A stretch of DNA of 63,819 nucleotides, counting the filler, from Pseudovirgaria hyperparasitica (lineage: Eukaryota): assembly GCA_010093815.1 (NCBI GenBank). It is 6 parts of 6 records of this genome, joined end to end, with 100 filler letters (N's around TTAATTAATTAA, not from the genome) between each part and the next. Parts side by side here need not be neighbours in the genome. Positions count along the whole stretch, not along the records: positions 31,819 to 52,173 come from ML996617.1; 5 more parts are not named here. One strand, 5' to 3'. The position numbers and the translations under genes were made by a program. Under the pieces are notes generated by a model. The model was given only the letters and a program-made list of their open reading frames with translations. It did not search any database and was not told where the DNA came from. Shown one piece after another: positions 1 to 63,819 of this stretch. Positions within the stretch are counted from its first letter, which is position 1, and each line of letters begins with the position of its first letter.

Positions 1-2107
1 AGGTGGTATGCTTATTGGCAGCAGGCTAAGACGCAGAGTCTCGCGACTCGAGAAGGAGTGAGATATCCACGTTTGCAGAAAACGTGAGCTAGCGGAGTCT
101 TCGCCAGCTCTAGCAAATATATGTCTCTAAAAGTCTCAGGCGCGGGTGAAAGGAGTCGCAGTGTAGCAGTGTTCAACAGCCAGTTCTCGACTATGCCGAA
201 CCCTTGCGCGCCCTCCTCTCCTACGTTCACCTTCTACCCACACCATACCAACGTGAGATACCTAGTCGACCAGCAAGTGTTCATGCGCTCAACCGAAAAC
301 ATAAACAAGCCGCATATGCCGGCTACAGAGCGCCTAAGAATATAAGTCGTGGGAGCCATGCAACCATAAGGTTTACGCAAAAGAAAGCACGTCGACTTAG
401 CTAGATGAAATGACAAATCTAGACACGCGAGAGCGCCATGTCGGTAGCCCCTGTATATTCATACATGTGCTGCTTCGGAGGTGCGGTTATGCTCCCTCCG
501 ACTATCAAAGCTATATACTGCTCTTGGCAACAAGGTGTTGCCAAGAGCGGCTACTTTCGCAAGGTCGCCTTACGGCGCTGCAGTACCGACTCGAATCACA
601 CCGAGAGTTTCAAAGTGTGGTCACGGTGGCGCTGTGGATATGCCGGTCACAGCGTAAGCCATGTAGCTCAATGCATGAGCCGCACGAGAAACGTCGATGC
701 AAGTCTGTACGGAGACTAGGACCTGCTCCCTTAATGCCACTTGGGTCCCGTAACTATCAGGATGAAGCCAGAAAATGAGATGCAAGGCTGGAGTTCTGAC
801 TCTACCCACTCCCCCTACCTGTGGTCTTGCGTACTCGTCCCAATTCGAAGATGCTATCTCAAGATGTACACCCCGTGCCAACTCAACCCAAGCAATCATC
901 CCTATCATGATCTGCCTGGGTAGGAGTGTAGGTGACCATGCTAGGAACTTGCAAGCCACCATCCTGATTGAGCTCTTCATTACTTCTCCCGTAAGCACGA
1001 AGGGGCCGTTTAGGAGCACATCAGACGCAGCAGGTAAGCCAGACATATCGCGTCAGCCTTTTCATTGGTCCACACGTACGCGATCTCTGCTACGGAGATT
1101 ACTTGTCCCAATGTCCTTATAACTCAGTGTGTGTCCCAGTCCGACATGATACATGAGACTGACTTCTCCAAGCGTCATAAACAGGCGAGAAAAAGCCACA
1201 ACGGCCTTACAAACCCCTCAACTTGGCGGAATGGTTTTCGGATGCTGACTTCGGCACATACAATCCGAATCCATGCAAGCTCAATCTGCTTAAATATTCT
1301 AATAGAAAGGAGTGTGGTCAATAAGACATCCATCCGAATGCCTCCCTGCTATGAAGCTAGCCTGTTGCTATCGATTCAAATCATCTAAGCTTCTTCCCTA
1401 GCAGTTGACGAAGTGCCCTTTTCCAATACCTCTCTTTATTTATGCAAAAGAATCTGTGATGTCGCGGATGTAGTTTGAGATGTAGTTGACGAAGAACCTG
1501 CAGCGCTGGACACCGTCGATGGTGATACCTCGTTAACGGGAAGACTTGAGCGCCCATGAGCTACGCTGCGTCTACCTCTTCAATCTTCAGGGGCACTTCA
1601 GTGAATTTGCGTCTTCTTTTGAGTCGCCGTCTTGAGTTCGCGAAGGGGCAGCATGGGTAGATTGTGGCCGAATCCGGCAATCGCGCTGGAACATGGACAT
1701 GTTGCATGGCTTTTCGGTTTCGAGAGTTGGGCTCCCATTCTACCTCTCCGAAGAATGAAGACGAAGTGCCTCGAGCCTGCATTTCTAAACTCGTTTCCGA
1801 TAACAGCTAGTCTGCCGTTGCGTCATCAGCGCTAGAAGAGCCCGTACGGCCATCGGTGGCATGCGGGCTGCAGAAGGGCCTGCAACTATTGGCCAGTAGG
1901 CGTTCCCTGTATAGCGGCGCGATGGCGGGTAGAAGTGGGCCTTTCCGAAAAGCGGAACCCCAAACTCGGGAAAGCGATAGACGGTAGGGCGCCGAGGATC
2001 AGCGAGCCCGCGCGGGCGATTAGGGAGAGCGGGCGCCATTGTTGCCAAGGCTGCTTCCGTCAAGGGCCCGTACGGGACTTTCGCGAGTGCGGGCGACAGG
2101 GCCGCAG

Positions 2108-2219
2108 TGTTGATTATCACTGTGGCTGAGACAGGGGCTAGCGATATGGATGTATATATATATAGCGTCCTCCCCCGATATTCTAGTAGTACAATTAATC
2201 TCAATCACTTGCTTCAACA
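2108..2219 (+). repeat. 5' LTR (112 bp)
   Basis: TG...CA ends, 6-bp terminal inverted repeat, central TATATA run; same sequence as 8187-8298. Confidence 0.97.
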
Positions 2220-2231
2220 GGTTATGAGCCC
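2220..2231 (+). promoter_or_regulatory. Primer-binding site GGTTATGAGCCC
   Basis: Abuts the LTR. It is the reverse complement of GGGCTCATAACC, the anticodon stem-loop of initiator tRNA-Met, which is the half-tRNA priming mode known for yeast Ty5 and Drosophila copia. Confidence 0.9.
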
Positions 2232-2613
2232 GGGTTTTGCACGCATCAAACATAAAGATACCATATCTACAAGCTAAGCTTCCGCAGCAAGTGATAACCT
2301 TATCAGAGATAAAACTGACATCGATAACATAGCAACCCAATGAAATCTCAAGATGAGGCGGAATATACTTGTTCCGCCCGAATCACATACGCCACAGATG
2401 TGATGGAATCAGATATCACAGTGACACGATAAGTTGCCGAAGTCACAGGACCATATGGCACAGTATTGCGATAAGACGCCGAGGTCATACGACCACTTAT
2501 CACATTTGCACGATAAGATGCCGCAGCCAAGGGATCAGATACCATTATGGCTGCTCTTTGGGCAATGAAGCTATATGAGAACGATGTGCAATCAAGAATA
2601 AGGGGTCGAAAAG

Positions 2614-3456
2614 ATGCCAACACCAGCTCCAAGACCCAAGATCGATCTCTCCGAGTTACTACCTCTTCCAACAAGAGAGCCCTTACATTTGCCTCCAAGG
2701 AGGTTACCTCGACGTATAATACGTCACTCCTGGACAGATGACGAACTCAATCTCATTTCATACCTGAGACTGTACCACAACTGGCCTTGGATTCGTATCC
2801 AGAAAACGTACCTCCCGTCTATGACGAAAAGCGCCATCAGTAACGCCTACACACGCACGTCCGATGAGGACCGGGTTTACCGTGCATCAATTGTCGCATC
2901 TCTGACCAAGAGCACGTCTACTACCTCTAGCACTCTGGACAACACATACCAACAATTTCTTACTCGTGCCTCTTTCTCGAGAAGACTACCAGGGCCTTCA
3001 TCCCGCTCCACCCGCAACTTAGCTCCTCAACCTAGAAGACGCGCCGCCATCATTAGCTCGTCCTCATCGAGTTCGGCAGAAGAAACTCAGACAACGTCCC
3101 ACAACGTTACGACTCGCTACAACCTCCGACCCAACAGATCACGGAGCTTTCAGAGGACTGGCGAACCTCTGGATCAGGTGGACCAGATACGTTTTCCCCA
3201 TTGTGCCAGGACGTGCAGAAATCTTTCAAGATTGCACACGGTCCTAGACGAAGATTACGTACCTCCATCGCACTCGCCTACGCCAGACTTATCCGATCGT
3301 AGTCCTTCTAACCTCTCAAGTGCACCTGGTAGCATATCCAGCCTGGAACTTTTCGGTCTGGAAGTGCGTCCAGCCGACTCGCCAGAACGCCTTCTCTCTC
3401 CTGGATCTAGCTTCTCCAGCGACGGCGCCGAGTTCTTCAGCGCTGAAGAGAACTGA
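2614..3456 (+). CDS. Extra retrotransposon-internal ORF (280 aa): N-terminal Myb/SANT-like helix-turn-helix followed by an S/R/P-rich disordered tail
   Basis: Lies between the PBS and gag. WTDDELNLISYLRLYHNWPWIRIQKTYLPSMTKSAISNAY (2731-2850) has W-x18-W-x19-Y Myb-type spacing. It ends 8 nt before the gag ATG, in a different frame. Confidence 0.7.
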   Translation: MPTPAPRPKIDLSELLPLPTREPLHLPPRRLPRRIIRHSWTDDELNLISYLRLYHNWPWIRIQKTYLPSMTKSAISNAYTRTSDEDRVYRASIVASLTKSTSTTSSTLDNTYQQFLTRASFSRRLPGPSSRSTRNLAPQPRRRAAIISSSSSSSAEETQTTSHNVTTRYNLRPNRSRSFQRTGEPLDQVDQIRFPHCARTCRNLSRLHTVLDEDYVPPSHSPTPDLSDRSPSNLSSAPGSISSLELFGLEVRPADSPERLLSPGSSFSSDGAEFFSAEEN

Positions 3457-3464
3457 ACAAGATC

Positions 3465-6400
3465 ATGGATAACATTGCGAAGTTTGAACAATTTGGTCTC
3501 AATGCGTTCTACAATGCTATCCCAGTGTTGGACAACGCCAACGGTTGGTTCAAGTGGAGCCAGAAGGTCAACGAGTTCGTTCGAATATCTGCTGTTGCCG
3601 ACGACGGAGCAGATCCGCCATTGGAAGAAGAGGACTTGCAGCAATGGCATCGCCGCCAAAAGTTCTACTCGGCGATGATCACGGCTAAGCTGAGCCATAA
3701 CGCCGCGCAACGAATCAATGCCTCTGGCATTCGGCGAGTGGAAGCTCTCCTGAAAGCCGTCAAAGAGAACTTCAAGCCAGAAGGCTCTGGAACGTATGTC
3801 CACCTGCAGCGGCGATACATGTCCCTTACACGAGAGACCTGCGGGAGTGCCCAAGCACTCGGAGCTGAGATCAGACGGATCCACGCCGAGAAGCTTCTCC
3901 TCGATCCCAGCTGTGTCACCTCGGAGATTGAGCGCACATTCTTCTTCATGCACGCGCTGGGGCCAGATTATGAAAGCTTTCGCGATCACATCTTCAGACA
4001 GATGGATCTTGTCAACGACAGAGATGCCGACGGTCATGTCATCAAAGCAGCACCTACGTTCGATTACATCGAAAACAAGGCAATCGAAGAAGAGCACAGG
4101 AAGGGCCAGCTGGGGAAACCTCCCACGGAGGTGCAAGTACTTCCGGCCCTGGCCATGCTACGAGGGTCCGGCCACAAGAAGGTTATACCCTCGCCGAACG
4201 GAACCGCCTGTCGGATCGAGATTGACAATGTGCCCTACTGCTCATTCTGTCGCACTCCTTATCACGTGGAGATCAAGTGCTTCAAAAAGAACCCCAGCTT
4301 GAAGAGTCAGAGTCGAGAAAGCAGGAGGCACAAGGCACAAATGACTGACCCACATCACGGCGGGCGCAAATCGCTCAAGAGGCAGCACGCCTCCGATGAT
4401 GAGGAGGACGATGTGAGCGGCCCGAAAGACCCCAAGAGGCCGACTTTCATGGCAACAACGACTCTGATAGACGACGTCAATGCGGCATTTGGAAAGGATG
4501 TTGAGTGTCATCTCGCGATGATGGCTGCGAAGACACTTCCCATCCGCGACGCCTGGATCGTCGATAGTGGCTGTGCTCAACACGTCTGCAACAACGCGTC
4601 GAGGTTCGTTCAGATAGACGAATATCACGGGCCCCCGCTCCGAAGCGTAGATGCTTCGACATGTCCTTCCGGCGTAGGGACGGTAAATGTACTGTGTAGC
4701 GCACGAGGCAGGAGGAAGTGGCTTGTCCTCGATCACGTTCTTTTCGTTCCGTCTGCACACGCGAATCTCATCTCCGTGCTCCAGCTCCTAAATCGTGGCG
4801 CAAAAGTCGAATTCTCCAGCCAGGGCGCTCTCATTCGGAACAAATCGAACGGGAGGAATCTGTATACGGCAAGTCAGTACCAAGGGGTATATGCGCTCGA
4901 TCTGTGGACAAACCTCTGCTTCCCGGCCTACCATGCCAGCGCTCAGCTGCGACTCTGGCACAATCGACTGGCTCACTTGAGCGACGCAAATCTGCGACGG
5001 CTGAAAAAGCAAGCTCATGGTGTGCGAGACATGGAGCCAAGAGATCCATGCAACCCATGTCTCGTAGGAAGGATGATAGAGAAATCCCATCGCCATCCGG
5101 GTCGAAAAGGAGAATACCCAATGGAACTCCTCCACATGGACGCCGCAGGCCCGTTCGACGAGGGGCTCGATGGTAGCCGATACTGGCTTACCATCGTCGA
5201 CGACTGCACTGGCTGGATCGAAGTCATCCCCATACCACGACGACAGGGATTCGTTATCGAATCGCTACGCTTCTTTCTCGATCATAACGAACGTCCAGAA
5301 CGAAAGTGCCGGCGCATACGTCTGGATCGGATTCCCGAGCAAGTGGGAGAAGAAATGAAGTACGTCCTCTTCTCCCGGGGCATCCAGGCCGAGGTCACGG
5401 GAATCGACCAGCACCAGCAGAATGGTGTTGCCGAACGAGCCCACAGGACGATCTACGACCGAGTGGGGCCCACCCTGGCCCATGCACGCCTCCCGTGGAC
5501 GTTTTGGCCAGAAATAGCTCGAACGGCAGCCTACCTTTCGAACCGCTCGCCCTCGTCTAGGCTTCAGATGACGCCTTATCAGGCCTGGTATGGAGACAAG
5601 CCTGACCTCTCGAGGCTAATAGTGGTCGGATCGAGGGGGGAGTACCTGGTGCCCCCGAAGCAGAGAAAGAAGCTCACGGACTCGAGAACGAGACCGTGTG
5701 TTTTGCTAGGCTATGAGGGCAATACCAACTACCGCATCCTACTTGCAGATGGAAGGATCGTTGGGTCCCCGAATGCCGAATTTCAAGAAGTCCTTAACGC
5801 CCCCTCCACACAAACGATACCAGATGTGGGAGCTGAACGATATAGCTTACCTGAGGCAACGGCTGCTGCCGCAGGGGGGAGCATGACGGTAGGGCTAGAT
5901 AATGAACCGTCAACCTATTTGCGGCGACCATCCGTACCAGCATCTGGGCGCCACATATCCTTGGCGCCGACAGAGCAAGCGCTATCTCAGCTGAGTGACG
6001 ATGACTCGCAAGCGCCATCCAAGACGAGTAACAATATCTCGCAAGAACCATCCAAGTCGAGTAACAATATCTCGCAAACAACCCGACCGTGTGACGATAA
6101 CACGGAAGGGCGAGCGCTCTCCCGATCGAGTAACGATAACTCGCAGCCAATTGCTGAACAGGGAGCTATAACCCTGTCGTCTCCTAGTAGTGATGATACT
6201 TTTGGATCCTTTACCGATGGTCCGGAAGAAATCGATCCACTGTCGGACGGCGACCAGCAACGGGACGACGCTCCACATGATCGAGCAGCAGGAGCTTCAG
6301 TACAGAATTCAGAAGCCCAGCTTGATCGCGCTCAATATACAGCGCAACACGTACTTTCGCAACGCCATCCTGAACTGCGAGTTCGTTTCTCGCAGAGCAC

Positions 6401-8036
6401 AGCCGACGTACTCAGCGGCGATGAACAAGAACTCGCGCTGATGAATGTTGCTGATGATAACGTAATCCCAGCTCTCCTAACAGTGGCCGCAGCAGAAACG
6501 GAACCCTTCGAACCCAAGACCCTTCGTCAAGCAAGAGATGACATACGCTGGCCTGAATGGGAGAGGGCCATGCTCGAAGAAGTCGACTCGCTTAAGCAGA
6601 ACAAGACGTGGGAGCTTGTCGAACCGCCCAGAGATCGACGAGTGCTCAGCGGTAAATGGGTCTTCAAGCTCAAACGAGGACCCCACGGAGAAATCGTTCG
6701 CTACAAGAGCAGATGGGTGGTGAGAGGCTTCACGCAAGAGGAAGGCATCGACTACGACGAAACATTCGCCTCGGTGGTGAAGCCAATGAGCTACAAGGCA
6801 CTGTTTTCAATCGGAGCTGCCTTGGACCTTGAAATCGAGCAGATGGACGTCAAGACTGCTTTTCTATACGGTGACATCGACCATGAGATCTATGTTGAGC
6901 AGCCCCATCACACGGCGGATGGAACACGGAGAGTCTGCAAGCTTCGAAAGGCACTCTACGGGCTCAAGCAGGCGCCCCGTATCTGGTTCCAGACGCTTAC
7001 CAACTTCTTGCAGAAACTCGGCTTCGAACCCATCAACGCTGATCTTGGCATCTTCGTCCGGAGTAGCATGTACATTGCGGTGTACGTGGACGATCTCTTA
7101 ATCGTGGGACCAAGCATCGCAGAGATCAAAAGCATCAAGCGCTCCCTGAGAAATCGGTTCCAGATGACAGATCTCGGGCCGTGTAGCTACTACCTGGGGA
7201 TGTCCATCCAGCGAGATCGTCAGAACAGGATCCTTTACCTCAGTCAAGGCGTGTACATCGACAAGATCGTTCATCAGTTCGGACTCGACCACTGCAATCC
7301 AGTCAGCACGCCGATCGAGACTTCACTGCCGCATGATAACAGCCCAGACTACAGCTGTACTCCAAACCAAAGGGCCGAGTATCAGCGCGTTGTGGGATCC
7401 CTGATGTACATCATGCTCGGGACCAGGGGGGACATCGCGTATGCAGTCTCTATTGCAAGCCGATATTTGATAAACCCAGGACCTCAACACATGAAACTCG
7501 TTCGGCGGATCCTACGGTACCTGAAAGGTACTAAGAATCTCCGGCTGACCTACAAGGGTACTCTTCAAATGTTGAAAGGATATACGGATGCGGACTGGGC
7601 TGGCTGTCGCGATACTCGACGATCGACTGCCGGATACTTGTTTAATATCGGGAGTGGAGCAATCAGCTGGCAATCCAAGCGACAAAGCGTCGTTGCACTT
7701 TCCACCTGCGAAGCAGAGTTCTTGGGGCAGACCCAGGCAACCAAAGAAGCAGTCTGGCTGAGAAGACTTCTGGAGGAATTGAATCTGAGTCAAGGGAAAG
7801 TCGCAACGATCATATGTGGCGACAACCAAGGAGCTATCGCACTATCCTCGAACCCGCAGTACCACTCACGCACGAAGCATATGGATATTCAGCGCAAATG
7901 GCAAGGAGAGATCCGAGAGGCAGGAACTGTTGAACTGAAGTACGTTTCAACAGCAGAGCAGATAGCTGATGGCTTCACGAAGCCATTAGCGCGAGATAGG
8001 TTCGAATGGTTTCGAAACGGGCTAGGCATTGAGTAG
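3465..8036 (+). CDS. Copia Gag-Pol polyprotein (1523 aa)
   Basis: Zn knuckle CSFCRTPYHVEIKC, protease WIVDSGC, integrase WHNRLAH...CNPC / HMD / QNGVAER, RT YVDDLL, RNase H DADWA...DNQGAI...ADGFTK. Integrase precedes RT, the copia order. Confidence 0.98.
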   Translation: MDNIAKFEQFGLNAFYNAIPVLDNANGWFKWSQKVNEFVRISAVADDGADPPLEEEDLQQWHRRQKFYSAMITAKLSHNAAQRINASGIRRVEALLKAVKENFKPEGSGTYVHLQRRYMSLTRETCGSAQALGAEIRRIHAEKLLLDPSCVTSEIERTFFFMHALGPDYESFRDHIFRQMDLVNDRDADGHVIKAAPTFDYIENKAIEEEHRKGQLGKPPTEVQVLPALAMLRGSGHKKVIPSPNGTACRIEIDNVPYCSFCRTPYHVEIKCFKKNPSLKSQSRESRRHKAQMTDPHHGGRKSLKRQHASDDEEDDVSGPKDPKRPTFMATTTLIDDVNAAFGKDVECHLAMMAAKTLPIRDAWIVDSGCAQHVCNNASRFVQIDEYHGPPLRSVDASTCPSGVGTVNVLCSARGRRKWLVLDHVLFVPSAHANLISVLQLLNRGAKVEFSSQGALIRNKSNGRNLYTASQYQGVYALDLWTNLCFPAYHASAQLRLWHNRLAHLSDANLRRLKKQAHGVRDMEPRDPCNPCLVGRMIEKSHRHPGRKGEYPMELLHMDAAGPFDEGLDGSRYWLTIVDDCTGWIEVIPIPRRQGFVIESLRFFLDHNERPERKCRRIRLDRIPEQVGEEMKYVLFSRGIQAEVTGIDQHQQNGVAERAHRTIYDRVGPTLAHARLPWTFWPEIARTAAYLSNRSPSSRLQMTPYQAWYGDKPDLSRLIVVGSRGEYLVPPKQRKKLTDSRTRPCVLLGYEGNTNYRILLADGRIVGSPNAEFQEVLNAPSTQTIPDVGAERYSLPEATAAAAGGSMTVGLDNEPSTYLRRPSVPASGRHISLAPTEQALSQLSDDDSQAPSKTSNNISQEPSKSSNNISQTTRPCDDNTEGRALSRSSNDNSQPIAEQGAITLSSPSSDDTFGSFTDGPEEIDPLSDGDQQRDDAPHDRAAGASVQNSEAQLDRAQYTAQHVLSQRHPELRVRFSQSTADVLSGDEQELALMNVADDNVIPALLTVAAAETEPFEPKTLRQARDDIRWPEWERAMLEEVDSLKQNKTWELVEPPRDRRVLSGKWVFKLKRGPHGEIVRYKSRWVVRGFTQEEGIDYDETFASVVKPMSYKALFSIGAALDLEIEQMDVKTAFLYGDIDHEIYVEQPHHTADGTRRVCKLRKALYGLKQAPRIWFQTLTNFLQKLGFEPINADLGIFVRSSMYIAVYVDDLLIVGPSIAEIKSIKRSLRNRFQMTDLGPCSYYLGMSIQRDRQNRILYLSQGVYIDKIVHQFGLDHCNPVSTPIETSLPHDNSPDYSCTPNQRAEYQRVVGSLMYIMLGTRGDIAYAVSIASRYLINPGPQHMKLVRRILRYLKGTKNLRLTYKGTLQMLKGYTDADWAGCRDTRRSTAGYLFNIGSGAISWQSKRQSVVALSTCEAEFLGQTQATKEAVWLRRLLEELNLSQGKVATIICGDNQGAIALSSNPQYHSRTKHMDIQRKWQGEIREAGTVELKYVSTAEQIADGFTKPLARDRFEWFRNGLGIE

Positions 8037-8186
8037 TGTTTGGAGTTTACCAGCCCCCGCTGATACACACACGGGTTCCCTTTCCTTCTTTTCTCCCTCA
8101 AGTGGGTTTTGGAGGTTTTGATGGGGCCTGTGAGAAGCGTGATACAAGATCGTTGACACACCCTTCGGGTGTCCAACGAGTGGGAG

Positions 8187-8298
8187 TGTTGATTATCACT
8201 GTGGCTGAGACAGGGGCTAGCGATATGGATGTATATATATATAGCGTCCTCCCCCGATATTCTAGTAGTACAATTAATCTCAATCACTTGCTTCAACA
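8187..8298 (+). repeat. 3' LTR (112 bp)
   Basis: Matches the 5' LTR; preceded by the PPT and followed by TSD CGCAG. Confidence 0.97.
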
Positions 8299-9647
8299 CG
8301 CAGGGTCAATTGTTTCGTGCGGGTCACATGGCCCTGCGGTCATATTGATTGTGCGGACAATTCGCCCCCAGGGACTCCAGGATCAGCGAATATCGTCACA
8401 GATGCAGTGTGTTTGGTGGAGAGCATGGCTGCATGGAGCGGCACGGCAGGTTCAAATGGTTACGCATTCAACATTGTCTTTCCATGCAATTATGGAATTG
8501 ATTGCTTGTATCCAACCGTCGGAAGTAGTCATTGACAGAGAACACACCCGATACATCTACATTACTAATTTCTGTCTCAGCCGCTGTAATATTAGGCTGA
8601 TATGGGTGGCTTGTCTCGTGAATAGGGTGGATGAATCAAGCTTAGTGTAAATCAATTTTCTGCCAATCCTTCTTCGACGATGGGGCAGCAGATAAGGGCA
8701 ATGGGAAGGCAGGTTGGAGCAGATGGTAAGGGATGTACTGTTCGTTATACTTCTGAGTGGAGAAGTAGTCGTAGCACAGACGATCAAAATCCGAGCGGTA
8801 TGTGTCCGTTCTCGTGTTGCTGCGAGATGCCCGCGGACACAGTGGGATATCCTAAGGTAGATTAGCGCCCTCTTGACCCCACAATCCAATCACAGAGCTT
8901 GACGTTGCTGGTCTTACAAAGGCCGGCACAGTCATTGGCTACCACCTAGCGCAGTATTAGATTTCCGACTTTCATACAAAAGGCAAAGCGCGATTAAAAA
9001 TCAACTAATGAGTGCACGAAATTTGGAACGTGATGTATATATCTTGTGCCATGATATATTATACCCCTAAGTAGAGGGTTATCTTAGTTATGATGCTAGG
9101 CGTGCGATAAATAAAAAAAATTAGAGATTTTCCCAGACCCAATGATTACTGCATAAAGCGTAAAGGGAATAGAAACTTTACGCCTTAATTCTACGTAGTT
9201 TTTATAGTGATTTCTCTATATATGTGATGTATGTTCATTGCTGAAGTTTTCGCAAAGCTGATGGAGTGAGCTCCACTTTTCACGTGATTTGATTTCTCAT
9301 TGCACCCACCTGCTTGTAGAATTCGAGTGGCGTCCTTTTCCCACGCTGCACGGCCATAGTGGGAATCGCAATTGGGACAGGAAAATATCGCGCCCTGTAA
9401 ACAGTGGCCAACTATCAGATCGCTCCTGGCGAGATGGGAAAGCGTCTGTGGGCGGGATAGAAGCTGGGGCTTCCTTTAATCGAAGACAATGCCTACCCTG
9501 CTAGCCATTTCTCTGCCCCACCAAGATTCAGGTTGAGGCTATGTGTGCTGAGTATTATTAGCATATCATGTGATTAAATAATTATGTCATACAGACACGT
9601 CATCAAGTCTACACGTACCCCTCTTCACAACGAATGATTAGGCAGCA

Positions 9648-10077
9648 ATGACTCCAGCACAATTTCTCATATGGAACAAACTACCGAACACCCACTTTGC
9701 ACATTGTACCGGAACGTCGCGATGACTTCGCTGAGACCGGAAAGCTCTGGAGAAACGGCAGCGGACGGGATAATGAATCCTAATGATCCAGTTAAGCGTA
9801 CAATTTAGGTCGCACGAGAAGCCGCTAATCGTTTCTTTACATTGAGCAGACTGTCTATGACGTTTGGAGGCAAGCCGATGGCATATTCAAGAAGGAGGAG
9901 GCTCATAAATGGATATCGTTTTTACCGAACAAAGAAGGAGGGGTTGGCTTTGTACGAGTCATCGGAGGCGATGAAGGTTACACGACGGACAAACCACAGA
10001 AGTTTTTCGTTCCTTCAGGACGAGACTGCGAGGTGCTTGGGTGTAAAATCATGTTCTCTCGAGCGGAAGCTCTTTGA
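9648..10077 (+). pseudogene. Probable small gene or pseudogene of unknown function
   Basis: 9850-10077 is a 75-codon open exon (TVYDVWRQADG...EGGVGFVRVIGGDEGY...CEVLGCKIMFSRAEAL*) preceded by a GT...GCTAAT...CAG intron-like segment. The upstream part needs frameshifts to join. The 3' end overlaps the convergent minus-strand gene. Confidence 0.4.
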
Positions 10078-21206: not shown

Positions 21207-22920
21207 CTTTGGTTCAATGCTGCCGTAAGAACTACCAAAAGATGACTGTTTCTTCTGATGATCAGTGAGCCAAGAAAATCATACAAATTCAACCCTTGTG
21301 CATTAACAAGCCGCTTGATGGAGAATGAGGAGATACTTATGTGGCTCGGCAAGCCGTGTTACTGAGCCGTTTACATTGATATGCAGAGGACTTAGTGCGC
21401 GCCCTGTCGCTCCCATCGTCGCAAGAACCAAAGCAGCAGCTGGAAAGGCACGGTGGCCCTGCGCCCTTTCAAACTGCGCCTGCTGAACATTAGTCTTGTC
21501 GGAACTTAGGATTCCAAGCCATCCAGATCTTGTACTACCTCAACGAAGGAAGGACTCAATGAAAACGTTAAAGTGACAAACGATATTCCCGTTCAACTAC
21601 GTAGGATCTTCTTGCTGGATTCGCATTCGCGTCTTAATACACTACACAGGTATGGTTGGCGGTCGTAAATGGCGCGAGTGGCGCGAGTCCTGGAGAAGGG
21701 CGCGCAAGAGGCCCACTCTGTATATCGACGTTAGAGGCTCAGTAAGTTCTTGCCAGCGTCGCTCCCGGAGCGGCTCAGTTGAGTCTCGGTATTCTACGGT
21801 GTAAGCAATCAGTCGACTGAGTTCTAGGCAATCTCTTACAGCGCTGTGGTAAGATATACATATGTGACTCAGATGTGAGTTCTACGTGCTGAAAAGCAAT
21901 GTGCGCACAGCAGCACCACTACTCAGTACCGATTCGAATCACACCAAGACTTTACACGTCTCGGACTACGCTTAAATTCAAGCTCAAAGTGTAGTCACGG
22001 TAACGCTGTGGATATCCGGTCACAGCACAAGCCATGTAGCTCAATGCATGAGTCGCACGAGAAACGTCGATGCAAGTTAGTTGATCTTTTAGTAAGTTAT
22101 TCAGTAGTTATTGACCTTGTCAGGAAAGAATTTATTGACTATCCTATTCGATCCGTTTCGGGGGTTCACCGCTTGGACTCAGCATGAAAGCATCACGCTT
22201 TACAAATGATTTACTCGCCAGCTGTCGTATTCTATTCCCATTTGGCAGTCGAATAGAAAGTCGAGTGGCATGGAAAGAATGCTCAAATTCCCATCATCAT
22301 GTCCGCTAATAACGCCCTAACACCGCGTGTATTCCTTTCTTGCCATGGTCACTGCTTCTCCATTTTAGCACTTCCAGTCTATCTATAATAATAATAATAA
22401 TAATATTGTATAACTAGGTAGAGTAGTACTCTACAGGCCTATGCCTCCTCTAGTCTAAGCCACTATGTAAGAAGAAACCCCATAGGGAAAAACTTCCTTA
22501 TGTCTATAACTACATCTCGTTGAACCTCTGTTTCGTCTTGAGTATACAGCCATAGGGTACGCCTATTAGCCTACAGCCTGTGTTACCGTTGTTTTGCCCT
22601 CAGGCAGCACGTGCAGGTGCGGAGGTTATTAGTCAAGGGCTGCCCTCGACTAATAATCGGGGTTCTCCCGGGGTTCTTCCGGTATATGTCGGGTTGCTGC
22701 CGGCGTATGCCGGGTCTCTTCCGGCATATATTTCCGGGTCCACTGGTACTGGAGGAGTGGTAGATGTGTAAGCATCCATCGGGAGACGTCCTTGGGGTAC
22801 TCATTAAGCCATCGTGCGATATCTGAAGTCTTCGTGACGTGGATGAGCCATTGCCGTTGTGTATGGAGGTTGGGGCATATAGCTAGATAGTGGCGTATTG
22901 TACCTCTCCGGCCGCACGCC

Positions 22921-25692
22921 TCACACCGGGTTGTCTCGGACTTCTTGTGCTACTTGGCTGGAGTCGGCTTCTATTGAGCACCTGTACCGTATTCGATTCC
23001 GGCCTGTGTGTAGGAGTGCGCGGCAATGTGTGCTGATTCGTGCGCGTCGCGCGGCGAAAGTGTGTTCTGCGTTTCCTATGCGTTCCTGTGCTTGTTGTTT
23101 GGTGAAGTATGCCACCCTCTGTGTCTGGCAGAAGTCATGTATGCTTGTGACGTCTGTCTCGCGTCGCAGCAGCACCGTGTTGGTAGCTTTGTATGCGCCT
23201 GATATGAGACGGAGTATGCGGTTCTGTATGGATTCGAGCTTCATTCGCCTGGTCTGTGTAAGGGCCGTGTACCAGCACTCGTGTCCGTACGTGAAGGCGG
23301 GTCGTGCCATAGATATATATAGCTGGCGTGCCTTATCCCGGGCGGTTCCCCACGTGGAGGCTGTAATCCGTCGTATGGCGGCTTCTGCCCGGAGGGCCCT
23401 GGAGACGGCGTATGCCACTTGTGGTCCCCATTTAAGCTTGCTATCTAGTATGACTCCGAGCGCGCGCATGCTTTGTGCTGGTGGTTCGTTGAATGCGTCG
23501 ATTCGGGGGCGTCGTTCGCCTTCCCTAGTTGCCCATTTCCCTTGACGATTGATGAAGTGCATGAGCTGGTATTTCTCCGGGGCGAACTTTGCTCCGTGGC
23601 GTTTTGCCCACTGGAGGCACCTCTCGTGGTCCTGTTCTAGTCGTCTACACGTTCGGTTGGTATTATTATCGATGGCTAGGAGGTATGTGTCATCGGCGTA
23701 TCCGACTGCCTCTGTGTGCTTCATTCCTTGAAGAAGGTCTGCCGTAAAGAAGAGGAATAGGATCGGAGAGATGGTGCTCCCTTGTGGGATGCCGCATGCC
23801 GTCTCTTTGTATTCGCTCTGGTACCCAGGGATATGTATCTGAGTTGTTCTTCCTGTGAGGAATGACTGTATGAAGCGTGTAATCCATTCTGGTATTCGTC
23901 TCATCCGGAGGTTATGAATAAGTCTTGTGTGGTTTACCTTGTCAAACGCTCCGGCCATATCGAGGGAGAGGAGCGATACTACCCGTCCCTGTTTCCATGC
24001 GGCCTGGACGACTTCGATAATGTGTTGGATAGCTGTTATTGGGGAGCTACCTACCTTTGCCTTCTGGTTCGGAGGGAGGAGATTGTGTTCCTGTGCCGCG
24101 GTGCTCATCTTCTTCGCTATCGTGGCCTCTAGTATCTTGCCTAGGCAGGAGAGAAGGGCGATTGGTCTCCATCCCTTTAGGGAGTTAGGGCTCTTTCCTG
24201 GTTTCGGGAGCATGATGGTATGGGCGACTCGGAAGCACTGGGGGTGGTACCCCTGCGTGACGCATGCTTGGAATATACGAGTGATAAGCGGTAGGGTCGC
24301 TTTTATAGTGCTTTTTAGGCATCGATTTGGAATTCCATCTGGTCCGGGTGCTTTATCATTTGGGAGTGTCTTAATAATGTTAAGTATGTCCTCCTCCGTA
24401 ACTTCTTCGGGGATGTCTACCGCGTGTGGGTATTCGGCGCCGTGAACGTCTGATAGGTCTGCTGGTTCCGGGAGAGGGAACATGGCCTCCCGTAGGGCCT
24501 CCCGTAGGGCCTCAGTTTTCTCAAGGCTCGTGGAGTATGTTCTCCCCTGATGTATTAGGGGAGGCATGAGTGGCGGGGGTGTCGGAGTGTCTGCGCCCTT
24601 GGCCCATTTCGCCATGCGCCATAGCCCTGTTGCGTGTCGTGTCTGTTGACTGGTAATTATACGCCACTGTTTACGCCTTTCGTTACGGAGGACTTTGTCG
24701 CGTTGTCGTATCGCTTCCTTCCATTCTTCCCACGACTCGGGTGTTCTCGTACGGTGTGCGCGTGTGTATAGCCTTCGGGCGTCTTGTCTACTTTCCCGTA
24801 CTCGAGGAATCCCCTTTGCTTCCGGGGGCCGGTATATTCGGTATGGTACGTGTTTATTTCTCGCATTCTGGTATGTTTGTAGGAGTGTCTGTACGGCCTG
24901 GTCTATGGCTAGGTCGTTGGATACATCGACTGTAGAGGGATCTGGGATCGCCGATTCCAGGTCCTTCAGGTACTTTTCCCAGTCGGTGTCCTTCCATATC
25001 CATCGTCCCCGTTGTTCATTCGGGGTATGCACGTTTATTGCGGTTTCCATGCATTCGTGGTCGGAATCCGTCTGTACCTGGCCTGGGCGGCAGTATTGGA
25101 TCCGGTGACTGATGTGCTCCGTGGCGAAGGTGAGGTCAAGCGTGGACCCGTCTTCGTCCTGTTTATGTTTTTTCCATGTGACTTGTCCCACAGGTGTGAG
25201 TAGGTATAGGAAGTCGTGGCAGCGGGTGCGTAGTTCCCTTGCTCTGAGTTCTTCCCTGACCACGGCTGGGCCTCCCCACCATCGGTGGTGGAGGTTGAAG
25301 TCTCCTAGGAGGATGTGTTGCCCTGGTTCCGTGGTACCCTCGAGCATCTCGTCTGGTGTGAGTACACGTTGTTGGTTGTATGTGTTATGTATATGTAGGG
25401 GGCCTATATCTGTTTGTAGGTGTAGTGTTATCCTGAGGTTATCGCGCTCGGTGTACGACCATGATGAGAGTGGTATTGACCTATGAATGTGGAAGAGGAC
25501 TCGTCTTTCTGGTCCTGGAGGGTGTATAGTGTGGTATCCGGGGTGTGTGGTTGGTTTGCTCGTCTGGTAGTGTTTGTAGGGTTCCTGGATGGCGAGTATT
25601 GTGGCCCCGGTCTCTTCGAGGAGCGTCGCCTGGTTCTCTCTTTTATGTTGTACGTTTGCCTGTATAATTCGGAGTATATTCTGGTCCCTCAT
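22921..25692 (-). CDS. LINE ORF2: APE endonuclease + reverse transcriptase (C-terminally truncated)
   Basis: IIQANV, AIQEPY, LGDFNLHH, STLDLTF, SDH (APE); KAPGPDG, WRPIALLS, LDMAGAFD, GIPQGS, YADD (RT). Confidence 0.96.
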   Translation of the reverse strand: MRDQNILRIIQANVQHKRENQATLLEETGATILAIQEPYKHYQTSKPTTHPGYHTIHPPGPERRVLFHIHRSIPLSSWSYTERDNLRITLHLQTDIGPLHIHNTYNQQRVLTPDEMLEGTTEPGQHILLGDFNLHHRWWGGPAVVREELRARELRTRCHDFLYLLTPVGQVTWKKHKQDEDGSTLDLTFATEHISHRIQYCRPGQVQTDSDHECMETAINVHTPNEQRGRWIWKDTDWEKYLKDLESAIPDPSTVDVSNDLAIDQAVQTLLQTYQNARNKHVPYRIYRPPEAKGIPRVRESRQDARRLYTRAHRTRTPESWEEWKEAIRQRDKVLRNERRKQWRIITSQQTRHATGLWRMAKWAKGADTPTPPPLMPPLIHQGRTYSTSLEKTEALREALREAMFPLPEPADLSDVHGAEYPHAVDIPEEVTEEDILNIIKTLPNDKAPGPDGIPNRCLKSTIKATLPLITRIFQACVTQGYHPQCFRVAHTIMLPKPGKSPNSLKGWRPIALLSCLGKILEATIAKKMSTAAQEHNLLPPNQKAKVGSSPITAIQHIIEVVQAAWKQGRVVSLLSLDMAGAFDKVNHTRLIHNLRMRRIPEWITRFIQSFLTGRTTQIHIPGYQSEYKETACGIPQGSTISPILFLFFTADLLQGMKHTEAVGYADDTYLLAIDNNTNRTCRRLEQDHERCLQWAKRHGAKFAPEKYQLMHFINRQGKWATREGERRPRIDAFNEPPAQSMRALGVILDSKLKWGPQVAYAVSRALRAEAAIRRITASTWGTARDKARQLYISMARPAFTYGHECWYTALTQTRRMKLESIQNRILRLISGAYKATNTVLLRRETDVTSIHDFCQTQRVAYFTKQQAQERIGNAEHTFAARRARISTHCRALLHTGRNRIRYRCSIEADSSQVAQEVRDNPV

Positions 25693-27140
25693 TGGGTACT
25701 AGGGAGTGTATATGCCTGCATGCTTATTCCTCGGAGGCGCGACTGTCCTCGCGCGGCAGCGGCTTTAACTATGCCTTTTGGTCGTCCCATCGTCTTCGGG
25801 ACAGTCTGCCATCCCGCCTGACTACCTTCCGGAGGGGAGGTTGGGGGTGTTGCAAAGGAAGGGCCCGTGGTGGGTGTCATGTTCTGTAACCATCTCGCGC
25901 CTCTCGCTTTTATCGTGCGAATGTATTCTGTGACCTGTTTGCGTTTTGTGCACGTTGACGACCACGACGGGTGTTTCCCGTCGCAGTTTGAACACTGTGC
26001 TGTGTCCCTGTTTCTTGGTCCGTCTCCTCGCGGTTCATGAGGGCACTCCTGGGTGGCGTGGTCCCCACGGCACCATCCGCACTTGGTCTTCTGTGAGCAC
26101 CTTTGTGCAGTGTGTCCATACCCTTGACAGTTGAAGCACTGTGTCATTGCCCATGCCCTATCCCATGGCTCGGCCATGAGGAGCTCTCCTTCTGCTAGGA
26201 ATCCCTCCTGTGTAATGCGTTGTGCGAGGGCGGGGTCTCGGAGCTCCACAATTATAGTGGAGTGTTTTTTCGCCGTCGTCTTAATCGCCTGTGGGTTCTT
26301 CCACCACGCTTTCACGATCTTAATCCCTGGGTATTTTCGCGCGTTGGATTGTTCCATGCGCGTAATATCCTCCGCTCCGATAGCCTGTCCCCGCACGGGT
26401 ACTGCGTGTACCATAATCGGGTATGTGGCTGCCCTAATGGACGCGCCGGGGAAGATGCTGCCTATCGCGTTCGGATCTCGCGAGATGTTTTGCTGCGCAG
26501 TATTCGTTGTGGTAGTGAGTACTACCCCACCTGGCGTAACTTTAGCAGCCACGACGCTCGACCACATTCCTTTCTGTTCGTTAATCTTGTTTACAATTTC
26601 CTTTGGGGATGCCTGTTGGACCTGCGCCAGCGTGTCCTTGTCCTGGATTGCGACACGTATACTACATGCTCCATCCATGGTCCTGGTGGTCCTTGGTGCG
26701 GTGGCTCCGGGTGTTGCTGCAATCTGAGCCCACGTGTTAGGGCGCTTACCTTGGGATAGCTCTTCCTGGATTCTCCGCAGGCTGGCTTCCATTCGGTCGA
26801 GCCTACCACTGGGTTCCTCTCGTGGCGACTTCCTTTCTTCCTCCGTGATTCCTCTTAGGTTCCGGATAAGGTCCCGGAATACATGAAGGAGGGTCTTCTT
26901 TCCCTCCTCGGCGTCCCTCTCTGCACGTGTTGCCTGGTATTCGATTTTGTCTAGGAGGGTCTCCCCTCTCGGGGTCCCCTCGGTCTGGGTTGTCTGTGGC
27001 GCTTCGCACCCTTGGTTAGTTCCTGTATTTTGGACAGGTGTCTGGCTGTCCACATTGATGTCGCTATATGGCCGTTTCTGCCGTACTGGTGGGGGCATAT
27101 CCGGCGTATGCCGGGGTATTGCGATGCCTGAGGCCGCCAT
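25689..27140 (-). CDS. LINE ORF1, gag-like nucleic-acid-binding protein
   Basis: Three Cys/His knuckles: CFNCQGYGHTAQRC, CGWCRGDHATQEC, CSNCDGKHPSWSSTC. Confidence 0.95.
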   Translation of the reverse strand: MAASGIAIPRHTPDMPPPVRQKRPYSDINVDSQTPVQNTGTNQGCEAPQTTQTEGTPRGETLLDKIEYQATRAERDAEEGKKTLLHVFRDLIRNLRGITEEERKSPREEPSGRLDRMEASLRRIQEELSQGKRPNTWAQIAATPGATAPRTTRTMDGACSIRVAIQDKDTLAQVQQASPKEIVNKINEQKGMWSSVVAAKVTPGGVVLTTTTNTAQQNISRDPNAIGSIFPGASIRAATYPIMVHAVPVRGQAIGAEDITRMEQSNARKYPGIKIVKAWWKNPQAIKTTAKKHSTIIVELRDPALAQRITQEGFLAEGELLMAEPWDRAWAMTQCFNCQGYGHTAQRCSQKTKCGWCRGDHATQECPHEPRGDGPRNRDTAQCSNCDGKHPSWSSTCTKRKQVTEYIRTIKARGARWLQNMTPTTGPSFATPPTSPPEGSQAGWQTVPKTMGRPKGIVKAAAARGQSRLRGISMQAYTLPSTQ

Positions 27141-27574
27141 GGTTATTAGTCAAGGGCAGCCCTTGACTAATAAAAGGGGGTCGGCGTGTCGGCGTTTGTT
27201 GGATGTGGTCTGTGCTCGTGTTGTCGAAGAGTCTTCGAGCGTATGTATGTAGTGTCTCTACACGTCGGTATCGTCGCGTATTGTACGCTGCACGTACGCA
27301 CGTGTGTCGGAGGTTGTTGTACTCGGTGTGCTCTATCGTTTGATGTATGTAAATCGCTGTTTTGCCCCGAATTGACCAGTTTGGTCCGTTGGGGTGTGAG
27401 AAGTTTTTTTTTCTCCAGTCTATCTATAGGAATTACGAGTAAGAGAATGGATCTATTCAAAGACCGTGTATTATAACTCCCTAACGCCTACATAAACCTA
27501 CTCATCGAGTCTCTACGTATGTTTCAGCTTAGACTAGAAGAGGCCTAGCCTATAGAGCCTACGCTCGCTATCAG

Positions 27575-28035
27575 TATCGCAGGAGCCCTTGTCTAGGAGC
27601 CATTGAACGACTTCAAACTGGCCGTGCGATGCTGCGATTAGCAATGACATTCTGATATAGTCTTGTGGCTATGGTGAGTAGTCCGAACTGTGCTATCAGA
27701 TGCAATGCAGAGGTTTCTCGTGGGTATTCCTAGCTGTAGCCACGAATGCGAAAGCTTGGGATCCATAGAACTTGAGCAGCAGACCGTACAGCGGCTGAGC
27801 TCTGCAGGAAATCACATACTTTGTCCGTAATCTTTTCTTCAACTTCCGCAACATGGCTCCCACAGTGTTTCGCGGCATAGTCCAGAAACAAGTATCTGTT
27901 CTGCCTGGCTTCGAAGCGCGCGTCGTCCGCGCTGCTGCCACTTCTAAAGCTTGAAAAAGACAGATCCGATACGTTGTACAGGTTTTGGCTATGTCCACTC
28001 GCGCGCCAGGTAGCCATCGTTCTCGCATCCACGAA
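27575..28035 (-). pseudogene. Fragment of a NACHT-ankyrin (NLR-like) gene
   Basis: Across frameshifts and one stop it reads RERWLPGARVDIAKTCTTY/LSFSSFRSG...FEAR...YLFLDYAAKH...GYS*EYPRETSALHLIAQFGL.../SLLIAASHGQFEVVQWLLDKG. This resembles the post-NACHT helical region and first ankyrin repeats of fungal NLRs. Confidence 0.7.
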
Positions 28036-29115
28036 AAATATTAGGCGAAGAATACAACAGCTTAGACTAGAGGAGGCACAGCCTGTAGAGTAAAAAATAA
28101 CTCTACCTAGTAATGCTGGCAACCTACGGCCAATTTTAACAGCTGGTTTCGATGCTCCTGACGGATGGTCACCTCGTCGACTGAGCGATTGTATGATCCA
28201 ACAACTGCTTGAGAGACTACTTCGCGAAGGCTGGCTATAACTTGATGAGATGGCTAGATGGGTATACGAAGAGTCTAACCTCACTGTATCTCAACAGCTT
28301 CTATCTAAAGAGTTGTCTGAGCGAGGCTGGGATCGTAAGCTATTGAAACGTATTAGTAGTGCGCGCTCAGAGACAGCACCCACTCCATACCAGCAGACTC
28401 TTACGTGTTCTTGGATGATGGATGGAGGCGTCGAGCAAGAGCACCGAAAGGACAGACTCCGACCATACCTACTGCCTGCCCTTGAGGTAAAACCCCGGGC
28501 GTGCGAGGACAATCATTATGGATAGTCTCGCGCTTCATACGAATCAACAGATTCAGCCATATTGTACGATATACGCAACTGTGCTCGTCACCAACCTCGA
28601 ACTTTCGAGGACTTCCTCCACATCGCCTTTACACATAGCCACGCCGACCATTGAGCTCTACGCTTCTTTACACATGCCGCAGATGGGTATTCCATTGATG
28701 AGACGCTCCGGCAGAGGGTAGTAGCGATTACTCCAAGATACACCATATAATCCCTATCTAAACACCAGCTGTGCTAAGCATCTCCTCAATATAGCAGTAC
28801 TTCAGAGCAAGCCGCTGAGGAGCTGGGGTTGCTGATAGATGCTGGGAGGCAAGCCAGTTTCTCTTGCACGGCAGCCGCTTGGGCCTTATAATCCATTTGT
28901 TTTTGACCACTACCAGGCCTGCATAGATGCTCTATGTATAGAGTAAGAGTATATATAGAAGTATATATATTTATANNNNNNNNNNNNNNNNNNNNNNNNN
29001 NNNNNNNNNNNNNNNNNNNNNNNNNNNNNNNNNNNNNNNNNNNNNNNNNNNNNNNNNNNNNNNNNNNNNNNNNNNNNNNNNNNNNNNNNNNNNNNNNNNN
29101 NNNNNCACAGCAGTC

Positions 29116-30810
29116 ATGAGCACCAGTATGAACACCAGCAAGGAGCATTCCACCGACACGGCTTCAACGCTGCTGCAGGCCTCGCAGCCTCCACTTGATA
29201 CTCAAGAACACAAACCCAAGGCGCAGGCTGCTGAGTCTGGCAGCGATCTCCTCATCCCTGATAAGAACATCGAGCCACGTCAGCAGCGGACCCCGTCTCT
29301 AACACCAGAACCAGCGTCAAGACCCAGCGAAGAGCAAAGCAATATCTCAACGAGCACAGCGCCGCCGCCGCTGCAGGCTCTGCAGCCTCCACTTGACACG
29401 CACAATGACCAACTCAGGGCGCGCGGTGCTGAGTCTGACAGTCCTCTTTTCGTCACTGATAGTGAGACAAAGCCACGCCAGCAGCTAGCCACGTCTCAGG
29501 CGCCCGAACCATCGTCAGGACCCAGCAAGTCGGATGAGACCATTAGCCAACCTGTAGCACCGATGACTCAAGCATCGCAGGCTTCTCATAAGAGTGCTAA
29601 CTTGAAAGTTGATGACAGCATAAAAAGAAAGCGCATGAAAAAGGCCGAGCGCAGGCGCAAGCTGGCCGCAAGGACCTCGGACGACCTTGAAGATGGAGAG
29701 GCAATGGAAGTTGATGTGGATCTCCCACCAGTCCCCGAGTCCAGCGAGCATCGGGAACATTATAGAAGCATGCATACCCAGGCTTATGGATATGTCCTTG
29801 CATTCGTGCGGGATGAAGAAGCGGGCGCAAGATTGCAGATTGACAAAATCAACCAAGATATTCTCGACTACAACAACAGAGCACAGCTACCCAAAGAGCA
29901 CCTGACCGATGGAATCATCGGCCACGAGGATCTAAAACACGTCATCGACGATATCCTTACAGCGCGTGCTAAAGTTGACGAAGACCCAGACGACCAGACG
30001 AGAGTGGAGGCCCTCGGCGCAGCCACTGCGACGCTCGATAAACTCAGCAAAGACCGTGCCTATCCAGAAAGCTGGACAGAACTCCTCCGGGAGTGTGGCG
30101 GAAAGGGCGGCAAAGACACTGCGCAGGCCGCTGTGGCTGATCCACTGACTAAGCTGTGGACATGGGCGACAGGCACTTCGAAGGATGGGAAACGTATCAT
30201 GGCATGGCGCCCTTGTGGCAGCGGCACCCGCTGCGTGGTCGAGGAAACAGCCGGCTGCCCCGTCTGGACCATCAAGTCCGGGTCTGAGGTTGGCCTTCGC
30301 CAAGTCGAACAGTACAAACAGGTTCCCAGAACACTACAGCTTGCCGGAACCGGGGTAGAAAAGCGTAAATGGTCGTACAAAGACCGCGGAAAGTATGAGA
30401 GCCTACTCGCGGTGACAAGTCCCGAATACAAGACGCATAACGGTACAAATAGTCCCAGGACTCCAGAGACACACTGCTGGATTATATGGAGCAACGAACT
30501 GCACCATCTGACTAGATCAGATCTGTGTAGGGTGCTGGGGAAGGAAAGTGCGAACAACGACATTAACACTCTGTGCAAGAAACATGGAAAGCCGACGCTG
30601 CACGAGATTCAGCCACAGACATCTCTCCGCCCTGGGGTTGACTCGTCCCAGCTCAAGGTTGCAAAACCAGATTCGAGATCGATCGAAGATAGGTTCCTTA
30701 GGTTGGAACAGAAGATACAAGAGCAGCATTCAAGGTTTGATCAGTCCTTTTTGAGTACCAAGGACGAGATATCTAAATTTATTAGTTCGCTAGAGGATAC
30801 ATCAGGCTGA
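29116..30810 (+). CDS. Hypothetical protein (564 aa): repeated disordered N-terminus, globular-looking C-terminal half, terminal coiled coil
   Basis: Long uninterrupted ORF with a ~70-aa duplication (LQAxQPPLDT...AES...PRQQ...PEP) and a basic KRKRMKKAERRRK patch. The start lies next to an N gap. Confidence 0.75.
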   Translation: MSTSMNTSKEHSTDTASTLLQASQPPLDTQEHKPKAQAAESGSDLLIPDKNIEPRQQRTPSLTPEPASRPSEEQSNISTSTAPPPLQALQPPLDTHNDQLRARGAESDSPLFVTDSETKPRQQLATSQAPEPSSGPSKSDETISQPVAPMTQASQASHKSANLKVDDSIKRKRMKKAERRRKLAARTSDDLEDGEAMEVDVDLPPVPESSEHREHYRSMHTQAYGYVLAFVRDEEAGARLQIDKINQDILDYNNRAQLPKEHLTDGIIGHEDLKHVIDDILTARAKVDEDPDDQTRVEALGAATATLDKLSKDRAYPESWTELLRECGGKGGKDTAQAAVADPLTKLWTWATGTSKDGKRIMAWRPCGSGTRCVVEETAGCPVWTIKSGSEVGLRQVEQYKQVPRTLQLAGTGVEKRKWSYKDRGKYESLLAVTSPEYKTHNGTNSPRTPETHCWIIWSNELHHLTRSDLCRVLGKESANNDINTLCKKHGKPTLHEIQPQTSLRPGVDSSQLKVAKPDSRSIEDRFLRLEQKIQEQHSRFDQSFLSTKDEISKFISSLEDTSG

Positions 30811-31155
30811 AACATCCTTAGAGCACGGTTTTTGAATAGATCTATCCTCTTACTCATAGTTCCCATAGAGAGAATGGCCACAGTTAAAGGCTTGAAGCAC
30901 TTTATTATCAGACACTTCAAATGCTAAAATGGAGAAGCAGCTTAACCAGACAGAGGAAATTATTTGTAAAGCGTGATGCTTTCATGCTGAGTCCAAGCGG
31001 TGTACCCACGAAATGGATCGAATATTACTAAAAGATTAACTAAAAGATAATCCCTTTTACGGAATTAAACTTGTAGTATAGAAAACATACCTTAAAGTAT
31101 CCAAACTAATATGCTGAGCCATGAGCGTACTGAGTCGGTATCACTGATTCGAGAT

Positions 31156-31247
31156 CCATGCCCTTACTGAGCCATGCCCTTACTGAGCCATGCCCTTACA
31201 TAGCCATGCCCTTACATAGCCATGCCCTTACTGAGCCATGATCTTAC
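31156..31247. repeat. 16-bp tandem repeat CCATGCCCTTAC(TG/AT)AG x5-6
   Basis: Directly visible. Confidence 0.95.
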
Positions 31248-31818
31248 CCAGGCGTTTACTAAAAATAGCCAACGAAGCAGTCTCTATCCAGCCTGATCAG
31301 TCTATGTCGAATCTTCGCTTTCGTCAAGATATTTCAGAGCGAACTCGGCGGCTTCATGCTCAGCTTGTTTTACCAGATCTCTGTAACGCGGGGCTTCTGT
31401 GCCATGGGTTGCGTTCTTGATCGGCCACGAGTTACGTGAGAGCGGCAGATCTCCAGGTTCCTGCAAAGTTTGTGGCTGCGGCGCAGCAACAGACCGATGG
31501 CTTACGATTAGAGCTGCTAGTTTCTAACACACGACTTGAATTTCTTTCACTTTTCACTTTTCACTCCTCAACTTTTGTTCCTAGTGAAAGAACCTCTCAT
31601 CTTTGCAGCTATCACACTACTACACTACGACTCCTTTCACCCGCGCCTGAGACTTTTAAAGACATATATTTGCTAGAGCTGGGGAAGACTCCGCTAGCTC
31701 ACTCTTTCTGCAAACGTGNNNNNNNNNNNNNNNNNNNNNNNNNNNNNNNNNNNNNNNNNNNNTTAATTAATTAANNNNNNNNNNNNNNNNNNNNNNNNNN
31801 NNNNNNNNNNNNNNNNNN

Positions 31819-33060
31819 ACTACTCGCCTTACCAAGTTAGAACGCTTAGTTTCTAGAATAATAAATATTATATTACTAATTACTTACTTAGACAAGCTAA
31901 TAACCTCGCTCTATATAATAAATAATATTAATATACTACTCATAGAGACCGTTCAATAAATATTTAGAATCCACAGCTATTAACACATTATATATACTAA
32001 TATTAATAGAGATTACGCGTACATAGTAAATAACTTAATATATAATATAGACTTATTATGTTTTACTTAGTAGATTGTTACTAAGCTCTTCTATTATAGC
32101 ATTATACTTAATCACGTACTCTATATTTCTATATATACTACCTAACGTAATCTATTTAAAGAGATAGTTAGGAACTCGCTTCTAACTATACTTACCATAG
32201 CAGATAAAGCTCAATTTAATACTCTATCTAAGCCGGTATAGAAGCTTATCTAATAGCGTTTATAGAACGGTTCTTAGAGTTATAATAATAATATAGTCCT
32301 AATTAACCCAGTCTAAACTAATTACTTCAGCTTTCTCTTAGAAGGAAACCATAATATTATTACTATTATACACGCTAAATAGATAATAGTTATTATTACT
32401 AACTTCGTATCTCTTAAGAGATAGAAAGTCCTAGACAGTATACTTAGCAAGATATAGAATAAGTACTCTAAGATTTATACAATATACACGTGTATAACCC
32501 CCAACCTAGATAACCTCCCTCTACTCTCTAATATATCTAATCTCTAATATAGTTACTCTATACTTAGTATTAGAGAGAGGGAAGAACGAAGTAATTAATA
32601 AACTACTAATAGTACTAAGCCCCGTAAGCCGCTAGTCTACCGTAAATATAATATTAAAGAATATAAGTCTATTAAGTATCTAAGAGGGTTAACGCTTATA
32701 TATAATAACTATTAGAATATTAGCTATAAAGCTAATATTTACCCTAAACCTAAGACGCTTACAGGTACATTTTACTATAATTATAAAACTACTAGTTATA
32801 CCCAGTATTATTATCCTAGCCATACTAAATTACTAGTATATATAAATAGTAATAATCTAGTTAATACTACTAGAGCTAATACTACTAGAGCTAATACTAC
32901 TAGAACTAATACTACTAGAACTAATACTACTAGAACTAATACTACTAGAGCTAATACTACTAATAAAGTAACTACTAGCGGCTAGGATAATAGAGACTAC
33001 GAGGATACTAACCGAGATAGCGGTATTATAATATATAAAGATATAGAAGTTAATTAGTAA
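31819..33060 (+). pseudogene. RIPped gene relic with a C-terminal CCHC knuckle (possibly a MULE- or pogo-type transposase)
   Basis: 32617-32682 reads KPRKPLVYRKYIIKEYKSIKYL, which reverts by transitions only to KPRKPPVCRKCxxEGHKSxKCP (C-x2-C-x4-H-x4-C). A 15-bp tandem repeat lies at 32862-32963. No DDE core is visible before the linker. Confidence 0.4.
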
Positions 33061-34367
33061 TAGTATACGATTAGACTTACGTATTAGGGCTACTTAGTTA
33101 CGGCTTCTTAGTAAGTATATCTCTATATCTATTTTAGATATAGTTATGATATTCTACTAGATAGATAGTTTAGCTCTATTAAAGACCTATTAAGGGTATT
33201 TCTATTACGTCTACTCTAGTATAGACGCGCTATTAGATAATACGGCGCTACTAGGTACGTTAACTAGTATCTACCGATTAAGAAATAAACACGATTCTAT
33301 ATCTACTATAAGCCCCGGCCTAATAACGTAGGCTTCCTTTAGTTATCCCCTTTATACTTTTAAAACTACTTCTAGCCTTTATATTAGAAGATATTACTAT
33401 CTAAAGAGAAAATATAAAAAAATATACGCTCTAATTAAAGCCTCTACCTTTAGACTTTAACTATAATATATATAGGATATAGTAAACCTAAATATTACGT
33501 ACTTTAAAAGTATAGAAGGATATAATACTTAAATATAATAAAATATAGACTTATAATACTCGGAGAGTATCTAGGGATAAGTATATAAATATAAAATGGG
33601 ATAAGACTAACGCGGTACCTTATATATACGTGGCTATATACCGTCCTAGACGTAGTCGCCTACGATATAATATTATAAGATAAGAATTATAGCTATCTAA
33701 TTCTATTAAGGGTATTAGATAATATAAAGTAAATAACTATACGTCTAACCACACTACACTAAGTTACATACATATTATAAACGCGTATTTAAGGAATAAT
33801 AAGAATATAAATAAGGTTCACCTAGTAGATACCTTATTATTCTAGCTTCTACCTCTATTATCTAATCTATACCTCTATCTTCCTCACGCCTATAATATAC
33901 TATATATATACTATATAATTAGTCTATAAATTATAAACACTATATTAACTACATACATTAACTACATATAATTAATATATTAAATCCAATTCTATAATAA
34001 AGTAACCATCTAAATATAGTAATTACTATAGTACTACTTCGTATCTTAAGCCTAGATATATAAGTAAAGCATAAAGCTATAGAGGCGCATATAAGGTAGC
34101 TATATATAGAAGTATATATAGCTACTCTACTCATAGACTATAGGCATTAAACTAAGAATAAGCTTAGTATAAAAAGAGTACATAAGATTATTAATAAGGT
34201 AGTAGATAAATTTCTAGTAGTATAGAAAAGAGTAGTAGAGTATATAGAGATAAAGACACTATACTATATCTATAACTAGGTACGTACTATAGTATAGAAA
34301 ACCATATATTATAGAAAAACTATCTCTAAGTATAAGAAGAGACGCGTAATTATAGCTCTATATTCTA

Positions 34368-34475
34368 TAACCTTATAATCCCCACCTATTATAACCTTAT
34401 AACCTCCGCCTATTACAACCTTATAACCCCTATCTATTATAACCTTATAGCTCTTATATACTATAACCTTATAGT
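34368..34475. repeat. 24-bp tandem repeat (ATAACCTTATAAcc..cCTATT) x~4
   Basis: Visible periodicity. Confidence 0.75.
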
Positions 34476-36009
34476 CTATACTTATAGCGGTCCTATAGCC
34501 TACTAATATATATACTACAAGAAAAATTAAATTTATAATTAGATTTAATAATAACATATTCCTTAAAATACTAGTACCTATATCTAACTAGTAGAAAGAC
34601 TATAGCAACGCTTCGTGTATTAATTTAGTAGTATTTATATAGCAAATTAGAATCTAATACATAATAAAGACTAGGAGAGCACTAAACTAGAGCCATACTA
34701 CTATATATTCTATCATACTAGTAGTCAAGTATATAATAAGTAAAACAGAACTAGAGGTAGATATTAGATAGCTCCTATAGTTAGTAATCAAATATATTCT
34801 AGAATATAGTAATAGTATAATACTCCTCAGCCTTAGATAGAATATAGATAGTATACCTAAAGTAAAATAAAATATAAACTAGTAACTAATATATAATAGT
34901 ATAGACAGCTATATATAGGTTACACTTAAATAAATCCACCTCTCCATCCCTAATACTATACTCACTATAATTAGTATAATAATAGTAATAGAAAGCTACC
35001 GTCTATAACGGTAGAGATATCTACGGAGATAGTATTATAGGTAGTAGATAGTATTATCAAAATAACTTAACCCTTCCTCTAGCAATACTATATATACTAC
35101 TATTAGTACCCAGAAAGTTATAAGACTAATCTATAAGCTCTAAAGATAGTAACTTCAAAAGCCTTAAAAGTACCTTAGATATAGAGAATATAGATATCGC
35201 TTTTAAAGACTAATAGAATAATAAAAAGGGTGCTAGAGATAGTAAGAGTAGCGTACATACTTAGCTAAGGTAATACAATCCGACATAAGACGGCTTCTAC
35301 CTACTATATATTAGTATATACCCAATTCTACTAGCTATATAACTATAGTATATATATTCAGTTAAGATATTACAACACCAGTATAAGCCGGCATCTACCT
35401 AGTTTATATTAGAATACACCCGGTCCTACTAGCTATATTATTACTATAACTATAATCATATAAGATCTACTCTAATAATTAAATATTTACTTATATACTT
35501 TACTTCCTCTATACTTATTAAAATTATATTATAATTACTAAACACAGTAACTTAACTCCTACCGCCTAAATCTAGTTTTTATATCTTATTACTATTAACG
35601 CTATCTTACTACCTATAGCCTAAGTTATATATAGAAATAGATAGATATAACAAGAGTCACAACTATCCTAGTTTAACTACCAGCTATAGAATAGCTAACT
35701 ATAATACGCATATACAACGTACAGAGGCCTTAAGCATTAGCACCCTCCTACCTTATATCTAGTACCTCCAAGACCTATATCTAATATCTAAAATAAGTTA
35801 TAATATATATAGAGCTACTATTATTAAGATAGTAAGTAAAGAAGTAGTAATAGAGCTTAAAACTAGTAGTATAGATACTACTATACTCTATAGAATAGTT
35901 AAGGAAACCGTTACTAGAGAATTTAATTAGTATATCGCGGCTATAAATAGTAAGTTAGTACTAATAGTTATAACCATAGATATAATAGAGGCTAAACTAG
36001 ATATAGATA

Positions 36010-36905
36010 CTATAGATATAGATATATAGATATAGTTACCGCTAGAATATAAGGAGAAAGATAATATAGAAGATACTAAAATAGAAGACGACGTAGCTAG
36101 TATACTTAGATATATATATATATACATGGTTCTAGATACTAATATTAGAGTAGTATTAAATATAGGCGTGGTTATAACTACTAATATAGATAATCTATCT
36201 ATAAATATTATTATATCTAACGAAGCTTATTTACGCGTAAATACACTAGCTATAGAGATATAGTTATAGTTACTACCGGAATATAAGAAGAAAGAGAATA
36301 TAGAAGATACTAAAATAGAAGATAACGTAGCTAGTATACTTATATATATATATAGTTCTAGATACTAATATTAGAGTAGTATTAAAGATAGATACGGCTA
36401 TAACTACTAATATAGATAATCTATCTATAAATATTATTATATCTAGTAAAGCTTATCTATACGTAAATATACTAGCTATAGAGATATAGTTATAGTTACT
36501 ATTAGAATATATAGAGAAAGAGAATATAGAAGATACTAAAATAGAAGACGACGTAGCTAGTATACTTAGATATATATATATATATATATATAGTTCTAGA
36601 TACTAACATTAGAGTAGTATCGAAGATAGATACGGCTATAACTACTAATATAGATAATCTATCTATAAATATTATTATGTCTAGCGAAGCTTATCTACGC
36701 GTAAATATACTAGCTATAGAGATATAGTTATAGTTACCGTTAGAATATATAGAGAAAGAGAATATAGAAGATACTAAAATAGAAGATAACGTAGCTAGTA
36801 TACTTAGATATATATATATAGTCCTAGATACTAATATTAGAGTAGTATTAAAGATAGATATAGCTATAATTACTAATATAGATAATTCCCCTACGAATAC
36901 CATTA
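36010..36905. repeat. ~230-240-bp tandem repeat x~4 (RIPped)
   Basis: TATAGAAGATACTAAAATAGAAGA recurs four times, at about 36065, 36299, 36524 and 36763. Confidence 0.9.
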
Positions 36906-39100
36906 TGCCTCTAGATACCGGTAAGACTTATCTATAGCTACTAGAAATAAAGAGGATACTCTTAGATAATATAGTAAACCTAGTTAATTCTCCGAAACGC
37001 CTAAAACTAGAATATATTATACTACTAGATATCGACTAGTAGACACGTAAAAACTAGAAACTATTTAGATTAGTAGATAATTTATATAGTAGATATATAT
37101 TAGATAGTATATTAGCGAACGGCCTTAACTTTAAAATCCTTTCTATAGATAATAACTCTAATAGAGATAAAGTAAAGCTAGATATAGAGGACTTAATTCT
37201 AGTAGATAATAATATTAGTATAAAACTATAGGAAGCGTAAGTTATACTAAGAAGTAAGTAGGAATATATACTACTATACTAATATACCTATAGAATATTT
37301 ACCGTTAATAACTCTAATAAAGTAGTCTAAGCTATCTCTTATTATACGGAAGAGATATAGTTACTTACTATAAGTATATTTAGGCTTATACTAGATAACC
37401 TAATAAAGGAGTTTAGCTATATACCTACTCTATATCTAGCCTTTAGTATAAGTAGATTATATAGGCTATAGGCCGGCTAGTTACTCGCGGTAGTTACTAT
37501 ATTTAAGTAGCGGGCGGGTCTATAGAAGTACTAGATCTTAGTAGATAGCCTAGGGCTAGAGAAGATAATCGTACTTATAACGTTTATCTACCTTACGTTT
37601 TATTAGGACTTTCTATATAATAATATAGAACTTAATCTAGAAAATTATCTATAACTAACTTAAGACTCGGGTATAGATAGAAAGTATCTAATATAATCTC
37701 TATATCCGATTAAATGTCCGTGTAGCTAGACTAATAATTTTATCTATATACCCCGCCTTTAAGGACTATTTATACTATACTATCTAAGGTCCCTTCTAAT
37801 AGTATATTAGCCGTAGCGCTTTAAATAGATATATAATAATATAGATAGTATATTTACTAATTAAATTAATAAATAGAACCCGATAAAGATAATAGTACGG
37901 CTAGTATACTTAAAAACCCTTACTAACGCCTCTAGTATCTAATAATTCTTATATATAGACTAATAATACTTAGCTAAGAGATACCTATACCCCGAATAGA
38001 AATATAGCGTTAATATTAGTAATACTACTAAATTAAAGACTAATAAGAAGTATATTATTAGGGCATGGTTAATTCCTATTAATAGAACCGCTACTACTAA
38101 ATTTCCATTACGATATATAAAGAACTATATAATCTATAGTACCGTCTAGAGTATAGAACTCTAATATCTTAAATCTTTTATAGAACGCGTGGTTATAAGA
38201 ATAAAGAGAGTAAAAAAATTTAGTACTAAAAATACTTAAACTCGCAAAGTAGTATTCCTTAGTATATTAATAGTAGATAAGTTCTATTCCGTAAAGAACC
38301 CCGATATAAAATAGTATAAATATATAATATATAATACCTTTATATTTAGTATATAGATTAGTATAACGCCCCTCTTAAATAGTCTAGTAGATATTCTAGT
38401 AGCTATTAAGGTAGGTACTCTAGATAAGTTATCTAACTATATTAATAATAATACTACTAAAAGAGTATTTAAGAGTCTATAGAATAAAACTATAAGGAAG
38501 ATTATTATAACGTGGTTAAATAAACTCCTTAGTTTAATAAAAAATAAGCTAGTAGATATAATAGCCGCGATAGTCTATAGAGTATTAGAAACTATAGAAG
38601 GTAAGTATATACTATATATAGTAGCTAATTAATATTTACTATTTATTCTATAATAGAGACTACTAACTAAATAGTTTAATAGAGAGGTATATCTATCTAT
38701 AATATTAAAGCTAGTAGTAGAGTTTATATCTATTCTAGCTATAGAACTAGAGAAGATAATTATATAGTTATACGAGAATAGAGGTAAATAGTTTAATAAT
38801 CTATAGTCTAATAGAACGCCGTAGGACTTATAGATATAATCTACCGCCTAGAGTAAATTAAATAGGGGTACCGGGTCCGGGCTTAACATATACTACTACT
38901 AGACTAGGCTAGCTACTATATATATACTACTTATATACCTTACTAATAAAAAGATAGAAGATAAGTAAATTAATATTATACTTACGCGTTAGAGGGATAG
39001 TAATAATAGTATACTAAGTAAGATAATTACTAATCCCGTACGCGAAGCGCTTCTATAGCTAGATAAGACTATATAAAAGAAGATAGTATTACTAGCTAAT
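36900..39100 (+). pseudogene. RIP-inactivated SNF2-family (SF2) ATPase/helicase gene; boundaries approximate
   Basis: Same-frame motifs recoverable by transition-only reversal: ILVDSLGLEKII>ILADGLGLGKTI (37535-37570), LIVDKFYSVKNPD>LIVDEFHSVKNPD (38267-38305), *ISITPLLN>WISATPLLN (38354-38380), and GTGSGLN (38867-38887). Intron-like GTAAGT at about 37254 and 38601. Confidence 0.72.
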
Positions 39101-39902
39101 AAATATACTTTAAAGGTAAACTAGATCCGTAACTTTATTAATAATAATATTTATAATAAAAGTACTAGACACGCGTGATAAACATCCGCCGACCACCTAG
39201 AGAAAATTATACTTATATATATTATACTAGTAAGCTTAATATTTCTATACTTAGTAAGTGTTTATACTATCTACTAGTAACGTAATTTACTAATATATAT
39301 AGATACTACGTCTATATATATAAGCGAAAATATTAGTATATTTACTAGCCGGCCTAAGTATATCCGAATTAAATAAGATATATAGATTATTTAGATTAAC
39401 TAAGTCGGATTCTCTATATATTCTACTAGTATTAGCTTCATAGGTCTACGAAGGATAAGATCTAATAGTTATTAGTTTTATAGTATTAGTAGACTAATAC
39501 TTACGTAAGAAGACGTGGCCGTAGATAAGTATAAGATATTATTACTATAGATAATATTAGCCTATAGTATATATATATACTTTAATTTTAGACTATTTAG
39601 AGATTAAGGCTAGACTTACCGCGTTAGATAAGGTAATCGAAAGTACGAGAATATAAGTCTTAGACCTAGAAAAAGAAGATATAGCTATAGTAGAGATAGC
39701 TATACCTAATATACTAGTAATAGGCGTATACTTTAATCCTATAGAGATATAGTAGTATAGAAGTAAGTAAGGTAGTTGGTTAATTAGCTTCTAAGAGACT
39801 ATATAGTATAGTAGTATAAATATAAACCACTATTTACTTATAATTATATATCTATATATATCTATACGTGAAGAGAAATAAGATATTTATTCTATACTAT
39901 TA

Positions 39903-42900
39903 ACCTTATAAAAAAACTTCTCACACCCTAACGGACCAAACTAGTCAATTCGGGGTAAAACAGCGATTTATATACATTAAACGATAGAGCATACCGAGTA
40001 TAACAACCTCCGACACACGTGCGTACGTGCAGCGTATAATACACGACGATACCGACATATAGAGATACTATATACATACGCTCGAAGACTCTTCGATAAC
40101 ACGAGCATAGACTACATCTAATAAATGCCGATACGCCGACCCCCTTTTATTAGTTAAGGGCTACCCTTAACTAATAATCATAGCGGCCTTAGGCACCGAC
40201 GTACCCCGGCTTCTACCGGGTATACCCCTAATACTAGTACGGTAGAAACGGCTATATAGCGGCATATTCTAGGACGATTAAACCCCCGTCTAATAAACGA
40301 CGAATAACTAAGGGTGTATAATACTATAGATAATGGAGACGGAGGGGACCCTGCCCGGGGAGACCCTCCCGGATAAGATTAACTACTAGGTAGCACGTGT
40401 AGAGAGGGAAGTCGAGAAGGGAGAAACGGCCCTCCTTAGTATCTTCCGGAACCTCGTCTAGAATATTAGGGAGCTTACTATAGGAGTAAAACAGGCGCCG
40501 GAATTAGACCTAGAATCTAGACTAGATCGTATAGAGGCCAGCCTATAGAGGATCTAGGAGGGCCTCGCCTAGGGAAAACGCCCTAGCACGTGGGTATAGG
40601 TCGCCGTACCTATAAGCGGAATAGCCATGTTAGCTAAAATACCAAGGGCACCCACGGACGGGGCATATAGTATATAAGTCGCTATCTAGGATAAAGAAGT
40701 ACTTATATAAGTCTAGTAAGCGTCTCTAAAGGATATTATAAATAAGATTAATAAATAGAAAGGGATATAGTTAAATATAGTGGCTGCCAAACTCACCCTA
40801 GAAGGTATAGTACTAACTACTACTACTAACACGGCCTAGTAGACTATCTCACGCGACCCGAACGCGATTAATAATATCTTCCCTAGCGCGTCCGTCCGCG
40901 TAACCACGTACCCGATATAGGTATATACTATCCCCGTCTAAGGACACGTTATCGGAGAAGATAATATTAAGCGAATAGAGTAATCTAACGAACCGAAGTA
41001 CCCTAGGATTAAGATCGTAAAGGCGTGGTAGAAGAACGTCTAAGGGATTAAGATAAAATCGAAAAAGTACTCTACTATAATAGTAGAGCTTAGGGACCCC
41101 GCTCTCGCCTATAGAATAATATAGGAGGGCTTCCTAGCCGAAGGAGAGCTACTCACGGCGGAACCATAGAATAGGGTATAGATAATAACGTAATACTTTA
41201 ACTATTAGGGATATAGGTATACTAGGTAGAGGTACTCTTAGAAGACCGCCTATGGGTAGTATAAATAGGGCCATAATACTAAGGAATGCCCTTATAAGAC
41301 GTAGAGTGACGAGACGCGAGATAGGAACACCGCTAAGTACTCTAACTACGATAGAAAACACCTATCCTAGTCGGTAACGTGTACGAAATGTAAGTAGGTC
41401 GTAGAATATATTAACGCGATAAAGATAAGAGGAGCGAGGTGGATATACTAAGCCATAAGGCCCTCGCTACCCTCGCCGCTATCTCTAACTTTACTTATAA
41501 ATCTAGTAACCACCCCCCGAAGGGGAGAGGATAACGTGTAATAGTATACTATATAGAGAAAGATAGGCCGACCCCGGGGTATACTTAAAGCCGCTACCGC
41601 GCGAGGATAATCACGCCTTAGCGCCACTAATATATAGACTCGAACTTTCCCTAGCACCTAATAAGGGCATAAGATATACTTATTATTATATAGGCGAACG
41701 TATAACATAAATAAGAAAACTAAGCGACGCTCCTAGAAGAGATAGGAGCCGTAATAATAGCCATCTAGGAACCATATAAACACTACTAAACTAATAAGCT
41801 AATAATACACCTAGGATACTATACCATCTATTCTATAGGCCCGGATAGGAGAGTTATATTTTATATATATAAGTCGATCCCGCTCTTAGAATAGTCTTAT
41901 ACCGAACGTAATAACCTCCGGATAACGCTATATCTCTAGATAAGTATAGGGCCTGTCCACATCTATAATATCTATAATTAATAGCGATCGCTTACGCTAG
42001 ATGATATACTAGAGGGCACCACGACGCCGGGATAATATATCCTCCTAGGCGACTTTAATCTCTACCATAGGTGGTAGGGAGGCCTAGCCGTCGCGAGAGA
42101 AGAACTTAGAGTAAGGGAACTATATATATGGTACTACGACTTCCTATACCTCCTTATACCTATAGGGTAGATTACCTAGAGGAAATATAAATAGGATGAG
42201 GACGGGTCTACGCTCGACCTCACCCTCGCTACTAAGTATATTAGCTATAGAGTATAGTACTACCGCCCGAGCCGGATATAGACGGACTCCGACCACGAAT
42301 GTATAGAAACCATAATAGACGTCTCCACTCTTAATAAATAATATAGAAAATAGCTATAGAAGGACACCGATTAGAATAAATACCTAGAGGACCTAGAATC
42401 GGCGATTCTAGACCCCTCTATAGTCGACGTATCTAACGGCCTAGCCATAGATAAGGCCGTGTAAGTCCTCCTTTAAGCATACTAAGTTATAAGAGATAAA
42501 CACGTGCTATACCGAACGTATAGACCCCTAGAAGCGAGGGGTATACCTTAAATACGAGAGTGTAGAAGAGACGCCCGTAGACTATATATATATATATACT
42601 ATATCCGGACGACCGAGGCGTGGGAAGAGTAGAAGGAAGTAGTGCGATATCGTGATAGGGCCCTCCGTAATAAACGACGAAAGTAATAGTATATAATTAC
42701 TAATAAACACACACGGTAAGCCGTAGGGCTATAGCGTATGGTAAAGTAGGCTAAGGGTGTAGACGCGCCGACACCGCCGCTACTAATACCTCCCCTAATA
42801 TACTAAGAGAGGATATACTCTATAAGCCCGGAGAAGACGGAGATCTTATATAAAGTTATATTCCCCCTCCCGGAGCTAGTAGACCTATTAGATATTAATA

Positions 42901-45228
42901 ATACTAAATATCTAGACGTAATTAATATTCCCTAAGAGGTTACTAAGGAGGATATACTCGACGCTATTAAAGTACTCCCGAATAATAAGGCACCCGGACC
43001 GGATAGAATACTAAATAGGTGCCTTAAACGCACTATACTAGCTACCCTACCGCTTATTAGTTATATATTTTAAGTATATATTAAGAACGGATACCACCCC
43101 TAAAGCTTCCGGGCCGTCTATACCGTTATACTCCCGAAACTAGAGAAGAACTCTAACTCCCTAAAAGGATAGAGGCTAATTACCCTTCTCTCCTATCTCG
43201 GGAAGATACTAGAGGCTATAATCGCGAAGAAGATAAGCGCCGTAGTATAGGAATATAACCTCCTCCTAGTAAACCAGAAGGCGAAGGCTAGAAGCTCCCT
43301 AATTACCGCTATCTAATATATCCTCGAAGTCGTCTAGGCCGTATAGAAGTAGGGACGTATAGTAACGCTACTCTCCCTCGATATAGCCGGCGTATTTAAT
43401 AAAGTAAACCATACGAGACTCATCTATAACTTACGGAAGAGGTATATACCCGCGTAGATTACGCGGTTTATATAGTCCTTCCTCGCCGAAAGAGTTACCT
43501 AGATATATATCCCCGGATATCGAAGTAAGTATAAGAAGATGGCTTACGGCATCCTATAAGGAAGTACTATCTCCCCGATTCTATTCCTCTTCTTTACTAT
43601 AGACCTCCTCTAGAGAATATAACGTATAGAGGTAGTAGGGTACGTAGACGATATATACCTTCTAGCTATTAATAATAATACTAGCTAAATATATAGACGA
43701 CTCGAATAAGACCACGGGAGATACGTCTAATAGGTAAAGCGCTATAGAGTAAAGTTCGCCCCCGAAAAGTACTAACTTATATACTTTATTAACCGCTATA
43801 GGAAATGGGCTACTAGGGAAGGCAAGCGATACTCTAGAATAGACGCCTTTAACGAACCGCTAATATAAAGCATGTACGCACTCGGCGTTATGATCGATAA
43901 TAAGCTTAAATGGGGACTATAGATAGTATACGCCGTTTCTAGGGCCCTCTAGGTAGAAGCCGCTATATAACGGATTATAGCCTCCACGTAGGGAACCGCC
44001 CGGGATAAGGCACGCTAACTATATATATCTATAGTACGACCCGCCTTTATATACGGACACGAGTGCTAGTATACGGCCCTTATATAGACTAGGCAAATAA
44101 AGCTCGAATCCATATAGAACCGTATACTCCATCTTATATTAGGCGTATATAAAGCTACTAACACGGTGCTACTACGACGCGAGATAGATATTATAAGTAT
44201 ATATAACTTCTACTAGATATAGAGGGTAGTATACTTTACTAAATAATAAGCATAGGAACGTGTAGAAAAAGTAGAATATACCTTCGCCGCGCTACGCGCG
44301 TGAGTTAGTATATACTACTAAGCACTCTTATATATAGGCTAGACTCGACTACGGTATAAGTACCTAATAGAAATAGACTTAAACCGAGTAGTATAAGAGA
44401 TTAAGGATAACCTAGATACCCTTCTAGACTAATAGAGTCTTCGAGAGCTCGGACGAAGTATACGGTCGTGGATCTAAGATAAGTAGAAAGAGATACTCTA
44501 GGCCTAGTAGGCCTCCTAGTAGAATAGGTACCTAGAGTAGATCTAAGGACCATAGAAGGAGCCGAGTAAATAAATATATAAAGGGCTTATAAAGGCCTAG
44601 GTATCTATACTCCTCTAAGCCCGAACGGGCGCTATAAAACTCCTATACTACCTCTATAAGAGAGGCGTCCCCGACGTGTCTCTATAGTATAAGGCGTGTA
44701 GCCGGAGAGGTATAATACGCTACTATCTCGTAATATACCCTAATCTTTATACGTAAAGGTAGAAGCTTATCTATATAATAAGAACCTCCGATATCGTATA
44801 ATGGCTTAATAAGTACCCTAAGGATGTCGCCCGATGGATAATTATATACCTACCACTCCTCTAATTCTAGTAGACCCGGAAATATATACCGGAAGAGACC
44901 CGGCACATGCCGGTAGTAACCCGATATATACCGGAAGAACCCCGGGAGAACCCCGATTATTAGTTAAGGGTAGCCCTTAACTAATAACCTCCGCACCTAT
45001 ACGTGCTATCTAAGGGTAAAATAACGGTAATATAGGCTATAGGCTAATAGGCGTACCCTATAGCTATATACTTAAGACGAAATAGAGGCTTAACGAGATG
45101 TAGTTATAGATATAAGGAAGTTTTTCCCTATGGGGTTTCTTCTTATATAGTGGCTTAGACTAGAGAAGGCATAGGCCTGTAGAGTACTACTCTACCTAGT
45201 TATATAATATTATTATTATTATTATTAT
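39903..45228 (+). mobile_element. Full-length RIPped LINE, same family as 22388-27413
   Basis: Colinear with the un-RIPped copy from the 5' AAAAAACTTCTCACACCC to the (TAT)n tail. TSD (TTAT)TCTATACTATTA at 39887-39902 and 45225-45240. Confidence 0.95.
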
Positions 45229-45240
45229 TCTATACTATTA

Positions 45241-45770
45241 TATAGTAGAACGTTACTATATATAGTAGTATATAATAGAATATTCTAATATATACTAGTA
45301 TATTATAGAATATTTCTAGATACTTAAAGTATAGTTATAGTATAAAGTAGTATTATAATTATATACTAGTATATAGTAGGACGTTACTATATATGCCGGT
45401 ATATAACGGGATATTCTAATATACTATACGCCGGTATATTATAGAATATTCCTAGATACTTAAAGTATAGTCGTAATATAAAGTAGTATCGCTATACTAC
45501 GCCGGTATATAGTAGAATATTACTATATATACTAGTATATAATAGAATTAAATATTTTCTTAACGTTCTCTTAATATTCGATAGAATAATTCTAAAAGAA
45601 CTAGAATAACTCTAGAAGAACTAGAATAACTCTAGGAGGACTAGGATAACTCTAGAAGGACTAGAATAACTCTAGAAGGACCGGGACGACTCCGGGAGGA
45701 TTGGGATAACTCTAGAAGTACCGGGATCTATTTAGAATAACTTTAGAAGTACTAGGATATCTAGAAGCAT
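45241..45770. repeat. Tandem arrays: ~133-bp unit x2.3 (45241-45548) and 20-bp CTAGAATAACTCTAGAAGGA-like unit x~8 (45585-45770)
   Basis: Directly visible; least-mutated unit CCGGGACGACTCCGGGAGGA. Confidence 0.85.
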
Positions 45771-46172
45771 TGGGAGCGCCGTATCTTTTCTAATATAGTA
45801 ATAACTAATCTATATTTATATAGACCTATACTAACTAAAATAGTCTATTCTAGTCTACTACTATCTTAATTACTCTAATCTAAGAAACTACCTTACTTTA
45901 ATAGTAAAAGTAGAAAGAGTTTCTATATATAGACTTATTAATATAGCTAATTCTTCTATCTATTCACGAATAATAGTAATAAAATTAGATTTATCTAGAA
46001 CTACCTTAATCTAATACCTTTAGAATATTAGATAGTATACTATATTAAATATTCTAAGAATACCTATAACTAGAACATGTTTACTAAATTTCTTCTCTAA
46101 TATTTTAGTAAAAGGGCTAAATAATATAACTAGACCTAGAGCTATATCTTTAAGACTTAATAATAAGATAAT

Positions 46173-46477
46173 TATAAAAAAGGTAGGTATAAATAGATAT
46201 ATAATATTTCTTAGATAAGGAATATATATCTAAATAGAGTTATATAATAGAATCTAGCTATAATAGACTATTATATAATAAATAGATCGGTAGAGTATAG
46301 CTTAAAGATAATAAGAATATAGTATAATTCTTAAAGTAAAGACTAGATAGAGAGAGAACTAAATATATAGAGAGACCGTTCCTTATATATTTCTCCTTAT
46401 ATATTCTAGATCCTTCTCTCTATTAATAATAGGAATTTTCTAGACCTCTAGATATATATATATATTCTATAGCTCTA
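46173..46477. repeat. RIPped LTR, same family as 15945-16241
   Basis: Colinear match along nearly the whole length. Confidence 0.88.
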
Positions 46478-47160
46478 GTAGTTTCCTTAGAATAGAATAG
46501 AGTAGAGTAGAACTCTATAGAACTTATAGACTCTATAGTAGAATCTTATAGAACTCTATAGAAGTTCATGTTTCTAAAGACCTCTAGAAGTTTCTAGAAC
46601 CTTCTAGAAACTTCTATAAGAGTATAGAGTATTTATATATATAAGTAGTTAGTATTAGTAATATCGATTACTAATACTAAGCTATTCCTAATAAGGAAAT
46701 ACCTTATAGAAACTTATTAGATATAATAGAGGTTAAGTTTATACACCCCCTTAAGTTTTATAAGGTATCTATATATATAGATATATATAAATAGTCTTAG
46801 AAGATGTTTATAAGTCTAATCTTACTAATAAAGTCTTAAAATTTCTCTTTATTAGTTTATTTAGTTAGATTATTACTTAATATAGTACTAGTATTTTTAT
46901 AAACTAGTTTTATTTTATTAGAGCTTAGATTCTCTCTAATAAAGTAATAAGTAATATCTATATACTTAGTTCTAGTATAGTATATAGGGTTTTTAGCTAG
47001 TTCTATAGTACTTAACGAGTCTATTTTAATAGTATTTATTTTATTAAAGATCTTATAATACTCTTTAATATTAGAGTTACTATTAAAGAGTTCTTTAATA
47101 AAATTATTTAAGAATAGACTCTCTTTAGTAGCTTCTTTTAAGGCTATATATTTTATAAGA
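46478..47160 (-). mobile_element. 3' remnant of a RIPped copia element (RNase H end, PPT, 3' LTR)
   Basis: The minus strand reads YIALKEATKE...IELAKNP..RTKYIDI.YYFIRE. PPT AAGGGGG at 46752-46746 is followed by TG-start LTR ~46745-46478. Part of the same LTR recurs at 55070-55193. Confidence 0.8.
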
Positions 47161-47519
47161 GTTTTAAAAGGGTATATATAAAATAGATATATATAATACC
47201 CTTAGAAGAATAGGTAGTATAGAAGGTATCGTAAATGAATAAGACTAAGGGATATAATATATAGTATATAAAGTATATTTAATTAAAAGTCTTAAGGAGA
47301 CGACTATCTACGGCTATAGAAAGGTCTATATATATATGATTTACGTGCGTTATTATCAAGAATCGATAATATATATTAAATGGTATACTAAATACTAATA
47401 GTATTCTATAATTATCCGATTTAGTCTTTTTTGGTATACTAAGAGTTAATATATTAATTAATATATTATCTCTATCTATGTACTTCCGATTCCTACTTAA
47501 TCTAATATAAGCTAGTACT

Positions 47520-50500
47520 AGCTTATATTAATATAAGTCTCCTAGTCTATAGTCTCTAAGGAAGTTATAGAGTCTAGTCTAGTCTCTAGAGTAGAATAGA
47601 GCTAGTTACCTCTAGAGTAGAGTAGAGGTAGAATAGCTCTAGAGTAGAGTAGAGGTAGAATAGCTCTAGAGTAGAGTAGAGCTAGAATAGCTCTAGAGTA
47701 GAGTAGAACTAGAACTCTTCTATAGAATACTAGAGAATATACTTCTATAGAATAGAATAGAGTAGAGCTAGACTCTTATTCTATATAACTTATATATTAT
47801 ATATAATAGATTATAAGGTTATTATATATATAAAACTTATACACCCCCTTAATCTATATATATATATATATACCTTATATACTATTTTTTTATTTTTATA
47901 GGTTATTAGCTCTATTAATTAAATTAATAGAGTCTATAAAATACTTCTATATAGAGTAGTTAACTGCCTTAGTTAGACTATCTACTATTTGGTTCTTAGT
48001 ATTTATATATATTAGATTAATTACCTTCCTTAGGTAATTATCTCTAATAAAATGGTATTAAATGTCTATATACTTAGTTCTAGCATGATAGGCTGGATTC
48101 TTTGTAATTTCTATAGCTGATTGATTATCTATATATAAATCCTTAATCTCTATATTATTTAATATAGGAATTTGAGTAATAAGAGACTTAATATATAATC
48201 ATTCCTTAGTTACTTTCTTAAGGGCCATATATTCAGCCTCACAGGAACTAAGTGCTATAGTTTTTTATAATTTTGAATCCCAGGAGATAGGGTTATTCCC
48301 TATTAGGAATATATATCCAGTAGTACTTTTTCTAGATATATCCCCCCCCCAATCTGAGTCTACATAACCTTTAGCTACTATATTATTAGATTTAGAGTCT
48401 TTAATAGAGTCTCTATTAATATAGAGCTCTATTTCTAAATCCTTAGAAAATAATATATATTGCCATAGCTTATTTAAGGCTTTAAAGTGTTCTAGACTTG
48501 GATTAGATATAAATCTAGCTAGATAGCCTACGGGATATTTTAGGTCACATCTAGTTAGACTAGTTAAATAGATAAGAGAACTAATTTCCCTTTGAAATTA
48601 TCTAATATCTTTTAATTTAGCTTGTAAGGGGTTTTTATCTAATTTAATACCTAGAGATAAAGGTATTTTGGATGGCTTTATATTCTCTTTATTAAACTTA
48701 ATTAATAAGTTCTTAATAAAAGAAGATTGAGATAATATAATAGAACCTTTAGTTCTATCTCTCTTTATTTCCATTCCTAGGTAATATTTAGCTTACCCTA
48801 GATTAGATATATCTAATTTAGAGTACTTAGTTATCTCTAAATAGAAGTTATCTATATCTTTAGTATTAGGTGCAAAAACTAATATATCGTCTACATAGGC
48901 TAAAATAATTAGATTATCTCTAATATAGACTGCATTTTCAGCTATAATTTAAGTAAACTTTAAGGATATTAATATATCCTTAAGTAGGTCTTGCCACTCT
49001 CTAGCTAATTGCTTAAGTCTATATAAAGCTCTATTTAATTTATAGACTCTATTAGGGTAATTAGAGTCTATAAACCCCTCTAGCTAGTATATATATATGG
49101 TTTCTTTTAATCTAGCATTAGGAAAAGCTGATTTAAAGTCCCATTGATGTATTTTAAGGTTATATAACCTGCCTATAAGTAGTAATAATCGAATTACTAT
49201 AGGTCTTGTAGTATAAGTAAAGGTTTCTAGGTAATCTATTCCATATTTTTATAGAAAACCTCTAGCTACCTATCTAGCTTTATACTTATTAATGGTATTA
49301 TCTAGGTTTAATTTAATTTTAAATACCTATCTACCAGAGATTATATTAGTAGAACCATTCTTAGGTTTATCTACTAAATCCCATGTATTTTGACTTAATA
49401 AGTCATTATACTCCTTAATAGTAGTATTTTTCTATTCTATAGCATATGTACTTTTCATAGCTTATTTATATAATTTAGGCTCTATAATATCTAAGGATAT
49501 ATTATAAGCACTAAATTTAAATAGACTATTATAAGTATAATAACACATAGCATTAGAACTAATATTACTATTATTAGCATAAGCTAATTCGTCTTCTAAA
49601 TCTGAATTAATAGAGTCTATAGACTGTCTAGGTTGTCTAGAGTCTCTAGACCCTCTAGAGAGTCTAGGTTGATTTTCTCTATTATTCATAAATTGATTCT
49701 GACTATAATTATCACCCGATTCAGCTGTAATTTTAGGAGTATTTAAATCATATATAGACTCATTATCTGTGTAATTTTCGTCTTCTTCTGATTCATTTTC
49801 ACTTAGTTCTCTATATATAGACTCTTACTCTAGAGAGTCTAAGTAGAGTTTTTAACTTTTATTATAAAAAGTACTCTCTAGTATAGTAATATCTTTAGCC
49901 TATGTAGTAGTATTATTACTAATATTAAGTAATTTATACTAATTATTATCATTATAGTTTATAAGATAATATAAGCTACTTCTTGGCTCTAATTTGTTCT
50001 TAGGTATATGTTCCTTTTTATATACTCTAGAACCCTATACTTTTATATGTGTAATAATTAGTTTTTTACTATATTTAAGTTCATAGGGAGTTTTATATTC
50101 TATACTAGAATATGGTATTCTATTATATAGATAACACGTAGCTAATAGAGCTTTAGCCTAGTAATAATAAGGTAAATTAGCTTAATAAAGTAATAATCTA
50201 ACTTTATTAAGTAATGTCCTATTAATTCTCTCTACTTTAGAGTTCTATTCTGGACTATAAGGACATGTATAGGTATATTCTATGCCTTTTTCATTAAAAT
50301 AAGACTTATATAATGATGATTTATACTCTCTAGCATTATTAGAGTGGAATCTCTTTACTTTATTATTATTATTAGACTAGTTTTCTTGTCTAGTAATATA
50401 ATTCTTAGTAATTAAGAAGTTCTCATCTCTATTTTTCATAATATCTACCTCTAGATATTTAGAATAGCCATCTAAATAAGTTATAAAGTATATATAATCA

Positions 50501-52173
50501 TTTATAGTAGATGGTAAAGGACCATAAATGTCACTATATATAACCTCTAGATATTCCTTAGGTTTAGGAATATAATTAGACTTATATATTTTAGTATAAC
50601 TAGCCTTTAGACATATTTCATACTCTTTATATAATAGATTATTATCTAGGAATTCTATAATCTTATCATTTTTAAGTTGATTTAATGCCTTTTGATTTAT
50701 ATAGCCTAATCTATTATGCCATAAATCTATAGTAGAATTAATAGAACTACTTTGAGTGTCTATAATCTTATTTTCTATAGAGGTATATAAAGAATCAGGT
50801 TCTTTATATATAGGAGTTGTCTCAAGAATACTAATATTATTTATTATACTAGCCTTAGCTAATAGCCTCTTATTCTTTAAATAGATGTAGGCATAGTTAT
50901 CTTTAAATAATATAGACTTTCTATCTCTAATTATCTTTCCTATAGATAATAGATTTACTCTAAAATTAGGTATATAAAGGTAGTTCTTAATTAATATCTT
51001 TATATTAGTAGATGTAATTAGAACTCTATAATCGCCTATACTACTAGCATTTATAACTCTATTTGAATCTCCCTATTTAATAGTATTATTACATTCTTTA
51101 ATACTAATAAAGAGGCTCTTATTAGAGTAAATATTAATGCTAGCCCCTGAATCTATAATCCAAGAGGTTTTATGGAAAGAGCTATTAATAGACTCTATTT
51201 TTTAAATAGTAGAGTCATTAATTAAAGTAGTAAATACCTCTTCTTCTTGTTTAGAAGAAGCATTTATCTCTTTATTCTTCTCTTTCTCTTTCTTTTACTT
51301 TTGCTTTCCTTTCCCCTTATTATAGGGTTTTAAATGAGGATATTTTTTAAAACACTTATCTTCTATATGATTTGGTTTCTTACAGTAAGAGCATTTATTA
51401 GAACTGGTATTATTGGCCATTTCTATATCAATTATCTCATTTTTTGGTAAAGACTTTGATTTTATCCTTCTAGACTCATCTAGTAGATAATTAAATATTT
51501 CATCTATATCTAAATCCTTATCCTTTCTAATAGACTGGGTAATAATAGTTACTAGGTTTTCATATTCCTTAGTAAGGTTATTTAATACCCATGCTATTAT
51601 GAATTTATCAGGTAATTCAAGTAATTTAGACTTTAGATCATCTCTAATTCTTATAATCTTATTTAAATACTCCTCTATATTCTTAGAGGCTCTAAGAGTA
51701 GTATTAAATAATTCTTTATATAATAAGAATTCAGAGCTAAACCCCTTTGCCTAGTATAGATTCTTTAACCTTATCCATAAATTAAAGGGATTTAATATAT
51801 TCCTTGTTTGGAGCAAAGGGCTATTAGCAAGTGCTAGTCTAATAATAGACATAGTCTTTCTTACCATTAGTATATAGTTCTTAATTTCAAGACTATTCAT
51901 GCTCTTAGGATGTGCTTCTATAGTAGTAGTATAACCTTTTTCTATTAGAATAGACTCCATTCTAATAGCCTAGATATTATAATTACTAGCTCCTAAGAGT
52001 CTAGGAATTTTAGATAAATCGCTCATTTTTTAGGTTCTATACTCTGATAAATACAAGTAGAGCTAATCTAGCTCTACTATTTTCTAGAGAGAATTTAGAT
52101 AAATTCTAGAGACCTTAATTTAAGAGCTATGATTATAAGACTTATAATATAAGCTTATAGTAATACTATAATA
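47520..52173 (-). mobile_element. Near full-length RIPped copia retrotransposon (5' LTR lost in the linker)
   Basis: Gag start about 52026 (MSDLSKIPRLLGASNY...LKNLY..KGFSSEFL), knuckle CSYCKKPNHIEDKC, protease WIIDSGA, RT YVDDIL (~48890), RNase H DSDWGG...KNPAYHARTK. PPT at 47850-47844, 3' LTR starting at 47843, PBS relic at 52138-52148. Confidence 0.92.
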
Positions 52174-53002
52174 NNNNNNNNNNNNNNNNNNNNNNNNNNN
52201 NNNNNNNNNNNNNNNNNTTAATTAATTAANNNNNNNNNNNNNNNNNNNNNNNNNNNNNNNNNNNNNNNNNNNNCTAGGTAGGCGGGCCTTCCATCCCTGT
52301 CCAGATTCCTGATACCGTGCTCGCTGATATGCGCCGTGCAGCCTAATTAAGGTTGTGACTCTAGTCATTCTCGGGGAGCAGTCTCTGCGGGTAGGCTGGG
52401 GGTGTCGTTCTTTCCAGCTGGTGAACAGAGTCGACCCCCTCGAGGTTGGCACCAGGCTTGGCTGCAAAGCCCCCCAGCATCGTAAAACTACCCTTCATCA
52501 CACTCATTCTCCCTTCGTTATGAAGCTCCTCACAGCACGTGAAATTGTCCTACATTATTACCCTCATGTCTCCATCTAATCATGAGAAGCAACCATAACC
52601 ACAAATCGACAGTACGGCCTCAGGGGCGTCAGTCCTTACCCACTGCTGTGTATCTCCAGTCTTCCTAGTCCCACGACAACCAAACTTTATCCCCAACCGC
52701 CATCATCATGAGAGGTTGGCGAAGTGCTCTATTGATCATTGTGGTCACAGTATTAGGTCTAAACCTCCTGCTCCAGAATGTGAACCTTCTCGAGATTTTT
52801 AATTTCGAAGCGATCCTCCTGTTGATACTCGTGGCACTTATTCTAATTTTTGCCCTAAGTTGGGTAGTATTCCATTATACATTGGGGGTTATTATGCGAC
52901 TGTAAGACTACCAACTTTGATATATGCACTCGACTAACTCTATACGAAGGTGGCAAGATGGCCATGGACATAATGGGAGAGAGAGAAGCGAAGTGTGAAT
53001 GA

Positions 53003-54088
53003 CTATGGGCTTTGCGAACCTGCTGCTATGGAACCTGCTGCTATGGAACCTGCTGCTATGCGTTCAATTTTTTTCGAAGAAGAGCGTACTCCGATACCGT
53101 TTAGAGCTTCGTGGGCCCCATTGTATAGCGCAGGACATTTATCTGATAACCAACGAAGTTCTCCAGACAGAATTTCCACGAGAGCAGTGAATGTGATTTT
53201 CAGCTGTTCCTCGTCCGTGTTAACCGTGCGATCTGGTCGGTTCTCTAGTAGTAAAGATTCAAAGTCTTTGTCTACCTTTATACACGGTGCTTCGGATCTT
53301 TCCGATTCTGACTTTTGGGATGAGATCAGTCCTAGTGACATATGCGGCTTCAGGTATGCGAAGAATACTGAGGATGCTACCGGCCATAGTGAAGATAGTG
53401 AAGCTAAGAAAGATGCAGCCTGCTTGATAGTAAGTATATGAGTGATGACAGGTACGGGGGTCCCTACACTTGGAACGCAATACACTGTGCACACAACTCC
53501 CAGTATGACCTGACAGATGTATATTGCTGACGTCCAAATGTAATAGTTGGCTCCTGCGGCATGTCCAGAAATCTGGCGGAACAGACATAAGTAGGCGGCA
53601 AAGAAGTAAAACGCCGTGAACGAAGCAGGGAAGAAGCGGACCCAATTATAAGACAGCAGTCCAGCTGAGATCATGAGTCTAAATCTGTTCTTAGCAAGGC
53701 ATTCAAATCAGCGGGAGTCTTACGAGAAAACAATTGTTGCAGCGTCAAGCACTATACACAACCATATTGCTAGCCGGCGACGTCTAGAATCAATGCAACA
53801 CTTAAACAACCACCTCGACTATGCGATGGTCAGAGTTCTGTAGGTCCTCTCATTGCATCGTGGACTTACACAATACCATCGTGCAATCACACCGCTGCAA
53901 CACAAAGGTATCTAAACATATCTTGGCTCGATCGAGAAAGCCAATCCCAGGCCAATGAGTGTACAAATGCAGCTAACGCCGTTAGAGAGTATGGAGATGT
54001 GAACAAGAAGGTTTATGGCCTGACAGATAAGGCAACCAATGAGAAGCAGTACATCTTTTAAAATAATGCGGAGCGGCTGGAGAGACAT
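53003..54088 (-). pseudogene. Multi-pass membrane protein gene (3 exons) with one in-frame TAG
   Basis: Hydrophobic exons are joined in frame by introns 53869-53819 and 53723-53679; TAG at 53914-53912; C-terminal (IAAGS)x3 15-bp repeat. Confidence 0.6.
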
Positions 54089-54662
54089 GTTGGATTCAAG
54101 AAGGCACCCAAATGGCAGTGATTGCATATCCAACATCTGACTACAGGTCGTCATCGGAAATCCATGAAACTATCCATTGATGAGCAGTAGCATAACTTTG
54201 AACCAGCCGCCTCGGCTTATGCTCCTGTTGGTATTGACGCAGCCTTGATATCTTGATGTAGAGCTCTTCCAGGTAGCTCTGGACTATAGGTGCTGCCTGA
54301 GCTGCTGTTGTGCGCATTCCTACGTCGCCATACATGACTACCTGCTGTGCCTCAGTAGAGCTCTGTTGCCGAGTGGGTGGCGCACCTAGCCTCCTTGGCT
54401 TTGACCCCCCTCCCTGTGATCGGGAACGTGCAGCTTGCCTTTCCCGCGGCCGCTTACCTAATCACCTGTTCGATACAGAGGTTCCGCGCCTCGTCTGATA
54501 CCCCGCACAACACCCAAGCACGCACAAAATACTAACCTCACTTATTCCTAACAGACCATGTTAGCAACTCCCCTGGGCTTGAATCAGACCCACCAAATAC
54601 TGAGCACGGAGCGAGCCAGGACCTGCACAGGTACAGACGGCGGAAAGAGCTCTTCCTCCTCC

Positions 54663-54699
54663 AGCCGCTCTTGGCAACAAGTTGTTGCCAAGAGCGGCT
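54663..54699. repeat. Perfect palindrome with 18-bp arms: AGCCGCTCTTGGCAACAA-G-TTGTTGCCAAGAGCGGCT
   Basis: Directly visible; a related palindrome with 13-bp arms lies at 520-548. Confidence 0.95.
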
Positions 54700-55195
54700 T
54701 TACCCCGGGCTAGCGTGTCTGTACTAGTGTAGGATCATATTGCACTACGCCATATATAGCTTAGATAATCCTTTTCGACCCACATGTTAGTCGGAGGGAG
54801 CATGACCGCGCCTTAGAAACATGTATGAATAGACCGCGGATCCACAACTGTGGGATCGCAATCGCAAAACGTGGCATTCCGTGTGACTTGCTCTAATGTT
54901 CTCGTGTCTATCCAGGGGGCTTTGAAGCTTAGTAAGACTCCTCCACCTAGATACTGCTCTCAAGGCTAANNNNNNNNNNNNNNNNNNNNNNNNNNNNNNN
55001 NNNNNNNNNNNNNTTAATTAATTAANNNNNNNNNNNNNNNNNNNNNNNNNNNNNNNNNNNNNNNNNNNNGAGTATAGAGTATTTATATATATAAGTAGAT
55101 AATATTAGTAATATCGATTACTAATATTAAGCTATTCCTAATAAGGAAATACCTTATATAAACTTATTAGATATAGTAGAGGTTAAGTTTATAAT

Positions 55196-58100
55196 ACTAA
55201 GTATAATAACTTCCGATATATATATATATATATAGTATATAATATATAACGGTACCGACGTATAGAGACGCTATATATATATACTTAAAAACTCTTTAGA
55301 GTAATAAGTATAGACTACTACTAATAAACGCTAATATACTAACCCCCTTTATTAGTTAAGGGTAGCCCGTATCTAATAATTATAGCGGCCTTAGATACCG
55401 CTATACCCTAGCTTCCGCTAGATATACCCCTACTACTAGTATAGTGGAAACGGCTATATAGTAGTATATTCTAGAATAACTAAACTACTATTCTAAAAGT
55501 AAAAAATAACTAGGGGTATAAAGTACTATAGATAACTAAGATAGAGAGAACCCTACTTGCGGATACCCTTATAGATAAGATTAAATACTAGATAGTATAT
55601 ATAGAGAGAGAGATTAAGAGAGAAGAGACTACTCTTCTTAATATCTTCCGGAGCCTAGTCTAGAATATTAAGGGGCTTACTATAGAAGTAAAATAGATAC
55701 TAGAGGTAAGCCTAGAGTCTAGACTAGACTAAATTAAGGCTAGTCTACTAAGAATCTAGGAAGGCCTTACCTAGGAGAAACGCCTAACTATCTAGATATA
55801 AGTTATAGTACTATTAGATAGTATAACTAGAATAATCTAAATACTAAGAATATCTATAGAAGAAGTATATAGCGTATAGATCGCTATCTAGAATACGAAA
55901 GTCCTTATATAAGTCTAGAAGGTATCTCTAAAGGATATTATTAATAAGATTAATAAATAAAAAGGGATATAGTTAAATATAGTTATAGCTAAACTTACCC
56001 TAGGAGGTATAGTACTAACTACTACTACTAATATAGCCTAGTAGACTATCTCCCGCGACCCGAACGTAATTAATAATATCTTCTCTAGCGTCTCTATCTA
56101 CGCTAATATATATCTAATATAGATATATATAGTCCCTATCTAGGGATATATTATTAGCGCTAATAATATTAAGTAAATAGAATAATCTAACGACTAGAAG
56201 TACCCTAGGGTTAAGATTATAAAGGCATAGTAGAAGAATATATAAGAGATTAAGGTAAAATTAAAAAAGTACTCTACTATAATAGTAGAGCTCTAAGACC
56301 CCGCCCTTATCTATTAGATTATATAGAAAGGTTTCTTAGCTAAGGGGGAGTTACTTATAGCGGAACTATAGAATAGGGCTTAGATAATAATCTAATACTT
56401 TAACTATTAGAGATATAGATATATAGGGTAGAGGTACTCTTAGAAGGCTACCTATAGATAGTACTAATAGAACTATAGTATCTAGAAATACCTATATAAA
56501 GTCTAAGGGGAATATATACGTAATAAAGACACTACTAAGTACTCTAACTATAATAGAAATCACCTATTATAGTTAGTAATATATATAAAATATAAATAAA
56601 TTACTAAGTATATTAATACTATAAAGACGAGAGAAGTAAGATAGATATAATAGACTATAAGGCCTCTACTACCTACTCTAACTATATCTATAAATATACT
56701 AACTAACTTATAAGAAGGCGGGTCTAATATATAATAGTATACTATATAGAGGAAGATAGGGCGACTCTAGGGTATCCTTAAGGTAGCTACCGTATAGGGA
56801 TAGTTATACCTTAATACTACTAGTATATAGGCTTAAGCGTTCCCTAGTACCTAATAAGAAGCTAAGATATACTTATTATTATATAGGCGAACGTATAATA
56901 TAAACGAGAAAACCAGGCTACGCTTCTAGAAGAGATAGATACTATAATAATAGCTATCTAGAAGCTATATAAATACTACTAAACTAATAAACTAACGATA
57001 TACCTAGAATACTATACTATCTACCCCCTAGACCTAGATAGGAGAGTTCTATTCTATATATATAAATCTATCCCGCTCTTAGAATAGTTCTATATAGAAT
57101 AGAATAACCTCTAGATAATACTATACCTCTAGATAGAAATAGGGCCCCTCTATATATATAATATCTATAACTAGAGAGAATTACTTACGCTAGACGCTAT
57201 ACTAGAGAGTATTATAGAACTAGAATAATATATCCTTCTAGGCGACTTTAACCTCTACTATAGATAGTAGAGAGACCCGATAGTTATTAGGGAAGAGCTT
57301 AGAGTAAGAGAATTATATATAAGATACTATAACTTTCTATATCTCCTTATACTAGTTAGATAAACTATATAGAGGAAATATAAGAAGAATAAGAAGAGAT
57401 CTATACTCGACCTTACCCTTACTATAGAATATATAAGCTATAGAGTATAATATTACTACTCTAGTAAGACGTAGACGGACTCTAACTATAAATATATAGA
57501 GACCGCGATAGATATATCTATATCTAATAAATAATAGGGGAGATAGCTATAGAAAGATACTAACTAGAAGAAGTATAGGGAGGACCTAGAATTAGTAATT
57601 CTAGACCCCTCTATAGTCGACGTATCTAATAGCCCGGCTATAGATAGAGCCGTATAAGTTCTTCTTTAAGTCTTCTAAAACTTAAGAGATAAACACGTGC
57701 CATACTAAATATATAAGCCTCTAGATATAAGGAGTATACCTTAAATATATAAAAGTAGAAGAGAAGCCCGGAGACTATATATACGCGTATACTATATCTA
57801 GATAACTAAGGTATAGAAGAAATAGAAAGAGGTAATCTAATCTTATAATAGAACCCTCCATAACGAATAATATAAATAATAGTATATAATTACTAATAAA
57901 TATACACGCTAGGCCGTAGAACTATAGTATATAGTAAAGTAGACTAAGAGCGCGGATATACCGACGCTACTACTACTAATACCTCCCTTAATATACTAGG
58001 GAAGAATATATACTACGAGCCCCGAAAAGATAGAGATTCTCTAAGAAGTTATATTTCCCCCCCTAGAGCTAGTAGACCTATTAGATATTAATAATAATAT

Positions 58101-60431
58101 ATATCTAGATATAGTTAATATTCCCGTAGAGATTATAGAAGAAGATATACTTAATACTATTAAAATACTCCTAAATAATAAAGCGCCTAAACTAGATAGA
58201 ATACTAAATAGATACCTTAAATATACTATATAGGTAACCTTACTACTTATTAGTCTTATCTTCTAGGTATACGCTAAGAACGGGTACTATCTCTAAAGCT
58301 TCTAGACTATCTATACTATTATACTTCTAAAGCTAGGGAAGAACTCTAACTCTCTAAAAGGATAGAGACCGATTACCCTCCTCTTCTATCTTAGTAAGAT
58401 ACTTAAGACTATAATCGCGAAGAAGATAAGTACTATAGTATAAGAATATAACCTTCTTCTAGTGAACTAGAAGGCGAAGACCGGGAGCTCCCTAATTACT
58501 ACTATCTAATATATTCTTAAAGTTATCTAGACTATATAGAAGTAGAGACGTATAGTAATACTACTCTCCCTTAATATAGCTAGTGCATTTAATAAGGTAA
58601 ACTATATAAGACTTATCTATAACCTATAGAAGAGATATATACTTAAATAAATTATAAAGTTTATATAGTCCTTCCTCGCCAAAAGAATTACCTAGATATA
58701 TATCTCTAGATATTAAAGTAAATACAAGAACACGATATATGGTATTCTATAAGAAAGTACTATCTCTCTAATTCTCTTCCTCTTCTTTACTATAGACCTT
58801 CTATAGAGGATATAATATATAGAGGTAGTAGGATACGCTAATAATATATACCTTCTAGCTATTAATAATAATACTAGTTTAACCTATAAACGCCTTAAAT
58901 AAGACTATAAGAGATATATCTAGTAGGTAAAGCGCCATAGAGTAAAGTTCGCCCCTAAGAAATACTAACTTATATACTTTATTAACTACTATAGGAAATA
59001 GACTACTAAGGAAGGAGAGCAACGTTCTAGAATAGATGCTTTTACTAAACTACTAATATAGAGTATATATATACTTAGCGTTATAATTAATAATAAACTT
59101 AAATAGGGTCTATAGATTATATATATAGTATCTAGGGCCCTTAAGGTAGAAGCCGCTATATACTAGATTACGGCCTCTATATAGAGAACCACCTAGAATA
59201 AGGCGCGCTAGCTATACGTCTCTATAGCACGACCCGCCTTTATATATAGATATAAGTACTAGTATATAGCCCTTACGTAGGCTAGGCGAATAAAGCTTAA
59301 GTCTATATAGAACCGTATACTCCGCCTTATATCTAGTATATATAAAGCTACTAATATAGTACTACTATAGCGCGAGATAAATATAATAAGTATATAAGAC
59401 TTCTACTAGATATAGAGGGTAGTATACTTTACTAAATAATAAGTATAGGAACGCGTGGGACACGCCGAATATACCTTCGCCGCGCTATATATATAAGTTA
59501 GTATCTACTACTAAGTACTACTATATATAGACTAGACTTAACTATAATATAAGAGTCTAATAGAGATAGACTTAAACTAAATCGCGTAGAAGATTAGAGA
59601 TAACCTAGACGCCTCTCTAGACTAGTAGAACCCTTAGAAGCTCGTACGGGCTATATAGTTATAGACCTAGAATAAATAGAAGGAAGTCCTCTAGACCTAT
59701 TAGATATTCTAATAGAATAGATATCTAGAATAGATCTAGGGACTATAGAAGGAACTAAGTAGATAGATATATAAAGGGCTTACGAAAGCCTAAGTATCTA
59801 TCCTTCTCTAAGCCCGAATAGAAGCTATAGAACTTCTATACTACTTATACTAGAGGGGTATCCTAGATATATCTCTATAGTATAAAGTATACGGCTAGAG
59901 AGGTATAATATAGTACTATCTCGCGATATACCCGGACCTCTATATATAGAGATAATTACTTATCTATATAATAAGGACCTCTAATATTATATAGTAGCTT
60001 AATAAGTACCCTAAGGAGATCGCCCGATAGATACTTATATATCTCTCTCTCCTCTAATACTAATAGACCTAGATATATATACTAGAAGGAACTAGATATA
60101 TACTAAATAGACCCCGATATACGCCGGAAGAACCCTAGAAGAACCCCGATTATTAGTTAAGGGTAACCCTTAACTAATAACCCCCGTACTCTATACGTGC
60201 TATCTAAGGGTAAAATAATAGTACTATAGATTATAGGCCTATAGATATTCCTAACGGCTATATACTTAAGATAATATAAAGGTTTTATGAGATATAGTTA
60301 TAGAGAGAAGGGAGTTTTTCCTTATATAAAGGTTTCTCCTTATATAATAGCTTAGACTAGAGAAGGTATATACCTATAGAGTAAACTACTCTATCTAGTT
60401 ATATAATATTATTATTATTATTATTATTATA
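55196..60431 (+). mobile_element. Third LINE copy, very heavily RIPped, slightly 5'-truncated
   Basis: Colinear with the other two copies through ORF1, ORF2, 3' UTR and (TTA)n tail. Confidence 0.93.
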
Positions 60432-62527
60432 AGTATCTACTCTAGAAAATCTATAATATATTAAGCTAAACGCGGATAGTACTTATATAAGCCGCTATTA
60501 GTATATAATACTAATACTCTAGTATTCTATATAGTCTATAATACTATATAATAATTAGTATAGTTAACGACTCTATTATAGGCGGATATACGGGCTAGAA
60601 CTTTACTTATAACCTAATAGAATATAAAGTAATTCGCTACTATTTCTAGCTTAACTACTAGTAATAGAGTAAGTAGTAGAAATAATAGTAGACTTCTAGA
60701 TAAGCGGACGTTTAGTAGTAGATTATAAATAGATAGATAGACTAGCTATACTACTCTATTACTACTATAGTTAGTAAGGTTTATCTTATCTAAAGATAAA
60801 ATAATAGAGATAATAATAGTATTATCTAGAATAGTAGCGTATATATTCTACTAACTATCTACTATATAGACTTTACTATATACCTAGTTACCTAAACTAG
60901 TAAATTATTATACTAGTTTAAACATAAGCTTACTAGTAAATAGTTAGTATCTAAGGAGGAATTCTACTAATGTAAGCGGATCCCTATACTAGTATTTAAC
61001 TATAGTAGTACTAAATATATTATAGCTACGCTACTAACTTTTATATAGTATCCCTTTAGAGTAGTATAATAACTACTTATATATAATATTAGATTTTAGT
61101 ATAAAAAGATCGGGGGGTATAGTAGAAGTCTATTTAAGGATAGTAGTTAATTTATTATATACTATATTTAAAATACTAAACTAATTTATCTATATTATAA
61201 GGCGCTCTATAAACTTACTATTAAATTAACCGAATCGGGCCTACTAAATTAGTTACTACTATAAATCTAGACTATATATACTTACGTCGGACGGATTATT
61301 ATATCTACTCTAGTCTACTATAATATATATACCGCTCTCTTCTTTAAACATTTTTATTAAATATATAGTACTAGACGCCCTCGTCGCTATAGATATAGTA
61401 TTTCTACTATATATATTAGATTAATATACTAAATTAGTACTATAGCTACTAGTAACACCGTCTATAGATTCTAGATCCGAAATAGAATTAGAGAAAATAG
61501 TAGTATCTTTATATAGGGTAATATTAGTAGTAGAAGTATCTAATTCTATAGGCTTAGACTTCTAATTAATACTTAATAGCTAAATACTAATAGAGCGAAC
61601 TAAAGAGTTTTATTAACTAATATAACTATAAGTACTAAAGCCGCGCCGTAACCTAGTTAATAGTAGTAGCTACGGGCCTAATAGTTATAATAATAATAGT
61701 AATATAGTAAGCCGTGCTTATCTATATAGTTCCGAGTTATAGTACCTATAGATTATATAGTATATACTACTAATCTTTCTACTATAGTATTAGTAGAAGA
61801 CTATAGCCCGTAGTATCTTAAGGTATAGTTACTATAAAGGAAAAATACTATAGTATAATTATTAGTAGATAGTAATAATATAGTATATAGTAGATATTCT
61901 AGGCGTATACTAGAAGAAGTTAGGTATAAGCCCGTTAAAAGCCCGATATATACCTACTAACCCCCGACTTCTACCTAGCTCTTAGCCCCTTAATTTCTAT
62001 ATATACTTACTTAAAATTATTAATAATAATATATAAGTATTATGCGTCTATAAAAATACTATATTAGTCTATACCTAAACCTTTATTATATCTACTAGCT
62101 AGTTATTATTCTATTACCTAATATTATCGCCTAGTAGATTACTAATCTATTACTAATAAAAATATCTACTAATCTCTTATATATCTTCTCTATAGGACCT
62201 CTAATATAGAAGACGGTTAAGGGACTATCTAGCTACTATAGCGGTAATACTAATAGAAGATAATCTAGTAACTATAGTAAACTAAACGGGATAGATAAAT
62301 GAAGATATAATATAACATAGATATATATTAGTATTAATAATAGGGACTTATATAATAGCTATTAATATAAAAAACGTATATATATATACCTAGCTTATCT
62401 TAACGCGTTCGTTTACCTACTAATAATCTAGTAGTCTAGGTATACTAGTAGCGAATATAGTAGTAACGCCCTATATAGCTTAGATATTATAGTAATATTC
62501 TACTATAATAGTAACTAGGGATATAAC

Positions 62528-62622
62528 TGTGAAAAGGGCAGGTATAAATAGATATATAATATTCCTTATATAAGGAATATATATCTAAATAGAGTTATAT
62601 AATAGGATCTAGCCGTAATAGA
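62528..62622. repeat. Partial LTR, family of 15945-16241
   Basis: TGTGAAAAGGGCAGGTAT...TAAATAGAGTTATATAATAGGATCTAG match; cut by the linker. Confidence 0.85.
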
Positions 62623-62722
62623 NNNNNNNNNNNNNNNNNNNNNNNNNNNNNNNNNNNNNNNNNNNNTTAATTAATTAANNNNNNNNNNNNNNNNNNNNNN
62701 NNNNNNNNNNNNNNNNNNNNNN

Positions 62723-63732
62723 TCAGGTATCGCATCCCACGCCTGTATACATGCTATACCTATTGCTTCCTTAACTTTATCGATAGACCCTCCAGCCTTA
62801 TCCACGTCCGAATCACGGGTATAAACACCCTCTTTAGTCGGAAACCATAGGTATTCCTGGGGGTTCAAATCAGGGGAATAAGGAGGCCATTCCATGACTT
62901 CAATACCTATTTCCTGGAGCCATTCCTTGATCCTTTTTGAGGTATGGATAGGAGCATTATCTTGCATGAAGATTAAGCCCTCCTGGTAGTAAGGAAGTAG
63001 AAAATCTTCGAGGGTTGTCTGGTAACTGGCTGCTGAGTATCCACCCTTGGCTGATTCTGAGTCTCTCTCCATAATACACATTTCTGTACGTCCATACATG
63101 CCTGAGAAGCCAGCCCATACCATAATAGAGACGCATTTGCCTGTCTTATAAGTCTCTATCATGGCCTTAACCCATTTCTGCTCTGGTGTTCTGAAAACCC
63201 AGACTGCTTTCTTGCCCTTACCCCTGGCCACAGAGCACTCATCAGACCATATAACTCTTGCCCACTGTTCCATAGTCCAGTCCACGTGTTCGCGTGCCCA
63301 TTTAAGGCGAGTAAGTGCGTGTTCCTTTGTAAGGAAGGGGCGCCTCTTTGCACCCCAGTTGGTAATTCCATTCTCTGAAAATATCCGCTTGATTGTGGAA
63401 TTACTCATGTCTAGCCCAGTAAGACTCCTCAGCTCATTATATGTGCATTGGGGGTTTAGACGCGCAAATAAGAGTAATCGTCTTTTATCTCTAGGTGTAA
63501 ATACCCTAGGACGACCGCTTCTAGGCATTGATTCAGTCATATTAGGGCGTGTGGTTGACTTCTTGATGGTGTCTCTGATTGTAGTATGGGGTATATCCGT
63601 AAAGTCCTTGATTTCTGCAACACTAGCACCACCATGATGGGCCCCCAGGATCATAGAACGAGTGGATATATTAAGATGCTTCTTACGAATAATATTAGGG
63701 CTTATAGAAGCCAGAGGAGTGCGTGGAGCCAT
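62723..63732 (-). CDS. DD34E Tc1-like transposase (partial at the C-terminus)
   Basis: RSGRPR, WSDE, IMVWA, FMQDNAPIH, WPPYSPDLNPQE; 34 residues between the second D and E. Confidence 0.95.
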
Positions 63733-63815
63733 TATAGGACTATTTACAAAACAAGACGCGTGACGCGTGAAATGCATGTTCCGGCGCATCCTCGGGAACT
63801 TATGAACGGTGACTG
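62723..63815 (-). mobile_element. Tc1/mariner-superfamily DNA transposon (Tc1-type), 3' end in the linker
   Basis: The terminus reads TA|CAGTCACCGTTCATAAGTT on the minus strand (TA at 63816-63817), followed by the transposase ORF. Confidence 0.92.
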
Positions 63816-63819
63816 TAAT

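Follow-up and report, generated by a model that had tools for sequence, protein, structure and literature searches.

In the window, a 63,819-nucleotide stretch of Pseudovirgaria hyperparasitica DNA (linkers included), positions 31819-45795 hold the C-terminal part of a UPF1/ZNFX1-like SF1 helicase gene, two zinc-knuckle relics, a gene for a probable SNF2-like ATPase, a LINE, tandem arrays and a TIR (Table 1). Judged from its sequence, this segment is the right arm (8.6 kb net of the LINE) of a RIP-killed, 22-kb cut-and-paste DNA transposon of the CACTA-related PlavakaB type, the assignment to Plavaka being nearly certain. Contig C26 carries a gap-free copy of 22,112 bp, and the window copy matches positions 13478-22111 of that copy with 88% collinearity. 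An earlier, sequence-only reading had delimited a unit at 31819..45800; its right end lies close to that of the TIR at 45795, but its left end does not hold, as 31819 is simply the first base of contig C53, directly behind an artificial linker, and other copies extend ~13.5 kb further to the left. All on one strand, the transposase gene is followed by the SF1 helicase gene, whose frame holds the two zinc knuckles, and then by the gene for the SNF2-like ATPase; tandem arrays and TIRs occupy the ends of the element. The Pfam scan of the left 13.5 kb was limited to the transposase and a portion of the helicase; further cargo, TET/JBP included, may lie there. The dense RIP already noted by eye was evident as a composite index of 1.34-1.66 in each of the 16 one-kb bins of 32001-48000, compared with values below zero in most gene-rich bins. 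The stretch was present in two of the four sequencing runs listed, both from one sample and neither of them an RNA run.

Table 1. Features of the transposon copy in the window
Feature	Position	Strand	Basis
Right part of 22-kb transposon; left 13.5 kb with transposase off contig C53	31819..45795	+	Collinearity with C26 copy
C-terminal (AAA_12) lobe of UPF1/ZNFX1-like SF1 helicase	31819..32420	+	PF13087 on C4 copy, PDB match
CCHC zinc-knuckle relics (two), sharing the SF1 helicase frame	32638-32679 and 32698-32742	+	Copy comparison
Possible ORF of unassigned family, in-frame 24-bp repeat at 34350-34474	34050..34990 (rough limits)	+	Inferred from tandem repeat and multi-copy translation
About four (3.8 units) 226-238-bp repeats upstream of ATPase core	36013..36886	+	Tandem-repeat search
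Probable SNF2-like ATPase, main exon; motifs I 37538, II 38267, III 38357, IV-like 39200	36900..39253	+	
Predicted intron, 49 nt (54 nt in allele B)	39254..39302	+	Splice signals across copies
Probable SNF2-like ATPase, last exon; motifs V-like 39444, VI-like 39531	39303..39750	+	Pattern match
LINE (endonuclease, reverse transcriptase, TAT-repeat tail), later insertion	39903..45224	+	
Subterminal tandem arrays, 133-136-bp and 20-bp units	45241..45727	+	Tandem-repeat search
Right TIR, 26 bp	45770..45795	-	TIR comparison among copies
TA, right half of target duplication	45796-45797		Adjoins right TIR

The start of the SF1 helicase gene falls ~2.8 kb beyond the left edge of the contig. Its AAA_12 C-terminal lobe, a mark of UPF1-like SF1B helicases, was identified on the C4 copy (PF13087, E=4.3e-10), which also carries PF18759; the window copy itself gave no PF13087 match over this lobe in Pfam. 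Copies of this transposon account for 10 of the 25 genome-wide PF13087 matches, and a helicase profile searched against the PDB returned UPF1-like helicases in 14 of 15 matches, with ZNFX1 the best (E=3.7e-6). The upstream stretch gave no Pfam match to the AAA_11 N-terminal lobe; its Walker B region aligns with ZNFX1, and in the Walker A-like motif one Gly is read as Arg in all 13 copies covering the motif. Un-RIPped single-copy relatives of the gene occur at C2:597279 (42-46%) and C10:989895 (24-27%). The C10 relative matched AAA_12 clusters in the Atlas, an ascomycete cluster first and a ZNFX1-named cluster second; the un-RIPped SF1 fragment had no usable Atlas match. A metagenome scan with that fragment produced a single locus among 130 candidates, a 22-residue match over which no ORF of 100 aa runs; it was rejected.

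The first of the two knuckle relics had been recognized from the sequence alone, and its gene had been called transposase-like. The knuckle Cys and His residues are retained in some copies and read as Tyr in others, the four ligands being found together in no copy. The relics are real, but the transposase label had to be abandoned: the frame is that of the AAA_12 helicase, the Pfam matches there include no transposase family, and the Plavaka transposase is a separate gene off the contig.

Farther along, the ~235-bp repeats described upstream of the ATPase core were recovered as ~236-bp units, in each of which 185 bp are constant and the other 41-53 bp are AT-slipped and bear splice-like signals. 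Where slippage is least the unit measures 234 bp, or 78 codons, and in allele B's C7 copy it measures 232 bp; the repeats probably encode a repeated acidic N-terminus of the SNF2-like protein. Helicase motifs I, II, III and V had been placed in one frame at 37535-38887. Motifs I-III do share a single plus-strand frame, with I and II about 240 residues apart, but the supposed motif V (38864-38887) was misplaced, since it precedes motif IV and the second allele lacks it. The V- and VI-like motifs of Table 1 lie in a different frame, behind a predicted intron whose splice sites read GT in 20 of 21 copies (donor) and AG in all 21 (acceptor), and which has the longer form in all three B copies.

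The LINE that the sequence-only reading had seen inserted at 39903 has reverse transcriptase (E=1.3e-16) and endonuclease (E=1e-6) domains and a 16-bp target duplication (39887-39902 and 45225-45240), and other transposon copies continue across the empty site. The terminal 133-bp and 20-bp arrays were likewise found by the tandem-repeat search, with period 136 at 45220-45548 and period 20 at 45582-45727; other copies carry an 18-bp array inside their left end.

A copy search gave 35 matches (self included), 21 of which span at least 2,300 of 3,001 bases. Of the six copies read out, five have both TIRs, and these five are 21,942-22,363 bp long. The TIRs, defined in other copies showing the whole element, are 26 bp and read CATCA..TGATG; a TIR pattern search returned 40 matches against 0 in the control. 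CATCAG is intact in just two of the 40 (one left end, one right end), and most of the remainder read CATTA, the RIP product of CATCA. In a count of 10 end pairs, for which the pairing of far-apart ends (e.g. those of C7) was inferred, the 2-bp flanks were identical in nine (ta five times, aa twice, tt and cg once each; permutation P=0.00017), the exception being the C9a pair. The large multicopy mobile element envisaged by the sequence-only reading is thus supported by its many copies, its TIRs, its 2-bp target duplications and the Plavaka transposase present in other copies. The same reading had offered a segmental duplication hit by RIP instead, in which the DNA would be the host's own and for which only the size of the unit and its host-like gene families speak; TIR-bounded ends that are alike at unrelated sites, the 2-bp duplications in nine of the 10 pairs and the transposase inside refute it, and we give it practically no weight.

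DDE transposases bind the ends of an element, excise it and leave a 2-bp duplication. The Plavaka transposase was detected in the C4 copy, outside the window's contig, with PF18759 at E=4.8e-28 and 98.8 bits (cut-off 26.3). Its acidic motifs and H(3)H are present, and in C(2)C the compared copies have Tyr in place of the second Cys, as RIP would yield. By transposase domain, 5'-CATCA..TGATG-3' termini and a target duplication of 2 bp, where PlavakaB has 2 or 3, the element fits PlavakaB of the CMCT clade as described in the available text of Kojima 2025 (PMC12730594). Its size is within range, PlavakaB-1_GyCo being listed at 24,396 characters in Table S1 of that source.

Over 103 copy pairs the copies are 0.07% apart in transversions and 6.9% in transitions, which indicates that a recent burst took the element to some 20-30 copies. 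All 28 genome-wide PF18759 matches contain stops, every transposase match found being RIP-broken; the cargo therefore gave the element no protection against RIP. Stop codons common to all copies number 25, 43 and 28 in the three genes, which may reflect RIP saturation or an already damaged founder, and the CpA spectrum climbs towards fixation.

The sequence-only reading's main inference, a mobile element with an SNF2-like gene of its own, is upheld; that this gene encodes a divergent SNF2-like ATPase is probable, not proven. A profile of 17 host SNF2 genes scored 9.4 bits, the best of 200 shuffles reaching 4.2, and after splicing 10.5 bits, compared with -0.9 in 500 shuffles. Motifs I, II (DExH) and III of the N-terminal lobe scored above all shuffles. 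Patterns for motifs I, II, III, V and VI occur in order within 2 kb (chance expectation 0.05, 0.10, 0.39, 0.05 and 0.013 per element); the motif VI pattern matches 11 of the 17 host SNF2 segments, whereas the motif V pattern, composed after viewing the sequence, matches none of the 17. Among 177,635 PDB sequences (E<=10) the only three matches were to the SNF2 protein CHD1L/ALC1 (E=1.5), with which the flanks of motifs II and III align in SNF2 style. This signal requires several copies, the window copy alone scoring -3.0 bits.

Alternatively, the SF1 helicase would be real cargo and the second frame either another SF2 helicase or a set of chance motifs in a RIP-scrambled gene. Several results lean that way. 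The C-terminal lobe, whose V and VI patterns stand in order behind the intron, scored -0.4 bits (shuffles up to 2.6); the spacing between motifs I and II is unusually long; and an AlphaFold model from six RIPped rows was unusable (pLDDT 30.6). A first alignment had no PDB match, a search of 1.84 billion representatives gave 0 matches, and global hhalign profile-profile comparison with host SNF2 genes gave a probability of 0.04. HMM searches for SNF2_N likewise produced nothing above the PF00176 cut-off: Pfam assigned no SNF2 or helicase family to this gene in three RIPped copies, for which RIP damage may be responsible, and no copy of the transposon was among the 41 genome-wide PF00176 matches listed. 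However, word-indexed protein searches with alignments of RIPped copies (X at stops) were as blank for the SF1 helicase (0 of 8,000) and the transposase (0 of 7,998 scored) as for the SNF2-like gene (0 of 7,999 scored), so the blanks partly reflect RIP damage. With the shuffle tests, the CHD1L-like flanks and the rarity of the motif VI pattern by chance against it, we judge this alternative improbable, and retain the SNF2-like assignment.

The putative SNF2 cassette exists as two alleles, A and B, on an identical element backbone, and was probably swapped between related elements. In allele B the frame is held over 771 codons with four whole-codon indels, and the intron differs by 5 nt. The alleles are 7% apart in transversions, which are flat across codon positions (55/48/60), and pN/pS is 1.6 (130/1806 vs 19/420; two-sided P=0.05); the amino acids thus give no indication of purifying selection.

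Our overall explanation, to which we assign a probability of about 0.6, is a Plavaka transposon whose two motor genes would be standing accessory genes serving its own spread. The transposase would act at the TIRs, excising the element and leaving the 2-bp duplication. The SNF2-like ATPase, most likely a double-stranded-DNA translocase, would open the element's chromatin; the most likely target of the ZNFX1/UPF1-like helicase would be element RNA or host RNA silencing. The LINE entered the window copy later.

The same transposon could instead have captured the helicase genes as passengers of no use to it, in the manner of Pack-CACTA. The missing purifying signal between alleles would suit such capture, as would the un-RIPped single-copy SF1 relatives, although both of these carry a stop or frameshifts themselves. 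A further parallel is the RIPped Rad5/SNF2-like block X3X3R8 of Stagonospora nodorum, interpreted in the portion of PMC3017866 drawn on here as duplicated host genes. Capture sits less well with full-length, intron-bearing genes that are remote from every intact SNF2 gene of the host and occupy the same position in full copies, and with a frame kept across two such diverged alleles. The same goes for a second, unrelated repeat family of this genome, which also has a divergent SNF2 gene; no bridge from it to the Plavaka-borne gene was found past motif I (E=0.18 and 0.015). Passenger status appears less likely, and we favour cargo that was functional for the element, which is reasonably likely; a specifically anti-silencing role is at best tentative.

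To our knowledge, accessory genes of DNA transposons are few (TET/JBP, SET, VANDAL-type proteins), and they indicate how elements beat host silencing. AcademH, KolobokH and Helitron helicases are assigned to RecQ and PIF1, and unlike the present element these transposons have other transposases and no UPF1-like or SNF2-like gene. They are, as here, helicase-encoding fungal DNA transposons (PMC10799480, in the part consulted). As far as the sources drawn on go, chromatin-acting accessory genes have precedents in Plavaka (PMC12730594; bioRxiv 10.1101/2025.02.11.637652). The PlavakaB accessory gene of the former is TET/JBP, whereas here the cargo is two helicases in a host strong in RIP; its main text contains 'SNF2' 0 times and 'helicase' once, for Helitrons. 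The latter describes giant Plavaka elements of the red alga Bostrychia moritziana which resemble ours in their 17-19 kb, several accessory genes and tandem arrays, and whose accessory genes are thought to act on chromatin and to move between element families; these are PAG1-3 (DNA methylase/SET, 2OG oxygenase/ParB), unlike ours, and 'helicase' occurs 0 times in the text at hand. Tuber Plavaka, as given in the available part of PMC12581995, is likewise ascomycete, with 2-bp duplications and TIRs beginning CAT, but its TIR motif is CATAC and no cargo is named. X3X3R8, compared by its description in PMC3017866, is also a RIP-degraded multicopy repeat with SNF2-like helicase genes, differing in its interpretation as a host gene cluster, Rad5/Rad6 homologues included, that was duplicated, and in that the text drawn on reports no transposase or TIRs. 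Plavaka elements of giant size that bear other accessory genes are already published; helicase cargo in Plavaka was found in no paper of the literature covered in part (PMC5751038, PMC4522978 and PMC11152077 included; Iyer et al. 2014 and Repbase outside its scope).

Meiotic silencing of unpaired DNA uses the helicase SAD-3 and the SNF2 protein SAD-6 (PMC5555490, in the section consulted). By analogy, and more speculatively still, the element might represent a giant ascomycete Plavaka lineage with a two-motor counter-silencing kit from the SAD-3 and SAD-6 families, its SNF2-like module being swapped and diverging at or above the neutral rate as in host conflict, and other large DNA elements of the genome having also gained SNF2-like genes. 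The value of the finding is limited in that all the copies found are dead, with no intact relative at hand. If true, a Plavaka carrying both a ZNFX1/UPF1-like helicase and an SNF2-like ATPase would extend the accessory list by two motor families, in a strong-RIP fungus. The element also shows that AT-rich RIP blocks conceal 22-kb multi-gene elements invisible to protein databases.

The window is composed of several contigs with artificial N-TTAATTAATTAA-N linkers as joints, and positions 31819-52173 correspond to C53:1-20355 of a genome of 35.4 Mb in 122 contigs. Since 31819 is the first base of contig C53, the start assigned to the unit in the sequence-only reading is a contig edge and not an element end. 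The dense RIP reported in the same reading was borne out, with a composite index of 1.34-1.66 in all 16 one-kb bins of 32001-48000.

Genome matches numbered at least 41 for window 31819-36000 and at least 35 for 36900-39900, both counts being lower bounds; at least 21 of the latter (self included) span 2,300 bases or more, the non-self ones at 80-93% identity. Similarity between copies ends at 45794-45798. Six copies were followed 20-30 kb further left for the element ends, and both ends were present in five (22,176, 22,112, 21,942, 22,108 and 22,363 bp), the sixth, on contig C4, being without a left end within the stretch examined. The check for shared ends, inverted repeats at the termini (TIRs) and duplicated target sites proposed from sequence alone proved productive: the ends are 26-bp TIRs, the pattern of which has 40 genome matches versus 0 for the reversed control, with CATCAG intact in two of the 40. 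The two bases flanking the ends agree in 9/10 end pairs (permutation P=0.00017), and agreement stops short of three bases in six of seven matching pairs (eight pairs examined at this length). Tandem arrays lie inside both ends.

Coordinates of annotated features in the window
Feature	Position	Description
Right TIR	45770-45795	26-bp inverted repeat
LINE	39903-45224	RT and endonuclease domains; 16-bp target duplication

A 2.1-kb piece of another copy, including the transposase start, lies on a different contig at window 60429-62527 (minus strand, 89% identity). C8:1603435-1607616 shares 99% identity with window 31819-36000, well beyond any other copy; either it arose by very recent duplication or one set of reads went into the assembly twice. 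Beyond the right end, 45796-52173 holds further RIPped repeats, with a minus-strand stretch that, read by eye, resembles Copia gag-pol with LTR-like repeats.

A Pfam search on the C4 copy, translated with X at stops, placed PF18759, the transposase of Plavaka elements (E=4.8e-28), ~10 kb to the left of the position matching the window contig start. All 28 Plavaka matches genome-wide contain stops, and RIP has killed every element copy found. The ends, duplication size and transposase agree with the published PlavakaB definition (PMC12730594); given these ends, duplications and family, a Plavaka DDE enzyme would move the element. The left 13.5 kb (e.g. C26:65408-78884) also shows more low-stop frames of no assigned kind; examples are a minus-strand frame of acidic character around position 700-1700 and, where the SF1 gene begins, a repeat of 18 bp that keeps the frame.

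The knuckle gene, previously described as transposase-like, is instead an SF1 helicase, because a frame with AAA_12 (E=4.3e-10; C4 copy, equivalent to window 31819-32420) forms the 3' end of a gene of ~1,300 codons terminating in two CCHC knuckles, and its profile against PDB gave ZNFX1 as top match (E=3.7e-6) and UPF1-like helicases as 14 of 15 matches. Un-RIPped single-copy relatives lie at C2:597279-597497 (42-46% identical) and C10:989650-990850 (24-27%), one of them frameshifted and the other interrupted by either a stop in frame or a small intron. A further, more distant pair of RIPped copies (C4:1060668-1061765 and C15:837877-838959; 52-53% protein identity) is possibly an older sister family.

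The second motor gene, with the LINE adjoining its 3' side, is probably SNF2-like. Against a profile built from 17 SNF2 genes of the host, a multi-copy reading reached 9.4 bits, with 4.2 as the highest score among 200 shuffles; motifs I and II-III carried this score. The earlier SNF2-family assignment held for motifs I-III; it was not recovered by Pfam on three single RIPped copies, which found neither SNF2 nor helicase families, nor by the C-lobe alone (-0.4 bits versus shuffles up to 2.6). The window copy alone scored -3.0 bits. A motif IV-like stretch at 39200 is followed by a 49-nt putative intron (GT donor in 20/21 copies, AG acceptor in 21/21, plus a branch-like site), with motif V-like and VI-like sequences 3' of it in another frame; the spliced reading scored 10.5 bits against the host profile (best of 500 shuffles, -0.9). 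The motif V proposed earlier at 38864-38887 was misassigned, and that stretch is partly deleted in allele B, a second version of this gene. Five motif patterns (I, II, III, V, VI) occur in order within 2 kb, with chance expectations per element of 0.047, 0.103, 0.387, 0.053 and 0.013 in turn; patterns I, II, III and VI matched 17/17, 11/17, 10/17 and 11/17 host SNF2 segments, and pattern V, composed post hoc after the sequence was seen, 0/17. With the second allele added to the alignment, the only PDB matches at E<=10 were three CHD1L/ALC1 sequences (E=1.5). Wider searches (PDB with the first alignment, a word-indexed protein set, 1.84 billion representatives) found no relative, and fold prediction from RIPped copies gave no usable model.

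Among the main copies, 103 pairs showed 0.07% transversions versus 6.9% transitions, which points to a recent burst followed by RIP. Three copies (on C7, C30 and C9) depart from this main type, with transversions at 6.7-7.1% of the SNF2 exon and a divergence of 3-12% across most of the rightmost 5 kb. The difference is only 0.05-0.2% in the five stretches of transposase and SF1 sequence from allele-B-type copies (C30, C34, C9). This combination suggests that the SNF2 cassette was exchanged onto a backbone of identical type. The window copy is main type at 159/162 diagnostic sites. Across 771 codons allele B stays in a single frame, its four indels all consisting of whole codons, whereas its intron measures 54 nt; this marks it as a real gene. 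Between alleles, transversions are even over codon positions and pN/pS, computed from transversions only on RIP-damaged codons, is 1.6 (two-sided P=0.05); neither test supports purifying selection, and the values fit relaxed or diversifying selection.

A second RIPped repeat family (C10 ~10500-27000; also C3:2314627, C2:18897, C31:139752 and C1:3411564, with 5/5 matches at 90-94% to the C10 copy) bears another divergent SNF2 gene (PF00176, E=7.8e-9). This adjoins a long gene that we take to resemble a fusion of a RecQ helicase with a DUF3505/tyrosine-recombinase-like protein.

Published work already includes a 24-kb PlavakaB (PMC12730594), algal Plavaka elements of 17-19 kb with accessory genes (bioRxiv 10.1101/2025.02.11.637652) and Plavaka in Tuber (PMC12581995). 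Full-text searches of the open literature turned up no account of an SF1 or SNF2 cargo for the Plavaka group, though one may exist in work behind subscription, in Repbase, or in the supplements to PMC12730594 (sequences) and to the bioRxiv preprint. Passive capture of the helicase genes by the element is the main rival account of this cargo and appears less likely; we put at roughly 60% the probability that the two motor genes are accessory motors serving the element. A specifically anti-silencing cargo is a tentative reading, entertained because Plavaka accessory genes have been published and because meiotic silencing in Neurospora employs the helicase SAD-3 and the SNF2 protein SAD-6 (PMC5555490). 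As accessory motors, the SNF2-like translocase would open the element's chromatin, and the ZNFX1/UPF1-like helicase would act on element RNA or host silencing.
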